A stretch of 64,000 nt of DNA. It comes from Candidatus Saccharimonadales bacterium. GTDB taxonomy: Bacteria > Patescibacteriota > Saccharimonadia > Saccharimonadales > UBA4665. The notes under the pieces were generated by a model that made no database searches, was not told the origin of the DNA, and was given only the letters and a program-made list of their open reading frames with translations. A program made the translations under genes and the position numbers. This document shows, in pieces, positions 1-64,000 of this stretch. Location: positions 373-64,372 of the forward strand of contig DATKHB010000027.1 in the NCBI GenBank assembly GCA_035510455.1, written 5' to 3'. Numbering within the stretch: position 1 is the first letter of the stretch; every line of letters starts with the position of its first letter.

Positions 1-97
1 CTCTTAAAATTAGTGCAGTCCATTTGTTACCAATTATAGCCATAGCTCGCTCAATGCAGCCATCTTTTGCTTCTAGTGAAGAACAGAGTTTTTTCAT
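1..97 (-). CDS. HxlR-type winged-helix transcriptional regulator, N-terminal fragment (gene continues beyond window start)
   Basis: Minus-strand ATG at 97-95. Translation is MKKLCSSLEAKDGCIERAMAIIGNKWTALILR, which carries the C..x..IIG.KW..LIL signature typical of HxlR regulators. It is divergent from an FMN reductase, a common pairing. Not in the ORF track because it is truncated. Confidence 0.55.
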   Translation of the reverse strand, partial: MKKLCSSLEAKDGCIERAMAIIGNKWTALILR

Positions 98-175
98 ACT
101 TTACAAAATATAGTAGTACCTATATAATTCTTATTACTATATAAAGTATATCATAAGTAAGCAGGAGTATAGAAT

Positions 176-760
176 ATGAAAATAATTCTTATTATTGGCA
201 GCAGCCGGCCCGAAAGAAAGACTGAAAAATTTGCTAAATGGGTTGCAGACGGTATTAAATCCATGAATGGCGTTGAGCTCGAGACGGTTGATTTAAAGGA
301 GTATGATTTCCCAAACTTCAACGAGCCAATTTCACCCAGGTTTAACCCCGATCGAAAACCAGAACCTAAAGTCAAAGAATATCTAGACAAGCTAAACACG
401 GCCGATGCGTTTGTCATCGCTACGCCGGAATACAATCACTCTATCCCCGGAGTTTTAAAGAATGCCCTGGACTACGTCGATTGGCAATTTAACAAAAAGC
501 CAGTAGCGATTGTCTCCCATGGATCGGCAGGTGGAGCTCGCGCAACTGAACATCTTAAAGGGATTGTTTCTGAAATCAAAGGAGTAGCTATACCGGCCGG
601 CGTTGCTTTCACTGGTGCCAGTGAGTACATTGATGATAACGGTAAGCTTAACGAAGAGTTAAAAGCCAAGCCTTATGGCCCACAGACGGCTCTAGACGCT
701 ACGCTTAATGAGCTAATGTGGTATGGCTCGGCACTTGCTGAAGCGCGCTCCAAGGAATAA
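176..760 (+). CDS. NAD(P)H-dependent FMN reductase family protein
   Basis: 194 aa with the ATPEYNHSIPGVLKNALD motif and a flavodoxin-like N-terminus (MKIILIIGSSR). AGGAG Shine-Dalgarno (SD) sequence upstream. Confidence 0.8.
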   Translation: MKIILIIGSSRPERKTEKFAKWVADGIKSMNGVELETVDLKEYDFPNFNEPISPRFNPDRKPEPKVKEYLDKLNTADAFVIATPEYNHSIPGVLKNALDYVDWQFNKKPVAIVSHGSAGGARATEHLKGIVSEIKGVAIPAGVAFTGASEYIDDNGKLNEELKAKPYGPQTALDATLNELMWYGSALAEARSKE

Positions 761-783
761 AGCAAGATTCATCTATAGTATTT

Positions 784-811
784 TTGACAGATTGACTACT
801 CAGGCTATAAT
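784..811 (+). promoter_or_regulatory. sigma70-type promoter upstream of orn (TTGACA-16 nt-TATAAT)
   Basis: TTGACA at 784-789 and TATAAT at 806-811. The -10 ends 8 nt before the ATG at 820, with no SD in between. Confidence 0.5.
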
Positions 812-819
812 TGCCATCA

Positions 820-1371
820 ATGACAAAAATAACTGAACGGCCGACAAAATTGCTTTGGGTTGACCTAGAGATGACTGGGTTAGACCCAGTTCGCGACGTT
901 ATATTAGAAGTTGCCGCCGAAGTTACAGACTTTGATTTTAAAACTATCGCCAGCTACGAAGCTCATGTTCGCCATGACCGTGACCTGGTCGTTAAGAGGA
1001 TGCAAGAAAGCGCTGACTGGTGGAAAACAGTACCCGAAAACCGCGACGACTTCCTGAAACGCCTCGATGGTAGCAAGCCCAGTAAGCTGGTAGAGGAAGA
1101 ACTTATCGCTCTAGTCGATAAAAATTTTGGAGCTGAGCCAGCCATCATCGCTGGTAATTCTATCCATAACGACCGGAACTTTATCAAGCACTGGTGGCCA
1201 GCATTTGATCTGAAGTTGCACTATAGAATGCTCGATGTGAGCTCGCTAAAGATACTAATGCAGGGAAAATATCATACAGAATTCGAGAAAAACAATGCTC
1301 ATCGGGCTTTTGACGATATCCAGGCATCAATAGCTGAACTCCAATATTATCTCGAGTGGCTCAAGAAATGA
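820..1371 (+). CDS. orn: oligoribonuclease (DEDDh 3'-5' exonuclease)
   Basis: LLWVDLEMTGLDP, IAGNSIHNDRNF and HRAFDDI exonuclease motifs. The ORF track starts at TTG 811; the in-frame ATG at 820 is preferred. Confidence 0.85.
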   Translation: MTKITERPTKLLWVDLEMTGLDPVRDVILEVAAEVTDFDFKTIASYEAHVRHDRDLVVKRMQESADWWKTVPENRDDFLKRLDGSKPSKLVEEELIALVDKNFGAEPAIIAGNSIHNDRNFIKHWWPAFDLKLHYRMLDVSSLKILMQGKYHTEFEKNNAHRAFDDIQASIAELQYYLEWLKK

Positions 1372-1691
1372 ATCATAAGCAAGTAGAAGAATATATACTA
1401 GAATTTCCAAATGCCCGACTCGACTACCCGTTCGGCAAAGAAGCTGCCGTCTATAAGATTGAAGATAAGATGTTCGCTTTAATTGAAGAGGGCAGTGACC
1501 CTGTCAAAATAAGCCTAAAATGTGATCCTCAGCTATCAGATGTATTGCGTGAAAAATATGAAACCGTTATGCCGGGCTACCATCTAAATAAAAAACACTG
1601 GAATACTATAATTCTGAGCGGTCAGCTTAGTTTTAGCGAAGTACAAGATCTTATTAAGCACAGCTACCAGCTAGTAACCGGCCAAACTTAA
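1368..1691 (+). CDS. MmcQ/YjbR family DNA-binding protein
   Basis: YPFGKEAAVYKI..KMFALI...PGYHLNKKHWNTI pattern. The ATG at 1368 overlaps the orn stop (ATGA). The track ORF begins at GTG 1356. Confidence 0.7.
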   Translation: MNHKQVEEYILEFPNARLDYPFGKEAAVYKIEDKMFALIEEGSDPVKISLKCDPQLSDVLREKYETVMPGYHLNKKHWNTIILSGQLSFSEVQDLIKHSYQLVTGQT

Positions 1692-2314
1692 GAACTACCT
1701 AAATCTTTGGCAGAAATATTAGCCTGATCAATTAGAGTCTGAGCTGTTTCATATTCCGCATTAAGTATTTGGCGTTGAGTGGGAGTCGAGGACTGCTCGA
1801 AAGTTTGCTTTATGCTACCGGAGTAGCTAGATAACAGGTTTTGTATTATTTGGATAAATACATTGTCATAGTCTCCGGCGTTGGTGGCACTACTCAGCTG
1901 ATTGGTTGTAGAAGCGCTGTTATCGGCGGTCAAGGTATTAGCGCCAACCGACTTACCGTGACTCTTTAGGTAGCTAAGGAGCGCTTGCTGGCTAGTCGTT
2001 AAGCTTAGATCGATGTTAATCGCTAAATTTTGGGTAGAGGGCTGAACGGCATTATTAGCGGCTTTGCTACTGAGCTGAATTAACTCGTTTTGCTGTTCTG
2101 CTATCGAAGTTAGGCTAGCAGCATTAGGCGTGCCGCCAATGAAAGAGGCTCCAATGATTATCAGAATGATCAGTAGCAACCCGCCACCACCGACTATTAT
2201 GACGCGCTGCTTAAAGGACCTATTACTGCTCAGTAACGGTTGTTTACCAGGACCAGGATTATTTTTTAGGAAGAAATCATAGGGATTGGACTGGTCGTGA
2301 TTATCTGGAGACAT
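1688..2314 (-). CDS. hypothetical membrane-anchored protein
   Basis: 208 aa with one N-terminal transmembrane (TM) helix (VIIVGGGGLLLIILIIIGASFIG), then a Ser/Thr/Gln-rich extracytoplasmic part. No recognisable family. Confidence 0.5.
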   Translation of the reverse strand: MSPDNHDQSNPYDFFLKNNPGPGKQPLLSSNRSFKQRVIIVGGGGLLLIILIIIGASFIGGTPNAASLTSIAEQQNELIQLSSKAANNAVQPSTQNLAINIDLSLTTSQQALLSYLKSHGKSVGANTLTADNSASTTNQLSSATNAGDYDNVFIQIIQNLLSSYSGSIKQTFEQSSTPTQRQILNAEYETAQTLIDQANISAKDLGSS

Positions 2315-2376
2315 AGCACTTATTTAATCATAAGTAACTTCATGCCCCAAAGCTTATCTGTCGTACAATATGAAGG

Positions 2377-4131
2377 ATGGATGCTGTTGAAGACATAAAG
2401 GGCCGGTTGGCGATTGAAGACGTTGTCGGTGAATATTTAGAACTCAAACGAGCGGGTAGAAATTGGCGTGGTCTAAGCCCGTTTAACAGCGAAAAAACCC
2501 CGAGCTTTATGGTCAGCCCAGAAAAACAAATTTGGCATGACTTTAGTTCCAATAAGGGCGGGAATATGTTTAGTTTCGTAATGGAAATGGAAGGCCTGGA
2601 TTTCAAAGGCGCATTAGAGCTTCTAGCCCGTAAAGCCGGCATTAACTTAAGCGATTATCAAAACAGCAACACGCGGGATCAAAGCCAGCTTAAAGAGCGA
2701 TTATTTAGCGTGCTTGAACTCGCTACGAAGTTTTATCAGATCCAGTTTAGTAAAAACCGCCAGGCTCTGGAGTATATCTTAAAGACGCGGCAATTTAGTA
2801 AGCAAACCGCTCTGGAGTGGAAGATAGGTTATTCACCCGCGGATGGAACGTCTCTAGGTGACTTTTTGCGCCGCCAGAAGATAAGCGACCAAGATATTAA
2901 GCAAGCCGGGCTGAGTACTGCCTACGGAGGCAGGAAGCCACAGGATATGTTTAGAGGGCGAGTTATGTTTCCTCTCCAAGACCCATTTGGCAGGGTTATT
3001 GGATTTACGGCTAGACTTTTTAGCGAAAGTGCTTCAGGCCCGAAATACATAAATACACCCCAGACCATTCTGTATGATAAATCAAGACACGTTTTTGGTC
3101 TTCATTTAGCAAAAGAGGCCATCCGGAAAAATAATTTCGTTGTTCTTACCGAGGGTAACTTAGATGTCATCACCAGCCACCAGCTCGGCGTCCGTCAGGT
3201 AGTAGCTACTGCCGGTACGGCAATGACAGAACAAAATCTTAAGGCGCTCCGACGTTTTACCAGTGATGTTCGTCTATGCTTTGACTCTGATGATGCTGGG
3301 GTAGCGGCCACCATAAGGGCAATACCGATTGCTAGTAAGGTTGATGTGTCTCTAAGCGTAATTGATTTGAAAGACGCTAAAGATCCCGATGAGCTTATAA
3401 AGAAAAATTCTGAGGCTTGGGAGAAAGCCATTAACCAGCCTGAATACGCTGTCGACTGGATAATAAAACATTACCAGCAGAAATTTGATATAACTTCCGC
3501 CCAAGGCAAGAAAATGTATAGCGACACCATCATACCCATCATTAAGAATCTAAACGATCAAATCGAACAAGAACACTATATTAAAAAAATTGCCCGTTTG
3601 TTAGACGTCAGTCAAGATGCTTTAGAATCGAAAATGCAACTTGGCAATAAGCCCACGCATCGCTATAAGGCTCACCAGACGAGCCCGGATGCAGATACGG
3701 ATAATCTCGAGACCATCAAAGCCCAGGATCGTCTACTAGCTTTGACGCTTATGCAACCAAAACTACGTGATTTTATTCTACCGATGAAACAGGAGATGCT
3801 GCCTTCGGCTGATGCTCGCAAATTTCTGCAATTTCTCAAAGCAAACCCAGATTTTGCAGGCGACGTAAACGCTCTGCCGGCGTTGCAGACACTCGCTGAT
3901 TATGTTAAAATTCTATCATTACAATATGAGACTCTCTATCAAGATATTGATATCTTAGAGTTGCGATATGAGGCAGCGCGCCTCCAAACTCGTCTGATAG
4001 AGCATTATGTGAAGAACCAAAAACGTCAATTAGTCATTGAAATGCAATCTGCCAACGAAACAAAAACAGATACCTTGCTTGAGAAAGTGAAAAATCTAGA
4101 CAAATTATTAAATAATACAAGGGAGGCTTAA
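2377..4131 (+). CDS. dnaG: DNA primase
   Basis: N-terminal primase region ([24 protein letters not shown]) and Toprim domain ([16 protein letters not shown]). Followed by rpoD, the classic operon order. Confidence 0.9.
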
Positions 4132-4132
4132 T

Positions 4133-5254
4133 ATGATTCGCGGAAAAAAGCGAGCTGCAAACGCTCCACATGATGCCGAGAATGTTAAACAGCAGTTACT
4201 GGCTAAGGCTCGTAAGGATGGGAAGATTGACCAACAGGAAATTCTTGATGCAATTCCTGAGAAGCCGGAAAATGTTGAAATACTCAATAGTTTATACACC
4301 GAGCTAGCTGACTCAAATATAGAAGTCACAGCTCCAGAACCCGACACTGGAACATTTGATGATGCCTGGGTGTTAGAAGACAACGAGGAGGTGGTACTAG
4401 ATGATCAGACGTATCTCGATGATATAGCTGATGACTCAGTGCGACTTTACCTGAGAGAAATAGGTAAGATACCGCTTCTTAATGCCGAAGAGGAGCTAGC
4501 CCTAGCTCAAAGGGTGGTTAAGGGCGACAAAGATGCTAAAGATAAAATGGCTGAAGCCAATATGCGTTTAGTAGTCTCGATTGCTAAGCGATATGTAGGA
4601 AGAGGCCTAGATCTGCTTGATCTGATCCAGGAAGGTAACACCGGGCTACTAAGGGCAGTAGAGAAGTTCGATCCCGACAAAGGATTTAAGTTTTCTACGT
4701 ATGCCACTTGGTGGATACGCCAGGCAATAACTCGAGCTATCGCCGACCAGGCTAGGACCATTAGAATCCCAGTACATATGGTGGAAACCATTAACAAACT
4801 GCTTCGTACCCAGCGTCGATTGACCCAAGAATTGAATCGTGAGCCGACTAATGAAGAAATTGCTCAAGCCATGGAGATCGATATCGATAAAGTCGAGCAC
4901 ATCATGAAAATCAAACAAGACATCTCAAGTCTGGATGCCAGTATCCGTGATGACGAAGAAGAGTCGGTTTTAGCTGATTTTATAGAAGACGAAGATACCA
5001 TTAGCCCTGAAGAATCAGCCACCAGCCAGCTCCTTAAAGAACAAGTTAAAGATATGCTTTCGGCCTTAACAGAACGTGAGCAAAAGATACTTAAACTTCG
5101 TTTTGGCTTGGAAGATGGGAAACAGCATACTCTAGAAGAAGTCGGCCAGGAATTTAGCGTTACCCGTGAGCGTATCAGACAGATTGAAGCTAAGGCTCTA
5201 GCAAAACTTCGAAAACATAAAGACGCTAGAAAACTTCACGACTATATTAAATAA
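4133..5254 (+). CDS. rpoD: RNA polymerase primary sigma factor
   Basis: Regions 2-4 are present ([53 protein letters not shown]). Confidence 0.92.
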
Positions 5255-5807
5255 AACTGATCCGTTGCAATATCTTGTCTAACTTGGTCATTAGCTCTTC
5301 AGCCGTTGTCTCGTTGACTATCGTATAGTCAGCGTTTGCTATAGGACCGCCTTTTTCCAAGTTCTCAATTTCAGCATATTCTCTAGTGCTTATTTCTTGA
5401 TCCGTAAGGGGTCTTTCTGGCCGATTGGCTAGACGCTCATGCCTGACGTTTCTTGGAGCGGCTATTGCTATAAAACATACCTTGTCGCCAAAGTGATTCT
5501 TAAATTCCTTATACTCGGACCAGCTATATAGCCCGTCGGCTACAACTCTGCTATTTGTCTTAAGGAGCTCATCTATCTCTGGGATTATGCGTTTAGCCAG
5601 GGCGCCCAAACCCTCTTTCTCTCTGAATTCCTCGCGAACAATTTTCTCGTGTTCCTCACTGGTCTTCCCGTATCGCCTAACAGTCTCTTTTACGACTATA
5701 CCACCGAAATAGACTGAAGGGATACTCTTAGCTTCCAGATAACTTACGCAAGAACTTTTACCTGCGCCAGGCATACCAACGAAAACGACAACAGCAGTCT
5801 TTTGCAT
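5247..5807 (-). CDS. P-loop nucleotide kinase-like protein (dephospho-CoA kinase / UPF0200-like)
   Basis: Walker A motif GMPGAGKSS at the N-terminus; 186 aa. Its 3' end overlaps the rpoD 3' end by 8 nt (convergent genes). Confidence 0.5.
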
Positions 5808-5875
5808 TACAATAGTGTACTAAATGATCGATAAATTATTAAATAGGACTAAGCCTGTTGGTTTATACTGAATTT

Positions 5876-8542
5876 ATGAAGGAGTCAACACCGAGGAAAC
5901 GGTTTGCAATTATTGATGGTAAAAGTGTCTTTTATCGCGGTTATTATGCAATGCCCGATCTTAGTACAAACGATGGTACTCCAACTGGTGGAGTTTTCGG
6001 GTTTTCGGTCATGGCTCTGGAAGTCATCAAGCGTCTTAAGCCCGATTATGTAGCGGTCGCCTGGGACAAGCCGAAGACTAATATACGCAAGCGCTTAGCT
6101 CTATATCCACAGTATAAAGCTGGACGAAAACCTGCTCCACCGGATTTTTATACTCAGATACCGATACTTCATGAAGTGCTGGTGGCTTTTGGATGGCCCC
6201 TATATGAACTTGATGACTACGAGGCTGACGATATTATGGGGACGCTTGCTAAACAGGCTCAGGAAAAAAATATCGAAACACTTTTAATAACCTCTGACCT
6301 GGACGTTTTACAGTTAGTCGGGCCCCTAACTAAAGCCTACCTGTTAAAAAAAGGATTGAGCAATATAGAACTTTATAGCCCCGAAAGCTTCGAGGCAAAA
6401 TATACCATTAAAGCCGACCAGTTTTTAGACCTAAAGGCCTTAAAAGGGGATAGCTCGGACAATATTCCTGGTGTCCCGGGGATTGGCGAGAAAACAGCTA
6501 TCCAATTACTTAAAGAATACAAGACACTAGACGGTGTATATCAGAACCTTGATCTCATCTCGAATTCTGTTAAGAAAAAATTAGAAGACAATAAAGAGCT
6601 AGCATACTTAAGTAAAAAAATAGGTGCTATCTGGACCGATGCACCTATCAAGTTGAAAATCAGCGAGATTGACGGCAGTACTTGTAATCCCAAGCTCATC
6701 CAAAGTATTTTTCAGAAACTAGAGTTTCGAACTCTAGCACGCCAACTGCCAGAAATCATGCAAGTAGATATTTCTGATGATCCAACGCTAGCTACTTACC
6801 AATCGGCCAAGAATATTTCTAATAAAGTTATAGATTCAGATAAAAAATTAGATGACTTTGAGTTACCGCCGACCAAAGAACTTATTATTCATAGCCGCTC
6901 AGCAGATTCTCACGGACGGCGGCCTTTACTTCTGATAATCTCGCCTAAGCCGGGGACGGTCTATACCTTTGATCTAAGCAAGCTGGACGCTAAGGCGCTT
7001 GGCGCCAAGCTTAAATCAGTCCTAGAAGACCCCAAAATTGGCAAAGTTGGCTACGACCTTAAGTATTCAATCGAGGTTTTGTTAAGTATAGGTATTGAAA
7101 TGTACCCAGTGGCTCACGACGTCTTAATCGCCGCCTTTATCCTAAATAGCCTGAGGCGCGAGCAGACACTGACTGAACTTGCTCAATCTGACTTAGGTTA
7201 CCGAGGATCGTCACTGGACGAACTATCAGAAAAAGAGCTTCAGGACCGAGCTGGAGAAGTAACCGACATCATAAACAAGCTCTTCAAACAACAAACCGAC
7301 CAACTGTCCAAAATTCCTAAACTTCCAGAATTAGCCGAGAAGATTGACTGGCCAGTTATACCAGTATTAGCTCATATGGAATATGCTGGCATAAAACTTG
7401 ATGTTGGATACCTAAATAGGTTTTCCGAAGAAGTCGATGACCTTATTTCTGATCTCGAGCAACAGATCTATGGCTATGCCAACAGGGAATTTAATATCGG
7501 ATCGCCCCAGCAGCTGGCAGAAATCCTGTTTGACGTTTTAGAGCTATCAAAAGCCGGCATTAAAAAAGGTAAGAACGGCTTTAGCACTGCCGCCCGTGAA
7601 CTTGATAAATTGAGAGGGACTCATCCGATAATTGATCTAATCACTCAATATCGAGAAGTCACTAAACTTAAGAACACTTATATTGATAGCCTGCCAAAAT
7701 TAGTTGATGAAAACAGTCGCGTTCATACTAGTTTTAATCTTACAATTGCCCAAACCGGGCGATTAAGCTCAACTGACCCGAATCTCCAGAATATTCCGGT
7801 TAGAACCGAGCTAGGGAAGAGAATTCGTACAGCCTTTATCGCCGGTGATGGCCATAAGCTCGTGAGCGCCGATTATTCGCAGTTTGAACTCCGTTTAGCG
7901 GCCGTTTTGGCCAAGGACCAAGATCTAATAGATCTATTTAATCAAGACGCAGACATTCACACTACTACGGCTGCACAAATTTACAACCGAGAACCTGAAG
8001 ATGTGACCAAACAGATGCGGCGGGCTGCTAAGGTAGTTAACTTTGGTGTTTTGTACGGTATGAGCTCGCACGGATTAAGCGCAGCCACCGGCATGAGTTA
8101 CGATCAGTCCAGCCATTTCATTGAAAATTTTTTCGAGCTTCGTAAACCACTACTCGATTATCTAAATAAACTTAAAGAACGGGCCAAAAAAGACGGCTAT
8201 ATAGCGGACATGTTTGGCCGTAGGCGGCCAATGCCGGACATACACTCCAGTAACTTTGTAGTACGATCAGCAGCCGAAAGAGCTGCCATAAATATGCCAA
8301 TACAAGGGACTGAAGCTGATTTGATGAAGCTAGCAATGACCGATGTATATAAAAAAATGTCTGGTGAGTTTCCAAAAGCCGTTATGCTACTACAGATTCA
8401 CGATTCGATTTTAGTTGAGTGCCTGAGCGAGGACGCCGGTAACGTAGCTGCCTTGCTTAAGAAATCAATGGAGGGTATCTACAAACTTCCGGTTAAACTC
8501 ACTGTTGATACTTACATTGGTGATAATTGGGGAGAGTTATAG
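5876..8542 (+). CDS. polA: DNA polymerase I
   Basis: 5'-nuclease domain, 3'-5' exonuclease-like domain and polymerase motifs (DYSQFELRLAA, RRAAKVVNFGVLYGMS, QIHDSILVE). The ATG at 5876 is preferred over the track TTG at 5858. Confidence 0.92.
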   Translation: MKESTPRKRFAIIDGKSVFYRGYYAMPDLSTNDGTPTGGVFGFSVMALEVIKRLKPDYVAVAWDKPKTNIRKRLALYPQYKAGRKPAPPDFYTQIPILHEVLVAFGWPLYELDDYEADDIMGTLAKQAQEKNIETLLITSDLDVLQLVGPLTKAYLLKKGLSNIELYSPESFEAKYTIKADQFLDLKALKGDSSDNIPGVPGIGEKTAIQLLKEYKTLDGVYQNLDLISNSVKKKLEDNKELAYLSKKIGAIWTDAPIKLKISEIDGSTCNPKLIQSIFQKLEFRTLARQLPEIMQVDISDDPTLATYQSAKNISNKVIDSDKKLDDFELPPTKELIIHSRSADSHGRRPLLLIISPKPGTVYTFDLSKLDAKALGAKLKSVLEDPKIGKVGYDLKYSIEVLLSIGIEMYPVAHDVLIAAFILNSLRREQTLTELAQSDLGYRGSSLDELSEKELQDRAGEVTDIINKLFKQQTDQLSKIPKLPELAEKIDWPVIPVLAHMEYAGIKLDVGYLNRFSEEVDDLISDLEQQIYGYANREFNIGSPQQLAEILFDVLELSKAGIKKGKNGFSTAARELDKLRGTHPIIDLITQYREVTKLKNTYIDSLPKLVDENSRVHTSFNLTIAQTGRLSSTDPNLQNIPVRTELGKRIRTAFIAGDGHKLVSADYSQFELRLAAVLAKDQDLIDLFNQDADIHTTTAAQIYNREPEDVTKQMRRAAKVVNFGVLYGMSSHGLSAATGMSYDQSSHFIENFFELRKPLLDYLNKLKERAKKDGYIADMFGRRRPMPDIHSSNFVVRSAAERAAINMPIQGTEADLMKLAMTDVYKKMSGEFPKAVMLLQIHDSILVECLSEDAGNVAALLKKSMEGIYKLPVKLTVDTYIGDNWGEL

Positions 8543-8591
8543 TAGTCGCCCTCAAATAAATTTACCGGACTACTATTACACTTAACACAAA

Positions 8592-9293
8592 ATGAAGAGG
8601 GAAATTGAAATAAAATACCTGCTAAAAAATGAGCTGGAGCGGAATAAACTAGTCGCAAACCTTCAAAATAAGTACCCAAAGCTTATACATAAAGGTCCTC
8701 AACCCATAAAAAGCTATTATTACGAGAATAACCCCACTAAGAAACAGGTGCTGAGAGCCGCCTCTGTCTTGTTAAATGAGAAAGAAAGAATAGAAGAACT
8801 AGAAAACGTAATTAATAACAGCGAGGAATTTGTGGTTAGATGCCGCTCACTTAGTGACAACGTCTCCTTTGCGGTTAAGGGGGCTTCGGCCGGCAAAGAT
8901 CCCTTGCACGCTGAAAACAGACTGGAGTTCGAAGCTCCATTACTTAAAAGTCTGGACGAAGTAAACCGTATATTTCAGGAAGCAGGGCTAAAAATCGTTT
9001 CCAGATGGTCAGGCGTTAGGGATTCGTATTCGCTTGACGGCACAATAAACGCGGAACTAGAATTCATGTCTGGTTATGGTTATAAGGTGGAGCTTGAAAT
9101 CCTGATCAATGACGGTGAATCTATAAGTTCTGCAACTGAAAAATTAAATGAGCTTGCGAAGGTGCTAGTTCTGGTTAAAGCTAAAGCCGGATTGCTTGCT
9201 AATATGTACGAATACTATAACGCAAATTGGCAGCAATATTTTGATACCTCCAAAGTGTTTAATGATAAAACCTGGAAAACACTTGGGAGATAA
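8592..9293 (+). CDS. CYTH-like domain protein
   Basis: N-terminal EIEIKYLL matches the ExExK signature of CYTH (CyaB/ThTPase) domains. The rest is unassigned. Confidence 0.4.
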   Translation: MKREIEIKYLLKNELERNKLVANLQNKYPKLIHKGPQPIKSYYYENNPTKKQVLRAASVLLNEKERIEELENVINNSEEFVVRCRSLSDNVSFAVKGASAGKDPLHAENRLEFEAPLLKSLDEVNRIFQEAGLKIVSRWSGVRDSYSLDGTINAELEFMSGYGYKVELEILINDGESISSATEKLNELAKVLVLVKAKAGLLANMYEYYNANWQQYFDTSKVFNDKTWKTLGR

Positions 9294-9393
9294 ACCAACA
9301 CACATGGCGTGAAGTTAATATCCTGTTAGATAGTTGTAAAATTAAACAATATATGATATTATATCGACTGTAATAAGGTAGGTTTATAGATAC

Positions 9394-9960
9394 ATGCGTT
9401 TTATCATCGGGCTACTTATAGCGATAGGTCTAATTGTGCTTGTATTTGTATTGATCTTAAAAAGTTTTGGTAGCCATAATACCAGTCCAAACATTCCACA
9501 GCCACTAACATCGTATTCCAGCACTAATACTCAAGTGGAGATGACTATCACTGGCCCAATAGTTAATGATCAAAATTACCAGTCGGTCCAAGTTATAGTT
9601 GGCCAGAGCCAGGCTCAGATTAATGTTCTGCAGGGCTATTTGGGGACGGTTACGACCACCAAGTCATATCCAAATAATCAAACTGCCTATCTATATTTTC
9701 TAAGTGCGTTGGAAAATGCCGGTTATACTGATGGGACTTCAAACGCAAGGCCTAACTCAATTCTTGGACTTTGTCCATTCGGCGAGCATTATCAGCTTGA
9801 AGTTAATAAGGGCAGTTCTACGGTGCAGAATTATTGGGCTGATTCATGTAACGACAAAGCAGAGACCTTCAAGGGTAATATAAACTCTGTAATCCAATTG
9901 TTTACGAATCAGATACCAGAGTATAGTCAGATTACTCAAAACATTACTTTCGTACAGTAA
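9394..9960 (+). CDS. hypothetical membrane-anchored protein
   Basis: 188 aa with an N-terminal TM helix (FIIGLLIAIGLIVLVFVLIL). AAGGTAGG SD upstream. Confidence 0.5.
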   Translation: MRFIIGLLIAIGLIVLVFVLILKSFGSHNTSPNIPQPLTSYSSTNTQVEMTITGPIVNDQNYQSVQVIVGQSQAQINVLQGYLGTVTTTKSYPNNQTAYLYFLSALENAGYTDGTSNARPNSILGLCPFGEHYQLEVNKGSSTVQNYWADSCNDKAETFKGNINSVIQLFTNQIPEYSQITQNITFVQ

Positions 9961-9991
9961 GTTATCCTGACTTAAGAGTTGCCCAACGGTC

Positions 9992-10237
9992 CTATCCAAT
10001 ATCGCCAGTACGGAACACTAGTTTTTTATCGGTGTGAGCGGCTGACTGCAGTTGCCTGGTGTTAAGACGCAGTGCATTCGCTAATGATGAGCTGGGAGCG
10101 GTTATTATTATCGTAGACTTTTGAGAAACGACCATCACTGAGCTATTAAAGTTGTTTTTGACGTATTTTCTTATGGCGTTATTCTCTGGCGGCTCGGATA
10201 CTTGCTTGTTGCTTAAAATATCGTTGATAGAATCCAT
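9992..10237 (-). CDS. small hypothetical protein, possibly DUF721/DciA-like
   Basis: 81 aa. The segment IIITAPSSSLANALRLNTRQLQ resembles the DUF721 core as I remember it. Weak call. Confidence 0.3.
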   Translation of the reverse strand: MDSINDILSNKQVSEPPENNAIRKYVKNNFNSSVMVVSQKSTIIITAPSSSLANALRLNTRQLQSAAHTDKKLVFRTGDIG

Positions 10238-10267
10238 TACCCTATTATAGCTGATACAATATGAGTT

Positions 10268-11143
10268 ATGCCGGAGTTACCAGAGGTAGAAACTATTAGA
10301 AATGGCCTAAATAAATTATTAATTGGCCGTCAAATATCCAAGGTTGATTATGATTGGGACAAAAGTTTTCCCAATTCTACCGAGGATGTGGCCCGCTTTT
10401 TAATTGGCTCACGCGTAATTAGTATTAGTCGTCGGGCTAAAGTTCTGATTATTGATCTTGATAGCAGATACAGTTTAGTTATTCATTTAAAAATGACTGG
10501 TCAGTTAGTGTTTCGCGGTGAACAAAATTTCGGCGCTGGCCACCCAACGAAATCATTAGTTGAGGCCTTACCAGATAGATCAACGCGCGTGACTTTTGGA
10601 TTTAGCGATAGCAGTAAGCTGTTTTTTAACGACCAGCGAAAATTTGGCTGGGTACGCCTGTTGCCAACTGCTGAAGTCCCAAACATTGATTTTATGAAGA
10701 AACTGGGACCCGAACCGCTATCGGCTGATTTTACCCCACACCAGTTCATTAGCCGTCTACGGCGCCGTCCTAAAAGCAATATAAAGGCGGTTCTACTAGA
10801 TCAGAATATTATCGCTGGGGTTGGTAATATTTACGCTGATGAATCACTATGGGGAGCTCGTATTCATCCCCAGACACTAGTGGCCACTTTATCTGAGCAG
10901 AAAATGAAAGATTTATTTAAGGAGTTACGGTTTGTGCTTAATCTGTCTATTGAAAAAGGCGGCTCTACTGATCGCAATTATGTTGATGCCGAAGGCAAGA
11001 AGGGCAGTTATCTAAGCTTTGCTAGAGTATTCAGACGTGAAGGCCAGCCGTGTCCCCGTTGTTCAGAAAAGATTATTAAAATCAGGGTTGTGGGGCGCGG
11101 GACTCACCTATGTCCTCGTTGCCAGAAAGTGCGGAAACCATGA
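10268..11143 (+). CDS. mutM: formamidopyrimidine-DNA glycosylase
   Basis: MPELPEVE N-terminus, H2TH region, and C-terminal zinc finger CPRC..(17)..CPRC. Confidence 0.9.
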   Translation: MPELPEVETIRNGLNKLLIGRQISKVDYDWDKSFPNSTEDVARFLIGSRVISISRRAKVLIIDLDSRYSLVIHLKMTGQLVFRGEQNFGAGHPTKSLVEALPDRSTRVTFGFSDSSKLFFNDQRKFGWVRLLPTAEVPNIDFMKKLGPEPLSADFTPHQFISRLRRRPKSNIKAVLLDQNIIAGVGNIYADESLWGARIHPQTLVATLSEQKMKDLFKELRFVLNLSIEKGGSTDRNYVDAEGKKGSYLSFARVFRREGQPCPRCSEKIIKIRVVGRGTHLCPRCQKVRKP

Positions 11144-12060
11144 CCATCACCCTAACTGGTCCTAACGACTTCATGCGACAGCAAAAACTGCAAAGCCTAA
11201 TTGCCGATTTTGTCAGTCAATACAGCGATATGGCAATCGAACGCCTAGACGGAGAAGAGTCTGATGGAGCGCGCATCAAAGAGAGCATCGAGAGCCTACC
11301 GTTTTTAACTACTAAAAAGATGGTAGTGCTGCGCCAACCGAGCAAAAATAAAGAATTTCAAGACAATATCGACCAGTGTTTGGATGAATTACCGACGACA
11401 ACAGACCTTATTATCGTGGAGCCTAAATTGGATAAAAGGCTGAGTTATTACAAGGTTCTAAAGAAAAAAACTAATCTTTTGGAATATGACGAGCCGAATT
11501 TAAACGATGCTGCTAAATGGCTGATTTCTCAGGCCGATAAGCTTGGCGGTAAGTTAAGCCCCACTAACGCTCAACTATTAATTAATCGAGTCGGCTTGAG
11601 CCAAGCAGTTCTAGCCAATGAACTCGCTAAGTTAATTATTCATAATCCGGATGTTACGCTAAACGATATTGAGCTTTTGACCGAGCCTACGCCTCAGAGC
11701 ACCATTTTTGAACTAATTGATTCGGCCTTTAGCGGCGACAGACAGAAAATGCTTGCCCTATACCAAGAACAAAGGCTACTTAAAGTTGAACCACAACAGA
11801 TTATCGCGCTTCTAACCTGGCAGTTCCATGTCATGGCGCTTATTAAAGAGTCTGCCGGCAAATCTTCTCAAACCATAGCTGACCAAACCAAACTGAACCC
11901 TTATGTTGTCTCAAAGAACATAAGGATAGTTAAAGAGTTATCGAGCGGGAGTCTAAAGAGAATGATACACGAGCTTTTGGTTTTAGATATGGACCTAAAA
12001 TCGAAGTCTATTGATCCGGATGAGGCGCTCCAGCAATATCTTATTTCGCTCAGTAAATAA
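11140..12060 (+). CDS. holA: DNA polymerase III delta subunit
   Basis: Size and pattern are typical of HolA. The ATG at 11140 overlaps the mutM stop (ATGA). The track ORF starts at 11110. Confidence 0.7.
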   Translation: MTITLTGPNDFMRQQKLQSLIADFVSQYSDMAIERLDGEESDGARIKESIESLPFLTTKKMVVLRQPSKNKEFQDNIDQCLDELPTTTDLIIVEPKLDKRLSYYKVLKKKTNLLEYDEPNLNDAAKWLISQADKLGGKLSPTNAQLLINRVGLSQAVLANELAKLIIHNPDVTLNDIELLTEPTPQSTIFELIDSAFSGDRQKMLALYQEQRLLKVEPQQIIALLTWQFHVMALIKESAGKSSQTIADQTKLNPYVVSKNIRIVKELSSGSLKRMIHELLVLDMDLKSKSIDPDEALQQYLISLSK

Positions 12061-12062
12061 TA

Positions 12063-12416
12063 CTATTTTTTGCTAGCTGTTTTCTTCGTAGCCGGTTTTT
12101 TCTTGGCAACGGGTTTCTTGGCGGTAGTCTTCTTAGCTTTAGATACAGCTGCCGTGCTTGCAGCCTTAGCAACTTTTGCTAACTGGCGTTTTTTGCGGGC
12201 GATTTTGTTTTTGTGCATGATATTTTTTTTGCCAGCTTTGTCTAGTTCGCTTTGAGCCTTAGAAAGGGCAGAACTAACTTTCTTTTTGTCGGCACTATCT
12301 AAAGTGGCGTGGAACGCTTTAACAACCGTTCGAAGAGAACGCTTAGTCTTGCTGTTTCTGGCTGCTGCTTTACGAGTAACTTTGACTCTTTTCTTAGCAG
12401 ATTTGATTATCGGCAT
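12063..12416 (-). CDS. rpsT: 30S ribosomal protein S20 with Lys/Ala-rich C-terminal extension
   Basis: MPIIKSAKKRVKVTRKAAARN is a canonical S20 start. About 35 extra C-terminal residues (AKVAKAASTAAVSKAKKTTAKKPVAKKKPATKKTASKK). Confidence 0.9.
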   Translation of the reverse strand: MPIIKSAKKRVKVTRKAAARNSKTKRSLRTVVKAFHATLDSADKKKVSSALSKAQSELDKAGKKNIMHKNKIARKKRQLAKVAKAASTAAVSKAKKTTAKKPVAKKKPATKKTASKK

Positions 12417-12569
12417 TAATTTTGTCCTAAGATTAGCTCTAGATATCGTTAGCCTACTATACAGATTAAGATTTTAATTGTAAAGCTAGCTCATTAATAT
12501 GCTTGATAATATGCCTCGACAAACGTAAGCTTATTATGGTATACTTAACACCATTAAGACAAAATAAAA

Positions 12570-14405
12570 ATGGAAAACGCTAAACAACAAGCTATAGAGC
12601 GTATAAAACAGGCTAATAATGTATTAGTTACGGTTAGTAATAACCCATCTGTTGATCAACTGTCAGCTTGTATTGCCCTAACTCTCATTCTAAACAAGCT
12701 AGGGAAGCACGGAACGGCAGTTTATAGCGGCCAAACACCCTCCATTATTGAGTTTCTTCAGCCCGAAAAGACAATAGAGAAGAACACTGACAGCTTGCGT
12801 GATTTTATTATCGCATTGGATAAGTCAAAAGCCGATAAATTGCGCTATAAGGTCGAAGACAAAGTAGTTAAAATATTTATTACTCCTTACCGAACTAGCA
12901 TTAGCAAGGATGATTTAGACTTCAGCCAAGGAGACTTTAACGTTGATGTGGTTATTGGCTTAGGGGTTCATCAGCAGTCCGATCTTGATCAGGCCATAAC
13001 AGCCCACGGCAGAATTTTACATGACGCAACCGTAATAACATTTAACGTCACGCCAAATGGCGATCTGGGCAGCATTAATTGGCAAGATCCTTCGGCCAGC
13101 AGTCTCAGTGAACTAGTATCAGTTTTGGCTACTGAAATGGGCAGCAGCTTATTGGATAACCAGATAGCAACCGCCTTACTAACAGGTATAGTGGCCGAAA
13201 CTAACAGATTTAGTAACGATAAGACTTCGGCTAAAACTATGAGTATCAGCTCTCAGCTTATTTCTGCGGGAGCCAACCAGCAATTGGTTGCCAGCAAGCT
13301 TGATCAGCCGGCAAAGCAAGCCGCCAATCCCGGTTCGTTAGATTCTCCTAAAAAGGACAGTCCTCTAGCTGAACCGGCTGATGGCGATCAGCCAACAGAT
13401 CAACCAGATGACGGAGCCATTGAAATATCTCATAACGATGATAATACAAACGAGCAGCCGCCACCTCCGCAGATTGATATTGATGACCACGGTAACATTA
13501 TGGGGAACGACGATTCTGCCAGCAAAACCGATCAAGCGGCCCAGCCAACTAACCAGTCGGAACTGAGCGGCGGCACAGCGCTAGTCACCGAACCGCCCAT
13601 TTTAGGGGGAACACTGACCGCTAACTCTTCGCAGACAGAAGACGTGGAACCCTCAACCGATCCTTTGAGTCTACCAACTGTCCAGCAGCCCTTGTTAAAT
13701 AGGCAGCCCTTAGGTGCTAATAATCCTCTTCCAGATAGAGTTCCTACTGACGGTGAGCCCCAAACTCTATCGCAAATTGAACAAGCGGTTAACAGCCCTC
13801 ATTTATCTATGCCTGAAGAATCTACCGTGCAACCATTTCTAGAACCCCCACCTAATCCTCAATCAACTCCTGAACCGCTACCAGAACTTAACCCAGAAAT
13901 TGTTCCCGAACAAAATAATAACTCGCCAGTTGAAGAGCCCAGCGCCGGTAATAATGCTGATCAGAATAATTCGTCTAGCGAAGAGCCCCACATCGACAAC
14001 GCCCGAGACGCTGTGCAAGCAGCCATTAATGCTTCACCAGAAACCCAACCGCTAGAACCGGTTCAGTCTCTTAATGCCCAGCCTGTCTTCGACAGCATGA
14101 ACGATGACACGCATGACCAAGATCAAGAAAATCCGCTTCCGGTGTTAACGCCGGCACCAACTGTTGCTCCATCGTCCCAGTCATTTGTCAGCCCACAGGG
14201 ATCTCCTGTGCCGCCTCAAGACACCTTTGCAGACCCAACCCAACCCAACCACCTAGACACATTTAACATGCCAATGCCCCAGCAGCCACTACAGCCTTTT
14301 AGCGATCCCTCTATGAGCAATAACCCATCTCCATTTATGCCATCGGCAGATAATGACAATCCACCACCGCCAGTTCCTCCGCCAATGATGCCGCCGGTAG
14401 TCTAG
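12570..14405 (+). CDS. DHH-phosphoesterase-like N-terminal domain fused to a long Pro/Gln/Asn-rich low-complexity tail
   Basis: The first ~240 aa have NrnA/DHH-like topology, but the metal motifs look degenerate (NPSVD instead of NPDGD; no DHH triad found). Residues ~245-611 are low complexity. Confidence 0.45.
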   Translation: MENAKQQAIERIKQANNVLVTVSNNPSVDQLSACIALTLILNKLGKHGTAVYSGQTPSIIEFLQPEKTIEKNTDSLRDFIIALDKSKADKLRYKVEDKVVKIFITPYRTSISKDDLDFSQGDFNVDVVIGLGVHQQSDLDQAITAHGRILHDATVITFNVTPNGDLGSINWQDPSASSLSELVSVLATEMGSSLLDNQIATALLTGIVAETNRFSNDKTSAKTMSISSQLISAGANQQLVASKLDQPAKQAANPGSLDSPKKDSPLAEPADGDQPTDQPDDGAIEISHNDDNTNEQPPPPQIDIDDHGNIMGNDDSASKTDQAAQPTNQSELSGGTALVTEPPILGGTLTANSSQTEDVEPSTDPLSLPTVQQPLLNRQPLGANNPLPDRVPTDGEPQTLSQIEQAVNSPHLSMPEESTVQPFLEPPPNPQSTPEPLPELNPEIVPEQNNNSPVEEPSAGNNADQNNSSSEEPHIDNARDAVQAAINASPETQPLEPVQSLNAQPVFDSMNDDTHDQDQENPLPVLTPAPTVAPSSQSFVSPQGSPVPPQDTFADPTQPNHLDTFNMPMPQQPLQPFSDPSMSNNPSPFMPSADNDNPPPPVPPPMMPPVV

Positions 14406-14458
14406 GAATTTTGTCGATAGTTCGCTAAGCTAGATAAACTACTTCAGTAAATATTTTT

Positions 14459-15163
14459 ATGACTTTAAATGGCATTGCTCTAATTGATAAACCAGTTGGC
14501 TATTCCAGTTTTGATATCGTTAGCCAATTACGCAACATAGCTAAAGCGGCCGGCGCTCAACAAGGAAGCAGGAAACGCTTCCCGGTTGGGCATAGCGGCA
14601 CCCTAGATCCCTTAGCTAGTGGATTATTAATCGTTCTCCTAGGCAGTTATACAAAACGCTCGGCTGAATTTATGCATCTCGATAAAGTCTATTCGGTGAA
14701 AATGGTTTTAGGCCAGACAAGCTCCACCGGTGATGAAGAGGGTATAAAGAAAGACATGTCGACCGATAAACCTCAAAAAGAAACCATAAACAGCGTATTC
14801 AAGAGCTTTATTGGCGGCTATGATCAAGTCCCCCCGATTTACTCAGCTATTAAAGTAGGAGGACAGAGATCCTATAAACTGGCTAGATCAGGTGAACTGC
14901 CCAAGTTAGAAGCCAGGCCGATTATGATTTACGATTTAACCCTCGAGCGCTATTCATACCCCTTCGTAAGCTTCCAAACCAGAGTGGGCAGCGGAACTTA
15001 TGTGAGATCACTGGTAGAAGATATCGGTAAAGCCTTAGGGGCTGGAGCTTATACCAGCGAACTTCGACGCATAAGTGTCGGCTCGTATAACGTTAAAGAA
15101 GCAGTGTCTATAAAAAAAATAGATGCAAAAAATATATCCAACGTGGTGTTTGAGCCTAACTGA
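14459..15163 (+). CDS. truB: tRNA pseudouridine(55) synthase
   Basis: HSGTLDPLASGLL catalytic motif and YSAIKVGGQRSYKLAR. Confidence 0.9.
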   Translation: MTLNGIALIDKPVGYSSFDIVSQLRNIAKAAGAQQGSRKRFPVGHSGTLDPLASGLLIVLLGSYTKRSAEFMHLDKVYSVKMVLGQTSSTGDEEGIKKDMSTDKPQKETINSVFKSFIGGYDQVPPIYSAIKVGGQRSYKLARSGELPKLEARPIMIYDLTLERYSYPFVSFQTRVGSGTYVRSLVEDIGKALGAGAYTSELRRISVGSYNVKEAVSIKKIDAKNISNVVFEPN

Positions 15164-15224
15164 GTACAAAAATTGGATATTCGACTTGTAGATTCAAAGG
15201 ACATCTGTTAAAATATAACCCAGC

Positions 15225-15491
15225 ATGATAACCTCTCAAGAAAAGCAGGCTACCATAAAAAGCCTGCAGTTAGCTAAAGATGATAATGGTAGTAGTGCCG
15301 TTCAGGTAGGCCTGATGACCGAACGCATTAAAGACCTAACCGAGCACCTAAAGACCAATAAGAAGGATTTTGCTGCTCGACGGGGTCTTTTGCAGCTAGT
15401 TGGCAAACGCCGACGCTTACTCAAGTACATAGCCGAAAAAGATAGTCAAAAATACTTTGTCCTGATTCAAAAACTTGGTATTCGCCGTTAG
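15225..15491 (+). CDS. rpsO: 30S ribosomal protein S15
   Basis: 88 aa with GSSAVQVGLMTERIKDLTEHLK..HDF-like pattern. Conserved truB-rpsO-pnp synteny. Confidence 0.92.
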   Translation: MITSQEKQATIKSLQLAKDDNGSSAVQVGLMTERIKDLTEHLKTNKKDFAARRGLLQLVGKRRRLLKYIAEKDSQKYFVLIQKLGIRR

Positions 15492-15681
15492 ATATAAAAA
15501 TGTGAATAAACTCTGTTGGTCTTGATAGCGTTATCGAGGCAAGAAGCTTGTGCACATTAAAACGTTTAGGCTGTTATTGCGTAAGCAGAGACCAGATATA
15601 TGGATGCTATAAGCACAAGAGATAATCATATATTTGCACTCTGCCTATGCAGCCCTAAATACAGAAAGGTTTTATTTTAAA

Positions 15682-17835
15682 ATGGCTACAACCATTAACC
15701 CCTTAGGCAAGCAGATAATTTCTGTTGATACTGATTTTTGTGGTAAAAAACTAACTTTAGAGGTCGGTCGTGTCGGCTTTCGCTCCACTAGTAGCGTAAT
15801 AGCTCGTTACGGTGATGCCGTAATTCTGGCGACCGCTATGGTATCGGGCAAACCACTGGCTGGTTTCGATTACTTCCCGCTAAGTATTGATTATGAAGAA
15901 AAAATGTATGCTGCTGGAAAAATAAGCGGCAGTCGTTTCGTTAAGCGTGAAGGCAGACCGAGCGACGATGCCGTTTTAATAGGTCGCCTTATCGACCGAC
16001 CGATTAGGCCGCTCTGGCCAAAAGGCTATCGTCATGAAGTTCAGGCTGTTGCTACGGTGCTGAGCCTAGATCCTGAATTTCGACCCGATTCAATCGCTAT
16101 GATCGCCACCAGCGCAGCTCTATTTTTGACAGGAGCGCCTTTTGACGGCCCTGTAGCTGGAGTTCGTGTCGGCATAGTCGAAGGTAAACTAAAAGCTTTC
16201 GCTTCTCCCAAGGAACTGCAAGAAGGGATTCTTGATTTAGTTGTTGCCGGTACGGACAAAGCCATTATGATGGTTGAAGCCGGAGCAAACGAGGTTAGCG
16301 AAGACCAGCTGGCAGAGGCTCTGGAGTTTGCCCATAAGGCCATCAAACCGGCTGTTCAATTACAGCGGGAGCTTGCTGAAAAAGTCGGAGTTACACCTCA
16401 AGAATATGAACTGAAACTCCCAAGTGAAGACATTCAAAAAGAGGTTGTGGATTTACTAAAGGGCAAACTCGGTGCTGAAATTCGAACCAACTATCCTGAG
16501 CGTCACCAAAAAATGCACATAATCCGTGAAGAGTTAATGGAACACCTCAAGAAAAAGGTTGGTGAAGAAGAATTCTCGCTGAATAAGCAGATTTATGAAG
16601 ATGCTTTCGCCGCGGTTGTTAATAAAGATGTCCGGGACGGTATCTTAAACGACGATTTACGTCCTGATGGTCGCAAATTTACCGAGATACGTACGCTTAG
16701 TAGCGAAGTTGGATTATTGCCGAGAGTCCATGGGTCTAGCTTATTTACCCGTGGCTTAACGCAGGCTCTTAACATCGTTACGCTGGCACCGTTATCTTAC
16801 TCTCAGATGGTTGATACCATGGAGAGGAACGAAGAAAAACGCTACATGCACCACTATAATGCTCCCGGCTATACAGTCGGCGAGATTAAAAGACTTGGCA
16901 GCCCTGGGCGCCGCGAGATTGGCCACTCAGCTCTAGCCGAACGAGCTCTAACGGCAGTTTTACCCGACATTACAGAATTCCCTTATGCCATACGCTCAGT
17001 CACTGAAATAATGAGCCAACACGGCAGTACTTCAATGGCTGCAACTTGCTCCAGCTGTTTGTCACTAATGGACGCCGGAGTGCCGATCAAAAGACCGGTC
17101 AGCGGCATTGCCATGGGCCTTGTTCTAGACGGCAAGAAAGCCGCGATACTAAGTGACATTGCTGATGCTGAGGATTTCGCCGGCGACATGGACTTCAAGG
17201 TAGCTGGCACAGAGAAGGGGATTACTGCGCTTCAGATGGACATGAAAGTCCACGGACTGGACGTTAGTATGCTCAAAAAGGCTATCGATCAAGGCAAAGA
17301 AGGCCGAGCATTTATCCTAAAGAGTATGCTTTCGACTCTTCCTGAACCGCGAAAAGACCTTAGCCCTTATGCTCCTCGAGTTGTAACAATACAAATTAAC
17401 CCAGAAAAGATTCGTGACGTAATCGGTAAGGGTGGTGAGACTATAAATAAGATCATCGCCGAAACTGGCGTAGAAATTGATATTAAAGACGACGGCACGG
17501 TATTTATTTCCAGCCCTGACAAAAAATCAATAGACGCTGGCATAGAATACATTCGCTCTCTTACGGTTGAACCTGAAGTCGGAAAAATATATAAAGATTG
17601 TCGAGTGGTCAGCGTTCTGGATTTTGGAGCTTTTGTGGAGATTCTACCAGGCAAGGAAGGACTAGTTCACGTTAGTGAGATGTCCGAAGAACGAGTTAAC
17701 AAACTAGGAGATGTGGTAAAAGAAGGTGATACGGTAACCGTTAAGCTGGTAGCAATAGATGACCGGGGTCGGCTGCAGTTAAGTATGAGAGCCGCTAAGC
17801 GCGAAATGAATGATAAAAAGGAAAATGAGCGTTAA
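15682..17835 (+). CDS. pnp: polyribonucleotide nucleotidyltransferase (PNPase)
   Basis: Two RNase PH domains plus KH (GKGGETINKI) and S1 (GLVHVSE) domains. The ATG at 15682 (MATTINPLGK) is preferred over the track start at 15634. Confidence 0.92.
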   Translation: MATTINPLGKQIISVDTDFCGKKLTLEVGRVGFRSTSSVIARYGDAVILATAMVSGKPLAGFDYFPLSIDYEEKMYAAGKISGSRFVKREGRPSDDAVLIGRLIDRPIRPLWPKGYRHEVQAVATVLSLDPEFRPDSIAMIATSAALFLTGAPFDGPVAGVRVGIVEGKLKAFASPKELQEGILDLVVAGTDKAIMMVEAGANEVSEDQLAEALEFAHKAIKPAVQLQRELAEKVGVTPQEYELKLPSEDIQKEVVDLLKGKLGAEIRTNYPERHQKMHIIREELMEHLKKKVGEEEFSLNKQIYEDAFAAVVNKDVRDGILNDDLRPDGRKFTEIRTLSSEVGLLPRVHGSSLFTRGLTQALNIVTLAPLSYSQMVDTMERNEEKRYMHHYNAPGYTVGEIKRLGSPGRREIGHSALAERALTAVLPDITEFPYAIRSVTEIMSQHGSTSMAATCSSCLSLMDAGVPIKRPVSGIAMGLVLDGKKAAILSDIADAEDFAGDMDFKVAGTEKGITALQMDMKVHGLDVSMLKKAIDQGKEGRAFILKSMLSTLPEPRKDLSPYAPRVVTIQINPEKIRDVIGKGGETINKIIAETGVEIDIKDDGTVFISSPDKKSIDAGIEYIRSLTVEPEVGKIYKDCRVVSVLDFGAFVEILPGKEGLVHVSEMSEERVNKLGDVVKEGDTVTVKLVAIDDRGRLQLSMRAAKREMNDKKENER

Positions 17836-18055
17836 ACAATCCCATCCCAAGAGGTGGTACGAACATCGTTTGATATCTCTGTTCTTGGGTTTAGTATCCT
17901 TAGGCTGTAGTTACGGTGTAGCCAGCCGAGCCTGGAATACTGGCAGCTGGTGGGAATACCTAGGCGCGCTCATATTATTACTAATTGCACTTAAATGGCT
18001 TAAACAAACTTTTCGACCGAGTAAACAAGATGAAAGCCCAGACAAAGCAAAATAA
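17810..18055 (+). CDS. small hypothetical two-TM membrane protein
   Basis: 81 aa (or 76 aa from the ATG at 17825) with two hydrophobic helices. It overlaps the pnp 3' end and the UDG 5' end. Coding status uncertain. Confidence 0.35.
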   Translation: MIKRKMSVKQSHPKRWYEHRLISLFLGLVSLGCSYGVASRAWNTGSWWEYLGALILLLIALKWLKQTFRPSKQDESPDKAK

Positions 18056-18608
18056 ACTAGATAAGATCCGAGCAGATATACTCAAAAAAAATATCTGCCC
18101 TGATTTAGCATCTTCGGCCACCAATCTGGTATTTGGGGATGGCTCTGCAGATGCTGAAATCGTATTTATTGGAGAAGCACCAGGCAAGAATGAAGATCTT
18201 CAAGGGAAGCCCTTCGTTGGAGCGGCCGGTAAATTTTTAGATGAACTACTGGAGTCGATTAATCTACGGCGTAAACAAGTCTACATAACGAATATAGTTA
18301 AATACAGGCCGCCGCAGAACCGCGATCCCTTACCTGATGAAAAAGCCGCTTTTCTGCCATTTTTGGAGCAGCAATTAGAAATTATTGGACCTCTATTGGT
18401 CGTAACACTCGGCAGACATAGCCTAAATTGTTTCTTGCCTGAACTGCAGATTAGTTCCTGCCATGGCCAGCCCAAGCGTTACAAAGGCACGGTTTATCTT
18501 CCTCTATTTCACCCAGCAGCAGCTTTGTACAACAGCGGCTTAAAGCAGACCCTGATTGATGATTTTGGCAAAATACCGGCCATTATAAAACTTATTAAAG
18601 AATCATAA
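18030..18608 (+). CDS. uracil-DNA glycosylase, family 4
   Basis: GDGSADAEIVFIGEAPGKNEDLQGKPFVGAAGKFLDELL is the family-4 UDG signature, and HPAA lies near the C-terminus. The ATG at 18030 is preferred over 17985. Confidence 0.85.
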   Translation: MKAQTKQNKLDKIRADILKKNICPDLASSATNLVFGDGSADAEIVFIGEAPGKNEDLQGKPFVGAAGKFLDELLESINLRRKQVYITNIVKYRPPQNRDPLPDEKAAFLPFLEQQLEIIGPLLVVTLGRHSLNCFLPELQISSCHGQPKRYKGTVYLPLFHPAAALYNSGLKQTLIDDFGKIPAIIKLIKES

Positions 18609-18647
18609 ATTAATAAATCTAACTAAAACGAAAGGAATAAATAATTT

Positions 18648-20678
18648 ATGGATAACAAACCAAATCAGAACACAAACAACCAGCGTAGTCCTAATCAGGA
18701 CTCGCGACCTAAAGACAGAATATCAAGTGTCCGGAGCTCGTCACGAGGTGCAGCTATTCGAGCCCAAAGGCGCAGCCAAGAGGATGCCCAGAGGGTAGCT
18801 AACCAGTACTCGGCAGCACCATTGAACCAAAAGCCCAGAAGAGCAAACGTGATCGATGATACTCCTCGCCTGAAAATTATTGGGCTTGGCGGAATGGACG
18901 GTGGCGGATCAAAAAATATGATACTCGTAGAATATCTCAACGATGCCGTGATCATTGATTGCGGTAACGACCTTAGTGTCGATCTACCAGGAATAAATTA
19001 TGCGATTGCTGACGTATCTTATGTGGAAAGTATTAAAACTAAATTAAGAGCCTACATTATTACGCACGGACACTTAGATCACATCGGAGGGCTACCGCAC
19101 ATCGTACCGAAATTGCCAGCCCCGATTTATGGATCCAAATTCACTATCGGCCGGGTTGAGGAAATCTTTGAAAATTTTGGCCAACCAATGCCTGAGGGCT
19201 TTGAATTGCGGACGGTTACCATGAACGAAGACACCCACGAAAGACTTAAAATCGGCGAGTTCTTTTTGGAGCTAGTACGAATAACTCATTCTATACCCGG
19301 CAGTACTACTGTGATCTTAGATACTCCAGTAGGTCGAATAGTTAACAGCGGAGATTTTCGGTTTGACCCGAACCCGCTTGATCATGAGCGATCAGACATG
19401 GAAAGGCTTAAGGAGATAGGGAACGAAGGTGTTTTGGCCTTGCTTAGCGAGAGCACTTGCACCGAACGACCAGGCCGAACTCCCAGTGAAAGTACTTTGG
19501 AGCCCAGCTATATCGACCTTATGGACAAGGCTCCGGGACGAACTTTCGTAGCCATATTTTCTACCAACATTAACCGCATACAGATGATAATCAATGCCGC
19601 TGTTCACCATAATCGAAAAATTGCTATGGATGGAAGAAGCATGATTAGTACTCTTGAGATGGCCGTTCGCCACGGTTTTGTTAGGGTCCCTAAAGGGACT
19701 TTTGTGCCAATTGCTAAAATAGCTAATATTCCCGACCGGGATGTGGTTATTGTATGTACTGGTGGGCAGGGAGAACCTAGCTCGGCTCTTCAACGAATGT
19801 CTACTGGCGATCATAAGCACATCAAGCTCAAGGCTAACGACACGGTTATCTTGTCCAGCACACCGATACCCGAATCTGGTAACGATGCTCTGATAGGCCA
19901 TATGGTAGATGATCTCATGAGGAAAGGCGTGCACGTATTTCAGCATATAACTCATGAGCTGGATGGCTGCGGACCGCTACATGTCTCGGGCCATGCTAGT
20001 TTAGATGAATATGTAGAAATGGTGGAAATGCTGAAGCCCAAGTTCTTCATACCAATTTATGGCAGCTTCCGCTCCAAGCAACGTTACATAGAGGCCATAG
20101 TTGAACATGGTTTCCCGCGTGCCAATACCTTAAATGCTGAAAACGGCCAAGTAATATCGGTCAATCCTATGAAGATGGAAGTACTAGACGAAGTGCCCAG
20201 TGGCACAATTTTGGTGGACCAAACGGGGATGATTGTTAATAACATCGTCATCAAGGATCGAGTACTCCTAAGCGAAGAAGGGCTGGTAGCGGTGATACTA
20301 ACAGTCGATAAGCGTACTGGAAATCTTTTAACTAGCCCAGATATTATTAGCCGAGGTTTCATATATATGAGAGACAACGAAGAACTCATGAACGACCTCC
20401 GGCAAGAACTGCGACGAGCAGTCGGCCAAAGATTTAAGAGGGTTGATCTTGATCGATTCAAACAAGAGCTGAAAGAACATATTACTCATTTTCTGTTTGA
20501 TAAAACCCAGCGTAGCCCAATAGTAATACCGGTCGTAAACATAATCGGAGGGAAGGGTGAGGTTAAAACGGTACACGGTGAACATACAAAGTCCAGTGAA
20601 GATATAGCATCCGATCAAGAACGTAGATTTCAAGAAATGCGAAGCCGGTTACTAGCCCAAGACGCCAGGGTAGATTAA
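18648..20678 (+). CDS. rnj: ribonuclease J with ~75-aa basic N-terminal extension
   Basis: Metallo-beta-lactamase HGHLDHIGG motif, beta-CASP region and C-terminal domain. The N-terminus is low complexity (NQNTNNQRSPNQDSRPKDR...). Confidence 0.88.
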   Translation: MDNKPNQNTNNQRSPNQDSRPKDRISSVRSSSRGAAIRAQRRSQEDAQRVANQYSAAPLNQKPRRANVIDDTPRLKIIGLGGMDGGGSKNMILVEYLNDAVIIDCGNDLSVDLPGINYAIADVSYVESIKTKLRAYIITHGHLDHIGGLPHIVPKLPAPIYGSKFTIGRVEEIFENFGQPMPEGFELRTVTMNEDTHERLKIGEFFLELVRITHSIPGSTTVILDTPVGRIVNSGDFRFDPNPLDHERSDMERLKEIGNEGVLALLSESTCTERPGRTPSESTLEPSYIDLMDKAPGRTFVAIFSTNINRIQMIINAAVHHNRKIAMDGRSMISTLEMAVRHGFVRVPKGTFVPIAKIANIPDRDVVIVCTGGQGEPSSALQRMSTGDHKHIKLKANDTVILSSTPIPESGNDALIGHMVDDLMRKGVHVFQHITHELDGCGPLHVSGHASLDEYVEMVEMLKPKFFIPIYGSFRSKQRYIEAIVEHGFPRANTLNAENGQVISVNPMKMEVLDEVPSGTILVDQTGMIVNNIVIKDRVLLSEEGLVAVILTVDKRTGNLLTSPDIISRGFIYMRDNEELMNDLRQELRRAVGQRFKRVDLDRFKQELKEHITHFLFDKTQRSPIVIPVVNIIGGKGEVKTVHGEHTKSSEDIASDQERRFQEMRSRLLAQDARVD

Positions 20679-20691
20679 GTATCTGACAAAC

Positions 20692-20720
20692 TTGACAAAA
20701 GTTGTAATTTTTGCTATAGT
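20692..20720 (+). promoter_or_regulatory. sigma70-type promoter upstream of ftsK (TTGACA-17 nt-TATAGT)
   Basis: TTGACA at 20692-20697 and TATAGT at 20715-20720. A second, extended -10 (TGtTATAAT, 20771-20779) lies 10 nt before the ATG. Confidence 0.45.
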
Positions 20721-20789
20721 TGCATACATACAATTAGCTACACTAACAGATCATTTAACTAAATAGTAAGTGTTATAATTAGCTCCATA

Positions 20790-22982
20790 ATGGCCAAAAA
20801 GAAAAAGAAAACACGAAAATCCAAGGAAGTAGTTGAAGACCATTCATCGTTCTGGCCACTAACTGGCGCCGTAACTCTAATTATCCTGGCGCTCTTTACA
20901 TTACTGGGTGGCTTTAATGCCGGCGGCGTTTTGCCTAGAGACATTTTTAAGGGTATCTATTGGCTACTTGGCCTCGCAGCATATATTACGCCGGTTGCTT
21001 TTGTCTATTGGGGGATCTACAAGTTTAACAGTGAAAGTAAAAAGATACCCTTAGATAAGTTAGTAAGTATGCTTGCTGTTTTGGTATTCGCTAGTAGCTG
21101 GTTCTACGTGACTTTTGCCACAAAATTAACAGCCGGCGGTTACAGTGGCGGACATGGCGGAACCTTAGGTAAGACGGTTGGTGCGGCTGTTCTAAGTGTT
21201 CTGGACAAAATCCCTGCATCTTTCGTCTTTTTTATACTTACGGTCTTTGCGGCTTTCTTTGCTTTTGGGATATCTCCAAAGGTTTTGCTAAAGATTGGCA
21301 AGCTTTTCCGGCGCGATCCAGATGATGACACCGATCTTATGGATCTAAAGAACAAAGCTGAAAACAATGGGTTTAAATTAAACGAAGGGGTGCCGGTCGA
21401 ACACAATTCAGCTAGACTAGGTACACTAAAAAATACCGCCCAGAAACTTTCTACTTCAGATAGTCATGATGCGCTAACCCTAGCCAGTGATCCAGATTGG
21501 CAGTTTCCAACGGTTAGCCTGCTAAATCAAAAGCAGGATAAGGCTGATGCCGGCGATGTAGAAGGAAACGCCCGTGTTATAAAGGAAACTTTGGCTAATT
21601 TTAATATTGAAGTTGAAATGGAAGGAGCCAATATTGGTCCTAGAGTGACCCAGTTTACCCTAAAACCTTCCAACGGAGTTAAGCTAACCAAAATTACGGC
21701 CCTAGAGAATAATTTAGCCCTAGACCTAGCGGCTAACTCTATTAGAATCGAAGCTCCCATACCAGGCAAACGCGCAGTTGGCATAGAAGTTCCCAATGTT
21801 AAACCGGCTGTAGTTCGGATTAGCTCATTATTGCAAGCTCGGGAATGGGCAGAATTAAGTAGCCCATTGGGTTTTGTGATTGGTAAGGACATATCCGGAA
21901 CACCGGTAATGGGTTCGTTGGACAAGATGCCGCACCTACTAATTGCCGGCCAGACGGGATCGGGTAAATCGATCATGATTAATAGTGTCCTGACCAGTTT
22001 GTTATACAGGAACACGCCAAGCGATCTTAAGTTGATTCTAGTTGACCCTAAACAGGTCGAATTGGCTTCATTTAATGACATACCACATCTACTTACGCCA
22101 GTAATTACTGAACCGGAAAAGTGTATTAGCGCTCTTAAATGGGCTGTGGCCGAAATGGAGAGACGCTACAAAGAATTAGCAGGTGCTGGACGTCGTAATA
22201 TTGCCGAATACAATAAATTAAAATCTGGCGAGGGGATGCCCTACATTGTGATAGTGATAGACGAACTTGCTGATTTAATGATGATGGCTGCTCGCGACGT
22301 AGAAGCTCTAATAGTTCGAATATCCCAAAAAGCTCGAGCTGTCGGCATACACCTAGTATTAGCCACACAGCGTCCAAGCGTAGATATAATTACCGGTCTG
22401 ATTAAGGCTAATATTCCTGCCAGAATTGCTTTTACTACGGCTAGTCAGGTTGATTCTCGCACCATCATTGACGGGATGGGTGCCGAAAAACTTTTGGGGC
22501 AAGGGGATATGCTGCTTCTGACTTCAGATATGCCCAAACCAAAACGTGTACAGGGGGCACTTATTAGCGATGAAGAGATTCATAAAGTTAACGACTTTAT
22601 TAGAAACCAAAGAGCACCGCAATACGACAACGAAGTTATCAGCCAGGTAGTACAGCTTAATGGCAAAGGCGGTATTGTCACTGATTACGGTGCAAACGAT
22701 GTAGATGACGGTATGTGGCAAGATGCAGTTCATGTAGTTCTAGAGGCCCGCAAGGCCAGTACCAGCCTGCTACAGCGAAGGTTAAGGATTGGTTACGGCA
22801 GAGCCGCTAGATTAATCGAGACAATGGAAGAACAAGGTATTGTTGGGCCGGCTGATGGTTCTCGCCCAAGGGAAGTGTTAGTTAGTAATATGGATGACGT
22901 CTTTGGTTCCAGTGATGATTTCTCGGGTGACTTGAGCGATAAAGTGCTCGACGATGCCGAAGACGATGCCGAAGTTGTTTAA
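20790..22982 (+). CDS. ftsK: DNA translocase FtsK
   Basis: N-terminal TM helices, Walker A GQTGSGKS, ATQRPSVD motif, and C-terminal gamma winged-helix domain (LLQRRLRIGYGRAARLIE). Confidence 0.92.
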   Translation: MAKKKKKTRKSKEVVEDHSSFWPLTGAVTLIILALFTLLGGFNAGGVLPRDIFKGIYWLLGLAAYITPVAFVYWGIYKFNSESKKIPLDKLVSMLAVLVFASSWFYVTFATKLTAGGYSGGHGGTLGKTVGAAVLSVLDKIPASFVFFILTVFAAFFAFGISPKVLLKIGKLFRRDPDDDTDLMDLKNKAENNGFKLNEGVPVEHNSARLGTLKNTAQKLSTSDSHDALTLASDPDWQFPTVSLLNQKQDKADAGDVEGNARVIKETLANFNIEVEMEGANIGPRVTQFTLKPSNGVKLTKITALENNLALDLAANSIRIEAPIPGKRAVGIEVPNVKPAVVRISSLLQAREWAELSSPLGFVIGKDISGTPVMGSLDKMPHLLIAGQTGSGKSIMINSVLTSLLYRNTPSDLKLILVDPKQVELASFNDIPHLLTPVITEPEKCISALKWAVAEMERRYKELAGAGRRNIAEYNKLKSGEGMPYIVIVIDELADLMMMAARDVEALIVRISQKARAVGIHLVLATQRPSVDIITGLIKANIPARIAFTTASQVDSRTIIDGMGAEKLLGQGDMLLLTSDMPKPKRVQGALISDEEIHKVNDFIRNQRAPQYDNEVISQVVQLNGKGGIVTDYGANDVDDGMWQDAVHVVLEARKASTSLLQRRLRIGYGRAARLIETMEEQGIVGPADGSRPREVLVSNMDDVFGSSDDFSGDLSDKVLDDAEDDAEVV

Positions 22983-23152
22983 GTATAAGCTTCACCCCAA
23001 AACTCAATATGTTTTAGCTGGAATTTCTTTATGACAGGTATATGGATTACGATTTTGTAGGCTTAACCAGCCTATCAGTTTTTTGGCCTGCCTGATTGAA
23101 GGTGTCGAAGCACTAACAATAGCTCGATCGCTATAGTTCGTGATAACAGAGG

Positions 23153-23181
23153 TTGACTAGTTAGGCCGTATCTTCTATACT
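23153..23181 (+). promoter_or_regulatory. sigma70-type promoter of the rpsF-ssb-rpsR operon (TTGACT-17 nt-TATACT)
   Basis: TTGACT at 23153-23158 and TATACT at 23176-23181. Predicts a 5' UTR of about 70 nt ending in AAAGGAGG. Confidence 0.55.
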
Positions 23182-23256
23182 TACGTTACTGAAAAAATTA
23201 GCCTAACTCACGGCAACTTGGCATGTGGGTTTTAAAGCCAAAGGAGGTTAACAACG

Positions 23257-23649
23257 ATGAACCAATATGAAATTGCAGTGCTATTTGATCCAGATCTTGA
23301 GATCGATTTAGAAAAAGCAACTTCACGAGTTGAAAAGATATTTACAAGCAATGGCGCCAAAGTTCTTAAGTTAGATAATTGGGGCAAACGGAAACTGGCT
23401 TATCCAATTAAGAAACACGAGACGGCGATCTATATAATTTATCTTATGGATATACCAGCTGAAGGTGTCAGAAAAATTGAAGGATCGTTAAATATTACTG
23501 ATGAGGTCATAAGATTTTTGATTGTTAGGCCAGACCTAAAAGCAATTGCTCGAGCCGAACAAGCTAGACTAGACATTGAAGAACACAAATCTGCTGCTGA
23601 GTCTGACAATACCACCAAGTCAGATTCAGATGACCAGAAGAAAGATTAG
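23257..23649 (+). CDS. rpsF: 30S ribosomal protein S6
   Basis: MNQYEIAVLFDP... and WGKRKLAYPI motifs, with an acidic C-terminal tail. Confidence 0.92.
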   Translation: MNQYEIAVLFDPDLEIDLEKATSRVEKIFTSNGAKVLKLDNWGKRKLAYPIKKHETAIYIIYLMDIPAEGVRKIEGSLNITDEVIRFLIVRPDLKAIARAEQARLDIEEHKSAAESDNTTKSDSDDQKKD

Positions 23650-23678
23650 AAGTACAATAATGAGGAAGGGAATACATC

Positions 23679-24143
23679 ATGGCCAGAAGCGTTAATCAAG
23701 TTATGTTAATGGGTAATCTAACAAGGGACCCAGAACTAAGGCAGACCCCAAACGGACAAAGTGTTTGCAGTTTCAGCTTAGCCCTAAACAGATCATACAA
23801 AGATCAAAGCGGTGAGTGGCAAGAAGTAACAGACTACGTCGATATTGTAGCCTGGGGGCCATTAGGTGAGAGAGTAGCTCAATACCTATCACGCGGCCGA
23901 CGTTGTTTCGTCCAAGGCCGACTGCAAAGTCGCAGCTGGGAGCAAGATGGCCAGAAGCGTAACAAAGTTGAGGTGTTAGCTAACGATGTAACCTTTCTGG
24001 ATAGCCGACCTTCCGGAGAAACGACGAACGATAGCGATGAAGACAAGCCTGCTCCCAAAGCAAAGGCGAGTAAAAAGTCTGAAGAAGTAGTAATTGAAGA
24101 TATTAGCGATGAGCCAATTAATTTGGATGACATTCCATTCTAG
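23679..24143 (+). CDS. ssb: single-stranded DNA-binding protein
   Basis: OB fold (NQVMLMGNLTRDPELR) and C-terminal acidic tip DDIPF. Confidence 0.92.
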   Translation: MARSVNQVMLMGNLTRDPELRQTPNGQSVCSFSLALNRSYKDQSGEWQEVTDYVDIVAWGPLGERVAQYLSRGRRCFVQGRLQSRSWEQDGQKRNKVEVLANDVTFLDSRPSGETTNDSDEDKPAPKAKASKKSEEVVIEDISDEPINLDDIPF

Positions 24144-24154
24144 GAGTTAAAAAG

Positions 24155-24358
24155 ATGGCAAAGATATTTAAACAAAGGACAGACGTTCCGTACTTTGATT
24201 ACAAAGACGTCAAAACTCTACAGAGATATGTTGATGTTTACGGGCAGATAGAGGTTCGCAAAAAAACAGGCCTCACCGAAAGTCAGCAAAGACAACTTGC
24301 CAAAGCTATTAAACGAGCTCGTCATATTGCCTTACTGCCTTTTGTAGCTAACGGTTAG
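24155..24358 (+). CDS. rpsR: 30S ribosomal protein S18
   Basis: 67 aa with YFDYKDVKTLQRYV and QRQLAKAIKRARHIALLPF. Confidence 0.92.
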   Translation: MAKIFKQRTDVPYFDYKDVKTLQRYVDVYGQIEVRKKTGLTESQQRQLAKAIKRARHIALLPFVANG

Positions 24359-24367
24359 AGGGTCGTC

Positions 24368-24928
24368 ATGGCTCTAAATATAACCGGCCTCAAAAAAGGC
24401 ACCATTTTCAAGTTTAACGGTGAACCCTACAGAGTTGTTGAATACGGTCAAAAAGTTATGGGGAGGGGCGGCTCAATTGTTAATGTTCGGATAAAGAGCA
24501 TGCTAGACGGCAAGGTCCTGGACAAGACTTTTAAAGGTAATGAGCAGCTTGAATCTGCCGATGTAGATATCAGAAAAGCCCAATACTTATATAAAGATGG
24601 ATCAATTTTCTTTTTTATGGACGAGAAAACTTATGAGCAATTTGAAGTTCCAGACAAACTAGTGAGTGAACAGGACGGCTACCTCGTTGAAGGGGACTCA
24701 TATACGGCTCAGATTTTTGAAGGCAGGTTGATCAATATAGATCTACCAAACAACGTAGCTCTTAAAGTGACCTATACCGAAGACGTTGTCAGAGGAGACA
24801 CGGCCAATAGCGTTATGAAAGAAGCCACTTTGAATACTGGAAAATCTATCAAGGTACCGGCTTTCGTTAAGAAGGACGACGTTATAAGGGTAGATACCAG
24901 AACCGGTACCTACATTGAGCGCGCCTAG
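24368..24928 (+). CDS. efp: elongation factor P
   Basis: 186 aa with the KGTIFKFNGEPYRVVEY..KVMGRGGSIV pattern. Confidence 0.9.
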   Translation: MALNITGLKKGTIFKFNGEPYRVVEYGQKVMGRGGSIVNVRIKSMLDGKVLDKTFKGNEQLESADVDIRKAQYLYKDGSIFFFMDEKTYEQFEVPDKLVSEQDGYLVEGDSYTAQIFEGRLINIDLPNNVALKVTYTEDVVRGDTANSVMKEATLNTGKSIKVPAFVKKDDVIRVDTRTGTYIERA

Positions 24929-24940
24929 TATTTTATTTGT

Positions 24941-25657
24941 ATGAAGCATTTTTCTCTTGAAGAGTATCTGGTACGAAAAGGATTATGTAAAAGCGAAGCC
25001 GATGCCAACTCTTATATAGTTCTGGGTTTTGTTAAGGTAAATAATAATTTAGTATTAAAGCCTGACTATCAAGTAGGCGAAGACGAAGCAATTCGCTTAA
25101 CGGCTAATTTTGTATCGCGGGGAGCTCTCAAGCTAGCTTCCGTTAAAGATAAGTTGGAGTTGGATTTTAGGGACAAGTTAATAGTTGATGTCGGCAGTTC
25201 TACCGGTGGCTTCACAGATTACGCCCTCCAAAACTCAGCTAAACGAGTAATAGCCATTGATCTTGGTAAAAATCAGCTGCACGAGAAGCTAAAGAATAAT
25301 CCTAAAATTGAGATTCACGATCACACAAGCATTTTCGACATTAATAATTTGCCAGACGATGTAGCTATGGTCCTAATTGACGTAAATTTTGTTTCGCTTC
25401 GAGAAGTCCTTCTCCATATATATAAACTGATTAATAGGCAGACCGAAATCATAGCTCTCCTAAAACCTCAATTTGAAATATCTGGCGGTAAGCTTAAGAA
25501 TGAGGGTATTATAAAAAATAATCGTATGCGGCGGGACATAATCAAGGACTTCGAAAATTGGGTCAAGCAACGCTTTGTTATTTTAGACAAAGCCGACTCC
25601 AAATTAGCTGGCCGGCATGGGAATCTAGAGAGATTTTATAAGCTTCGAAAAGCATAG
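24941..25657 (+). CDS. tlyA: TlyA-family rRNA 2'-O-methyltransferase
   Basis: S4-like N-terminus plus FtsJ-type SAM motif DVGSSTGGFTDYAL. Confidence 0.8.
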   Translation: MKHFSLEEYLVRKGLCKSEADANSYIVLGFVKVNNNLVLKPDYQVGEDEAIRLTANFVSRGALKLASVKDKLELDFRDKLIVDVGSSTGGFTDYALQNSAKRVIAIDLGKNQLHEKLKNNPKIEIHDHTSIFDINNLPDDVAMVLIDVNFVSLREVLLHIYKLINRQTEIIALLKPQFEISGGKLKNEGIIKNNRMRRDIIKDFENWVKQRFVILDKADSKLAGRHGNLERFYKLRKA

Positions 25658-25678
25658 ATATGATGGTAAACTTCCCAC

Positions 25679-26335
25679 ATGTATTTCAAGAGTCGCGCGC
25701 AAGCCGGCAATCTATTGGCTGCTGAAATAGCCAAAAAGTACCGTTATGAAAATTGCGCCGTTGTGGCATTAAGCGACGGCGGGGTGATTATCGGCGCGGA
25801 GATTGCCATCAACCTCCACTGTGTTCTTTCTCTGTTATTGGCAGCCCCAATTGAATTGCCTAACGAGAACGATCCCATAGCAACCGTTAATCAATCGGGC
25901 AGGATAACTTACAATGGTTTATATTCGGCCGGTGAGCTTGAGGAACTTCAGGGTGAATTTCGAACCTATATTGAGGAAGAGCGCATCAGGGCACTCCACA
26001 AAATCAACAGTTTGCTTGGTGACGGCGGGCTAATTGAGCCAAAATTGCTTAAAGGACGCATTGTTATCTTAGTGTCCGATGGTCTAAGTAGTGGGTTATC
26101 CCTGGAAGCCGCGGTGGATTTCTTAAAGCCTATTCAACTGGAGAAACTAATCGTAGCGGTGCCGATTGCCAGTGTCCCTGCCGTGGATCGCATGCACGTA
26201 CTGAGCGATGAGATATATTGCCTCAGCGTACTAGGAGACTATATAAACACTGACCATTATTACGATATTGATGATAAACCCGACCACGACGAGGTCATCA
26301 AAATAGTTAAAGAAGTTATTCTCCACTGGAAATAG
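25679..26335 (+). CDS. phosphoribosyltransferase family protein
   Basis: PRPP-loop-like segment RIVILVSDGLSSGLS; 218 aa. Confidence 0.55.
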   Translation: MYFKSRAQAGNLLAAEIAKKYRYENCAVVALSDGGVIIGAEIAINLHCVLSLLLAAPIELPNENDPIATVNQSGRITYNGLYSAGELEELQGEFRTYIEEERIRALHKINSLLGDGGLIEPKLLKGRIVILVSDGLSSGLSLEAAVDFLKPIQLEKLIVAVPIASVPAVDRMHVLSDEIYCLSVLGDYINTDHYYDIDDKPDHDEVIKIVKEVILHWK

Positions 26336-26353
26336 GCCAATCTTCAAGTCACA

Positions 26354-27004
26354 CTAGAGATATTTCTCGAGAGCCTCTTTGTCCTTAATCGTCACATAAG
26401 ATTGCTCGGAGCTCACCAGGCCTTTACGTTCCAGGTAGGCCATTTCACGGCTGGTGGTTTCACGGCTGGAGTTAATAGAGCTGGCAATGTCTTGGTGCTT
26501 AAGCGGTGCGTCGATTAGTGTTGAACGATTAGCCATAGGTTTGCCAAATTGCCGCGAGGCAGACAGCAAGAAAGAGATGAGACGCTCCCTTACTGTGCGA
26601 TACTCGAGGCTTAGGATTCTCTCGGAATGTGTACGGTACATATAAGTCAATAAATCTATGAGAGGCAAACTTGCCTCAGGGTGCGAATGTAGATATTCCT
26701 CAAACTTTGGTTGACTAATTTCCCAGACAACAGTTTCCCTAAGGGCAGAATATATAATGGAGCGATCTTCTCCAGTTATCGCCCAGGTTAGAGCAAGAAT
26801 ATCACCCTTTTTTCGGATAACCAGCAAATTTTCTTCACCATATTTAGTAATGTCGTAAGCTTTTACTAAACCGCTCTCAATATAAAAAACACCCGGCGGT
26901 GATTCGCCGGGCCTAATAATAAACTCCCCCTTAGAGTATGTTAGCCGTCTTCCTTTATGGAAGAGACCCACCAGGGTCTTCATATCACTCTTTGTGGACA
27001 ACAT
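26354..27004 (-). CDS. Crp/Fnr family transcriptional regulator
   Basis: cNMP-binding beta-roll (GESPPGVFYIESGLVKAY) and C-terminal helix-turn-helix (QDIASSINSSRETTSREMAYLERKGLV). Confidence 0.85.
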   Translation of the reverse strand: MLSTKSDMKTLVGLFHKGRRLTYSKGEFIIRPGESPPGVFYIESGLVKAYDITKYGEENLLVIRKKGDILALTWAITGEDRSIIYSALRETVVWEISQPKFEEYLHSHPEASLPLIDLLTYMYRTHSERILSLEYRTVRERLISFLLSASRQFGKPMANRSTLIDAPLKHQDIASSINSSRETTSREMAYLERKGLVSSEQSYVTIKDKEALEKYL

Positions 27005-27070
27005 GAAATAATTATGACATATCTGTACGACATATCAAAGATGTTGATATCTGGGGTTTCTTCAGGGTCC

Positions 27071-27103
27071 GTGTGATATAAATCTCACAGCTGGTGTGAT
27101 ATA
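27071..27103. promoter_or_regulatory. candidate Crp-family operator (TGTGA / TCACA half-sites) in a divergent intergenic region
   Basis: GTGTGATATA occurs twice (27071-27080 and 27094-27103), with TCACA at 27085-27089 between them. This gives TGTGA-N8-TCACA and TCACA-N6-TGTGA arrangements. Confidence 0.35.
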
Positions 27104-27184
27104 GTTTACGGACGTTATTTTCTAGATAAAGTATTGTGAGACTACAGGAAGTAAGAGTGGAGAAGTTAAACGAAGGAGGCTAAT

Positions 27185-27835
27185 ATGACAAGCCAACAAG
27201 CAGTTGACGACCAACTCAAAAAAATAGGTGCAGATTTCCGCTTCTGGGGACGCAACGAAATAAAAGAATTAAGCATGATATTGGCTGAAGAGGAAGTTAT
27301 TAATCAATGTGTTAATGGTCACTATCAAGGAGGCTTTGCGATGCTGGCCGCTACCGACAGACGTCTTATCCTGGTTGACCGCAAACCAATGTTTCTAACC
27401 ATCGAAGTCATATGGTATGACAAAATTGGGCAGATAGATTTTAACCATCGCCTTCTCAATGCGACTTTATGCATTTCTACCCCAAACAAAGACCTGAATT
27501 TCACTAGTTGGAATAGTAGTCGGCTACGAGCCATCTTACTCTATTCTCAGCATAAAATGGCTCTGGCAAGATCTGGCAACGACAGTAATTTAGACCGTGC
27601 TCTTCTAAGGCAGGCTGACAGGGAAGAGGACAATAGATTTGTTCTCCCGGTTGAGAACAGCAATCGCAACGACCGTACACGCACCGATCTAAACAGATGG
27701 CTGAAGCCGGCCGCCTCAACTACAAACCGTCTTAAATTACCTGGACTATCAAGTTCCTATGATCTCACGCTTTACGGCGCAACTAGGCTCCCGTTCTCTA
27801 GACGACGCTACTATTCACGCTCGGTAATTCTCTAG
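27185..27835 (+). CDS. bacterial PH (YokE-like) domain protein with Arg-rich tail
   Basis: The core GGFAMLAATDRRLILVDRKPMFLTIEVIWYDKIGQIDF resembles bPH domains. GAAGGAGG SD upstream. The C-terminal ~90 aa are basic and low complexity. Confidence 0.55.
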   Translation: MTSQQAVDDQLKKIGADFRFWGRNEIKELSMILAEEEVINQCVNGHYQGGFAMLAATDRRLILVDRKPMFLTIEVIWYDKIGQIDFNHRLLNATLCISTPNKDLNFTSWNSSRLRAILLYSQHKMALARSGNDSNLDRALLRQADREEDNRFVLPVENSNRNDRTRTDLNRWLKPAASTTNRLKLPGLSSSYDLTLYGATRLPFSRRRYYSRSVIL

Positions 27836-28914
27836 ACGTTAAACCTGAATTCAACCACATCGTCAGGTTGCATCACATAATCTTTGCCTTCGGTTCGTAC
27901 TTTGCCAGCGGCTCTTGCTGAGGCTAAAGATCCGTACTTGATTAAGTCAAAATAATTTATTATCTCTGCGGCTATAAAACCTCTAGCGAAATCTGTGTGA
28001 ATAACCCCAGCAGCTTGCTGGGCAGTATTGCCTTGGGGTATAGTCCAGGCTCGTGTTTCTTTTTCGCCAGCCGTTAGAAAACTTTGTAGCCCTAGAACGT
28101 TATAAGCTAACTTCGACATCCGGAACAAACCTGATTTCTCTTGTCCATAACTTTCTAACAATTCACTAGCTTCTTCTTCGCTCAGCGCTTTAAGTTCGTA
28201 TTCGAGCTTGGCGCAGATAAGCAGGCTAGGAGCTGGGTCTACCAGCTCTTTTAAATAATTCTTCATTTTGTTGTCTACCAAACCCTCTTCATCAACATTG
28301 AATACATATATAACCGGTTTAACTGTCAAGAGCTGAAGGTCGACCAGCAAATCTTTATCTAAATTAGTATCCGAGGAAAGGAGCTCATTGTTATCCAGGA
28401 TTTCTAAGGCAGATTTTACCGTGTTTAGTTTTGGTTGTAATTTGGGGTTGATTCTTGCTTCTTTTTCCAACTTTTTTAGATGATTAGTAATAGTTTGTAG
28501 GTCAGCCAAAACTAATTCTGTATTAATGATCTCGATGTCTTTTTTGGGTTTTACGTCGTTATTGACGTGAACAATATCGTTATCTTTAAAAGCGCGGACA
28601 ACGTGAACGATAGCGTTGCAAGCTTTTATATTACCCAAGAATTGATTTCCTAAGCCTTCACCTTTTGATGCCCCAGATACAAGACCGGCAATGTCTACGA
28701 ACGTGACCGTTGCGGGGACAACTTTTTTGGAACTATATAAAACTGCAAGTTTATTGAGGCGTTCGTCTGGTACCGGCACGATGCCGGTATTGGGCTCGAT
28801 GGTAGCAAAAGGGTAGTTCGCTATTAAAACATTATTGTTAGTCAAACTATTAAATAAGGTTGATTTGCCAACGTTAGGTAACCCTACTATTCCGATTTCT
28901 AAGGATTTTGACAT
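27832..28914 (-). CDS. ychF: ribosome-binding ATPase YchF
   Basis: GIVGLPNVGKSTLFN P-loop and C-terminal TGS-like domain (RAWTIPQGNTAQQAAGVIHTDF). Confidence 0.92.
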   Translation of the reverse strand: MSKSLEIGIVGLPNVGKSTLFNSLTNNNVLIANYPFATIEPNTGIVPVPDERLNKLAVLYSSKKVVPATVTFVDIAGLVSGASKGEGLGNQFLGNIKACNAIVHVVRAFKDNDIVHVNNDVKPKKDIEIINTELVLADLQTITNHLKKLEKEARINPKLQPKLNTVKSALEILDNNELLSSDTNLDKDLLVDLQLLTVKPVIYVFNVDEEGLVDNKMKNYLKELVDPAPSLLICAKLEYELKALSEEEASELLESYGQEKSGLFRMSKLAYNVLGLQSFLTAGEKETRAWTIPQGNTAQQAAGVIHTDFARGFIAAEIINYFDLIKYGSLASARAAGKVRTEGKDYVMQPDDVVEFRFNV

Positions 28915-28989
28915 AGATTAGATTGTAACAGATATAAAGACAAAAGTAATAGTTTGATTAAATGGCAATAATGTGTTATTGTTTAAGAC

Positions 28990-29958
28990 ATGTTTGAGCA
29001 ATCATCTGTGCCTAATGATGCACTACAACCAATTCATGAAACAGTAATCTGGGCTACCCGACTAAGAGAAAACAGCCTTGAACGAAGAATCCCAATTGAT
29101 CTTTTCTACAATCCCGATGTTCTGAATGGTGTAGACATACTGCTCGGTGCTGGGGGCTATGGTGAGGAAAAATTTGCTGCCATAGAAGGAGTTAGAAAAT
29201 TTGGTGAGCTTGCAATAGCTGCGGCTTTTATGGTGCATCCTTTTGACAGGAAAAAAGTACCGGGTAGGAATATAGCGGGGATGAAGCGTGATGAAGAGCT
29301 TAGGTTATGGATTGAGAAAATTCTTATTGAAGGTCCTCTTTTCGTAGCCTCTGAACTTAATGAAAAAGCAGGGAAGCCCTCCGATTCACCAGTAGACTTA
29401 TATGGTAACTCAATGAGTGCTGGAGGCAATATAATGTCTGCATCACGTGCTCCCGAAAGATTTCATATTGTTGAGGCCCAGGCTCCAGCTGGCGTTAACG
29501 ATCGTACCGTTGCTATGTCTGAGAGTAAAAGAATCCATAGTCTCCTAAGAGATATGGGCGTTAATCTAAACAGACCTGAACAAAATATACTTAAGGATCG
29601 TCGTAATATTCGTGCTGGTATGGAAATCTTCCGCCGAGCAGTAATAGATATTATGCAGAGACGATTTAATACTAAGGTTGGTTATGCTGTGACAGCCGAC
29701 ATTGTCCCAGATATAGCAAAACTTCACGGGCTAAAAGGAGAAGATTTTGGGCTTTGGCTAGGATCAGATGACCCTGTTGCCCAACTTACGCAGGTACGAA
29801 GATCATTAAAGCTTTATTCATCTGAAAATCATCAGGCCAACCTTGCTGATATCATAAGGGTTTACGAGGGTAGTCATACCGCACTTTACGCTAATGGCAT
29901 ACGACCACAACTCGAGCCTATAGGTGTTCATATTCTCGAACGCCGTAAAGCCAGCTAA
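28990..29958 (+). CDS. hypothetical protein, possibly alpha/beta-hydrolase-like
   Basis: 322 aa. The only handle is a nucleophile-elbow-like stretch, VDLYGNSMSAGG. Otherwise unassigned. Confidence 0.3.
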   Translation: MFEQSSVPNDALQPIHETVIWATRLRENSLERRIPIDLFYNPDVLNGVDILLGAGGYGEEKFAAIEGVRKFGELAIAAAFMVHPFDRKKVPGRNIAGMKRDEELRLWIEKILIEGPLFVASELNEKAGKPSDSPVDLYGNSMSAGGNIMSASRAPERFHIVEAQAPAGVNDRTVAMSESKRIHSLLRDMGVNLNRPEQNILKDRRNIRAGMEIFRRAVIDIMQRRFNTKVGYAVTADIVPDIAKLHGLKGEDFGLWLGSDDPVAQLTQVRRSLKLYSSENHQANLADIIRVYEGSHTALYANGIRPQLEPIGVHILERRKAS

Positions 29959-30076
29959 TTATTACTAATGTATTGGTAAAGTTGAATTACTATAGACTCG
30001 AATTTTGTAAGTCTCTTACGAAATTTGGGGAATATCCACGGGTTTTTTTATCATCTGGCTCAGTGGTCTCTATTTA

Positions 30077-30613
30077 TTAATCAGCGGTAGGGGGGTTGGC
30101 GCTATCACCATTAGAATTAGATGATGAAGAGCCGCCGTACCCCCCATAACTCGGATTTACAATAATCTGTGATGCTTGACTCGTATTTGAGCTGTCTGCA
30201 GCTATCGCCACCGTATCACCAACGGCTATATCACTAGCTGTAGTTGTTTGGCCATTATCGGTGATAGTCGTACCGCTGGTTATAGAGAAAGTCGTACCAG
30301 AGCCTGTCTGTTGGTCATTTACGGTTATACTGCTTGAGCTGACAGCTGTCACTTGTCCAAATGTTGGGCGTTGGCCACCCGATCTACCGCCGAAACCACC
30401 ACCAAAAGATCCTGATCTATCTTGGCTAGTGGAGCTGGCAGTAACTTTTGGCAGGTGTCCTTTTTCGTACCTCACTCCGCCGTAAAAACTAAGACCGACT
30501 ATAACCAGACCAGCAACAACTAATACTATTGGTTTAATCGGGCTATTTTGATGATGAGGTATCTGGGTATGCATCTCATGATGCTTCTCTCCTGATATAT
30601 ACTTATCTTCCAT
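30077..30613 (-). CDS. membrane-anchored Gly/Ser/Thr-rich protein (DUF5666-like beta domain?)
   Basis: One TM helix (IVLVVAGLVIVGLSFYGG), a GGGFGG stretch, and VTAVSSSSITVND...GDTVAIAA. Last gene of the ABC operon. Confidence 0.45.
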   Translation of the reverse strand: MEDKYISGEKHHEMHTQIPHHQNSPIKPIVLVVAGLVIVGLSFYGGVRYEKGHLPKVTASSTSQDRSGSFGGGFGGRSGGQRPTFGQVTAVSSSSITVNDQQTGSGTTFSITSGTTITDNGQTTTASDIAVGDTVAIAADSSNTSQASQIIVNPSYGGYGGSSSSNSNGDSANPPTAD

Positions 30614-30627
30614 TTTCTTCCATTTGA

Positions 30628-31299
30628 CTATGCCTTGACTAATTTACCATCTTTTAATTTAAACGTTACGTCTGTTTTGCCGGCGATAGATAAGTCGTGG
30701 GTGACCGTGATGATAGTAGTATTCTCACTACGAGCTAAATCATGCAGTAAGTTAAAAATCATTTTGCCGGTTTGACTATCAAGATTACCCGTTGGCTCAT
30801 CAGCCAGTATTAACTGTGGTTTATTAGCGAGGGCTCGAGCGATCGCTACCCGCTGTTGCTCACCGCCGCTAAGTCGTCCCGGCTTGCGCGTTTGTTTATC
30901 GTCGGTTAGTCCAACTTGGTTAAGCAGATGAGCTGCACGTTCAATGCGCTCTTTCTTCGGCACTTTGGCAAACTCCATAGGTAGCATAACGTTTTCTAAG
31001 GCAGTTAAATTTGGCACTAGGTTATAGCTTTGAAAGACAAAACCTATCTTCCCGCCGCGATATTTAATTAATGAGCGATCGCGCAATTTAGTTATATCCT
31101 GTTCACCGACCATTATATTGCCGCTTGTCGGTTTATCCAGCGCCCCAAGCAGACTAAGCAGGGTACTCTTGCCGCTACCGCTCTTGCCTACGATTGATAC
31201 AAACTGTCCGTCTTCTATGCTAAGACTTACATCATTGACTGCTATGACGTTAACGTCACCAGACTTAAAAACTTTCTTTAGTTCTTTGACTTGTAACAT
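30628..31299 (-). CDS. ABC transporter ATP-binding protein (MacB/LolD type)
   Basis: Walker [10 protein letters not shown], signature [14 protein letters not shown], Walker [13 protein letters not shown]. Confidence 0.9.
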
Positions 31300-31300
31300 A

Positions 31301-32707
31301 TTATTCCGTCCTCATGACCTCGGCTGGTCTTATTTTTGATATGAAATACGACGCTAAAGCGCTCCCAATAACAGCGATTACAACGGCTGCTGCTATGCCG
31401 TATAGAATGATATCCCAGCCAACGGTACCGTGAATGCTCGAGAAAGTGTTTCTGACTCCACCGACGGCGTGTCTAATACCGCCCCCGAACCCGCTGAAGC
31501 TTCTGCCGCCCCCGCTGCCAGTTACAAGTGTAGGCCCTGCGGTAGAAATGCCAGCGGGAGCGCTGGTAGTTGAACTGGAGCTGTTATTAACCAGCAGTTT
31601 TGTTATAGGGTTAGCGGCTACCACACCAAGCCCGATACCAATGATTGAACCGAGCAGTGTAAGCGTTATGGCTTCTGTCATAAACTGAAACATAATTTTT
31701 ATGTTGGAAGCTCCAATAGCTTTAATAACTCCGATTTCCCGGCGGCGTTCACGCACAATCATAATCATGGTAAGCAAAATAATAACCGACCCGGCTATAA
31801 CTGCTCCGATCAAGCTATAAACAGAAATGGTCTGAATGTTCTTCAGCGGGGCAACTGTTGTCTGAGCTTGCTGGGCGCTGTTGGTCACATCTGCCGCAGA
31901 ACCAAGTTGCTTTTGGATTGCGGCTGTGACCGAGTTAACATTCCCGACCGAGTCAACATAAACCGTGGCGCTGGTAATATCATTAGTCAGGCCGGATAGT
32001 TTTTGAGTAGTAGCCAACGGCATGATTACTTGGTTGTTCGAGAACGTATTGCCGGCATCGAAAATACCATCAACAGTAATAGTAGTACTGTAGGCGGTAA
32101 AGGTTGAACCTAGTTTCAAACTGTTCTTGGACGCCAAGCTGCTCCCGACGAGTGCAACGTCAGATGTGCTATTAGACGAGAAAACCGTGCCAGATGTTAG
32201 CTTGAATGTGCCGCCGCCTTGGGTCACGCCAAGGTTTGTCGGATCATTAGTGCCAAGTACGGTTATTGGTGGAGTGAAGGAAAATGTACCACCACCCGAT
32301 CCACCGCCAAATGTAGTCGGACCGTTAAAGGTTTGCCCGCTATTGCCAGCAAAACGCTGACCGAGTGAGCCGGCGCTAATCGCTGATACAAGATTACTGT
32401 TAGAAGTTGTTAGGCGGTCACTTACACTCTTATCGATTGCCGTCACATGGGGAAGTTTCTGGACAAAAGCAAGTTGGGTATCGGTAAGGGGATTGCCGCC
32501 GCCTTCAAAACCTCTAACGCCCGCAGGGCTAACGGTAATGGTGTTATCAACCGAACCCTCTACCGAAGTTATTTTTTTGCCGACGGCCTGGTGAGCAACC
32601 AGCATCGATAAAGCGAGCCCCATGCTTAGCCCCAGTATGACAACAATTGAGAAAGTTCGTATCTGATTTCGAAATGCATTACGAATCCCTCGGCTTATTA
32701 CATTCAT
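31301..32707 (-). CDS. ABC transporter permease, FtsX/MacB family
   Basis: N-terminal TM helix, large extracytoplasmic domain and C-terminal FtsX-type helices (REIGVIKAIGAS). A Gly/Ser-rich insertion sits between the last helices. Confidence 0.8.
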   Translation of the reverse strand: MNVISRGIRNAFRNQIRTFSIVVILGLSMGLALSMLVAHQAVGKKITSVEGSVDNTITVSPAGVRGFEGGGNPLTDTQLAFVQKLPHVTAIDKSVSDRLTTSNSNLVSAISAGSLGQRFAGNSGQTFNGPTTFGGGSGGGTFSFTPPITVLGTNDPTNLGVTQGGGTFKLTSGTVFSSNSTSDVALVGSSLASKNSLKLGSTFTAYSTTITVDGIFDAGNTFSNNQVIMPLATTQKLSGLTNDITSATVYVDSVGNVNSVTAAIQKQLGSAADVTNSAQQAQTTVAPLKNIQTISVYSLIGAVIAGSVIILLTMIMIVRERRREIGVIKAIGASNIKIMFQFMTEAITLTLLGSIIGIGLGVVAANPITKLLVNNSSSSTTSAPAGISTAGPTLVTGSGGGRSFSGFGGGIRHAVGGVRNTFSSIHGTVGWDIILYGIAAAVVIAVIGSALASYFISKIRPAEVMRTE

Positions 32708-32848
32708 AGTTTTTCCTCTTCGGATGAATTAATGTTTGACTTGAACTTTAGTCGCTTATCCTGAAAGTTAGCTTAAAGTTTGGTCATTATCAAATATTTA
32801 CAGGCTGGAGTACTTTGGTTAAGCTGATTGCTATAATTGATAGCGTTA

Positions 32849-33829
32849 ATGGTTAATAAAATAGACAAACCAAAAGTTAAGTCTGCGCGCTCTAGTATTG
32901 GTCTAAGTATTCGCAAGGTCGTTTTATTATTGTTTGCGTTATTTTTTATTTATCTCATACTACCGCAGATTGGCGAGTTCCACGTAAGCTTTAATATAGT
33001 TAGGCACGCAAAAGTAGGGTGGGTAGTTGGTGCGGTTGTACTTTCTTTGCTGACGTATCAATTCACCGTGTCCACCTATTTATTGATTGCTAAAAAGAAG
33101 CTTTATTATTTTCGAACTTTGTTAGTGCAATTAGCCAGTTCGTTTGCCAACCGGTTAATCCCCGCGGGTGTAGGAGCTATTGGTATTAACTATCGGTATC
33201 TCCGTAAAAATGACCACTCTGTTAGTGAAGCCAGCGCTGTGGTAGCTGTCAATAATACTCTGGGAATAGTCGGTCATCTTATACTACTTGGTTTGGTATT
33301 TAACTTTGTCCCATTGAAGGATATTAAGCTCCACGTCTCCTTGCCTCATATCGCTACCCCAATTTATTGGATAATTGCCGGCGCCATTTTAGTGGCTATC
33401 GGGGTGTCGGCGCTATGGGCCAAAAAAGCTGGCCGAAATTTTGATCTCAAACTCATAAACTTATTCAAAAATATAGCTGCTTATCGTGGCCACCCGCTTA
33501 GATTGTTAGGCGCCGTAGTATGCATGATGGCTTCGACAAGCATGTCAGTTCTTTGTCTATTGCTATGTGCTCACTCCCTAGGCTTTAATATATCTTTTAT
33601 TTCGTCACTAATTATTCTTACATTCGGAATAATCGGAGGGGCCGTAGTACCGACCCCGGGCGGCTTAGGAGGAGCCGAGGCGGGATTATTCGCTGGGCTC
33701 CTAGCTTACGGCGCTGATCGGCCAGAAGCCTTAGCCGTAGCTCTTAGCTACCGATTTATAACCTATTGGTTTGCTCTAGTATATGGTCTAGCAGCTATGG
33801 TAGTTGCCGAACGGGCCGGTTACTTGTAG
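32849..33829 (+). CDS. flippase-like / LPG-synthase-TM (UPF0104) family membrane protein
   Basis: Multiple TM helices and the characteristic PTPGGLGGAEAG motif. The ATG at 32849 is preferred over the track TTG at 32837. Confidence 0.7.
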   Translation: MVNKIDKPKVKSARSSIGLSIRKVVLLLFALFFIYLILPQIGEFHVSFNIVRHAKVGWVVGAVVLSLLTYQFTVSTYLLIAKKKLYYFRTLLVQLASSFANRLIPAGVGAIGINYRYLRKNDHSVSEASAVVAVNNTLGIVGHLILLGLVFNFVPLKDIKLHVSLPHIATPIYWIIAGAILVAIGVSALWAKKAGRNFDLKLINLFKNIAAYRGHPLRLLGAVVCMMASTSMSVLCLLLCAHSLGFNISFISSLIILTFGIIGGAVVPTPGGLGGAEAGLFAGLLAYGADRPEALAVALSYRFITYWFALVYGLAAMVVAERAGYL

Positions 33830-33914
33830 AACTTAAATGTTTATCCTGTTGCTCGATTGGACTAACTAATAGTTGAAAGATATAATTCGAGACAGCTTAG
33901 GGTAAAAATAACTT

Positions 33915-36413
33915 ATGAAGACCAAAACTGATTTACTAGCAAAACTAGACACTAAACAGCTAGCAGAAGAGCTAAAAACTTCAACCGAAGGATTAACCAG
34001 TGCTGAGGCTCGAGAGCGATTAAAAACAGACGGTCCGAACGTTCTGACAACTAAAAGAAGAACAACCTCACTGCAGCTGATTGTTAAGCAATTTCGAAGC
34101 TCGCTAATTTATATGTTGCTAATCGCTGCCCTACTGTCGTTTATTCTCCATGATAATAACGACGGCATAGTAATTACAGCTATCCTTCTTATTAACACTG
34201 GCCTAGGTTTCTACCAAGAATATAAGTCCGAAAAAGCTATTGAAAAGCTCCAAAAACTAATCAGCCGGGAAGTATTAGTTAAAAGGGATGGCAAAGAAGC
34301 CCTGATTGCCGAACATTTGCTGGTTAATGGCGATCTAGTTGTGCTTAGGGAGGGGGACATTGTCCCTGCTGATATTAGATTGTTTGGTACAGATGACTTT
34401 AGCGTTAACGAATCGCAATTGACTGGCGAATCCCAGCCGGTAATAAAAAGCGACCTAGGGCCGAACTCGATTGCTTATGCCGGTAGTACCGTTGAACAAG
34501 GGGAGGGGCATGGCTTCGTATATGCTGTTGGCGTAAACACCGAGCTAGGCAAGATCGCCCATTTATCGACTACCACTAAACGAGTTACCCAGTATGAACA
34601 ATCTTTAGCATCATTCAGTTCGTTCTTGGTGAAGGTGACTTTTCTAACGCTAGTTATGGTTTTTGTTCTGAAAATTATACTGACTCATGGCCATTCCGAT
34701 ATATCTTCGTTAACTTTATTCATTATCGTTCTGGCAATAGCCGTAGTACCTGAAGCATTACCGGTAATCGCGACCGTGACTTTATCCAGGGGGGCGCTTA
34801 ACCTTGCCAAAAAGCACGTTATTGCCAAAACCTTAACAGCCGTTGAGGACCTCGGTAATATAAATATTCTCTGCAGTGACAAGACCGGAACTTTGACTCA
34901 AAACGAGTTGACAATTACTAAACTAACTTCTGACGACCCGGAACTTTTCCAGCGGCTATCACTAGCCAGTCTAGATACTATGGACGAGAAACGAAAGAAG
35001 TTTCAAAGCTCATTCGACAAGGCCTTTATTAAATACGCGCCTGATAGTATCAAAGACCAAGTAAGTTCATATAAAAGACAAGACGAGTTGCCTTTTGATC
35101 CGGCTGCCAGAAGGAGAAGAGTTGTTTTTTCAAATGGCGACAAAGATTACCTAGTGGAAGTTGGTTCGGTAGAAACACTACTTCTTTTAACTAAGGACCG
35201 TAATCATGAGAAGTACAGTCAAATTATAAAAAAAGATGGCAAGATAGGGCTTAGGCATCTTGGCATCGCCTACAAAGAGGTAAAGTATCATCCCAAATTT
35301 GATATTCTATCAAACGAGGACGGACTAAAGTTCGCCGGCTTTGTAGCCTTGGAGGATCCGCTCCGACCGAGCGCTAAGCACACGATTAACCTTGCCGAAA
35401 AACTTGGAGTCGTGATTAAAATTCTTTCAGGGGATAGTCGGGAAGTTACGCAGTATGTGGCCAGCGAAGTCGGTCTTATTGGGGATGACCAAATTGTTTA
35501 TATTGGCGACGAAATAGAAGCCATGAGCGACAGTGAACTTAGTGAGGCTGTCCAGAAGAACAATGCATTTGCTCGATTGAAGCCCGAACAAAAATACCGA
35601 ATTATTAAGTTGCTCAAACTCCAAGGAAACGTAGTCGGTTACCAAGGTGATGGTATAAATGATGCACCGGCACTGAAATTAGCAGATGTAGCAATTGCCG
35701 TCAATAATGCCACTGACGTCGCTCAAGATAGTGCTGACATTTTGCTCCTCAGAAATGATATTGGCGTGATCATCAATGGTATTAAATTTGGCCGGACAAT
35801 CTTCTCTAACATTAATAAATATATTCGTTATACCATGATTGGTAATTTTGGTAATTTCTTTGCTTTAAGTGCCCTCTATTTGCTATCGGCTAATTTACCG
35901 CTTCTTACCATCCAGTTGCTGCTGACCAATTTATTAGGCGATGTGCCTCTGATAACTATTTCGACCGACAACGTGGAGCTTAGTGAGCTTAATAGGCCAA
36001 GTAAATATAGCACCCGTTCACTATTATTCATTTCGATGTTCCTCGGTACATTTACAGCGCTGTTTGAGCTCTTTTTCTTCGCCATAGTAAAGAGTCAGCC
36101 TGTACCCATCGCTCAAACCAGCCTGTACCTATATCTAACCATTATGGGACTAGTTATTATTTTATCGGTCCGCAACCGCGGGCATTTCTGGAAGGCGCCT
36201 AAGCTTTCCTCGGCTCTTAAAATTTCTTTTTGCAGCGTGGCGGTTATAACGGTTGCCATGATTTATTTTGGACCATCAAAACACCTGTTCTCATTTGCGC
36301 CTCTTTCGATAGGTATGCTAAGTATCGTGGCCGCCATGACCCTTTTATATAACATGGTCTTAGACACCATTAAAGTTTGGTTCTACAAATCAAAGATTAG
36401 TTCTATATCCTAG
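33915..36413 (+). CDS. cation-transporting P-type ATPase (type II/III, Ca2+/Mg2+-like)
   Basis: DKTGTLT phosphorylation site, TGES, GDGINDAPAL, and N-terminal LTSAEARERL cation-ATPase motif. Confidence 0.88.
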   Translation: MKTKTDLLAKLDTKQLAEELKTSTEGLTSAEARERLKTDGPNVLTTKRRTTSLQLIVKQFRSSLIYMLLIAALLSFILHDNNDGIVITAILLINTGLGFYQEYKSEKAIEKLQKLISREVLVKRDGKEALIAEHLLVNGDLVVLREGDIVPADIRLFGTDDFSVNESQLTGESQPVIKSDLGPNSIAYAGSTVEQGEGHGFVYAVGVNTELGKIAHLSTTTKRVTQYEQSLASFSSFLVKVTFLTLVMVFVLKIILTHGHSDISSLTLFIIVLAIAVVPEALPVIATVTLSRGALNLAKKHVIAKTLTAVEDLGNINILCSDKTGTLTQNELTITKLTSDDPELFQRLSLASLDTMDEKRKKFQSSFDKAFIKYAPDSIKDQVSSYKRQDELPFDPAARRRRVVFSNGDKDYLVEVGSVETLLLLTKDRNHEKYSQIIKKDGKIGLRHLGIAYKEVKYHPKFDILSNEDGLKFAGFVALEDPLRPSAKHTINLAEKLGVVIKILSGDSREVTQYVASEVGLIGDDQIVYIGDEIEAMSDSELSEAVQKNNAFARLKPEQKYRIIKLLKLQGNVVGYQGDGINDAPALKLADVAIAVNNATDVAQDSADILLLRNDIGVIINGIKFGRTIFSNINKYIRYTMIGNFGNFFALSALYLLSANLPLLTIQLLLTNLLGDVPLITISTDNVELSELNRPSKYSTRSLLFISMFLGTFTALFELFFFAIVKSQPVPIAQTSLYLYLTIMGLVIILSVRNRGHFWKAPKLSSALKISFCSVAVITVAMIYFGPSKHLFSFAPLSIGMLSIVAAMTLLYNMVLDTIKVWFYKSKISSIS

Positions 36414-36502
36414 ACAGACAAAAGACTTTTTAAATTAGCATAGAATTCGTTAAGCTTATATTAAGTTTTCTGTAATACGATAGTATTTACTTGGCTTTAA
36501 CG

Positions 36503-37315
36503 ATGAAGAAGAACAATAAATTATTACCATTCTTATTAATAGTAGTCCTAAGCTCCGGAGCAGGCTTCCTCGGCGGTCTTATTTCTTCGCACCTAAAGGC
36601 TGATTCGGCTGATACGTTTTCGAGTATTGTGTCTCCGTCAAATACCAGCTCCTTGGCCGCCGAGTCCAATACTGACACTATAAAAAGTGACTATCAGCAG
36701 ACTTCAGCGAGCGTAGTAAGCGTCTCTACTCAAAGTACGACTTATGATCTTTTCGGAAATGCCCAAACTGAGCAGGGCGAAGGTACCGGCATGATACTTA
36801 CTTCTAACGGCTATATCTTGACTAATAAGCATGTTGTCCCAGAGGGGGCTCAGAGTGTTAGTGTGACCACCGAAAACAATGCCCAATACGTGGCTACCGT
36901 TATTGCGCTTGATCCCAATAATGACTTAGCGCTTATAAAAATCAACGCTAGTAACTTAACTCCCATTAAATTGGGCGACTCTAGTCAGGAGCAGGTCGGG
37001 GACAGTGTTATTGCTATCGGGAATGCCTTAGGACAGTTTCAAAATACTCTAGACCAAGGCATTATTTCCGGCCTGAACCGCTCGATTAGCGCAGGTGATA
37101 ATGGCCTAGACCAAGAATCTCTGTCCGGATTATTGCAGACGGATGCCGCGATTAACCCAGGTAACTCTGGTGGTCCGTTGGTTGATGTCGCTTCCGACAC
37201 TGTTATTGGCATAAATACGGCTATATCTAGCACCGGGCAAGATCTAGGCTTTGCTATTCCAATCGATCAAGTAAAATCTTTCATTGCTCCTTACGTATCA
37301 TCAGTAAGCACCTAA
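36503..37315 (+). CDS. secreted trypsin-like serine protease (HtrA-like, no PDZ domain)
   Basis: Catalytic triad contexts TNKHVV, NDLALIKI and GNSGGPLVD, with an N-terminal signal/anchor. The ATG at 36503 is preferred over TTG 36491. Confidence 0.85.
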   Translation: MKKNNKLLPFLLIVVLSSGAGFLGGLISSHLKADSADTFSSIVSPSNTSSLAAESNTDTIKSDYQQTSASVVSVSTQSTTYDLFGNAQTEQGEGTGMILTSNGYILTNKHVVPEGAQSVSVTTENNAQYVATVIALDPNNDLALIKINASNLTPIKLGDSSQEQVGDSVIAIGNALGQFQNTLDQGIISGLNRSISAGDNGLDQESLSGLLQTDAAINPGNSGGPLVDVASDTVIGINTAISSTGQDLGFAIPIDQVKSFIAPYVSSVST

Positions 37316-37394
37316 ATTATCCGAACCCATTTAATTAGTTCTAGAACTTCTGTCAGATATTGCTTATAATACGATTGTTAAGGGTTAAGTCTAT

Positions 37395-37424
37395 TTGACT
37401 AAAACTTAACTTTAAGTTTATAAT
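37395..37424 (+). promoter_or_regulatory. strong sigma70-type promoter (TTGACT-18 nt-TATAAT) heading the repeat-protein module
   Basis: TTGACT at 37395-37400 and TATAAT at 37419-37424, inside an AT-rich 178-nt intergenic region. Confidence 0.5.
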
Positions 37425-37493
37425 ATGCACAAGAATAAGTTTTCGTAAACTTAATTTCTTAATGATTAAAAATGAGGTGGGGGGGATGAGCCG

Positions 37494-37634
37494 ATGGCAC
37501 TAGATTCACTTAAAATATCATCTATTATGGGCCTTGTCTTTGGCCTAATTTCTCTTGTGGTGGCTTTCGTTGTTTTGGCAGACTCGAAGGTTGGTTTGAC
37601 GGCGACAAATATTAGTTCAAGCAATTTTAATTAG
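37494..37634 (+). CDS. 46-aa single-TM micro-protein (below the ORF-track length cutoff)
   Basis: Hand translation gives MALDSLKISSIMGLVFGLISLVVAFVVLADSKVGLTATNISSSNFN. The strong SD GAGGTGGGGGGG ends 8 nt upstream. The stop lies 18 nt before the next gene's ATG. Confidence 0.45.
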   Translation: MALDSLKISSIMGLVFGLISLVVAFVVLADSKVGLTATNISSSNFN

Positions 37635-37652
37635 ATTTTAGGAGTGTACATT

Positions 37653-38963
37653 ATGCCGGAGCATTTAGATCCTCAACGAGTCATGTTAGAAGAGCTAGCA
37701 ATAGCGGGGTATACAGATCTACAGCAACAAACAGAAACAGAGGACTTAAGCCTACCAGAACGAACAATGAGACTCCCTAGGAGGTTATCTGGGCTTAGAA
37801 GCTTTGGTGTAGCGGCTTTATCGCTGGTTTCTGTAGCCAGTTTAACCGGACGAGCTAACCCATCCGAAGGTGTAAGCCACCATTCTAAATCGTCTGTTCC
37901 TGCCGCTAGTGCCAAGCCATGGTACAGAGCGGCTGCGGGTTGTACTAGTGGGAATGACCCAGGAGTTGAATTTGAAGTGTTCGGTCTCTCATCAAGTGAC
38001 GATGATATTTCGGTGGAAGTCGGCGCTCTTGGAGGTTATTTTCAAGCAGAAGGGAGCACGTTCGAAACGTTTGTTGGTTCCCTAGAGCAGTCAGGACCCC
38101 AGGAAATTGATGTTTACGCGGGTGGAAGTTTAGTGTCGCCAGGTCATAGAACGGTCTCACTGCCAAAAACTTGTCCAGTTTCGTCTTTCGTAGGCATGGC
38201 GCCTACCCCCAACGGCGAAGGCTACTGGTTGCTTAAGAACAATCCCCTTACCAGTAAAGCTGCTGATTTTAATATGGTTGAACCTTTTGGTGACGCCAAA
38301 AACAACGGCGAAATGACAAATACTCACTCTTTGTTCTATCCTCTAGTTGACATGGCGCCTACCCCCAACGGCGAAGGCTATTGGCTGGAAGCTAGCGACG
38401 GTGTGGTATCTAAATTTGGCAACGCCAAGAACTATGGTTCAGCTGGGGAGTATCTGGTTCAATCAGATTTTGTAGGCATGGCGCCTACCCCCAACGGCGA
38501 AGGCTACTGGCAAGTAACTCGCTACGGTGTGGTATCTAAATTTGGCAACGCCGAATTATATGATACACAGAAAATACCAAGCGGTACCGACGATGTTATA
38601 GGGATTGAATCTACTCCTAGCGGCGAAGGCTACTGGCTCTTTAGTTCTACGGGCGAAGTCTGGAGTGAGGGCGATGCTAAGTGGTATGGATCAATAGAAG
38701 ACAGCCCTCTAGTCGACATGGCACCGACTTCCAACGGCGAAGGCTACTGGCTGGCTACTTCAACCGGTCACATATACCAGAGAGGTGATGCAAAGTTTTA
38801 TGGCTCTCCGGCTCATTCTAGGATAAAACTCTCTGCGCCTATAGTTAGTATTAAATCTACCCCCAACGGCGAAGGCTACTGGGCCCTAGATGGCAACGGT
38901 AAAGTGTACCCATTTGGCAACGCCAAGGATTACGGGCCAGTAACTTTAAGACCTAGAACTTAG
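37653..38963 (+). CDS. membrane-anchored protein with six blade-like repeats (putative six-bladed beta-propeller)
   Basis: 436 aa from the ATG at 37653 (TAGGAG SD; the track ORF starts at GTG 37644). A hydrophobic anchor (FGVAALSLVSVASL) follows RRLSGLR. Six repeats fit [FLVI]xx[MI]x[PS]T[PS]NGEGYW-x(6-20)-[FG]G[ND]AKxYG. Confidence 0.8.
   Translation: MPEHLDPQRVMLEELAIAGYTDLQQQTETEDLSLPERTMRLPRRLSGLRSFGVAALSLVSVASLTGRANPSEGVSHHSKSSVPAASAKPWYRAAAGCTSGNDPGVEFEVFGLSSSDDDISVEVGALGGYFQAEGSTFETFVGSLEQSGPQEIDVYAGGSLVSPGHRTVSLPKTCPVSSFVGMAPTPNGEGYWLLKNNPLTSKAADFNMVEPFGDAKNNGEMTNTHSLFYPLVDMAPTPNGEGYWLEASDGVVSKFGNAKNYGSAGEYLVQSDFVGMAPTPNGEGYWQVTRYGVVSKFGNAELYDTQKIPSGTDDVIGIESTPSGEGYWLFSSTGEVWSEGDAKWYGSIEDSPLVDMAPTSNGEGYWLATSTGHIYQRGDAKFYGSPAHSRIKLSAPIVSIKSTPNGEGYWALDGNGKVYPFGNAKDYGPVTLRPRT
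38187..38945 (+). repeat. intragenic tandem repeats (six units, roughly 117-156 nt apart) with near-identical DNA cores
   Basis: The core GGCATGGCGCCTACCCCCAACGGCGAAGGCTACTGG recurs almost exactly near 38193 and 38475. Closely related copies lie near 38351, 38620, 38717 and 38860. GGTGTGGTATCTAAATTTGGCAACGCC is also duplicated (about 38400 and 38524). Confidence 0.85.
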
Positions 38964-39050
38964 TTCTGAATGGGATTTGAAAGTTATTTGTAGTAGTTTA
39001 TAGGGTTAATTTTATTGTGCTTGAGCTTTTGGTATACTAAGCTAAAAGCT

Positions 39051-39539
39051 ATGGATGATAATAAAAAAAATGAGCCAGTGAACGGTCGTCCAAAAAATTA
39101 TTGGCGTCTACACCCTAGAGTCATAACTGGAGCTATAATCATTGTGATTTTATTGGTTGGCTATATAGGCTGGCATTATGCTAACAGTCGTAAGGAGACG
39201 CCAGACCAACAGGCAATAAATTTGATTAACAAACAACTAAAAACAACGAGCAACTCGGCAGTAGAACTGGGGCTATACCAGAGCCTAGCAACTTATTGTC
39301 AGGCCGAGAACGACCAGACCTGTACTCATCAAGCCCTGAACAATGCTGCTAAGCTAGTCCCGAATAACATCACGACCTTAACTCAGTTTGGCGATCTGGC
39401 AATGTCTAGCGGTGACAAAACCAGTGCTCTAAAATATTATACTCAAGCGCGTAATCTAATCATGCAAACTACCGGCGGGACAAATCAAAGCTTTGCACTT
39501 GAACAGATCGAGACTAAAATTAAGCAAGCCGGGGGATAA
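39051..39539 (+). CDS. single-TM protein with TPR-like helical repeat
   Basis: 162 aa from the ATG at 39051, with TM helix VITGAIIIVILLVGYIGW and TPR-like segments (ALNNAAKLVPNN..., ALKYYTQARNL). Its stop is 2 nt before the GTG of the next gene. Confidence 0.55.
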   Translation: MDDNKKNEPVNGRPKNYWRLHPRVITGAIIIVILLVGYIGWHYANSRKETPDQQAINLINKQLKTTSNSAVELGLYQSLATYCQAENDQTCTHQALNNAAKLVPNNITTLTQFGDLAMSSGDKTSALKYYTQARNLIMQTTGGTNQSFALEQIETKIKQAGG

Positions 39540-39541
39540 TA

Positions 39542-42500
39542 GTGATAGCCAGACGTCACCCCCACAGAAAAAAACTTGTTTGGTTAATATTTATCGTTGG
39601 GCTATTAGCTTTTAGTGTGGTTATAATAAGTAGCTCAAAACCTACCCGGGCAGCTTCTATTGGAGGGCTTTATAGACTACCGTTCGACATAGGCGATAGA
39701 CAGCATCCAATTTACGAAGAAATTGCTGAACCCAATGCAGCACTATCTCTAAACGCACCAATAGGCTCGTATGACCTATATGCTAGTCCTGCGAATGGTG
39801 CTAAAAATATTGATTTTGAGTTTCAGCTTGATAGCTGTCCACCGGATAATACTGGCATCATAGCTGTAGAAGGTTGTGCAAAACCAGGCCAACCAACAAC
39901 AATAGCGCAATTTTCTGTAGCCGATACGGTGCATGTCTATTACAGCGGTCCAATAACCCAGAGCGGCACTCTTCCTAGCTCTAGTACATACTATTCCTAT
40001 GTTATACCTACGGCAGACGCTACGCCTATCCCGGGGAGTAATTTGTATTCCGTCAAGCTTCAAGTATTTTTCCCTGAAAGCGTGACCAAAGCAGGACTAG
40101 GAGCTCTATATGCCTTTCGCATAAACACAATTGGGACCAATACGCAGGTATTTTATAGCCAAAGTGACCAAGACCAAGGCCAGTGCGGCCCGGGCCAAGC
40201 GCCACCCTGTACGCCTATAGGCGATTCTTTTTCTGAGCAGCAACGCGGCGGCGTCCAAGGTTCTGATTCCCAAACCGAAAAAGCTGCTGAGTCCACGCTT
40301 GAAATTCCTTTTAGTGTAGCCTGCGCGGTATCGCCTGGCTATCTGGAACAACTGCAATGGTATGATGCTGACGGTTACCCCGGAGGTATACCGTGGAACC
40401 CGGATATAAACTTCGATCTGCTTGACCGAACCTCAAATAGCCCTAGGACTTCTTACACCCAATTTTATTATCCTTCTGGTGCTCCCTTCGCAACATATAC
40501 TCAGAATAACCAACCGCTACCAGCAGGTGTAGTGGGTTCTAGTGACCCTCCAGAAGTTAGTAGTGCAAGTCAACCCGAGATTGGCGGCGATGAAGCTTAC
40601 GGTACCGCATCTTTCAAGGCAAATCCAGGGGATGATTATCTGTGGACATGGAATAATGTTGAATTCGATAACGGCGTGCAGTTTTCTATACCAACTGATG
40701 CAGTACTCCCTGATCTTGGTTGCAGCAAAGATCATCAACCGACTCTAACCGCTACATGCACTGACAATATGATAACCGGTATAGCGAATGACCAAGACGC
40801 TCTAGGCCAAGGTGGCGGCCCTGTAACGGTCGAAGTAAAGACAACGGCTAGGGGATTAGGGGGCAATGTAGATATTGTCGGCATTGCCGCTTCTTCAAAA
40901 GATGGCTATTGGGAAGCTGATAGCGATGGACAGGTTTATGAATTTGGCAATGCGCCTGACTTTCCCGACCCAGGGGGTGTTGGCCCGACTATAGGCGGTA
41001 TCAGCCCGGTACTCAGTGGTCCGAAGGTGGTTGGTATAGCTAGCACTCCCGATGGAGGAGGCTACTGGCTGGTTGACGATGCCGGTACAGTGTATCCGTT
41101 TGGCGACGCTACTAATTACGGAAGTTCGCCCTCTGGCGCTCGAACCGGTATCACTGGTATAGCAGTCACCCCCGATGGAGGAGGCTACTGGCTGGTAACA
41201 AGATACGGCGCTGTTATTCCCTTTGGCGACGCTGGGGAGTATGAGAACGGGGTAACAAACTATGGTGGTGGTAAGGGCGAGCCTAACATTGTCGGCATTG
41301 CTGCTGATCAAAACATTGGTAAATCTACGTCAGGGCCGAATGGTACAACTGTACCGTCAGCTTATTATGGCTACTGGTTAATAGGAAGCAATGGAACTGT
41401 TTGGGGCAAGGGAGGACCGAATGCCACCGTCAGCCAGGCGCCGTGGGAAGGCGAAAAATTGACTTCTGGTAGCGACACTGACGTTGCAATAGTTGCCGAT
41501 CCAACAAGTGGCTCTAACCAACCTAATCAATATTATTATGAAGTATCATCGGAAGGGAATATATGGGTACGACCGGCGGCAGATCCAAGTTATGGTTCGC
41601 CAATATCTGATGACGAAACGGTCAGTGCTCCCATTACAAGTATGGCTGTCACGCCTGATGGGACAGGTTATTGGGAGACTGGTAATAATGGACAAATATA
41701 TAACTTCGGAAGCGCTAAAGACCACGGCTGGGCAATCTCTCAGAGCATAGGCAAGACCACCACCACGGCTCCTTATACTAGTAATCCAAATTTCACATTT
41801 GATCCATCTAACTGGTTAGCTACCGGACCGACGAGCTATGTTGTAATTGCCGAAGATGTCCCGCCGCCAAATTATACTGGCACCCCGGCCAATAATGCTA
41901 CTGAGATCGTTACTTGTGGCGCTCCTTCCAACTCTGTTGGTACTGTCCATTGCAACTTAGATAACACGAACCCCGATCAATCTGCTTACGATCCCTTCAC
42001 GGCTACCATGAAGATTAAATTTACCGGGCAAGGACCAATCAGCGGATCTGCGGTGTTTACTGTTACAGGTACCAGCTTAGTTTATTCTAAATCGTATCCT
42101 GGCATTACAGCAGGTAGTACCTTCAGTCCATTTAATATAACTCAAAATATAACTATCGATCCGGCAGGGACGTATACGCTGAGTGGAGTCTACACTTATA
42201 ACGGTGGTAGTGCTTCATGTAGTACCTCAGTGACTGTTTATAATCAGCCATATTTGTCAGTTTCTGGCGGAGACGTGTCAGTCGGCGGTTATTTTGGTAC
42301 GACTTGTACCGATAACAATGGCCCCCCCAAGCCTGGTGTGTATAGCTGGAATAATGATTCAGGAGGCTACAGCGGTGCTGGCGACCAATTCGCTGTCTAT
42401 GCGCTCGGTCCTATTCGCGGATTTGCCAGCTCGGCTATTAATGACCCACCGACTGATTTATCGTTTTCCAACACTACGGACATTAGCCAGCTAGATTCCA

Positions 42501-43186
42501 ATGGCTTAAATAATGCTACGGACGGTGGCGGTTTTGGCGAGGTCCCTTGTCCGACAAATTACTTCGCCTCTCCTGAGGTTTCAGCTACGCTCCCACCGAA
42601 TAGCCCTGTTAATATGAGTAGCCTTATAGTTCCTAACAAAAATAAAGTATATAACTATGCCAAACCGGGTGGCCTAAATCTCACCCTAAACGCTGACGCA
42701 TCCATACCGGACAGCTCTCAGGTTACACTATATGTAACCGGGAACGTCTATATAAGGGGCAATTTGACCTATAATAGTAATGGCGGTAATGGCCACTGGA
42801 CGACAGTTAGCGAGATACCAGCATTTCGGCTTTATGTATCCGGCAATATATATATAGACAGTGGCGTAACGAATTTAGAAGGTGTATACGTTGCCCAGCC
42901 GACTTCCTTAAAAGCTGCGCCCCAAGTCACCGGCTTTATTTATGACTGCGCTACGAACGCATTTGCCCCGGTGACAACCGCTGCGTTAGGCAACTGCGAC
43001 CAGTCGCTAAACATTAATGGTTCGTTCACGGCCTATCATATTGACTTTGAAAGAGTTTCCGGAACACTCGACCACGGAAGTGCAGCCGAGTCATTTACCT
43101 ACGATCCGGCTGTCTGGCTGACCACTCCAGCGTTAGCATCTCCAGGGCAATACAGTGCCGTTGAAAACTTACCCCCAATTTTGTAA
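39542..43186 (+). CDS. 1214-aa surface protein: N-terminal anchor, unknown ~440-aa domain, six blade-like repeats, ~480-aa C-terminal beta-rich domain
   Basis: Long uninterrupted ORF with a GTG start preceded by GGGGGA. TM anchor LVWLIFIVGLLAFSVVIISS. Repeats such as VVGIASTPDGGGYWLVDDAGTVYPFGDATNYG. C-terminal strands LYVTGNVYIRGNLTY and LYVSGNIYIDSG. No prepilin motif. Confidence 0.85.
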   Translation: MIARRHPHRKKLVWLIFIVGLLAFSVVIISSSKPTRAASIGGLYRLPFDIGDRQHPIYEEIAEPNAALSLNAPIGSYDLYASPANGAKNIDFEFQLDSCPPDNTGIIAVEGCAKPGQPTTIAQFSVADTVHVYYSGPITQSGTLPSSSTYYSYVIPTADATPIPGSNLYSVKLQVFFPESVTKAGLGALYAFRINTIGTNTQVFYSQSDQDQGQCGPGQAPPCTPIGDSFSEQQRGGVQGSDSQTEKAAESTLEIPFSVACAVSPGYLEQLQWYDADGYPGGIPWNPDINFDLLDRTSNSPRTSYTQFYYPSGAPFATYTQNNQPLPAGVVGSSDPPEVSSASQPEIGGDEAYGTASFKANPGDDYLWTWNNVEFDNGVQFSIPTDAVLPDLGCSKDHQPTLTATCTDNMITGIANDQDALGQGGGPVTVEVKTTARGLGGNVDIVGIAASSKDGYWEADSDGQVYEFGNAPDFPDPGGVGPTIGGISPVLSGPKVVGIASTPDGGGYWLVDDAGTVYPFGDATNYGSSPSGARTGITGIAVTPDGGGYWLVTRYGAVIPFGDAGEYENGVTNYGGGKGEPNIVGIAADQNIGKSTSGPNGTTVPSAYYGYWLIGSNGTVWGKGGPNATVSQAPWEGEKLTSGSDTDVAIVADPTSGSNQPNQYYYEVSSEGNIWVRPAADPSYGSPISDDETVSAPITSMAVTPDGTGYWETGNNGQIYNFGSAKDHGWAISQSIGKTTTTAPYTSNPNFTFDPSNWLATGPTSYVVIAEDVPPPNYTGTPANNATEIVTCGAPSNSVGTVHCNLDNTNPDQSAYDPFTATMKIKFTGQGPISGSAVFTVTGTSLVYSKSYPGITAGSTFSPFNITQNITIDPAGTYTLSGVYTYNGGSASCSTSVTVYNQPYLSVSGGDVSVGGYFGTTCTDNNGPPKPGVYSWNNDSGGYSGAGDQFAVYALGPIRGFASSAINDPPTDLSFSNTTDISQLDSNGLNNATDGGGFGEVPCPTNYFASPEVSATLPPNSPVNMSSLIVPNKNKVYNYAKPGGLNLTLNADASIPDSSQVTLYVTGNVYIRGNLTYNSNGGNGHWTTVSEIPAFRLYVSGNIYIDSGVTNLEGVYVAQPTSLKAAPQVTGFIYDCATNAFAPVTTAALGNCDQSLNINGSFTAYHIDFERVSGTLDHGSAAESFTYDPAVWLTTPALASPGQYSAVENLPPIL
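40871..41728 (+). repeat. six blade-like coding repeats in the 1214-aa protein (same family as 38187-38945)
   Basis: Six units: IVGIAASSKDGYWEADSDGQVYEFGNA; VVGIASTPDGGGYWLVDDAGTVYPFGDA; ITGIAVTPDGGGYWLVTRYGAVIPFGDA; IVGIAAD...YYGYWLIGSNGTVWGKG; DVAIVAD...YYYEVSSEGNIWV; ITSMAVTPDGTGYWETGNNGQIYNFGSA. The DNA core CCCGATGGAGGAGGCTACTGGCTGG is duplicated near 41049 and 41170. Confidence 0.8.
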
Positions 43187-43219
43187 CATGATTTATCTTG
43201 TAATGACTAACTACGCTTA

Positions 43220-43228
43220 TGCTATAAT
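43220..43228 (+). promoter_or_regulatory. extended -10 element (TGcTATAAT) 9 nt upstream of the pilM ATG
   Basis: TGCTATAAT at 43220-43228. There is no SD between it and the ATG at 43238. A weak TTGTAA -35 lies at 43198-43203. Confidence 0.35.
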
Positions 43229-43237
43229 CGAGACAAT

Positions 43238-44278
43238 ATGAGTTTACTGAGTGGGGTATCTGAATTCTTTGGGCTGGACATCGGGACAACGTCTATCAGA
43301 GTGGTTCAGCTGCGTCGCAGTGGTGCAACCAGATCGTTAGTTAAATACGGCTATGTGCCAATTGATAACAAGTTAGCGCTAAGTGATTCTAAAGCCGACC
43401 AAGACAAGCTGGGACAAAAGGTTAGTGAACTTATCAGTCAAGCTCATATGTCCACCAAAAACGTGGCTGTAGGTATCCCATCGCAAAAGGTTTTTACCAC
43501 GATTGTAGATATTGATAGAATGCCCAAAGGTGACTTAGATAAAGCTATCCACTATCAGGCAGACGCCTTAATCCCAACACCACTAAGTGATTCGAAAATA
43601 GACTGGGCCCTAGTTGGTGATTCGCCCAAAGACAGAAAGAAGATGGAGATTTTACTCTCCAGTGTACCCAATAATTTTGTAGAACAAAGGCTAGACATGC
43701 TGGAGTCTGTTGGGCTTAATGTAATTGCTTTTGAACCAGACAATCTGGCGCTAGCCAGAGCCCTAACTCCTCCTGAAGCGGCTACTCCACAAATGGTCGT
43801 TGATCTAGCCAATAAGAGCACTGACCTAGTAATTACCATGAATGGCACCCCGAAATTAACTCGCGCTATACCTACTGGTACGGAAGCAATAGTTAAGACA
43901 GCTGCCCAAAATTTGAACATTGACGACAAACAAGCCGAGCAGTTTGTTTTTCGGTTTGGGCTTAACAAGGACAAGCTGGAAGGCCAGGTATACCAGGCTA
44001 TAATTGGTACAGTCGATCTGTTGACGACCGAGATAGAAAAATCCATAAAGTTTTTTCAAACTCGCTATTCAGATTCAAAAATCGATCGTATTATAGTAAC
44101 TGGAGCAGCATCAACTTTGCCTGAATTTCCTAATCGTCTGGCTGATTTGTTTGGTTTGAATGTCGAGATTGGCAATGCCTGGCGAAATGTTTCGTTTGCC
44201 GCTGAACGCCAGAATGAATTAATGTCTATAGCCAATAACTTTAGTGTGGCCGTCGGTCTCGCGGAGAGGGAAGAATGA
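43238..44278 (+). CDS. pilM: type IV pilus assembly protein PilM (actin-like ATPase fold)
   Basis: FGLDIGTTSIRVVQL phosphate-1 motif, 346 aa, followed by pilN-like and pilO-like genes. Confidence 0.85.
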   Translation: MSLLSGVSEFFGLDIGTTSIRVVQLRRSGATRSLVKYGYVPIDNKLALSDSKADQDKLGQKVSELISQAHMSTKNVAVGIPSQKVFTTIVDIDRMPKGDLDKAIHYQADALIPTPLSDSKIDWALVGDSPKDRKKMEILLSSVPNNFVEQRLDMLESVGLNVIAFEPDNLALARALTPPEAATPQMVVDLANKSTDLVITMNGTPKLTRAIPTGTEAIVKTAAQNLNIDDKQAEQFVFRFGLNKDKLEGQVYQAIIGTVDLLTTEIEKSIKFFQTRYSDSKIDRIIVTGAASTLPEFPNRLADLFGLNVEIGNAWRNVSFAAERQNELMSIANNFSVAVGLAEREE

Positions 44279-44982
44279 TTCAATTTAACCTTCTACCGGA
44301 TGTAAAACTAAAATACGTTAAAGCTCGTCGAGCTCAGCATACGGCCGTAGCCATATCAACCATTGCAACAATTGCCGCCGTTGTTGTTCTGCTGTTATGC
44401 ATATTTTTTGTGGACGTTGTCCAAAAAAGAAGCATCAGCAACCTTAACAACAATATTACAAAGTATACTGCTCAAGTAGAGAAAACGCCCAGCCTTAACA
44501 AGGTCTTAACTATCCAAAACCAACTCGATTCTATAAATTCTCTAGAAGCCAGTAAACCGGCTGCCTCTAGATTATTTGGGTACATTACTCAGTTAACACC
44601 CTTAGCGGCTAGTATCGGGAGCTTTGACCTTGATATATCGACCAACAGCTTTACTATTGACGGTACGGCTGATACTTTAGCTACGGTAGACCAGTATGTA
44701 GATACGCTTAAGTTTACTACCTACAGCGTTAATGGCGGCGTGGCTTTACCGGCGTTTTCGAGTGTCGATCTGTCAAGTTTTAGCATTAACACTAATACTC
44801 AACAAGGTCAACCAGGAGTTACCTACGGTATTACAGCTAATTTCGACCCGACTATTTTCAATGCCAGCAAAAACGTCGGCCTGTCTGTCCCTAGTGAAAT
44901 CAGTACTCGTTCAGAAACCGATCAACCGACCGCACTATTCAACCAACAGAGCAGTCCCCAAACTAATAATAACAAGACTTAG
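44275..44982 (+). CDS. pilN: PilN-like pilus assembly protein
   Basis: MIQFNLLPD N-terminus followed by one TM helix. ATGA overlap with the pilM stop. Confidence 0.75.
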   Translation: MIQFNLLPDVKLKYVKARRAQHTAVAISTIATIAAVVVLLLCIFFVDVVQKRSISNLNNNITKYTAQVEKTPSLNKVLTIQNQLDSINSLEASKPAASRLFGYITQLTPLAASIGSFDLDISTNSFTIDGTADTLATVDQYVDTLKFTTYSVNGGVALPAFSSVDLSSFSINTNTQQGQPGVTYGITANFDPTIFNASKNVGLSVPSEISTRSETDQPTALFNQQSSPQTNNNKT

Positions 44983-44996
44983 CGGGAAGCAATAAA

Positions 44997-45674
44997 ATGG
45001 CCAACGGACCCCACATCTCAATCAAGCAACTTAAAATAGATAAAGCAAACACTACGATGTTGGTAGTAATAGCGGTAGCTGCCTTTGTGGTGGTTTTTTC
45101 TTTGATCTCATCAAAGACTTTGATAAGCCAGTACAATTATCAAAACAGGGTAATCAATGCTAAGCGCGTTACCTATAATCAATTAAAAATTGACGTTAAT
45201 AATGCCACTAGCCTCGAAGCTTCCTATGAATCATTTGAGAATCAGCCGCTAAACATTCTAGGCCAAAGCCCCAGCGGCAGCAGCCAGAATAGCGGCGATA
45301 ATGCTAAAATAATTCTTGATGCATTACCTAGCCAATACGATTTTCCAGGTTTTGTCAGTAGTATAGGTAATCTTTTATCGAGCCAAAATTATGTAATAAA
45401 CTCTGTCACCGGCACTGACCTGGGTTCAAGTGAGCCTTCATCGCTATCCTCCGGCCAATCTACCCCAGTTCAGATTCCGTTCGAGATTTCAGTAACCGGT
45501 ACTTACACTACGGTACAACAACTAATATCTACCCTCCAACTATCCATTAGACCCATAGTCATACAGCAGGTAGACCTAAGCGGTACCGATGCTGCTCTAG
45601 AAGCAGATATTACTGCCTATACTTACTATCAGCCGGGCGTGAACTTTTCATTAGGTACTGAGGTGGTAAAATGA
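44997..45674 (+). CDS. pilO: PilO-like pilus assembly protein
   Basis: One TM helix, then a coiled segment and an alpha/beta domain. Call rests on position after pilN. Confidence 0.6.
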   Translation: MANGPHISIKQLKIDKANTTMLVVIAVAAFVVVFSLISSKTLISQYNYQNRVINAKRVTYNQLKIDVNNATSLEASYESFENQPLNILGQSPSGSSQNSGDNAKIILDALPSQYDFPGFVSSIGNLLSSQNYVINSVTGTDLGSSEPSSLSSGQSTPVQIPFEISVTGTYTTVQQLISTLQLSIRPIVIQQVDLSGTDAALEADITAYTYYQPGVNFSLGTEVVK

Positions 45675-45925
45675 AGCAAAAAGATCTAGCAATAATCATT
45701 CTGGTGGTAGCTATTAGCGGCATAATTTCTTATGTAGTGTCCAATAAAATCATATCGACACCGGCCGACCGCCAGCTAAATGTACAGGTGGCACCAGCTA
45801 TTAACACGAATTTTACTAAACCAAACGCAACGTACTTTAATTCGCAGTCAATTGATCTAACCCAACTGATTCAAATCGGGAATAACTCTAACCAAACGCC
45901 TTTTAACCAAACGACTACACAGTAG
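45671..45925 (+). CDS. small single-TM protein of the pilus operon
   Basis: 84 aa with TM helix LAIIILVVAISGIISYVV. ATGA overlap with the pilO-like stop. It occupies the PilP position but I see no recognisable PilP similarity. Confidence 0.5.
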   Translation: MKQKDLAIIILVVAISGIISYVVSNKIISTPADRQLNVQVAPAINTNFTKPNATYFNSQSIDLTQLIQIGNNSNQTPFNQTTTQ

Positions 45926-45943
45926 CATGAGTGGTAATCTATC

Positions 45944-47755
45944 ATGAGTGTTTTATCTGCAACCAGTCAGCAGCAAGTGGAAGACAGTATTGTTCATGAT
46001 CATCTGCTTGATGAAAAGCAGCTACTGGCTCTTAAAGAAAAGGCCAAGAAAGACCATGTACCATTTATCAGCTTGCTGGTAAGTGAAGGTCATATTAGCA
46101 CCGAACAGTTGTCTAAGTTAATAGCTAAATACAATAATCTACCGTATGTAAATCTAACCAATGCTAGTATTGATCCTAAAATTCTAGCGCTTTTACCTCA
46201 TGAAACAGCCGAGCATTATATGGCGGTTCCCCTAGGCGAAATACAGCACCGTTTGGTAGTAGCAATGCTCGATGCGGCCAATGTCCAAGCTGTAGACTTT
46301 CTGTCTAACAAAATAGGCCGGCCAATAAAAGTTTATGCCGCGAGCGAGGAAGGTATCCGTCAGGTTCTCAAACAGTACCAACCTAGTTTAGGCCAGGATA
46401 TAGTCGGCGAGATCGGCGATGTAGACAAGGCTGCAGAAGCTCAAGACCAAACTAAAGTTAATGAAATGAATACTGAGGCTACACCAAAAGAGAAAAGTAT
46501 TGGTAGCGTAGTTCACGACTCTCCAATAAGTAAAGCGTTATCGACTATTTTAGAATATGCTGCTAAGAATCGTGCTAGTGATGTACACATTGAACCAAGG
46601 CAAAACTCACTTAAGATTCGTTGCCGAATAGATGGGATTTTGAGAGAGATAATGGAGCTTCCTAAGAGCACTGAGCCGCCGCTAATTTCTCGCATTAAGA
46701 TTCTGGCTAACTTAAAAATTGATGAGCACCGAATACCCCAAGATGGCCAATTTACACTTAGGATGGGGGATAAAGAGATTGATCTACGTATTGCAATAGC
46801 ACCAGTGGTGTGGGGCGAGCAAGTAGTCATCCGTCTTCTAGATAAAAGCGGTACCAGCCTCAAGCTTGAAGACATGGGTTACCAAGGCCGAGCACTTAGG
46901 AATATTCGCGAGGGGCTTAAACAGTCAAGTGGCATGATACTAACTAGTGGACCAACCGGATCCGGTAAATCAACTTCTCTTTACGCTCTGTTGCAGGAGA
47001 TTAATAGCGATTCTATTAACATCGTTACACTAGAGGATCCGGTCGAATACAAGATGGAGGGGATCAATCAGATACAGATTAACCCCGAAGTAGGACTGAC
47101 TTTTGCTACTGGCTTAAGATCGATACTTCGCCAAGATCCTGATGTGGTTATGGTAGGTGAGATCCGCGATTCAGAAACTGCAGAATTAGCCGTTCAAGCA
47201 GCTTTAACTGGTCATTTAGTTTTCAGTACCTTGCACACTAATTCTGCAGCTGGGATCCTGCCAAGACTACTGGACATGGATGTTGAACCATTTCTGATTG
47301 CATCGACGGTCAGAACGGTTATTGGGCAAAGGTTGGTTCGCAGGATATCAGAGAAGAGAGAGACTTATCAATCTGATGCCGCAGAAACTGCGTCCATTAA
47401 AGAGACTATTGGTAGACTACTGCCGCAATCTGATGCAGATAAGAAGAAAGCTTCCGAAGATCTTGGGTTTGAAGACTTGCCACTAAGGGATCAAAATGCT
47501 TATACTCTAACTAAGGGTATTAATAGCGGCGATACCCCAGGCGGCTATAAGGGTCGGCTTGGACTATACGAAGTTTTTAATATTACGGAACAAATTCAAC
47601 AATTGATTCTTAAAAGAGCAACCAGTAATGAAATCCAAAAAGTCGCGGTACAGCAGGGAATGGTTACTATGAGAGAAGACGGATATCTTAAAGCATTATC
47701 AGGACAAACAACGCTTAATGAGGCCAATCGGGTAGCGGCCTCCGATAACGCATAG
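45944..47755 (+). CDS. pilB: type IV pilus extension ATPase PilB (GspE family)
   Basis: T2SSE N-terminal domain, Walker A GPTGSGKST, Asp box, Walker B, His box (FSTLHTNSAAG). Confidence 0.9.
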   Translation: MSVLSATSQQQVEDSIVHDHLLDEKQLLALKEKAKKDHVPFISLLVSEGHISTEQLSKLIAKYNNLPYVNLTNASIDPKILALLPHETAEHYMAVPLGEIQHRLVVAMLDAANVQAVDFLSNKIGRPIKVYAASEEGIRQVLKQYQPSLGQDIVGEIGDVDKAAEAQDQTKVNEMNTEATPKEKSIGSVVHDSPISKALSTILEYAAKNRASDVHIEPRQNSLKIRCRIDGILREIMELPKSTEPPLISRIKILANLKIDEHRIPQDGQFTLRMGDKEIDLRIAIAPVVWGEQVVIRLLDKSGTSLKLEDMGYQGRALRNIREGLKQSSGMILTSGPTGSGKSTSLYALLQEINSDSINIVTLEDPVEYKMEGINQIQINPEVGLTFATGLRSILRQDPDVVMVGEIRDSETAELAVQAALTGHLVFSTLHTNSAAGILPRLLDMDVEPFLIASTVRTVIGQRLVRRISEKRETYQSDAAETASIKETIGRLLPQSDADKKKASEDLGFEDLPLRDQNAYTLTKGINSGDTPGGYKGRLGLYEVFNITEQIQQLILKRATSNEIQKVAVQQGMVTMREDGYLKALSGQTTLNEANRVAASDNA

Positions 47756-47771
47756 TAAAGGGGTGGTAAGT

Positions 47772-48839
47772 ATGCAAGGACAACCAAAAATAGAAGTACT
47801 CTTAGAGGAAGTAGTTCGCAAGAAAGCTTCCGACCTTCATCTACAGGTTGGTTTGCCCCCTATGCTGAGAGTTGACGGTAAGTTAGTGTCTGTCACAGCC
47901 GCAGATATTTTAACTGAAGAGATGGTGGAAGCCCTTATATTCGCGATACTTGATGAGGATCAGAAACAAATTTTGCTAAAAGACAAAGAATTTGATTTTA
48001 GTTTTGCATTCGGAAATATAGGCCGTTTTCGCGTAAACGCTTTCCATGAAAGGGGTAACCTAGCTGCTGCCCTTAGGCTTATACCAAATGAAATATTGAC
48101 TATCGAACAACTTGGTCTACCGCCAATAATAGATAAATTTGCTCAATATCCGCGCGGCCTAGTTTTAGTAACCGGCCCGACGGGTTCAGGTAAATCAACA
48201 ACCTTAGCCGCAATGGTCCATAAGATTAATCTTGAACAGGGCAAGCATATTATTACCATTGAAGATCCCATAGAATATGCTCACAAGTCGAAAAAATCCA
48301 TCGTAGTGCAGCGAGAAGTTCACTATGATACATATTCTTTCTCTACGGCACTACGTTCAGCGCTTCGCGAGGATCCTGACGTAGTCTTGATAGGTGAGAT
48401 GCGAGACCTCGAAACAATTGCATCGGCCATAACAATAGCTGAAACCGGGCACCTAGTTCTAGCCACGCTTCATACTAATTCGGCCGCCCAGAGTATTGAT
48501 CGCATGATAGATGTTTTTCCGCCTCACCAACAGTCTCAAATTCGAGCTCAGTTATCTAATATTCTAATGGCTATATGTTCGCAAAGATTAATACCGGCAA
48601 TTGGTGGCGGCCGAATAGCGGCGGCCGAAATTCTTGTTAGCACATCAGCTGTAAGGAATATTATTAGAGAAGGTAAAAGCCATCAGCTGGAAGCCGTAAT
48701 CCAAACCGGAGCCGATCATGGCATGCAGTCGATGGATAAGACACTCGTGAATCTAATCAAAAACGGTACTATAACCTACGATGAAGCTAAAGAGTACGCT
48801 GTTGATCTTGAGGAACTCGACAGGATAATGAGAGAATAA
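47772..48839 (+). CDS. pilT: type IV pilus retraction ATPase PilT
   Basis: ASDLHL, GPTGSGKSTT, LATLHTNSAAQSIDRMIDVFP, and AIRNIIREGK-like motif (AVRNIIREGKSHQ). Confidence 0.9.
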   Translation: MQGQPKIEVLLEEVVRKKASDLHLQVGLPPMLRVDGKLVSVTAADILTEEMVEALIFAILDEDQKQILLKDKEFDFSFAFGNIGRFRVNAFHERGNLAAALRLIPNEILTIEQLGLPPIIDKFAQYPRGLVLVTGPTGSGKSTTLAAMVHKINLEQGKHIITIEDPIEYAHKSKKSIVVQREVHYDTYSFSTALRSALREDPDVVLIGEMRDLETIASAITIAETGHLVLATLHTNSAAQSIDRMIDVFPPHQQSQIRAQLSNILMAICSQRLIPAIGGGRIAAAEILVSTSAVRNIIREGKSHQLEAVIQTGADHGMQSMDKTLVNLIKNGTITYDEAKEYAVDLEELDRIMRE

Positions 48840-48840
48840 C

Positions 48841-50061
48841 ATGCTGGCATATAACTATATAGCTCGCAATCCTTCTACGGGCGAGAAAGTCAAATCAGTT
48901 ATTCAAGCACAGAACGAACAAGCAGCTGCCAAAGCTCTTAAGAAAGAAGGGCTAGTACCTCTTGATATTTCACTTTCGAGCAAAGGTTTTAGCGGGTTCA
49001 TGGACCGTTTCAGCCGCGTTAGATCAAAGGACAAAGTACTTTTCTCCAGACAGCTAGCTACTCTCATTAATGCTGGGCTACCAATTCTTCAAGCTCTTAG
49101 AAGCGTGTCGGAACAGACTACCAGCAAACCGTTTAAAGTAGTTATAAACCAAATAGTGAATGACGTAGAGACAGGATCAACGCTCTCTTCGTCTATGGCA
49201 AAGCATCCAAGAGTCTTTAATCAAGTATATATAAGTCTGATTGCTGCCGGTGAGACGTCTGGTACCCTAGACGCCGCTCTAGAAAGGCTAGCTATCCAGC
49301 AAGAAAAAGATGCTGATATCAATAGCAAGGTTAGAGGAGCATTGATTTATCCGGCTATAGTTTTAGTGGTCATGCTAGCGGTAGTTACTTTCATGCTAGT
49401 TAAGGTTTTACCGCAGGTTCAAGTTCTTTATACCACCTTCCCGGGGTATAGTTTACCAATAGAAACAAGACTACTACTTGATGTCTCGCATATTATTACT
49501 AAATGGTGGTGGCTAGTGCTCCTTATATTGGTGCTGATAGTAGTTTTTGCGAGTAGGTGGTCTAAAACAGATAGTGGTGGAAGATTTTTTGACAATCTTA
49601 AATTACACTTATGGCCTATTGGACCGCTTTTCAAGAAGATGTACATGGCGCGATTTGCTCGTACGGCGTCAACTTTAGTGGCTAGCGGTGTACCAATAAT
49701 TCGGGTACTGGAAATTACTAGCGATGCGGTCGATAATGTTGTCATTGGCGATGCTATAAAAAGGGCGATCGAGAAAGTCAAGGGCGGTAAGGCTCTAAGT
49801 GATTCGTTGCAGAGCGAATCTACGTTTTTAGTGCTGGTGCCGAATATGTTGAGAATCGGAGAACAATCTGGGTCCGTGGAGCAAATGCTAAGTAAATGCG
49901 CTGATTACTACGAAAAAGAGGTTGAGGAAGCAGTTAAAAATATATCAACGCTCATAGAACCGGTAATGATGGTTATACTCGGCATTATGGCCCTGATAAT
50001 CGTTGCGGCGGTCTTATTGCCGATATACGGACTGGCTGGGTCAGGTGACATACAGTTTTAG
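48841..50061 (+). CDS. pilC: type IV pilus platform protein PilC (GspF family)
   Basis: Two GspF repeats, three TM helices, 406 aa. Confidence 0.88.
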   Translation: MLAYNYIARNPSTGEKVKSVIQAQNEQAAAKALKKEGLVPLDISLSSKGFSGFMDRFSRVRSKDKVLFSRQLATLINAGLPILQALRSVSEQTTSKPFKVVINQIVNDVETGSTLSSSMAKHPRVFNQVYISLIAAGETSGTLDAALERLAIQQEKDADINSKVRGALIYPAIVLVVMLAVVTFMLVKVLPQVQVLYTTFPGYSLPIETRLLLDVSHIITKWWWLVLLILVLIVVFASRWSKTDSGGRFFDNLKLHLWPIGPLFKKMYMARFARTASTLVASGVPIIRVLEITSDAVDNVVIGDAIKRAIEKVKGGKALSDSLQSESTFLVLVPNMLRIGEQSGSVEQMLSKCADYYEKEVEEAVKNISTLIEPVMMVILGIMALIIVAAVLLPIYGLAGSGDIQF

Positions 50062-50151
50062 GATTGTGGAAAAGTAGTTTGCATAAGCGCTATTTTGATG
50101 TATCATTTACGCATAAGCATTAATAAACACCGCAAAAGGGGGCATTTGCAA

Positions 50152-50694
50152 ATGTTAAAATCAATAAGAAAAAAAACAGAAGGCTTTACGATAATTGAAG
50201 TTATGATCGTCCTAGCAATAGCTGGGTTGATTTTGTTGATCGTATTCTTGGCTGTACCTGCACTACAAAGAAGTGCTAAAAACCAGCAGCGCAAAACTGA
50301 TGCAACTGCTATGGCTACAGCGATCTCTGATTATGAATCAAACAACAACGGTCAGTTACCGAATCAGATTACGATGTCGACCCTTAACGGGGCTACTATT
50401 GCTACCATATCGTGTACTACTAAAGGTCCTGTAACGGGGTGTGATGATACTAACCCTAACGTAGAAACTGCCAAGATAGGGTACTATGGAACTACTGGTA
50501 ATGTACCTACCGCGGCACCGGCATGGAGTATTGCTACTAATAGCGTTACAACCCAACTACGTTACGAACCTGGTGATGACTGTAATTCTACGGGGTCTAA
50601 CCTTACAACTGCATCACCTGGCGCATTCGCGTTAATATACGGTCTAGATAACGGTAGCGGCGTTACTACCCCTACCAAAAACTGCGTAGACTAG
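50152..50694 (+). CDS. pilA: major type IV pilin (prepilin with class III signal peptide)
   Basis: MLKSIRKKTEG|FTIIEVMIVLAIAGL cleavage/methylation motif. Two Cys pairs, including a C-terminal pair. AAAGGGGG SD upstream. Followed by a strong terminator. The ATG at 50152 is preferred over the track start at 50095. Confidence 0.85.
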   Translation: MLKSIRKKTEGFTIIEVMIVLAIAGLILLIVFLAVPALQRSAKNQQRKTDATAMATAISDYESNNNGQLPNQITMSTLNGATIATISCTTKGPVTGCDDTNPNVETAKIGYYGTTGNVPTAAPAWSIATNSVTTQLRYEPGDDCNSTGSNLTTASPGAFALIYGLDNGSGVTTPTKNCVD

Positions 50695-50714
50695 TTTTGT
50701 AAGTAGTAAAGGCT

Positions 50715-50748
50715 AAAAGATTAGCGCTGTAGGTAGCGCTAATCTTTT
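50715..50748 (+). terminator. rho-independent terminator/attenuator after the pilin gene
   Basis: Perfect 14-bp stem AAAAGATTAGCGCT / AGCGCTAATCTTTT with a 6-nt loop GTAGGT. The 3' arm ends in TTTT. Confidence 0.75.
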
Positions 50749-50767
50749 GCTGTGTTAGGATTAATAA

Positions 50768-51577
50768 ATGGTAACATCAATACTTATTATCCTTGGTCTT
50801 TGTTCTGGCAGCTTTGTCACTGCCCTAGTCTGGCGTTTGAAGATCGGTAGGGGAGCTGTAGGCAAAACTAACAATAATTTATCGATCGTAAATGGCAGAT
50901 CAATGTGCCCTAACTGTCGGCATCAGCTATCCGCTCTTGATTTAATACCCGTTTTTAGCTGGCTTATGTTAAAAGGCAGGTGTCGATATTGCCGCAAACA
51001 AATCAGCATACAGTACCCTTTTATTGAGATAGTGACAGCTTTTTTATTCATTTGTTCATATCTACTGTGGCCGCTAAGTTTTCATGGTCAAGGCTTATTC
51101 GACTTTATAGCCTGGCTGTTTTTCTTAGTAGGTTTTATGTCTATAGCTATTTATGATTTGAGATGGTTTATAGTGCCTAATGTAATCGTCTATCCTCTCA
51201 CGGTTCTGGGGTTAATCTATGTTGCAATTAATTTTTTTGTATTTAATGCAGGCACTGCCTCATTAATTCATCCCTTATGGGGGATATTGATTATTTCGGG
51301 GACATTTTATCTCTTATATCAGCTATCAGGAGGCAAGTGGATAGGCGGTGGCGATGTGAAACTCGGTCTTTTTCTTGGCTTGATATCTTGGGGGGCTCTA
51401 GAGAGTCTACTTCTTTTATTTATCGCATCTTTTGTGGGTACAATAATGTCTTTGTCTTTTTTGTTATCGAAGAAGGCAAGCATCAAAACACACTTACCTT
51501 TTGCGCCCTTTCTCATCTTGGCAGCTATTATTTGTCAGTTGCTGGGGATGAGCATAGTTCATCATATACAAAACTAG
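50768..51577 (+). CDS. pilD: prepilin peptidase / N-methyltransferase (A24 family)
   Basis: N-terminal CPNC...CRYC zinc motif, polytopic membrane protein, GGGDVKL active-site motif. Confidence 0.88.
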   Translation: MVTSILIILGLCSGSFVTALVWRLKIGRGAVGKTNNNLSIVNGRSMCPNCRHQLSALDLIPVFSWLMLKGRCRYCRKQISIQYPFIEIVTAFLFICSYLLWPLSFHGQGLFDFIAWLFFLVGFMSIAIYDLRWFIVPNVIVYPLTVLGLIYVAINFFVFNAGTASLIHPLWGILIISGTFYLLYQLSGGKWIGGGDVKLGLFLGLISWGALESLLLLFIASFVGTIMSLSFLLSKKASIKTHLPFAPFLILAAIICQLLGMSIVHHIQN

Positions 51578-51623
51578 AACTACCCTTTAATCATTAATTA
51601 CTTCTTATGCTATACTTTAGGAT

Positions 51624-52550
51624 ATGAAAGCTAGCCTAAAGGCGGGCGCTAGCCTTGGTTTTACCATTATAGAAGTAATGATTGTCTTGGCTATTTCGGG
51701 CGTAATACTATTTAGTGCCATTCTGATTTTTAACGGCCAGCAGGGTCAAACGGAGTTTAGCCAGGCAGTGAACCAGTTTCAAACTCAGTTACAAGCCACC
51801 ATTAATGATGCTACTAACGGCTACTACCCCACAAGCAGTGCTTATCAATTTAGTTGTAGTCAGCCGTCAATTCTAGCTTTAAACCCGCCTCATTTTTCAA
51901 GCGCCCCGGCCTCACAGGGCACCAATAGCGGTTGTATATTTTTGGGTAAAGCCATGCAGTTTGCCGTAAGTTCAAGTGCGGACACCAAATCGCCGCTAAT
52001 AGATGTTTATACGATCGTTGGCAACCAAAATGAACCTGGGGTAACACCTACGACTCCCTCCCAAAGTGTTTATGATTCCATCCCAGTAGTTCTGGCCGAT
52101 ACAGGAGGCGAGAACATCAACTTCCCACCAGCGGGTATATACACCCTTGAAAACGGTGCATACATTAAGTGCATCGAGCCGTCAGTTTATGATCCTTCAA
52201 ACTGCAGTAGTCACCATTCTCCGACAGGAGCAGTTGCATTTGCCATAAACTCAACCGTTAACCCCATAAATACTCCTGCAGGAAGTCAACAGGTAACAAC
52301 TGATAGTGCAATCTTATTAAATGGCCCTGGCGTTAAGCTTGGCCTACCAGGAGCAGGAATGAATGGTGGAGGAAGCACAGTCCAGGCTATCAACAACGCT
52401 TTAGGTAATATCTCAACTGTTCAGCATGGGATATCCATTTGTTTGATTGATAACACTCGAGCAGCGATAATATCGGTGGGTGTTAATAACACCGAATCAC
52501 TAGTCAATGTCGACATTGTAAGTATTAATGGCGCAGGAGCTTGTTCATGA
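51624..52550 (+). CDS. minor pilin-like protein (prepilin-type N-terminal cleavage/methylation domain)
   Basis: N-terminal LG|FTIIEVMIVLAISGV motif; 308 aa. Confidence 0.75.
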   Translation: MKASLKAGASLGFTIIEVMIVLAISGVILFSAILIFNGQQGQTEFSQAVNQFQTQLQATINDATNGYYPTSSAYQFSCSQPSILALNPPHFSSAPASQGTNSGCIFLGKAMQFAVSSSADTKSPLIDVYTIVGNQNEPGVTPTTPSQSVYDSIPVVLADTGGENINFPPAGIYTLENGAYIKCIEPSVYDPSNCSSHHSPTGAVAFAINSTVNPINTPAGSQQVTTDSAILLNGPGVKLGLPGAGMNGGGSTVQAINNALGNISTVQHGISICLIDNTRAAIISVGVNNTESLVNVDIVSINGAGACS

Positions 52551-53053
52551 CTATAAAACTAGGTAAGCGTGGCGATACAATCGTGGAAGTACTTCTAGCT
52601 ATAGCGATATCAAGCTTTGCTCTAACGGCTGGTTACGCTTCTGTTGACAACAGCCTTATAACGGAAAGGCAGGCGCAGGATCGAAGTGAAGCAGTCCAAA
52701 TGGTTCAAAGCCAAGTCGAGACCCTAAATGACCTTTATAACGCTGGCTCGTCTGATATTGTTGCCGCAGTTAAAAGCGACCGACCATTCTGTATCGATAA
52801 CACAACTCGAGAATACGACGCCGCACCAACAGGCTGTAATTTCAGCCCGTTGAGCATATCTCCAACTCACCCAACTGGCTATATTGATGCGAGTATATCA
52901 CCGGCCCCGTACTATACCATTACAATGATAAATAGCTCGAACTCTATAACAAGCCCGTCTTTTCCGGTAGTTCAAGTAACCGTAAATGCCAAATGGATTA
53001 ATGCTGGCGGTGGAACGCCAGACAGTATGACAGTTGTATATAGATTGAATTAA
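52547..53053 (+). CDS. minor pilin-like protein (PilV-like)
   Basis: KRG|DTIVEVLLAIAISSF motif. The ATG at 52547 overlaps the upstream stop (ATGA), with an AGGAG SD. The track ORF starts at TTG 52541. Confidence 0.65.
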   Translation: MTIKLGKRGDTIVEVLLAIAISSFALTAGYASVDNSLITERQAQDRSEAVQMVQSQVETLNDLYNAGSSDIVAAVKSDRPFCIDNTTREYDAAPTGCNFSPLSISPTHPTGYIDASISPAPYYTITMINSSNSITSPSFPVVQVTVNAKWINAGGGTPDSMTVVYRLN

Positions 53054-53059
53054 TTACAA

Positions 53060-53749
53060 ATGAAAAAAATATTGCATTTCAACAAGCGATCTTTGGGTAA
53101 TTCAGGCTTTACAATCATAGAACTAATGATCGCTACGGCTGTCTTTTCAGTCGTTTTGATAATAATAGTTTTTAGCATCATCAGCATTACCAGAACTTAT
53201 ACCAGGGGTATTACTCAAACAAATACCCAAAACATTGCTCGTAACATTGTTAATGATGTGTCACAAGCAATAGAGTTTGATGGCTGTGGAGGTACTGATG
53301 GTGCTTGCTCAGCTACCGAAGCTAATCCAACGCCCGGGACTGGGTACAGTTTCTGTGTAGGCAGTAGAGAATATATATATCAGATAGGTTGGGAAGTCGA
53401 ACCTAGTTTTTTGGCCACCGATCAACATAGCGTAAACGGTTTAGTGGTAACTGATCCTAATCCGGCGGGCTCGACCTGTCCTGGCCCCTCTAGGACTTTT
53501 AAGAAAACATTGGTACCTAATGGCACTGAATTTTTGAATCCCAATATGCGTCTGTCGTATTTCAATATATCTGAAGTGGGGAGTACGGATCTTTACAACG
53601 TTGACGTCGAGGTTGTTTACGGAGGAAGTTCTGTACTCCAGAACCCCACTGCGAGTAACGGTACTACAGCGTGCCTAGGTACTGTAGTTCAGCAAGATTT
53701 TTGCGCTACAGCCAAACTAGATACTGTAGTACAAGAACGGATAGATTGA
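53060..53749 (+). CDS. minor pilin-like protein (PilW-like)
   Basis: NSG|FTIIELMIATAVFSVV motif; 229 aa. Confidence 0.7.
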   Translation: MKKILHFNKRSLGNSGFTIIELMIATAVFSVVLIIIVFSIISITRTYTRGITQTNTQNIARNIVNDVSQAIEFDGCGGTDGACSATEANPTPGTGYSFCVGSREYIYQIGWEVEPSFLATDQHSVNGLVVTDPNPAGSTCPGPSRTFKKTLVPNGTEFLNPNMRLSYFNISEVGSTDLYNVDVEVVYGGSSVLQNPTASNGTTACLGTVVQQDFCATAKLDTVVQERID

Positions 53750-53773
53750 GTATAATTATCTTAAGGAACATAC

Positions 53774-54895
53774 ATGAATAGACACATAAAACTAGACTCT
53801 GACCAATCCGGAATAGCCTCGATTCTGGTGACCATAATAATGATGATCATCGTAAGCCTAATAGTGCTGGGATTTGGGCAACTCTCTAACAGAGAACAAT
53901 CGGAAGCTCTGGATCGTCAACTAAGTACACAAGCTTTTTATGCCGCTGAGAGTGGTGTAAATGATGCGACCGCTGCAGTTAGTAACTTTTTGGTTAATAA
54001 CCCAGGCGGAACTATTTCTCCAAGCAAAACCTGTGAACCACCCTCACCATATATTACCGGTACCGACACTACCTTGTTACCCAATCGTGGGTCCAACTCC
54101 ACTGTTCTAGCCTACACTTGTTTGTTGGTCACTCCCACACCGTCCACCCTAGTTTATGCCGACATTAAACTAAATCAGTCGCAAATAATTTATATTGATC
54201 CAGGGTCTGGTTCTTTTAGTCAACTGATGTTCAGTTGGCAGGACAGTAGTGGGTTGCCCCCTCAAGCGCGATACAACTGTAACCCGGATGCAACTGACCC
54301 AACAGGCTTTCCACCAACAGCGTCTTGGGGGCCTGCGTGTGGAGCTGGGGTGCTCAGAATTGACGTTGTGCCGGCAACTGGCCTAAACGCCTTCACCCAA
54401 GACAATGTTTACTTTCTGTATCCTGCGTCTGGACCCGAAAATGGTTACGGTAGGGGTAATCTAGCTAGCTCGCCTAATGGTAGTGTTTTAAAGGCTAGTT
54501 GTTATACGGGTAATTCCGATGGTCAAACGATGCCCGAGTCCTGTAATCTTAGACTAAAGGGGTTAGACGGCGGAGCTTATTATCTAAGAGTTTTGCCTAT
54601 CTACGACAGCCAGTCACTTACAATATCTAGCCCTGATCCTACTGATGTCTCTAAACTATCTGGTACTTTTAACGGAGATCAGATACAGGTAGATTCTACC
54701 GGAAGAGCCGGTACTGTACTCCGCCGAATCAGAGCATACGTACCCATACAACCGTCTGGTAGCTACCCAGATTTTGCTATCCAATCGACAACATCTATTT
54801 GTAAAGAGTTTGATTATATCCCCGGCTCATCTACCCCGGTCCCTCCTCCGCCAGGTATCTCCTATTATGGTACTGATGGCTGCGCGTACCCTTAA
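53774..54895 (+). CDS. PilX-like pilus assembly protein
   Basis: N-terminal QSGIASILVTIIMMIIVSLIVLG hydrophobic segment, then QAFYAAESG. C-terminal ...VDSTGRAGTVLRRIRAYV is typical of PilX-family proteins. Confidence 0.6.
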   Translation: MNRHIKLDSDQSGIASILVTIIMMIIVSLIVLGFGQLSNREQSEALDRQLSTQAFYAAESGVNDATAAVSNFLVNNPGGTISPSKTCEPPSPYITGTDTTLLPNRGSNSTVLAYTCLLVTPTPSTLVYADIKLNQSQIIYIDPGSGSFSQLMFSWQDSSGLPPQARYNCNPDATDPTGFPPTASWGPACGAGVLRIDVVPATGLNAFTQDNVYFLYPASGPENGYGRGNLASSPNGSVLKASCYTGNSDGQTMPESCNLRLKGLDGGAYYLRVLPIYDSQSLTISSPDPTDVSKLSGTFNGDQIQVDSTGRAGTVLRRIRAYVPIQPSGSYPDFAIQSTTSICKEFDYIPGSSTPVPPPPGISYYGTDGCAYP

Positions 54896-54902
54896 TGCGC
54901 CA

Positions 54903-55814
54903 CTAGCCGTGTCGATGAAATTTTTGGTGAACGCTCTTTAGGTGGGGATCGGTCACGTGTGTATAGATCTGAGTTGTTGCGATATTACTATGGCCCAGCA
55001 TGGCCTGAACGCTTCTCAGATCAGCTCCGTTCATGATTAAATCGGTTGCGAAGCTGTGCCTTAGGGTATGAGGTGACACATGCTTAGTTATGCCAGCTAG
55101 AAGGGCATAACGGCCAACTAGACGCTGAATGCTTCTCGCCGTCAATCTGTGATAATTACCGCTTAAATCCACTTGCTTGCGACCACTGTATCTAATAAAT
55201 AATGGTCTAGTGGTGTCTTTACGCATATCGAGGTATTTTTGTATCCAGTCAGCGGCCTCTTGGCTTATAAATATCGGACGATCCTTTTGGCCTTTGCCAC
55301 GAACCATAAACTCACGACGCTTTAAATTGATATGATCCTTATCTAATCCCACCAATTCTGAAACTCTAAGCCCGCTTGAAAAAAGCAGCTCGAGTATAGC
55401 TCGATCCCTCAACCCAGATATTTTATTGATATCAGGTTGCTTAAATACACGTTCCAGCTCTTCTGGGCTTAGAAAGGAAACTTGTTTACGCACGGTTCTC
55501 GCAAGCTCGACTTTATCTGGCGGCATACAACTAATATCGCGTTTTGAACAAAACTTAAGAAAACTTCTTAAAGCAATCAGGTGATAATTTTGAGTAGACT
55601 TTTGCAGTTCATCGCTAACGTTAGTGCCCAATCTATTAAGCCAAAGTCGCCACTTGCGAACTAGCTCCGGGTCAATTGCCGACACTTTAATATCGCCGGC
55701 AAAGTCGGACAAGCGAGTTAAATAATGATCATAATTGGAGATCGTCTTTTGTGATCTGTTTTGTTCAATTTCCAAGTATTCTAGGAAGTCGGTTTTAGCT
55801 TTAGCGAATTGCAC
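54903..55814 (-). CDS. tyrosine recombinase, XerC/XerD type
   Basis: N-terminal SAM-like domain. Catalytic motifs GLRVSEL, HTLRHSFAT and LGHSNIATTQIYTHV. Confidence 0.88.
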   Translation of the reverse strand: MQFAKAKTDFLEYLEIEQNRSQKTISNYDHYLTRLSDFAGDIKVSAIDPELVRKWRLWLNRLGTNVSDELQKSTQNYHLIALRSFLKFCSKRDISCMPPDKVELARTVRKQVSFLSPEELERVFKQPDINKISGLRDRAILELLFSSGLRVSELVGLDKDHINLKRREFMVRGKGQKDRPIFISQEAADWIQKYLDMRKDTTRPLFIRYSGRKQVDLSGNYHRLTARSIQRLVGRYALLAGITKHVSPHTLRHSFATDLIMNGADLRSVQAMLGHSNIATTQIYTHVTDPHLKSVHQKFHRHG

Positions 55815-55904
55815 ATAGAGATTATAACATTTTGCGACATCTAGTTATCTTCAATTAACCTATGTCATCTGGTACAATTACAGTAAATTAAATAAGGGAA
55901 ATAC

Positions 55905-56420
55905 ATGGAAAGAACTTTTGTCATTCTGAAGCCTGATGCTCTACAAAGAGCAATTTCTGGAGAAATTGTCAGTCGTTTCGAGCGTGTGGGTCTAAAGATC
56001 ATCGCCTTAAAGATGGTTCACCCGGATAAGGACCACTATTATCATCACTATGAGAACATCGGGAAGATGGTTTCTCGAAGAGGTCAGAGCGCGTTTGATG
56101 TGACACTTGATTTTATGCAAATTGGTCCAGTAATCGTGATGGTTTTAGAAGGAGTAGAGGCTATAAGTTTAGTCCGAAAGATGGTCGGTACCACCGAACC
56201 CAAGAGCGCATTGCCGGGGACAGTCAGAGGAGATTATGCACATATAAGCTTTGACTATGCTAATAGTGAAGGTGTAACAATACCTAATCTTGTACATGCT
56301 TCGGGCGATAAAGCTGATGCCGATAAGGAGATAGCTCACTGGTTTTCTAAAGATGAGATCTTTGATTACGACACAGTCCATAGTAAGTACACGATAGTTA
56401 ATATGACTAATAAGAAATAA
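55905..56420 (+). CDS. ndk: nucleoside-diphosphate kinase
   Basis: MERTFVILKPDA, GTVRGDY, and NLVHASGD (active-site His). At 171 aa it is somewhat longer than typical. Confidence 0.88.
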   Translation: MERTFVILKPDALQRAISGEIVSRFERVGLKIIALKMVHPDKDHYYHHYENIGKMVSRRGQSAFDVTLDFMQIGPVIVMVLEGVEAISLVRKMVGTTEPKSALPGTVRGDYAHISFDYANSEGVTIPNLVHASGDKADADKEIAHWFSKDEIFDYDTVHSKYTIVNMTNKK

Positions 56421-56426
56421 ATTTGC

Positions 56427-56501
56427 GCCCCTGTAGTTCAATGGATAAAACAACTCCGTCCTAAGGAGAAGCTCCACGTTCGAATCGTGGTGGGGGCACC
56501 A
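56427..56501 (+). tRNA. tRNA-Arg (anticodon CCT), CCA encoded
   Basis: Hand-folded cloverleaf. Acceptor GCCCCTG/TGGGGGC (two G-U pairs). Anticodon stem CTCC/GGAG with loop GTCCTAA. T-arm CCACG-TTCGAAT-CGTGG. Discriminator A followed by CCA. Confidence 0.8.
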
Positions 56502-56551
56502 ATTGATATCTAACTAGTTTTTCAATCATTTTATAGGTTACAATAACGGCT

Positions 56552-57112
56552 ATGGCTACAAAGTATTTTGCTGATCAATTCGATGACGAGGAGGTGTTGT
56601 TTGTCTTTAGAAAACACCCAATTGTTATGCGAAAAGGTTTAGTCTTTGGTATGTTAGCTATATTGGTTGGTTTGTTGCCGGCCGCCATAAAACCAAGTTT
56701 GGGTTTTGGCTGGTTCTTTGGAGGGGTAGGAGCTGGTTTTCTATTAGGCATTCTGATAATGCTGCCTTATTGGATAACTTGGCACTATAGCGTATTCATC
56801 GTTACAGATAAGCGGCTTATTCAGATAACTCAAAAGGGCTTCCTGCATCGAGCAGTAGTTGACATGGGCTTAAACCAAATACAGATGATCAACTATCAAA
56901 TCGCCGGTCTCGAGGAAACTTTACTGGGTTTTGGTACAATAGTTATGCAAACATTTGTAGGAGACTTGGTTATTCATACGGTTCATCATCCCGCTAAGAT
57001 CCAAAAGAAATTACTAGAAATATTAAGAGAGAGGGGAATAGTAGCTAATCAGTTTCCAGCGATGGAAGACGATGTGGAGAATGCTGACCTTGAGCAAGAG
57101 AATGAAGCATAA
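56552..57112 (+). CDS. membrane protein with bacterial PH domain (YdbS/DUF304-like)
   Basis: FRKHPIVMRKG, then two TM helices, then YSVFIVTDKRLIQI; acidic C-terminus. Confidence 0.6.
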   Translation: MATKYFADQFDDEEVLFVFRKHPIVMRKGLVFGMLAILVGLLPAAIKPSLGFGWFFGGVGAGFLLGILIMLPYWITWHYSVFIVTDKRLIQITQKGFLHRAVVDMGLNQIQMINYQIAGLEETLLGFGTIVMQTFVGDLVIHTVHHPAKIQKKLLEILRERGIVANQFPAMEDDVENADLEQENEA

Positions 57113-58181
57113 CGCAAAAAAAATATTATCCAAGATACCAGTCCGTCGAAAAAAGAAAGATGTAGCTGCGAGATTCGATGAGGCGGTTCAAAATCTACCA
57201 AAAATTACTAACGATACGGTCTCGGAACACCGTGAAGAAGTCCTGTCCACTGCGCGCAAGTATATATATCCACTTCAACATTCAAAACATCGTATAGTTG
57301 TTATATCAACCATATTATTTACGCTAGTCGTGCTATTGTTCTTTTCTTATTGCGGACTGGCTCTCTATAGATTCCAGTCTAATTCTGGGTTTATCTATGG
57401 GGTTACACAAGTCATACCTTTCCCGATAGCAAAGGCTGGCCCAAGCTATGTATCTTATGATAGCTATCTCTTTGAACTTAGGCATTACACGCACTACTAT
57501 CAAACTCAGCAAGGCATTAACTTTAATAGCCCAGCAGGTAAGGACCAGCTCAACAGCTTTAAGCATCAGGCATTACGGGAGGTGATTGCAGACGCATTTG
57601 TTAAGCAATTAGCTAGTAGAAACAATGTATCGGTCTCTAGCCAACAGCTAAATAACGAAGTTGATCTAATACGCTACCAAGACGGATTAAGTAATAATGA
57701 AAAAGAATTTGAGGACGTACTAAGCCAATTTTGGGGATGGACGGTGGCTGATTTTAAGCAAGAACTAAAACAACAACTCCTAAGCCAGGATGTAGTAGCA
57801 AAATTAGATACAGCGACCAATCAACGCGCTCAGTCAGTTTTGGCGGCTCTTCAAAACGGGGCAGACTTCGGGACACTGGCTGGTGAGTACTCTGATGACA
57901 CAACGACCAAGAGCAACGGAGGCCAATTCAGCTTCTTGATCACCCAAACAACGCGCAACCTCTCTCCGCAGACCCTAAACACTATTTTGAATCTTAAACC
58001 AGGTCAGATATCTGGGATAATTAATATCGGTAATGCACTAGAAATAGATAAGGTGATATCTACTACCAACGGAAACATACAAGCCGCTCATATATTGTTT
58101 AATTTTAATAGCATCAATACTTACTTACAGCCCCTAGAGGCTAAAGAAAAAATCCATACCTATATAAAGCTTCCCGCTTAG
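57102..58181 (+). CDS. membrane-anchored parvulin-type peptidyl-prolyl isomerase (PrsA/SurA-like)
   Basis: One TM helix and a PpiC-like segment (LQNGADFGTLAGEYSDD...NGGQFSF...PGQISGII). The ATG at 57102 is preferred over 57072. Confidence 0.7.
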   Translation: MKHNAKKILSKIPVRRKKKDVAARFDEAVQNLPKITNDTVSEHREEVLSTARKYIYPLQHSKHRIVVISTILFTLVVLLFFSYCGLALYRFQSNSGFIYGVTQVIPFPIAKAGPSYVSYDSYLFELRHYTHYYQTQQGINFNSPAGKDQLNSFKHQALREVIADAFVKQLASRNNVSVSSQQLNNEVDLIRYQDGLSNNEKEFEDVLSQFWGWTVADFKQELKQQLLSQDVVAKLDTATNQRAQSVLAALQNGADFGTLAGEYSDDTTTKSNGGQFSFLITQTTRNLSPQTLNTILNLKPGQISGIINIGNALEIDKVISTTNGNIQAAHILFNFNSINTYLQPLEAKEKIHTYIKLPA

Positions 58182-58249
58182 TTAAGTTTGATTTTTACGG
58201 GTTAGGCTGATATGATGACCTCTGTTCTAGGCTTCATTATTTATACTAT

Positions 58250-58326
58250 GGGCTCGTGGTGTAGTGGCCTAACATGCCTCCCTGTCACGGAGGAGATCGC
58301 CGGTTCAAATCCGGTCGAGCCCGCCA
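58250..58326 (+). tRNA. tRNA-Asp (anticodon GTC), CCA encoded
   Basis: Acceptor GGGCTCG/CGAGCCC. Anticodon stem CCTCC/GGAGG with loop CTGTCAC. T-arm GCCGG-TTCAAAT-CCGGT. Discriminator G followed by CCA. Confidence 0.88.
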
Positions 58327-59784
58327 ATCTGCATTTTGAGAGCACTCTGCGATTACATCAAAGGGTGCTTTTAGATTAGAAACGAGCTTTTTATCGTGTA
58401 TTTCCAAGTTAGATAGTAGAAACCGCAATAGCTTTGATTTTAAGGCTGCTTTCGAACTTTGGAACAACTTAGGGGCTTTTGCAGCTATCTCTAACAGATA
58501 CGAGCTGGTCAACATAAAGGATTTGTCGTTATGCGTTAGGCTCATTAGCTGCTCGTCTAATTGCTCTTGCCGAGCCTTATAGTCTTTAACATATTCGTCA
58601 TAGTCAGTGAGAGTAATACGCCCGTCGAGCCTGTCCTCGTATAAAACACGCAGCTTTTTCTGTATTGTGTCGTATTCGGCACGGGTTTGTTCTATGGCGT
58701 TGGCGTAGTAAAGCTGCTGGTTATCGTGGTGCTTACGCAGCTCGTCAATCACATAACTGATTATGTCCTCGTTCATTTCCAGCTTGCCGACAAGCTCGGC
58801 TATCTGTGGCACAAGCTCACTTTCTTTGATATGCACCTGTTTGCACGGACCTTTGCCCTTGCTGCAATGCATATAAACCTTACCTTTGGCCGTATAGGAC
58901 GACACACTACAACCGCAACTACCGCATTTGAGCAGCCCGTTAAACGTGTAATCGGTAGCTTGGGTCTTAGTTTTGTTATTGGTGCGTTGGTCATTTACTG
59001 CTTGCACTTTATCGTATAGCTTACGGCTGATAAGCGGTTCATATTTGTGTGTGTAGAGTTTGTTGCTATATCGCATAACGCCGTGATAGAACGGGTTTTT
59101 AAGTATCTGCTCGACGTGGCGTTGGCACATCAGGTTTTGCTTTGGCGTATTGTTCCGTAAGCCTTGCTCACGCAACTCGGCGGCAATGGCACGATATGGC
59201 TTACCAAGTGACCGCATTTGAAAGGCTTTAATTATATACGGTGCTCTGGCAGCGTCTTGCACAATGGTCGTTTCTTTATCGCTAATACGCTGATTAAGAT
59301 AGCCAATGGGTGCTTTACCAGGCCACTCGCCGTCATGTAGCTTTTGCTCAAAGCGACGCTTCACGTTATCTCTAATGCTGTCGGAGTAGTATTTTGCCAG
59401 CACAACTCCAATACCGAGCCTAAACAAGTCGGACGCTGGCGAGTTTTTGTGAACAAACAAATTGTCCGACGGAAAGTGTAACTCTATTTTGCCAGCCTCA
59501 CGCAGCTTGTTCAGTGCTTTTACCTCGTTTTGGTGCAAGTCACGGCTAAAGCGGTCTATCTTGTCAAAGACGACAATGCTTTCTGCTGGATATGCCTGAA
59601 TTGCTTTTACAATCTCTGCAAACTCGGTTCGAGTGTCCTTGTAGGCTGTTTCGTCAAACTCAAATAACTCGTAATCATAGCCTTGCTGCTCGGCGTATGC
59701 CTTAATTCGCATTACCTGGGCAGGTAAGGCTTGGCGTTGGTCTACGTCCGATACTCTGGCTATCAAAAATGCTTTAGTTTTCAT
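58285..59784 (-). CDS. large serine recombinase (integrase)
   Basis: N-terminal resolvase catalytic domain (AFLIARVSDVDQ, IVVFDKIDRFSRD), recombinase domain, zinc ribbon (CGSCGCS...HCSKGKGPC) and a coiled-coil region. The last 14 codons are antisense to tRNA-Asp. Confidence 0.88.
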   Translation of the reverse strand: MKTKAFLIARVSDVDQRQALPAQVMRIKAYAEQQGYDYELFEFDETAYKDTRTEFAEIVKAIQAYPAESIVVFDKIDRFSRDLHQNEVKALNKLREAGKIELHFPSDNLFVHKNSPASDLFRLGIGVVLAKYYSDSIRDNVKRRFEQKLHDGEWPGKAPIGYLNQRISDKETTIVQDAARAPYIIKAFQMRSLGKPYRAIAAELREQGLRNNTPKQNLMCQRHVEQILKNPFYHGVMRYSNKLYTHKYEPLISRKLYDKVQAVNDQRTNNKTKTQATDYTFNGLLKCGSCGCSVSSYTAKGKVYMHCSKGKGPCKQVHIKESELVPQIAELVGKLEMNEDIISYVIDELRKHHDNQQLYYANAIEQTRAEYDTIQKKLRVLYEDRLDGRITLTDYDEYVKDYKARQEQLDEQLMSLTHNDKSFMLTSSYLLEIAAKAPKLFQSSKAALKSKLLRFLLSNLEIHDKKLVSNLKAPFDVIAECSQNADWRARPDLNRRSPP

Positions 59785-59834
59785 ATGTGTCCCTTCTCTT
59801 TAATTATATAACATTTAGTAACAACAAGTAACAA

Positions 59835-60962
59835 TTATAAATTGCCCTTAATCTGGTCCATGTGGGTAGGTTCAAACTGCTCAAGCATTGTATTTATGCC
59901 GAGTATTGTTTTGTATTGAACCTTTTTAGGCTGCTTAGTAAGCGGCTTTAGCCTGGACCAAGCGTGTTTGCCAAAACGGTCCTCAAACATTGTCCTAACG
60001 TGCCGCTGCTCACTCTTGGTTAGGAGCAACATCATACCGAGCCGTGCGGCTGCCTGTGTTGGCCCTGTAAGCCCATCTGACTGCAATATGTTGGCCAGCA
60101 GCTTGTCGGGGTCGTCGGTATCTAGTGCTAGCTTTGGTAAGTTGCTAAAAAAGTTTTGCCAGTGGTGTTGCAGCAGTGCCTTTGACAGGGTGACAGAGTA
60201 AACGCTCTTAAAGGTTAATGGTTTATCAAAACCGACGGCTGCTAAAGCGTCTGTAATCTTTCTTTTGCCATTTAGCCTTACCTCATACCGCATAACTGCA
60301 ACGGGCTGTTGCCGAGCTAACTGGTCTAGCAAGTCGAGCTGCACAAAGTTATCTTTTTCTTGTGCTCGCTTTTCGCTGGTCTTGGCTTGCCGCAAGTCTG
60401 CCAGCTTGTCGTAAATAGCAATGTCTAACGAGTTAGTATGGACGTGTAACACATAACCGCCATTACGAAAGTTAGTATCTTGCACGTCGTAGGTTTTGCT
60501 TATATCAGCGGTGCGTAACATTTGCAGAACAGCCGAGCAGGACGTGTAATCGTTAAACACAAAGTTTTTGCTGTAATGCAAAGCCCGAACATCTGCCGTT
60601 TCAAGCTGTTTTGTAAAAAGCCAAACGCCCATTTCTTTAAGCGTTTCCTGTAACTGCTTAATGACCAGGTTATAGTCTGCGTCGGTTAGCTCATCAAAGT
60701 TGTTGCCAAACGCAATCTTAGGCAGAGACAGCTCAATCGCAAGTTCATAGGCAGCTCGTTTGTAGCCTCTTGGTCGCTGGGTATATGTCAGGCGAGGCTG
60801 GTATTTACCGAGCTTTTTAAACGCTGCCGATGGGTTAGCAACAGCCTTAAAGTAGCCATAGTAGTCGGGTCTACAAGCGTCAAGCGTCGGCTGAAAGTTG
60901 GCCCGTGAGTAAAGCGGTTTGTCCATTTTTATCACTAGCTTTATGGTGTCTATCATTTTCAT
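59835..60962 (-). CDS. putative replication initiation protein (phage/plasmid gene II/X-like)
   Basis: The MIDTIKL N-terminus and the LSLPKIAFGNNFDEL segment recall the II/X Rep family from memory only. The ATG at 60962 has an AAGGA SD. The track ORF starts at 60995. Confidence 0.4.
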   Translation of the reverse strand: MKMIDTIKLVIKMDKPLYSRANFQPTLDACRPDYYGYFKAVANPSAAFKKLGKYQPRLTYTQRPRGYKRAAYELAIELSLPKIAFGNNFDELTDADYNLVIKQLQETLKEMGVWLFTKQLETADVRALHYSKNFVFNDYTSCSAVLQMLRTADISKTYDVQDTNFRNGGYVLHVHTNSLDIAIYDKLADLRQAKTSEKRAQEKDNFVQLDLLDQLARQQPVAVMRYEVRLNGKRKITDALAAVGFDKPLTFKSVYSVTLSKALLQHHWQNFFSNLPKLALDTDDPDKLLANILQSDGLTGPTQAAARLGMMLLLTKSEQRHVRTMFEDRFGKHAWSRLKPLTKQPKKVQYKTILGINTMLEQFEPTHMDQIKGNL

Positions 60963-61224
60963 CACGTCCTTTAAAAAGTTGTTGGCACTTTTCAATCACT
61001 GCTTGCTCAATCAGCTTGCCAACGTCCCTGTTTATAGGGTGGTAGAGGTTTAACTCTTTGTTGCCGAGCTTTTTGGTCGGGTATGTAATCCGAAGCGTGC
61101 CGTCTAAGCGGCTATGTACGCCAATAGAGCCGAGGTAGAGGCTGTCATCTATGACTACGCTGGCAAACGCTACTAAACCGTTATTTGGCTTTACAGGCAC
61201 TACGTTTACCTCGCTAACTAACAT
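60880..61224 (-). CDS. SpoVG-family protein
   Basis: VNVVPVKPNNGLVAFASVVIDDSLYLGSIGVHS...ITYPTKK...LYHPINRDVGKLIEQAVIEK aligns by eye with the SpoVG core (..[20 protein letters not shown]...FVAMPSKR...DIAHPIN...). GAGG SD before the ATG at 61224. The 3' end overlaps the Rep start by about 83 nt. Confidence 0.6.
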   Translation of the reverse strand: MLVSEVNVVPVKPNNGLVAFASVVIDDSLYLGSIGVHSRLDGTLRITYPTKKLGNKELNLYHPINRDVGKLIEQAVIEKCQQLFKGRDENDRHHKASDKNGQTALLTGQLSADA

Positions 61225-61522
61225 TGCAATCCTCTTGGCACTCTGGCGTTTTGCACGGGCCTTCAAGTAGCAAGCTAATGTAGGCTCTTATTGCTCGCAT
61301 TTGTTTATGGTCTAGCTCGCTGATTAACGACCTAATATGGTTTGAGGTTGCTTGGCTGCCGATAATGGCTCGCAAATAACCCTCTGCTTCTTTAGCAATC
61401 TGCTCAACCTCATCTATTTCGGCGTTCCAAATAATCATCTTGGCAGCTTGTAGGCGGCACTCATTGCACCAGGCTAAAACCGTGTCAGCTATTGCTTGTT
61501 TGCTCTCATCGCTCATTTTCAT
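61214..61522 (-). CDS. hypothetical protein (element)
   Basis: 102 aa from the ATG at 61522 (AAAGGA upstream). The track ORF extends to 61561. No family recognised. Confidence 0.4.
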   Translation of the reverse strand: MKMSDESKQAIADTVLAWCNECRLQAAKMIIWNAEIDEVEQIAKEAEGYLRAIIGSQATSNHIRSLISELDHKQMRAIRAYISLLLEGPCKTPECQEDCNVS

Positions 61523-61673
61523 CAATCCTTTCTTGCTCTTTAAGTTCCAGGTCCATTTCAATTAGCACGTCAAAGTAGCCAACTAAGTTGGCTGTTGCCA
61601 GTTCGTCTCGACCAAGCTCGGCAATAAAGTCTTGCAAAGCGACGGGGTTAGGTTGCTGGTTACTTTGGTGCAT
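61506..61673 (-). CDS. 55-aa acidic hypothetical protein (below the ORF-track cutoff)
   Basis: Hand translation gives MHQSNQQPNPVALQDFIAELGRDELATANLVGYFDVLIEMDLELKEQERIDENER. It overlaps the next gene's start by 17 nt. No clear SD. Confidence 0.25.
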   Translation of the reverse strand: MHQSNQQPNPVALQDFIAELGRDELATANLVGYFDVLIEMDLELKEQERIDENER

Positions 61674-61733
61674 AGTAACCATTAAGACGACCCTGTCGTT
61701 TAACAGAGTTTAAACTGGTGGAAAACTACGTTT

Positions 61734-62906
61734 TTACAGATTAGAGAGGTAGTTTGGATTTATATAGACCCTGTAATCCAAGAGCACAAAAAACTCGACC
61801 ATTTGACCTTTTGTAGCAACGGCTATTTTGCCGTTTAAGGCCGTGATGTAACCTTTGATAATGCTATTAAACTGTTCTTCATTGCCGTCCATATCAAGCC
61901 GCATACCAAAAGCCTCAAGCATAAAGTCCGCAATGTCCCACTTTTTGACAAAGTTAGCTACTGAGCTAACAAATAAGTCCACGAACTTTGCCTGTTTTGA
62001 GCTACGTTGAACATCTACCTCATAACCTTTAAGCACTAGTTTTGAGCTTTCATATCTAAACCTTGCGTCGGCAAAGGCAATCTTTGACAGGCCACTAGGT
62101 AGCTGGTTCTTAATCAGGCTCTTTACCTTTGCCAACTCGCTGCGGGTGGCGTGTAATTCGGTAAACAGTAGGTCGAGCTTTGCCGTGCTTATAAGCTGGT
62201 AATCGTCGTTAATCCGCTTTGTGCGGCTGGTATCGCTAACAATGGCAACATTGCCGTCACGGTCAATAACATCTATCACATCAACGTCAATTACCTCTGT
62301 TGGCGTAAACCGTGCCAGGCTCATACCGAGTGAGGCTATATCAACACTAAGAGCCTTAATAATCCTGTCGCTAAAGAGTTGCATATCGGCAAACAGGCTG
62401 CGGGTTATATTGGTGGCATTTATGGCTTGAGCAAATGATTGGCTGGCAAGTATACCTGTAACGGCTAGGCTTTTCTGCAAACCGACAAGCTGTCGGCTCG
62501 GTAATATAAGGTTTGAGCGTAGGGTGTCGGTAGCAAGTGCCATTTTGCTAATATCCTCTAAGATACGGCTCGTTGGTAGCATATTTATCGCCCTAAACAC
62601 TGCCGTAAAGTCGTATTGTGCATTGAGACGTGACATAAGCTCGGCTGCCATTTTATCGGCCTGTTCAAGCTGCTTTAGCTGTGTTGGTGTAAGTAGATTA
62701 GGGTCTTTTTTGGCTAATTCTTGCCACTCACGCAGGGTTAAGCCTTTGTGGTATTTAGGGTTGTCAAGGTTTAAGATATGAGGCTTTGACGTAACAGTAA
62801 GCTCAACGGGCTTTGTCTCTCGTTGCTTTGGCGATGACTTACGAGCCGCTTTAGGTTGCGGCTTTTTATTGGGTTTATCAGGCTGTTTGTCGTATTTTTT
62901 CATCAC
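61734..62906 (-). CDS. hypothetical protein with Lys/Pro-rich N-terminus (element)
   Basis: 390 aa; the N-terminal 40 aa are KP-rich and basic. No motif recognised. First gene of the minus-strand block. Confidence 0.5.
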   Translation of the reverse strand: MMKKYDKQPDKPNKKPQPKAARKSSPKQRETKPVELTVTSKPHILNLDNPKYHKGLTLREWQELAKKDPNLLTPTQLKQLEQADKMAAELMSRLNAQYDFTAVFRAINMLPTSRILEDISKMALATDTLRSNLILPSRQLVGLQKSLAVTGILASQSFAQAINATNITRSLFADMQLFSDRIIKALSVDIASLGMSLARFTPTEVIDVDVIDVIDRDGNVAIVSDTSRTKRINDDYQLISTAKLDLLFTELHATRSELAKVKSLIKNQLPSGLSKIAFADARFRYESSKLVLKGYEVDVQRSSKQAKFVDLFVSSVANFVKKWDIADFMLEAFGMRLDMDGNEEQFNSIIKGYITALNGKIAVATKGQMVEFFVLLDYRVYINPNYLSNL

Positions 62907-62936
62907 GTCTTTCCAAAAACTACACTATCGCAGCTA

Positions 62937-62972
62937 CTCACACTCTTGTATGATAATGGTATCAAGTGTGAG
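62937..62972. promoter_or_regulatory. imperfect inverted repeat in the element's divergent control region
   Basis: CTCACACTCTTG (62937-62948) pairs with CAAGTGTGAG (62963-62972) and flanks TATGATAAT. The 3' arm overlaps the GAGG SD of the HTH gene. Confidence 0.3.
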
Positions 62973-62977
62973 GTTAT

Positions 62978-63163
62978 ATGTCACAAAAAGATTTACCAGA
63001 ATTGCTAACACTAAAACAGGCTTGCGAGCTATTGCAGGTGCACCCAAACACGCTGCGTAACTGGGATAAGTCTGGCACGCTCAAGGCTATTCGTATTGGT
63101 GAACGTGGTTTACGACGCTACAGAAAAGCTGATTTATTAAAGTTTACGGAACATAAAAAATGA
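62978..63163 (+). CDS. excisionase-family / MerR-like helix-turn-helix DNA-binding protein
   Basis: 61 aa. LTLKQACELLQVHPNTLRNWDKSGTLKAIRIGERGLRRYRKADL is the typical HTH_17/excisionase pattern. Confidence 0.75.
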   Translation: MSQKDLPELLTLKQACELLQVHPNTLRNWDKSGTLKAIRIGERGLRRYRKADLLKFTEHKK

Positions 63164-63831
63164 AACTTATAGACACAAAGCCAGGCGAGTTAAAAGCAAA
63201 ACTTGATAAATATCTATCCCAGGATAGCAAATATAAAGCAGTTTTTGAGTATACAAAAAAGCGATTTGATGAGGCTGGACATTTACCTGCTCACAACTGG
63301 GCACACGCTTATCGGGACACTCTTAATGCTATTGTTGTTGGCGAAGCAGAAGGTGCAGACATGGCCATTGTGCTACCAGCAATAACAATGCACGATATAG
63401 GCTTTCTGTATGGTGCTACTGGTAGGACGCACGGGGCTGTTGGTGCAGACAAACTAGCAGAGTATTTGCAGGAAGGCGGCATTGAGTACCCGCAAGACAC
63501 AGTCGAAAAGATGGCAGACTGTATCCGCACGCACAAAGGTAGTATGCACAACGAAAAACCAGAAAGCCTAGAAGCAAAAACTGTTGCTGACGCAGATTTG
63601 CTTGAAAAGTTTGGTCCGTTTGGTGTGTATCAAAATATCCGTACTTTTACCGAGTTTAACTGGCCGTTGGAACAATCACTTGAACGACAGACAGAGATTT
63701 TTACCCTTACCCTTGAGACCGAGACTGGTAAACGGCTTGCCGAACCAGGTAGACAATTTGTCGCTAACTTTTATAAAGAATTGGCCGAAGCATACGAGCC
63801 ATATCAGGAGCAAAATAATGTCGGATACTGA
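63160..63831 (+). CDS. HD-domain phosphohydrolase
   Basis: H..H (HNWAHA), HD (ITMHDIGF), RTHKG and DADLLEK motifs; 223 aa. ATGA overlap with the upstream gene. Confidence 0.7.
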   Translation: MKLIDTKPGELKAKLDKYLSQDSKYKAVFEYTKKRFDEAGHLPAHNWAHAYRDTLNAIVVGEAEGADMAIVLPAITMHDIGFLYGATGRTHGAVGADKLAEYLQEGGIEYPQDTVEKMADCIRTHKGSMHNEKPESLEAKTVADADLLEKFGPFGVYQNIRTFTEFNWPLEQSLERQTEIFTLTLETETGKRLAEPGRQFVANFYKELAEAYEPYQEQNNVGY

Positions 63832-64000
63832 ACAAATCAACCAACTACTTAATGCAGCTAAGACCACACTAGACTTTGGCGATAACCAAAACCATACAGT
63901 TGCAGCCGCAGTCTTATCAGATACGGGCAAGGTTTATACTGGGTTAAACCTATTTCATTTTACAGGTGGCCCGTGTGCTGAAATAGCTGCATTGACGGCG
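63818..64000 (+). CDS. cytidine/deoxycytidine deaminase-like protein, N-terminal fragment (runs off window)
   Basis: Hand translation gives MSDTEQINQLLNAAKTTLDFGDNQNHTVAAAVLSDTGKVYTGLNLFHFTGGPCAEIAALTA, which includes the (P)CAE zinc/catalytic motif of small CDA-type deaminases. CAGGAG SD upstream. Not in the ORF track because no stop lies within the window. Confidence 0.6.
   Translation, partial: MSDTEQINQLLNAAKTTLDFGDNQNHTVAAAVLSDTGKVYTGLNLFHFTGGPCAEIAALTA

Follow-up and report, generated by a model that had tools for sequence, protein, structure and literature searches.

Four open reading frames (ORFs) lie immediately 5' of the type IV pilus (T4P) operon in this Saccharimonadales bacterium, and the question that they raise is which of them belong with the pilus locus, and in what capacity. 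They were initially proposed, in a first-pass annotation, to form a four-gene surface module, in which two anchored proteins with six-blade repeats of an unrecognized propeller fold might make up a system analogous to that of PilY1.

Layout of the locus

All four ORFs are found, as claimed, on the + strand between positions 37494 and 43186 of the window (i.e. the whole 64-kb stretch of DNA that was analysed), and so is the near-consensus, sigma-70-like promoter 5' of ORF1 (37395..37424, + strand). Its TTGACT (37395-37400) and TATAAT (37419-37424) boxes, separated by an 18-nt spacer, give a score of 11/12, the highest in a 9.7-kb scan. The window contains 4 sites scoring at least 11/12, as compared with 1.8 +/- 1.3 in shuffled sequences, and all 4 are on the + strand, each closely 5' of an ORF; the site 5' of ORF1 is plausible as a promoter, the statistics taken alone not being decisive.

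The gene junctions could also be read as described: two nucleotides, 'ta', separate the TAA stop codon of ORF3 (39537-39539) from the GTG start of ORF4 at 39542, which has the Shine-Dalgarno (SD) sequence GGGGGA, and the gap between ORF4 and pilM (43238-44278, + strand), the first gene of the T4P operon, is 51 nt long. The operon itself (43238..54895, + strand), recognized through Pfam matches and GFTIIE prepilin motifs, encodes pilM, a pilN-like gene, pilO, an 84-aa ORF, pilB, pilT, pilC, the major pilin, pilD, three minor pilins and a PilX_N protein, and is the pilT-containing locus, of the 'T4P-1' type.

Repeat domains and lineage-specific genes

ORF1 (37494..37634, + strand) is a putative micro-ORF for a 46-aa protein with one hydrophobic segment, i.e. 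a single transmembrane (TM) stretch. Its strong SD sequence, GAGGTGGGGGGG, lies 7 nt 5' of the ATG; it is predicted by the JGI and Logan gene callers, with no NCBI call, and the only copies found elsewhere are 100% identical. ORF2 (37653..38963, + strand) encodes a 436-aa protein composed of an N-terminal signal/anchor, a non-repeat region of approximately 110 aa and a six-blade RCC1-like repeat domain (aa 174-436, nt 38172-38960, + strand), the blades of which are detectable also as DNA repeats with a spacing of 114-156 nt and 74-98% identity. The six blades are present, but they cover only approximately 60% of a protein that had been described as consisting almost entirely of them. Nor is the description of ORF2 as anchored established: the hydrophobic segment is weak, and initiation at the internal ATG at 37767 would yield a classic Sec signal peptide.

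In ORF4, the corresponding domain (aa 441-735, 40862..41746, + strand), delimited by repeat analysis and a profile match, consists of five clear G(Y/F)W blades and of a sixth that is degenerate, so that the count of six holds with this qualification. The repeats, which are approximately 42 aa long in both proteins, do belong to a recognizable fold, since HERC2 has an RCC1-like domain to which the blade profile can be matched (E = 1.7e-6). The repeat family is widespread in exported proteins found on high-GC contigs, and ORF2 is closer to high-GC homologues (43% identity, E = 6e-49) than to the ORF4 propeller (37%). Among the proteins that share the C-terminal domain of ORF4 (see below), the repeat domain is found in ORF4 and in one other member, P0157, the two being 46.5% identical over aa 397-871, the repeat domain included.

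No homologue of ORF1, counterpart of ORF2 or RCC1-like repeat propeller was found in the 83 other, related loci. Because all three are missing there, the locus is best described as a two-gene cassette, ORF3 and ORF4, with two lineage-specific genes, ORF1 and ORF2, next to it. Of the proposed module, ORF3 and ORF4 are kept beside pilM and the remainder is not; furthermore, the propeller, which on these comparisons is a distant RCC1-like repeat and a lineage-specific add-on, is not the conserved pilus-linked element that it had been taken for, this being the solenoid-like domain at the C-terminus of ORF4.

The conserved two-gene cassette

ORF3 (39051..39539, + strand) encodes a 162-aa protein with a basic N-terminus, one TM segment and a TPR domain. 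Since the N-terminus is of the positive-inside type, ORF3 is predicted to be a bitopic membrane protein with the TPR domain outside. The family profile matches consensus TPR proteins of the PDB, the Pfam TPR_2 domain is matched in 22/23 family members, and 65 of the 67 positional equivalents are joined by jackhmmer; the TPR-like third gene has, therefore, proved to be a conserved partner, also because a single-pass TM and TPR ORF is found 5' of 64/71 genes for the ORF4-type C-terminal domain (C-domain).

ORF4 (39542-43186, + strand; 1214 aa) begins with a signal peptide or anchor (aa 1-37, 39542..39652), Sec-like N-termini being found in 125/146 family members; as relatives bear cleavable, AxA-type signal peptides, the anchoring that had been proposed is not established. 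The prepilin motif is absent from ORF2 and ORF4 and from all 164 family members, and is present in the pilins encoded downstream, in keeping with the initial view of ORF4 as an exported non-pilin without a match to a described family. The head that follows (aa 38-440, 39653..40861), here named 'class B', is characterized by the motifs QWYDxD and WxWNNVxF.N; it has no match in Pfam or in the PDB, and is weakly similar to the heads of P0152, P0108 and the family genes of loci L056, L060, L062 and L071. Head sequences are hypervariable, the alignable fraction of the ORF4 head being 3% in the median against other family heads, with a median C-domain identity of 33% and a PilM identity of approximately 70%. 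The linker between the repeat domain and the C-domain (aa 736-898, 41747..42235) may be Ig-like in character, as suggested by weak DUF11, CARDB and Filamin matches at this position in family members, and formed beta-hairpins in the first structure model.

The C-domain (aa 899-1214, 42236..43186) retrieved 15 homologues and defines a family of approximately 315 aa with 6,272 cluster representatives. It has four Cys columns, each of them either invariant or conserved to 90% or more. In 156/156 complete members examined it extends to the last residue, and 119 of these end in LPP(V/I)L-COOH, the remainder with close variants; ORF4 itself ends with ENLPPIL-COOH (tail codons 43169-43183). The AlphaFold2 model (pLDDT 81.7, pTM 0.86) is strand-rich and solenoid-like, with a tail (residues 300-316) of pLDDT <50. 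No Pfam family scores above its cut-off on the C-domain, DUF7305 reaching 18-22 bits where the cut-off is 27, and no significant fold match to the model was found in the PDB or BFVD, nor any significant structural or sequence match to adhesin, anchor or pilus proteins. The beta-solenoid of ComZ (PDB 6qvi) gave the top Foldseek probability (0.60 at E = 0.36; E = 0.36 to 1.2 and TM <=0.26 across models), which is not significant.

The linkage to the pilus operon was surveyed in those pilM loci of Saccharibacteria for which the upstream sequence was long enough (n = 71; PilM 68-75% identical, relatives of at least 68% identity only being covered), and it is confirmed: the C-domain gene ends <600 nt 5' of pilM in 66/71 loci, mostly at 40-190 nt, and look-ups starting from the family place it upstream of pilM in five cases out of five. 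Between one and three C-domain genes occur in tandem, with different heads, and the TPR and C-domain genes overlap at the stop and start codons, or are 2 nt apart, in the window and in loci L001, L002 and L086. The cassette seems to be broken up in L065, a complete genome, and is missing beside pilM in Southlakia epibionticum, in which the T4P genes are essential; pilus function can therefore do without it, at least in some lineages.

Possible role and comparison with known systems

On the basis of these sequence comparisons, ORF3 and ORF4 are a copy of a conserved, hitherto undescribed two-gene cassette of environmental Saccharimonadales, which would encode a pilus-locus-linked surface adhesin with swappable heads, held by the C-domain and the TPR partner, a reading that we favour as plausible, if short of probable. 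The first gene would encode a TM protein with the TPR domain facing the outside, and the second, translationally coupled to it, a Sec-exported protein in which the head is variable and the C-domain conserved. The latter, along with the LPP(V/I)L tail, would act as an attachment module that tethers ORF4 to the cell surface or to the pilus machinery, probably via the TPR partner, and the interchangeable head, made up here of the class B domain and the six-blade RCC1-like repeat domain, would bind the host cell surface; ORF2, an independently derived exported repeat protein, and the putative ORF1 would be additions on the upstream side, under the control of a strong promoter. Anchored adhesins usually have a variable N-terminus joined to a conserved C-terminal module, C-terminal peptides are commonly bound by TPR domains, and T4P are required for host attachment by Saccharibacteria. 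The cassette does not belong to the core of the pilus machinery but is an accessory to it, and makes a good candidate for host choice and host holding by these epibionts.

An RCC1-type propeller has already been proposed as an adhesin in Nanosynbacter lyticus TM7x, where it is carried by PilX2, a T4P-2 minor pilin with seven blades encoded by a pilin-locus gene (PMC11623550). PilX2 is similarly Saccharibacterial and pilus-associated, and its beta-propeller is proposed to bind host cell-wall glycans; ORF2 and ORF4, however, are non-pilins with six shorter repeats, RCC1-like only at the profile level, and lie beside the pilT-containing locus.

A strict analogue of PilY1, i.e. a non-pilin adhesin of the pilus tip, with the C-domain docking on the minor-pilin complex and the TPR protein acting as an export/assembly chaperone, appears rather unlikely, although the architectural logic is shared. 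Like PilY1 of Pseudomonas and Myxococcus and PilC1-2 of Neisseria, ORF4 is large, has a normal signal peptide, is not a prepilin and is encoded with pilus genes, in the same-strand cluster that extends from pilM to the PilX_N protein; a variable N-terminal binding region is joined to a conserved C-terminal module in both, and the one to three paralogues with different heads are reminiscent of Myxococcus xanthus, which has three PilY1 paralogues. The Foldseek result with ComZ, a competence pilin located at the tip, and the sub-threshold DUF7305 match point in the same direction, but neither match reaches significance. Furthermore, no PilY1/PilC Pfam domain is matched, and the conserved module of ORF4 is a Cys-containing, solenoid-like domain with an LPPxL end, whereas that of PilY1/PilC is a beta-propeller, which is the conserved docking domain in PilY1 and the variable, lineage-specific part in ORF4. 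The ORF4 gene is upstream of pilM and not among the minor pilins, which are at the other end of the operon (51624-54895), 8-11 kb away; BLASTP of the ORF4 C-terminal region against the local PilX_N protein returned nothing (best E = 0.55), and the dedicated TM-TPR partner has no known equivalent in PilY1 systems. By these comparisons, ORF4 is not a member of the PilY1 family, and of the proposed resemblance the logic alone stands.

Other beta-solenoids linked to pili offer partial parallels. ComZ of Thermus thermophilus is pilus-related and gave the top Foldseek probability with both C-domain models, but it is a pilin according to its PDB entry, whereas pilin N-termini are found in 0/164 members of the C-domain family. 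Tapirins, which are exported but are not pilins, have their genes beside a T4P locus in a monoderm, and bind an external substrate through a beta-helix at the C-terminus. The Caldicellulosiruptor tapirin (PDB 6n2c) is without sequence similarity to the C-domain and is matched in fold at rank 13 (E = 8.6) with the weaker C-domain model and not with the better one; moreover, its beta-helix is the binding part, whereas here the conserved solenoid would presumably serve for anchoring.

That the cassette is a part of the pilus machine for envelope passage or assembly in a monoderm-like envelope (standing in for the PilQ/pilotin pair or remodelling the wall, with a TPR 'pilotin' bound to the C-terminal tail of a large beta-rich protein) is improbable. 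The very consistent adjacency to pilM, the position beside pilMNO, where pilP and pilQ are found in diderms, and the co-occurrence of TPR partner, conserved C-terminal domain and low-confidence tail would fit, as secretin S-domains are bound by pilotins; PilF/PilW/Tgl and TadD, the TPR pilotins of T4P and Tad systems, are, like ORF3, small TPR proteins that lie beyond the cytoplasmic membrane, have their genes among those of the pilus and partner a large, beta-rich protein. However, they are outer-membrane lipoproteins serving secretins, whereas ORF3 has an N-terminal TM helix and no lipobox was seen in it, its organism is thought to have no outer membrane, and its partner, predicted to be a solenoid, is not a secretin. 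Hypervariable heads and tandem copies differing in them would be odd in a machine part, no peptidoglycan-hydrolase or AMIN domain is matched, and the Southlakia and L065 loci also argue against this role.

Equally improbable is the absence of any functional tie to the pilus, with an exported enzyme, a nutrient-binding or an S-layer-like protein and its membrane tether owing their position to a gene order that was inherited, the genomes being small and compact. The genomes are fairly close, so that shared ancestry can account for the synteny, and upstream neighbours are not constant among loci. Also, the 51-nt gap contains an extended -10-like element, TGcTATAAT (43220..43228, + strand), the end of which is 9 nt from the pilM ATG; a TATAAT-like box ends 8-10 nt 5' of this ATG in 48/85 loci and lies within 60 nt of it in 56/85, with a TG extension in 41. 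Because pilM has this conserved promoter-like element of its own, co-transcription with the cassette is not required, and the adjacency of ORF4 and pilM need not imply a single transcript. Nevertheless, no terminator-like site was found in a scan between the two genes, and the pilM junction is kept while the cassette is duplicated, the heads are replaced and the upstream flank changes (cofD/ychF in L002, a trypsin-like protease here), which suggests selection on the adjacency more than inertia.

The genes 5′ of pilM and the conserved pair

In the window, which belongs to a MAG of Candidatus Saccharimonadales, the four genes lie on the forward strand in the order ORF1 (37494-37634, 46 aa), ORF2 (37653-38963, 436 aa, a repeat protein), ORF3 (39051-39539, 162 aa, a TM-TPR protein) and ORF4 (39542-43186, 1214 aa, with a GTG start), the last being identical to HUD06184.1 (locus tag VMR18_04705); pilM, on the same strand, starts at 43238, 51 nt after ORF4. 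The ORFs, the promoter TTGACT-18-TATAAT (37395-37424, forward strand), the 2-nt junction, the 51-nt gap and the six-fold repeats described in the first-pass annotation are all present in the window. The promoter is the top-scoring site of the region and one of four sites in the 64-kb window with at least 11 of 12 matches to the sigma-70 consensus (1.8 expected); since all four (at 100, 784, 20692 and 37395) lie on the forward strand, each just 5′ of an ORF, the use of canonical sigma-70 promoters in this organism is suggested. The TAA of ORF3 is separated by 2 nt from the GTG of ORF4, which is preceded by a G-rich SD; neither the ORF2-ORF3 gap nor the ORF4-pilM gap contains a terminator-like site, and an Rfam search of 36000-45000 gave no match. 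Membrane anchoring of ORF2 and ORF4 is putative. The one feature that speaks for ORF1 is its strong SD, and the copies available from strain variants, being all 100% identical, carry no information on its conservation. The gene directly 5′ of the promoter (36491-37315) encodes a serine protease of the trypsin-like type whose N-terminus has a hydrophobic segment; this neighbour is not kept in the other loci.

Searching with full-length ORF4 returned ORF4 itself alone, the remaining 77 matches being limited to the repeat region. With the C-terminal 480 aa as query, 15 proteins of 411-840 aa were found, all ending in LPPIL or LPPVF, and a family profile of the last ~340 aa, searched against 1.84 billion cluster representatives, gave 6,272 matches at E ≤ 1e-3 and 2,855 at E ≤ 1e-30; a profile-seeded word search for further homologues returned 4. 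The five members looked up (P0081, P0084, P0093, P0087 and P0157) are all encoded immediately 5′ of pilM, each time with a small ORF ahead. In the reverse test, a PilM query yielded 80 loci on GTDB contigs, one genome per species, of which 71 have at least 2.5 kb of upstream DNA. A gene for the conserved C-terminal domain of ORF4 (C-domain, aa 899-1214) ends less than 600 nt 5′ of pilM in 66 of these 71 loci, mostly at 40-190 nt, in one to three tandem copies, and an ORF3-family gene precedes 64/71 complete C-domain genes. On the contrary, phmmer searches with ORF1, the N-terminal region of ORF2 or either repeat domain found no match in 83 other loci, so that the conserved unit is ORF3 plus ORF4, while ORF1 and ORF2 are lineage-specific. 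Of the four-gene module whose synteny with pilM the first-pass annotation had suggested examining, the latter two genes are kept together, and the former two are without counterpart in those 83 loci.

In proteins of the ORF3 family, a basic N-terminus is combined with a single TM helix and a TPR domain. ORF3 alone matches Pfam TPR models weakly (E about 1e-3 to 1e-4); TPR_2 is matched by 22 of 23 family members (best E = 8e-12) and the family profile matches consensus TPR proteins in the PDB with E values down to 3e-111, by which the family is assigned to the TPR proteins.

The C-domain family and its relation to known proteins

ORF4 matches the HMM of the LPPxL C-domain family with E = 1e-104, ORF4 itself being among the 16 sequences from which the HMM was built; it ends in LPPIL, with ORF3 2 nt before it and pilM 51 nt after. 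The domain ends at the last protein residue in all 156 complete members examined, LPPVL (64) and LPPIL (55) being the commonest ends. Sec-like N-termini are found in 125/146 members. The N-terminal part (head) is highly variable: that of ORF4 aligns over a median of 3% to heads at other loci, the C-domain has a median identity of 33%, and PilM is 68-75% identical. One head type, which we name class A, is marked by C-x-N-P-x-G and occurs in 52/164 members; the head of ORF4 belongs to a second, class B, with weak similarity in P0152, P0108 and genes of four other loci (L056, L060, L062 and L071). Neither class has a Pfam or PDB relative. As a side observation, the chaperone-like SurA_N domain of one family member, P0202 (1179 aa; domain at aa 41-150), is an unusual head or possibly an artefact of gene fusion.

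A C-domain model built from 16 sequences reached a pLDDT of 56 and one from 109 sequences a pLDDT of 81.7 (pTM 0.86); the predicted fold is strand-rich and solenoid-like, and pLDDT stays below 50 over the last 17 residues, LPPIL included. Cys is invariant or almost invariant in four columns, which fits an extracytoplasmic domain that would be disulfide-bonded. Foldseek searches with the poor and then the good model against the PDB, and also against BFVD, gave no significant match: the nearest were DUF3494 ice-binding solenoids (E ≥ 0.09, TM ≤ 0.34), and the highest probability (0.60, E = 0.36) went to the ComZ competence pilin, neither being significant. Sequence and profile searches of the PDB with the C-domain, the full family profile, the ORF4 head and ORF2 were all without match. 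Judged by sequence, the C-domain family is a new protein family without Pfam or PDB relative, and the resemblances to ice-binding solenoids, to ComZ and to DUF7305 are leads only.

Among the known kinds of protein, adhesins encoded at pilus loci, of the PilY1 or tapirin type, are the likeliest functional parallel to ORF4, although the ORF4 family differs from them by its new conserved domain and its dedicated TPR partner. The first-pass annotation had considered a PilY1-analogous system; membership of the PilY1/PilC family is not upheld. PilY1/PilC proteins have a conserved C-terminal beta-propeller, and their genes lie inside or beside the minor-pilin set, whereas the conserved C-domain of ORF4 is modelled as solenoid-like and its gene lies 5′ of pilM, away from the minor pilins and the PilX_N protein at 51624-54895; furthermore, the C-terminal propeller domain (Pfam Neisseria_PilC / PilY1) was matched by neither ORF2 nor ORF4 at E ≤ 1. 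The sole Pfam result of ORF4 at that threshold is a weak one to DUF7305, and membership of this family was rejected: ORF4 fragments score 18.4-22.5 bits against a gathering cut-off of 27 bits, and 2/16 family members match at E ≤ 0.1. No mention of DUF7305 was found in the open-access literature searched. The type IV (minor) pilins, PilX2 and ComZ among them, were rejected since the class III signal peptide is absent from ORF2, ORF4 and the family. That the two large proteins lack a prepilin signal had been noted before and is borne out by a motif regex, which detects it in neither ORF2 nor ORF4, in none of the 164 family members, and as GFTIIE in 3/5 downstream pilin-locus proteins tested; there is likewise no N_methyl Pfam match, and a comparison of the ORF4 C-terminus with the local PilX_N protein found no similarity. 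A sortase substrate, in which a hydrophobic segment and a basic tail come after LPXTG, was rejected as nothing follows the LPP(V/I)L-type end in 156 members, and a secretin (PilQ/GspD) as neither a Pfam Secretin match nor a secretin in the Foldseek top 20 was obtained.

The repeat domains of ORF2 and ORF4

The six blades of ORF2 (aa 174-436) are detectable in the DNA itself, with spacings of 114-156 nt and 74-98% core identity; ORF4 (aa 441-735) has five clear blades and a degenerate one. ORF2 had been described as made almost entirely of such repeats, which are real but cover ~60% of it. Typical RCC1-like propellers have seven blades of 51-68 aa; those of ORF2 and ORF4 have six of ~38-52 aa. 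At E ≤ 1, Pfam gave no match to ORF2 and no RCC1 match in either protein, and the Pfam, NCBIfam and single-sequence PDB searches left the propellers unclassified, their sole yield being weak similarity to designed WD40-like repeat proteins. When the repeat domain was searched as a profile, much as the first-pass annotation had proposed for the blade, the 15-sequence profile reached the RCC1-like domain of HERC2 in the PDB (4l1m, E = 1.7e-6), followed by the GyrA C-terminal domain and WD40 proteins, and RCC1_2 was weakly matched (E about 0.005) by 3/15 homologues. On these matches the repeat is best described as a distant, shortened RCC1-like blade and not as a canonical RCC1 member, and from the six tandem repeats and the profile match we infer a closed propeller fold.

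Relatives of the repeat are C-terminal modules of multidomain exported proteins, with partner domains that include SpoIID/LytB, Big_3_5, He_PIG, TIG, fn3, GH5 and GH25; two are labelled Acidimicrobiales, and the two closest sit on contigs of 68.7-68.8% GC. The repeat domain of ORF2 is 43% identical (E = 6e-49) to outside relatives as against 37% to that of ORF4, which rules out a recent duplication linking the two. Recent horizontal transfer was rejected as well, in that the overall GC of the propellers is raised (0.49-0.51) but GC3 (0.41-0.47) is inside the range of other window genes; the raised GC therefore reflects Gly/Ala/Pro content, with no compositional signal of recent transfer. A metagenome scan with the propeller and mid region of ORF4 found distant propellers only, and among the 164 family proteins at hand one other carries the repeat domain, namely P0157. 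It shares 46.5% identity with ORF4 over aa 397-871; its head is of class A, and its gene lies between a TPR fragment on the 5′ side and pilM 51 nt on the 3′ side. Five short-read contigs of the same strain (L087-L091), 100% identical to the window, all stop inside the start of the ORF2 blades (window 38038-38219); the DNA repeats break assemblies, so that such genes are expected to be under-represented in short-read MAGs.

A possible display system and its distribution

For their life attached to host bacteria, Saccharibacteria and the other Patescibacteria need type IV pili (T4P); apart from PilX2 of an oral strain, TM7x, hardly any factor of host recognition has, to our knowledge, been described. 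Anchored adhesins such as autotransporters, LPXTG proteins and PilY1 carry a variable region at the N-terminus and a conserved module at the C-terminus, and TPR domains often bind C-terminal peptides. From these two precedents, and by analogy, a model can be proposed whose established basis is the conserved pair with its tight stop/start coupling, the export signals, the C-domain with its free tail, the hypervariable heads, the tandem paralogues and the strict adjacency to pilM. The C-domain and tail would mount the protein at the surface or on the pilus machine via an outward-facing TPR partner, and the head, which in this genome would include the RCC1-like repeat domain, would bind the host. 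In the full form of the model, a tentative and rather doubtful proposal, the TM-TPR protein and its solenoid-tailed LPPxL partner may constitute an unrecognized display system of environmental Saccharimonadales, in which an extracytoplasmic TPR receptor would capture the free LPP(V/I)L end, in the manner of PEX5 and PTS1, and thereby fix exchangeable heads for host binding to the retractile T4P, either at its base or at its tip; head swaps would set host range, and an RCC1-like head would have been acquired here. This type of RCC1-like repeat domain is otherwise found on high-GC contigs, with two homologues labelled Acidimicrobiales. An RCC1-propeller adhesin, PilX2, has been proposed for TM7x, with which a head containing RCC1-like repeats is in line (PMC11623550).

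From a single odd locus a protein family is thereby defined that can be searched for; it counts thousands of members, has no entry in Pfam or the PDB and is tied to the pilus operon. Its conserved, putative mounting domain, its hypervariable heads and its tandem paralogues form the pattern that the evolution of a host-specificity determinant is expected to leave. Were the proposed function to hold, the host range of uncultured epibionts could be approached from the sequences of the heads, and the TPR-tail pair would be a new, directly testable surface-display mechanism.

The T4P operon 3′ of ORF4 is complete and comprises pilM, a pilN-like gene, pilO, an 84-aa ORF, pilB, pilT, pilC, a pilin gene, pilD, three minor pilin genes and the gene of the PilX_N protein. 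Just 5′ of pilM (43220-43228) lies the element GCTTATGcTATAAT, in the window as TGcTATAAT. In a survey of the 60 nt 5′ of pilM in L001-L086, a TATAAT-like box ending 8-10 nt before the pilM ATG was found in 48/85 loci, with the TG extension in 41/85; the conserved box close to the ATG, together with no SD seen in the 9 nt before the window pilM ATG, suggests that pilM has a promoter of its own and a nearly leaderless transcript. In Southlakia epibionticum ML1 (SEML1_0103/0104), ychF, on the minus strand, abuts pilM with no cassette, that is, no pair of TM-TPR and C-domain genes (PMC10633639 supplement), and most T4P-associated genes are essential in this species. The order in L002 and L003 is ychF, cofD, a 200-aa ORF (the positional equivalent of the TPR gene), the C-domain gene and pilM; by comparison, this site in the oral G1 lineage seems to lack the cassette. 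In a complete genome (CP064992.1; L065:7864-9932) the C-domain gene 5′ of pilM is in three overlapping ORF pieces, which could reflect a pseudogene, a frameshift or a sequencing error and suggests that the cassette can be lost. The promoter-like element of pilM, its Southlakia counterpart without cassette and this fragmentation argue for an accessory role of the cassette rather than one at the core of the pilus machine. A description of the cassette was not found in the open-access literature searched, a silence that may be explained by its absence beside pilM in Southlakia epibionticum, the best-studied oral model.

Three further observations concern the surroundings of the operon and the labels of its relatives. 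The 84-aa ORF between pilO and pilB (45671-45925) has no Pfam match; an 83-aa counterpart occupies the same position in L001, L002, L004 and L086, and it is probably a conserved small component of the pilus machinery. The minus strand immediately beyond the pilus genes (54903-55814) encodes a tyrosine recombinase with Phage_integrase and SAM-like N domains, and ndk and tRNA-Arg come next; the recombinase may be XerC/D or may mark a mobile boundary. Finally, L010, L017 and L027, whose records are labelled Nevskiaceae, Bacillota and Chlamydiae, have a pilM of the Saccharibacteria type at 71% identity, accompanied by the cassette in L010 and L017; these contigs are probably mis-binned or mislabelled.

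Follow-up and report, generated by a model that had tools for sequence, protein, structure and literature searches.

A probable integrative rolling-circle plasmid at a tRNA-Asp gene of a Saccharibacteria bacterium, with a serine recombinase gene that reads into the tRNA

Introduction

What kind of element occupies the 3′ end of a tRNA-Asp gene in a Saccharibacteria bacterium, and why does the reading frame of its recombinase run into the tRNA? The locus lies at the end of the window, by which we mean the whole stretch of 64,000 nucleotides that was analysed. To our knowledge, the large serine recombinases (LSRs) of phages and integrative and conjugative elements (ICEs) target protein-coding or intergenic sites and not tRNA ends, and their attP does not lie inside the int reading frame. 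The initial annotation of the window proposed an integrated element at tRNA-Asp that is mobilised by an LSR. The analysis supports this proposal: both junctions were located, relatives occur as free circles, the target site is unoccupied elsewhere, and a second copy is integrated independently. We conclude with considerable confidence that the last 5.7 kb of the window are the left part of an intact rolling-circle plasmid of 8,271 bp, which its LSR integrated into the 3′ end of tRNA-Asp. Rather than a prophage or a fixed region, it is most probably a small integrative rolling-circle replicon.

Results

All genes that had been read from the sequence alone were recovered, namely those for a 499-aa LSR entering tRNA-Asp, a Rep-like protein, a SpoVG-like protein, three minus-strand orphans, a divergent HTH protein, an HD protein and a deaminase (Table 1).

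Table 1. Features of the element and its attachment site in the window
Feature	Position	Strand	Basis or remark
tRNA-Asp(GTC), intact	58250-58326	+	ARAGORN; left (B) arm formed by its 3′ part
LSR, integrated-state isoform, 499 aa	58285-59784	-	Pfam and PHROG matches; antisense into tRNA-Asp
attL common core CCCGCCA(A)	58320-58327		tRNA positions 70-76 plus one base
P′ arm of attachment site	58328-58352		contains CATTTTGAGAGC at 22 nt from the centre, the GTTC-type motif in inverted form
Putative rolling-circle initiator (Rep), distant gene-II/G2P (PF05144), 375 aa from MIDTIKL start	59835-60962	-	homologue matches
SpoVG-like nucleic-acid-binding protein, backbone	60880-61224	-	PF04026, 9.6e-9
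Orphan, ~100 aa, backbone	61214-61516	-	gene call in L001
Orphan, 58 aa, backbone	61506-61682	-	syntenic small ORFs in relatives
Orphan, 389/390 aa, first gene of backbone operon	61734-62906	-	basic KP-rich N-terminus
HTH_17/MerR excisionase-type, 61 aa	62978-63163	+	PF12728, 2.7e-13; PHROG 66 'excisionase'
HD-domain phosphohydrolase, cargo	63160-63831	+	PF01966; NF007515, 4e-12
Cytidine-deaminase-like, cargo, cut by window end	63818-64000	+	133 aa in L001

The recombinase matches the Pfam domains Resolvase (PF00239, 2.3e-15), Recombinase (PF07508, 1.1e-13) and Zn_ribbon_recom (PF13408, 7.8e-6; 26.6 bits at a cut-off of 25.3), and its residues 1–470 match PHROG 95 'integrase' (2.6e-67). Residues R10, S12, Q16, D74, R78, R81 and D82 are conserved in 118–119 of the 121 homologues. 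With a catalytic domain and C-terminal recombinase and zinc-ribbon domains, the protein is predicted to be a serine integrase; its recombinase activity is putative, and both its att substrates (attP on circles, unoccupied attB) and the products (attL, attR) are known from sequence data. A sequence comparison with solved LSRs gave no detectable match. A coiled-coil-like segment was judged by eye.

Read on the opposite strand, tRNA positions 35–76 supply the last 14 codons of the LSR (DWRARPDLNRRSPP and the stop): TGG corresponds to the CCA end, and the stop, TGA, overlaps the anticodon. The tRNA antisense strand thus encodes the protein from W487 on, including 12 residues after W487. When the two ends of the element are joined, a reading frame of 527 aa is restored, in which W487 is followed by an element-encoded tail of 41 residues (RGLVQTLRT...YEPDLALSFSAS), and attP comes to lie inside the LSR gene. 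The restored tail and that of the circular relative P0001 share 61% identity.

The other junction, for which the initial annotation had suggested a search, was found 8,271 bp from attL and ~2.6 kb past the window end (window-equivalent 66591–66597). This right end rests on L001, a contig of the same sample with 100% identity to the window across 5,704 nt, and not on the window's own assembly. The attL sequence reads ...GGTCGAG-CCCGCCA-ATCTGCATTTTGAGAGCACTCTGCG and attR in L001 reads GTTCGCAATGTTTGTACCAGTC-CCCGCCA-AGCATAAGC. CCCGCCA is the only block common to attL, attR, the attP of relatives and attB. The crossover falls inside this block, probably with CC at 58320–58321, the centre of the dyad symmetry of attP, as the central dinucleotide. 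At position 58329, the window has the C of element-type sequence, whereas the unoccupied site has A. Because the element brings identical bases, tRNA-Asp remains intact, and the tRNA-Asp sequence of the window recurs at the unoccupied site in L086.

The attP is an imperfect palindrome of ~50 bp with the motif G(T/C)TC(T/G)CAA..TG in both arms, and its P′ arm is conserved in L088, L093 and L097. On the chromosome, the counterpart of this motif is the tRNA T-loop, GTTCAAATCC. The common core measures only 7–8 nt. The T-loop-like motif lies 22 nt on either side of the central CC in attP and 17 nt to its left in attB, in the Asp clade as well as in the Asn clade. The right (B′) arm differs among the three reconstructed attB sites and has no clear motif. 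In LSR sites, the outer motifs reportedly lie 5 bp further in on attB than on attP.

Several relatives were recovered as free circles. P0001, whose LSR is 87% identical, was assembled in five separate runs; its contigs are rotations of one sequence at 100% identity, and terminal overlaps of 29–30 nt in four of them close an 8,733-bp circle. P0002 (LSR 81% identical) lies on a circle of 10,877 bp, and a member of the tRNA-Asn clade on one of 8,669 bp. The attP of the circles aligns with attL of the window from CCCGCCA rightwards. The Logan contigs searched, from 16 of the 24 listed runs, contained no attP junction of the window's own copy, and in X1 and X2 an 8.6-kb contig is continuous across attR. 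Free circles are documented for relatives, but the circular excised form for which the initial annotation had suggested a search was not seen for this copy.

A second integrated copy is found in L097, where a 141-kb scaffold contains, in this order, tRNA-Asp, attL, an element of 11.9 kb, attR (GCT-CCCGCCA) and the tRNA terminator, with the tail exon in antisense at 12876–12760. Unoccupied tRNA-Asp sites, with which a comparison had been suggested, exist as well, one in L086 and one on the 570-nt X3 contig, which has the window's own left flank. The X3 contig passes through a 77-nt tRNA that is shared with another strain, and it is possibly a de Bruijn-graph chimera.

The reading of the LSR into a tRNA is not restricted to this element. 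Among the 121 family members, 95 have a tRNA-antisense C-terminus (Asn, Asp and others) and 13 a conserved element-encoded tail; 119 have W at the junction column. In L100 and L103, the tRNA-Asn target was confirmed by ARAGORN. The pairing of LSR and tRNA, which had been called unusual, does depart from the LSR norm, but it is no one-off: it marks a large Saccharibacteria/CPR family of LSRs whose ORF spans attP, and it has a precedent in DsiB (PMC3146451).

The backbone consists of the LSR, the putative gene-II-type Rep, the SpoVG-like protein, three orphans, the Xis-like HTH protein, an XRE protein and a DUF4352 protein, whereas the cargo is variable. PF05144 is matched by 19 of the 46 aligned Rep homologues, which are 35–93% identical to the window Rep (best E 8.4e-8), while the window Rep itself has no Pfam match. 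Its AF2 model has a pLDDT of 88.9 and no match in the PDB, by fold or by sequence; Y184 and H175 are invariant in the alignment. The SpoVG-like gene has the same position in L088, L093, L097, L100, L103 and L107. The ~100-aa orphan has no family match in Pfam or PHROGs. For the 390-aa orphan, none of 49 homologues is annotated, and its AF2 model (pLDDT 61.5) gave weak VirB8/TraE-like matches alone (E ~0.08). The 61-aa HTH gene is divergent from the backbone operon and keeps its position in every relative examined, and it is a candidate recombination directionality factor (RDF). The HD gene is swapped for other genes in relatives, whose cargo is plasmid- or ICE-like (metal resistance, restriction and defence genes, an FtsK-type translocase). 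The 8.27-kb element carries a NUDIX gene; no transfer or packaging gene was identifiable on it, and an FtsK/TraB-like dsDNA translocase is absent from it but present in the relative L106.

This gene content bears on whether the element could be a satellite or cryptic virus, in which case its circles would be packaged by virion functions provided in trans or by unannotated proteins such as the 390-aa orphan and the small ORFs. Rep proteins of the gene-II type are characteristic of filamentous phages, no function can be assigned to the 390-aa protein or to three small ORFs, the circles are small (8.7–10.9 kb), and the XRE and Xis-type switch resembles a lysogeny module. The initial annotation had recognised no virion gene in the visible part, and this holds for the whole element: searches of its proteins against Pfam, PHROGs and NCBIfam gave no capsid, coat, terminase, packaging, morphogenesis or Zot-type ATPase gene, and those against Pfam and PHROGs no portal or hydrophobic coat-like protein. 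A 30-nt search of viral contigs was without match, but its query was not the element's own end. Together with the plasmid- or ICE-like cargo of relatives, these results make a viral nature improbable.

The integrative replicon also differs from the rest of the window in tetranucleotide composition. The tetranucleotide distance between the element and the rest of the window is 0.32, a value that none of 53 equal-size chromosomal windows reaches (0.141 ± 0.018, maximum 0.20). The compositional difference that had been looked for is thus present in tetranucleotides but not in GC content, which is unremarkable (0.448 compared to 0.436 ± 0.013). A long ORF enters tRNA-Asp in only five of 59 related-species loci, so that the gene block occurs sporadically and does not accompany tRNA-Asp in all relatives. 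The second integrated copy, the unoccupied sites and the deviant tetranucleotide composition all fit recent mobility.

The surroundings of the element have their own history. Downstream of it lie clear relics, namely a deaminase gene interrupted by IS3 and a degenerate scar that resembles a tRNA, and the locus is a hot spot with many decayed islands.

We consider it very unlikely that the element is itself an immobilised relic, which was once mobile and is now fixed, and whose LSR frame would be a truncated leftover with a functionless overlap into the tRNA. The missing attP junction in all runs examined points in this direction, as do the decayed neighbours with their interrupted deaminase gene and tRNA scar. 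However, all backbone ORFs are intact, the catalytic residues of the LSR are conserved, and at attR the tail exon has an open frame of 41 codons, whose product is homologous to the tails found in circular forms. Furthermore, an unoccupied site with the same left flank exists, the tetranucleotide composition is still foreign, and a 100%-identical element is present in several peat and permafrost runs.

It is hardly to be expected that the island was acquired and spreads chiefly by natural transformation and homologous recombination, with the conserved tRNA genes on its flanks as sites of exchange, rather than by the LSR. The island does lie between conserved tRNA-Asp and, in relatives, tRNA-Thr/Gly, and in the X24 contig the element and an identical tRNA-Asp 3′ half follow a different 5′ half, but this contig runs through a 31-nt hub that is a separate node in other runs and is therefore probably an assembly chimera, and the precise CCCGCCA junctions, the restored ORF and the circles with junction-matching attP are a signature of site-specific recombination.

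Discussion

The nearest published precedent for the integrative replicon are the ssrA islands of Dehalococcoides with their CcrB-like serine recombinase DsiB (McMurdie et al. 2011, PMC3146451). In both systems, the recombinase gene adjoins attL, a tRNA-like gene serves as target through its 3′ end, and islands accumulate in tandem on the downstream side. Since the recombinase ORF overlaps the 3′ end of the target gene, its stop codon depends on the integration state, and the authors suggested that DsiB is perhaps fully functional only on the circle (PMC3146451). The ssrA islands are without a replication gene and circles are unreported (PMC3146451), whereas here a Rep gene is present and closed circles of relatives were recovered. 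Furthermore, DsiB targets tmRNA with a 20-bp direct repeat and insertion in the T-loop, in contrast to tRNA-Asp with a core of 7–8 nt at positions 70–76, and it works beside the small serine recombinase DsiA, whereas the window element has a single recombinase.

In overall organisation, the element resembles the actinomycete integrative and conjugative elements (AICEs). AICEs such as pSAM2 and SLP1 are integrative plasmids of ~9–24 kb in tRNA 3′ ends that carry int, xis, a rolling-circle Rep, regulators and often a NUDIX gene, and that transfer by a single FtsK-like translocase. Integration at a tRNA 3′ end, int/xis, a putative rolling-circle rep and the NUDIX gene are shared, as is, in the relative L106, the translocase, which the window copy lacks. 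AICEs typically integrate by means of tyrosine recombinases, and their attP contains long segments of tRNA identity; the serine integrase, the Rep family and the host phylum are different here. Known Saccharibacteria hosts are Actinomycetota.

With the LSRs of phages and ICEs (phiC31, Bxb1, A118/LI, TP901-1, SPbeta SprA), the recombinase shares the Resolvase, Recombinase and zinc-ribbon domains. Its attP is apparently of the same short quasi-palindromic kind, with an outer motif that lies 5 bp further in on the left side of attB. The candidate RDF is comparable to that of phiRv1, which is a small Xis-type protein. An attP within the integrase gene is known from IntP/IntX of the Myxococcus phage Mx8, where integration changes the C-terminus of the enzyme, and from SSV1, where integration splits int; both are tyrosine recombinases with other chemistry and another att architecture.

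From these sequence comparisons, we propose the following life cycle. The LSR would recombine attP with the 3′ end of tRNA-Asp by a crossover in CCCGCCA (tRNA positions 70–76), and site recognition may rely on the motifs of the attP arms and, on the chromosome, on the tRNA T-loop, shifted 5 nt inwards in attB. Recombination would rewrite the LSR itself because attP lies inside its ORF: the free circle would encode the 527-aa form with an acidic tail and the integrated copy the 499-aa form, whose short basic tail is encoded by the tRNA and ends at the anticodon. Excision would probably need the divergent 61-aa Xis-type HTH protein, and the excised circle would replicate by means of the gene-II-type Rep. 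Movement between cells would rely on means that are not encoded on the window's copy, possibly on the FtsK-like translocase in some relatives.

Plasmids are almost unstudied in Saccharibacteria. As close relatives are free DNA circles, a natural vector for these bacteria is conceivable, and the element could become one. More tentatively, a CPR-wide clade of LSRs might use universal tRNA features as its chromosomal half-site and the swap of LSR isoforms as a built-in sensor of element state. The features that are read may be the T-loop GTTCRAATCC at a fixed distance of 17 nt, plus the acceptor end and CCA. If each arm of attP mimics the T-loop motif, hopping between tRNA species (Asp, Asn, others) is conceivable. 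If this is true, the two LSR isoforms would differ in activity or directionality, and the recombinase would thereby sense whether its element is integrated or free.

Boundaries of the element

The reading frame of the large serine recombinase (LSR) runs into tRNA-Asp, such that its final 14 codons read the tRNA in reverse complement (table). This antisense tail starts with TGG, which corresponds to the CCA end, continues with the peptide RARPDLNRRSPP and stops at a TGA that overlaps the anticodon. To the right of the LSR we found all the genes listed in the initial annotation: a 375-aa protein (start MIDTIKL; Rep, a candidate rolling-circle initiator), a SpoVG-like protein, three orphans, a divergent 61-aa HTH_17/MerR protein (Xis-type candidate), an HD and a deaminase gene. 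The annotation had proposed an integrated element at tRNA-Asp with a large serine recombinase, and this proposal is supported by both junctions, circular relatives, a second integrated copy and unoccupied sites. In the composition comparison, 58327-64000 has a tetranucleotide distance of 0.32 to the remainder of the window, compared to 0.141 +/- 0.018 (maximum 0.20) for 53 chromosomal windows of equal size; the GC content is ordinary. The annotation had recognised no virion gene in the visible 5.7 kb, and none were found in Pfam, PHROG and NCBIfam searches of the element proteins.

Coordinates of tRNA genes, recombinase and attachment-site features
Feature	Sequence	Position	Strand	Remark
tRNA-Arg(cct)	window	56427-56501		ARAGORN
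tRNA-Asp(gtc)	window	58250-58326	+	ARAGORN
LSR ORF, 499 aa	window	58285-59784	minus	Resolvase, Recombinase and Zn_ribbon_recom domains; PHROG 95 'integrase', 2.6e-67
tRNA-Asp	L097	863-940		attL present there
attR core GCT-CCCGCCA	L097	~12871-12877		terminator hairpin next
Tail exon	L097	12876-12760	antisense

The right end was sought by exact-protein look-ups and matching Logan and JGI contigs. The 8,605-nt Logan contig L001 originates from a permafrost run in which 99-100% of the words sampled from the window are present. It is 100% identical to 58297-64000 and extends 2.9 kb further, through DUF488, DUF4352, XRE and NUDIX genes to a point where a second deaminase gene begins. A second CCCGCCA is present at L001 8295-8301 (context GTTCGCAATGTTTGTACCAGTC-CCCGCCA-AGCATAAGC), and the antisense of L001 8301-8179 encodes a peptide that is 61% identical to the C-terminal LSR tail of circular relatives. 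When this attR arm is joined to the window sequence to the right of the attL core, an unbroken LSR of 527 aa results that ends in WRGLVQTLRTSAKNFESYEIDDLADAIQLYEPDLALSFSAS. Based on the attR core and the restored frame, we thus conclude that the element spans from the core at 58320-58326 to the window-equivalent 66591-66597, a unit of 8,271 bp, which locates in L001 the far junction that the initial annotation had proposed to search for. A long direct repeat of the tRNA was found neither in the window nor in related islands, which fits a serine recombinase. Another loose end, in which TTGCAAAGGTGGTGAGTTAATACGAGGTAT is followed by TTGATTT, was rejected as attR: it has neither the CCCGCCA core nor a tail exon, and it had no match in the window, the loci or viral_contigs.

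Circular relatives, a second integrated copy and unoccupied sites

More than 750 LSR homologues were detected at E below 1e-20, and three of those that we describe here are encoded on circles. P0001 (529 aa, 87% identical to the LSR) was recovered in five different runs, on contigs of 8,742-8,763 nt that are rotations of one sequence at 100% identity; four of these contigs overlap at their termini by 29-30 nt (three by 30 nt, i.e. k-1), resulting in a circle of 8,733 bp. P0002 (81% identical) lies on a 10,877-bp circle and P0070, from a clade associated with tRNA-Asn, on an 8,669-bp circle recovered from two runs. The attP of the circles (e.g. GTTCTCAATGTTACAACTAGCC-CCCGCCA-ATCAGCATTTTGAGAACACTCTGCG) aligns with the window from the attL core rightwards and with L001 from the attR core leftwards.

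The second integrated copy is located on a 141-kb scaffold (L097) that encodes P0005, an LSR of 499 aa with 76% identity and the tail WRARPDSNRRSPP. This element is 11.9 kb long and has the same backbone as the window element, with metal resistance as cargo.

Unoccupied sites were observed in two sequences, which provides the empty-site comparison that the initial annotation had suggested. In L086, a tRNA-Asp identical to that of the window is directly followed by ATATGC and the terminator. In a 570-nt contig of the peat run X3, the left flank of the window (57799-58332) is joined to an L086-type terminator with a single mismatch (ATCTGC to ATATGC at 58329). As the unoccupied site has A where the window has C, the C is derived from the element and the crossover lies to the left of 58329. 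As a caveat, this X3 contig passes through a 77-nt tRNA that is common to another strain, although the left flank of that strain was not seen in X3. Run X1 also contains another strain whose left flank differs and whose site is unoccupied (depth about 23-26).

In a 400-nt contig from run X24 (window 58203-58547), the 3' half of tRNA-Asp and the element end are identical to the window, but the 5' half and the upstream flank differ. We did not accept this as a second host: the path runs through a 31-nt hub (58276-58306) that other runs contain as a high-depth node of its own, and the contig is thus probably an assembly chimera.

Activity of the window copy

The element has kept every ORF and its tail exon intact, and the LSR retains its conserved catalytic residues. 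The junction expected of the excised copy is ...GTACCAGTCCCCGCCAATCTGCATTTTGAG...; Logan contigs from 16 of the 24 listed runs showed no attP junction, and in both X1 and X2 the 8.6-kb contig continues through attR without a break. Excision, if it occurs, is rare in those samples; the missing junction counts as weak negative evidence because contigs drop rare variants. Contig depth (window 57500-64000, element compared to left flank) is too noisy to indicate extra copies of the element, with ratios of 1.39 in X1 (45.1 vs 32.5) and 0.95 in X2 (93.2 vs 97.7).

Anatomy of the attachment sites

CCCGCCA is the sole block that attL, attR, attP and attB share; in the window copy it is one A longer. 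The dyad symmetry of attP is strongest around the first CC: in three elements, 13, 11 and 11 of 24 positions match. In each attP arm, G(T/C)TC(T/G)CAA..TG starts exactly 22 nt from this centre; in attB, the tRNA T-loop GTTC(A/G)AATCC starts 17 nt from it, and the right arm is not conserved between the three attB sites that were reconstructed. These distances also hold in the tRNA-Asn clade, where the central dinucleotide is GG at tRNA positions 70-71. An outer motif that lies 5 bp further inward in attB than in attP is, reportedly following Rutherford et al. in 2013, a hallmark of serine integrase sites. The attB half-site appears to be the universal T-loop, and we infer that the zinc-ribbon domain would read a T-loop-like motif.

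Exchange of the recombinase tail across the family

When comparing 121 aligned LSRs, we find W at the junction column in 119. The tails of 95 look like tRNA antisense (W..[DG]SN..), 13 are conserved and element-encoded, falling into three classes, and 13 are truncated or other. The commonest tail class, WLRRLDSNQ, corresponds to tRNA-Asn(GTT), which ARAGORN confirms in the related loci L100 and L103. Free tails keep TLRT, the translation of the attP-arm motif (ACATTGCGAAC), and their distal part is conserved within subclades only. The LSR stop lies at tRNA positions 35-37, as TGA in the Asp clade (window 58284-58287) and TAA in the Asn clade (L100, L103). Judging from the reading frame, a stop at this place would arise only with the anticodons NTC, NTT and NCT; this dependence may bias which tRNAs yield a short, defined tail.

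Five LSRs that enter tRNA-Asp in related loci are 26-29% identical to that of the window and end in the same tRNA frame. This distant clade has attR sites of its own (ATAGTTCCATA...GGCCCGCCA at L010:9199, L071:18408, and L027:14821 and 16345) and a conserved element-encoded tail, WRA(V/L)...(V/I)WNY(F/L)A(S/T)N. Thus, the layout in which the ORF spans attP predates the clade of the window element.

A hot spot at tRNA-Asp

The neighbouring PpiC/SurA-like protein matches only Saccharibacteria MAGs, at 63% identity or less (in a collection without the genome of the window). The gene order in these relatives is tRNA-Arg, membrane protein, PpiC, tRNA-Asp, a variable stretch, tRNA-Thr, tRNA-Gly and tRNA-Val. 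The gap between tRNA-Asp and tRNA-Thr varies from 0.58 to 9.5 kb and several contigs stop at tRNA-Asp, so the locus is a hot spot. Among 59 related tRNA-Asp loci, five have a long frame open into the tRNA (CCA=TGG frame), four with more than 300 codons and one running off its contig at 284, compared to 0-98 open codons in the other 54. This argues against a fixed region with the same block beside tRNA-Asp in all relatives, a scenario that the initial annotation had also raised.

Beyond attR, the second cytidine-deaminase gene is broken by an IS3-family element (rve transposase and 85-aa orfA; L084:1658-2850, window-equivalent ~66.9 kb), at whose edge the Logan contigs of two runs end exactly. 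The relic downstream of the element ends in a degenerate tRNA-Asp 3' half, TTCGGAAATCCGACTCGATGT-CCCGCCA (L084:3005-3051), which is very similar to one (17070-17110) of the three attR-like scars arranged in tandem in L027. Recombinases of three or more clades thus seem to have integrated serially at this tRNA-Asp. Furthermore, L087:2118-5065 contains a 2.84-kb island without recombinase, with three unannotated ORFs, between tRNA-Asp and a CGGCCCGCCAATATGC scar, and a copy of the tRNA terminator hairpin on each side. Successive insertions at the regenerated tRNA end appear to shift older elements downstream, as they likewise do in the ssrA islands of Dehalococcoides (PMC3146451).

Among the related loci (L004-L083 and L097), tRNA-Asp is on the opposite strand and several kb from the PpiC gene in at least 12 genomes, and in some the Asp, Gly and Thr tRNAs are tightly clustered in inverted orientation. 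Around the hot spot, the segment with tRNA-Asp has thus undergone repeated inversion or rearrangement.

Backbone, cargo and class of the element

The backbone is kept in all relatives examined and consists of the divergent Xis-type HTH gene and an operon of a 390-aa orphan, two small ORFs, SpoVG-like, Rep and LSR. XRE and DUF4352 genes lie on its other side, and there are two cargo slots. L103 encodes a DnaD_N/HTH_36 protein in place of Rep. Regarding Rep itself, PF05144 (gene-II/G2P) is matched by 19 of 46 homologues, with a best E of 8.4e-8, but not by the window protein on its own. Its AF2 model is confident (pLDDT 88.9); Foldseek found no significant PDB match for Rep or for the 390-aa orphan, whose best match is VirB8/TraE-like at a non-significant E of about 0.08.

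The cargo of the window copy comprises HD, cytidine-deaminase-like, DUF488 and NUDIX genes, among which PADLOC detected no named defence system, only candidate-family matches for DUF488 (PDC-M45B) and NUDIX (PDC-S07). The cargo of relatives (L093, L097, L100, L103/L104, L106) includes copper/cation efflux with a CsoR-type repressor, ApeA-HEPN, a restriction-like pair of methyltransferase and ResIII helicase, and an MmeI-like/SNF2-PLD block with an SLFN/AlbA_2 gene. L106 carries an FtsK/SpoIIIE-type translocase.

The element is best described as an integrative rolling-circle plasmid. Its logic resembles that of AICEs, but its integrase is a serine recombinase. It is a tRNA-Asp-specific member of a large Saccharibacteria family of such plasmids.

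Implications

To our knowledge, plasmids and integrative elements of Saccharibacteria and CPR are almost undescribed. Our literature search found no description of serine-recombinase/tRNA elements of this family or of such plasmids in Saccharibacteria, and plasmids are rarely studied in CPR (PMC12023590). The only precedent for the layout that this search found is DsiB of the Dehalococcoides ssrA islands, whose ORF overlaps the tmRNA 3' end and for which the authors already raised the idea of a complete enzyme existing only on the circle (PMC3146451). The family is large and, as far as could be found, unpublished.

These elements are natural small replicons with site-specific integration at a defined tRNA target, and could become genetic tools for epibionts that are hard to manipulate. 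With the LSR family, many natural enzymes directed at tRNA ends become available for comparison; the T-loop half-site, if real, could explain target switching. As attP lies inside the LSR ORF, two isoforms of the enzyme can be compared directly in vitro. Lastly, the elements move genes for defence, metal resistance and nucleotide metabolism among ultra-small bacteria.
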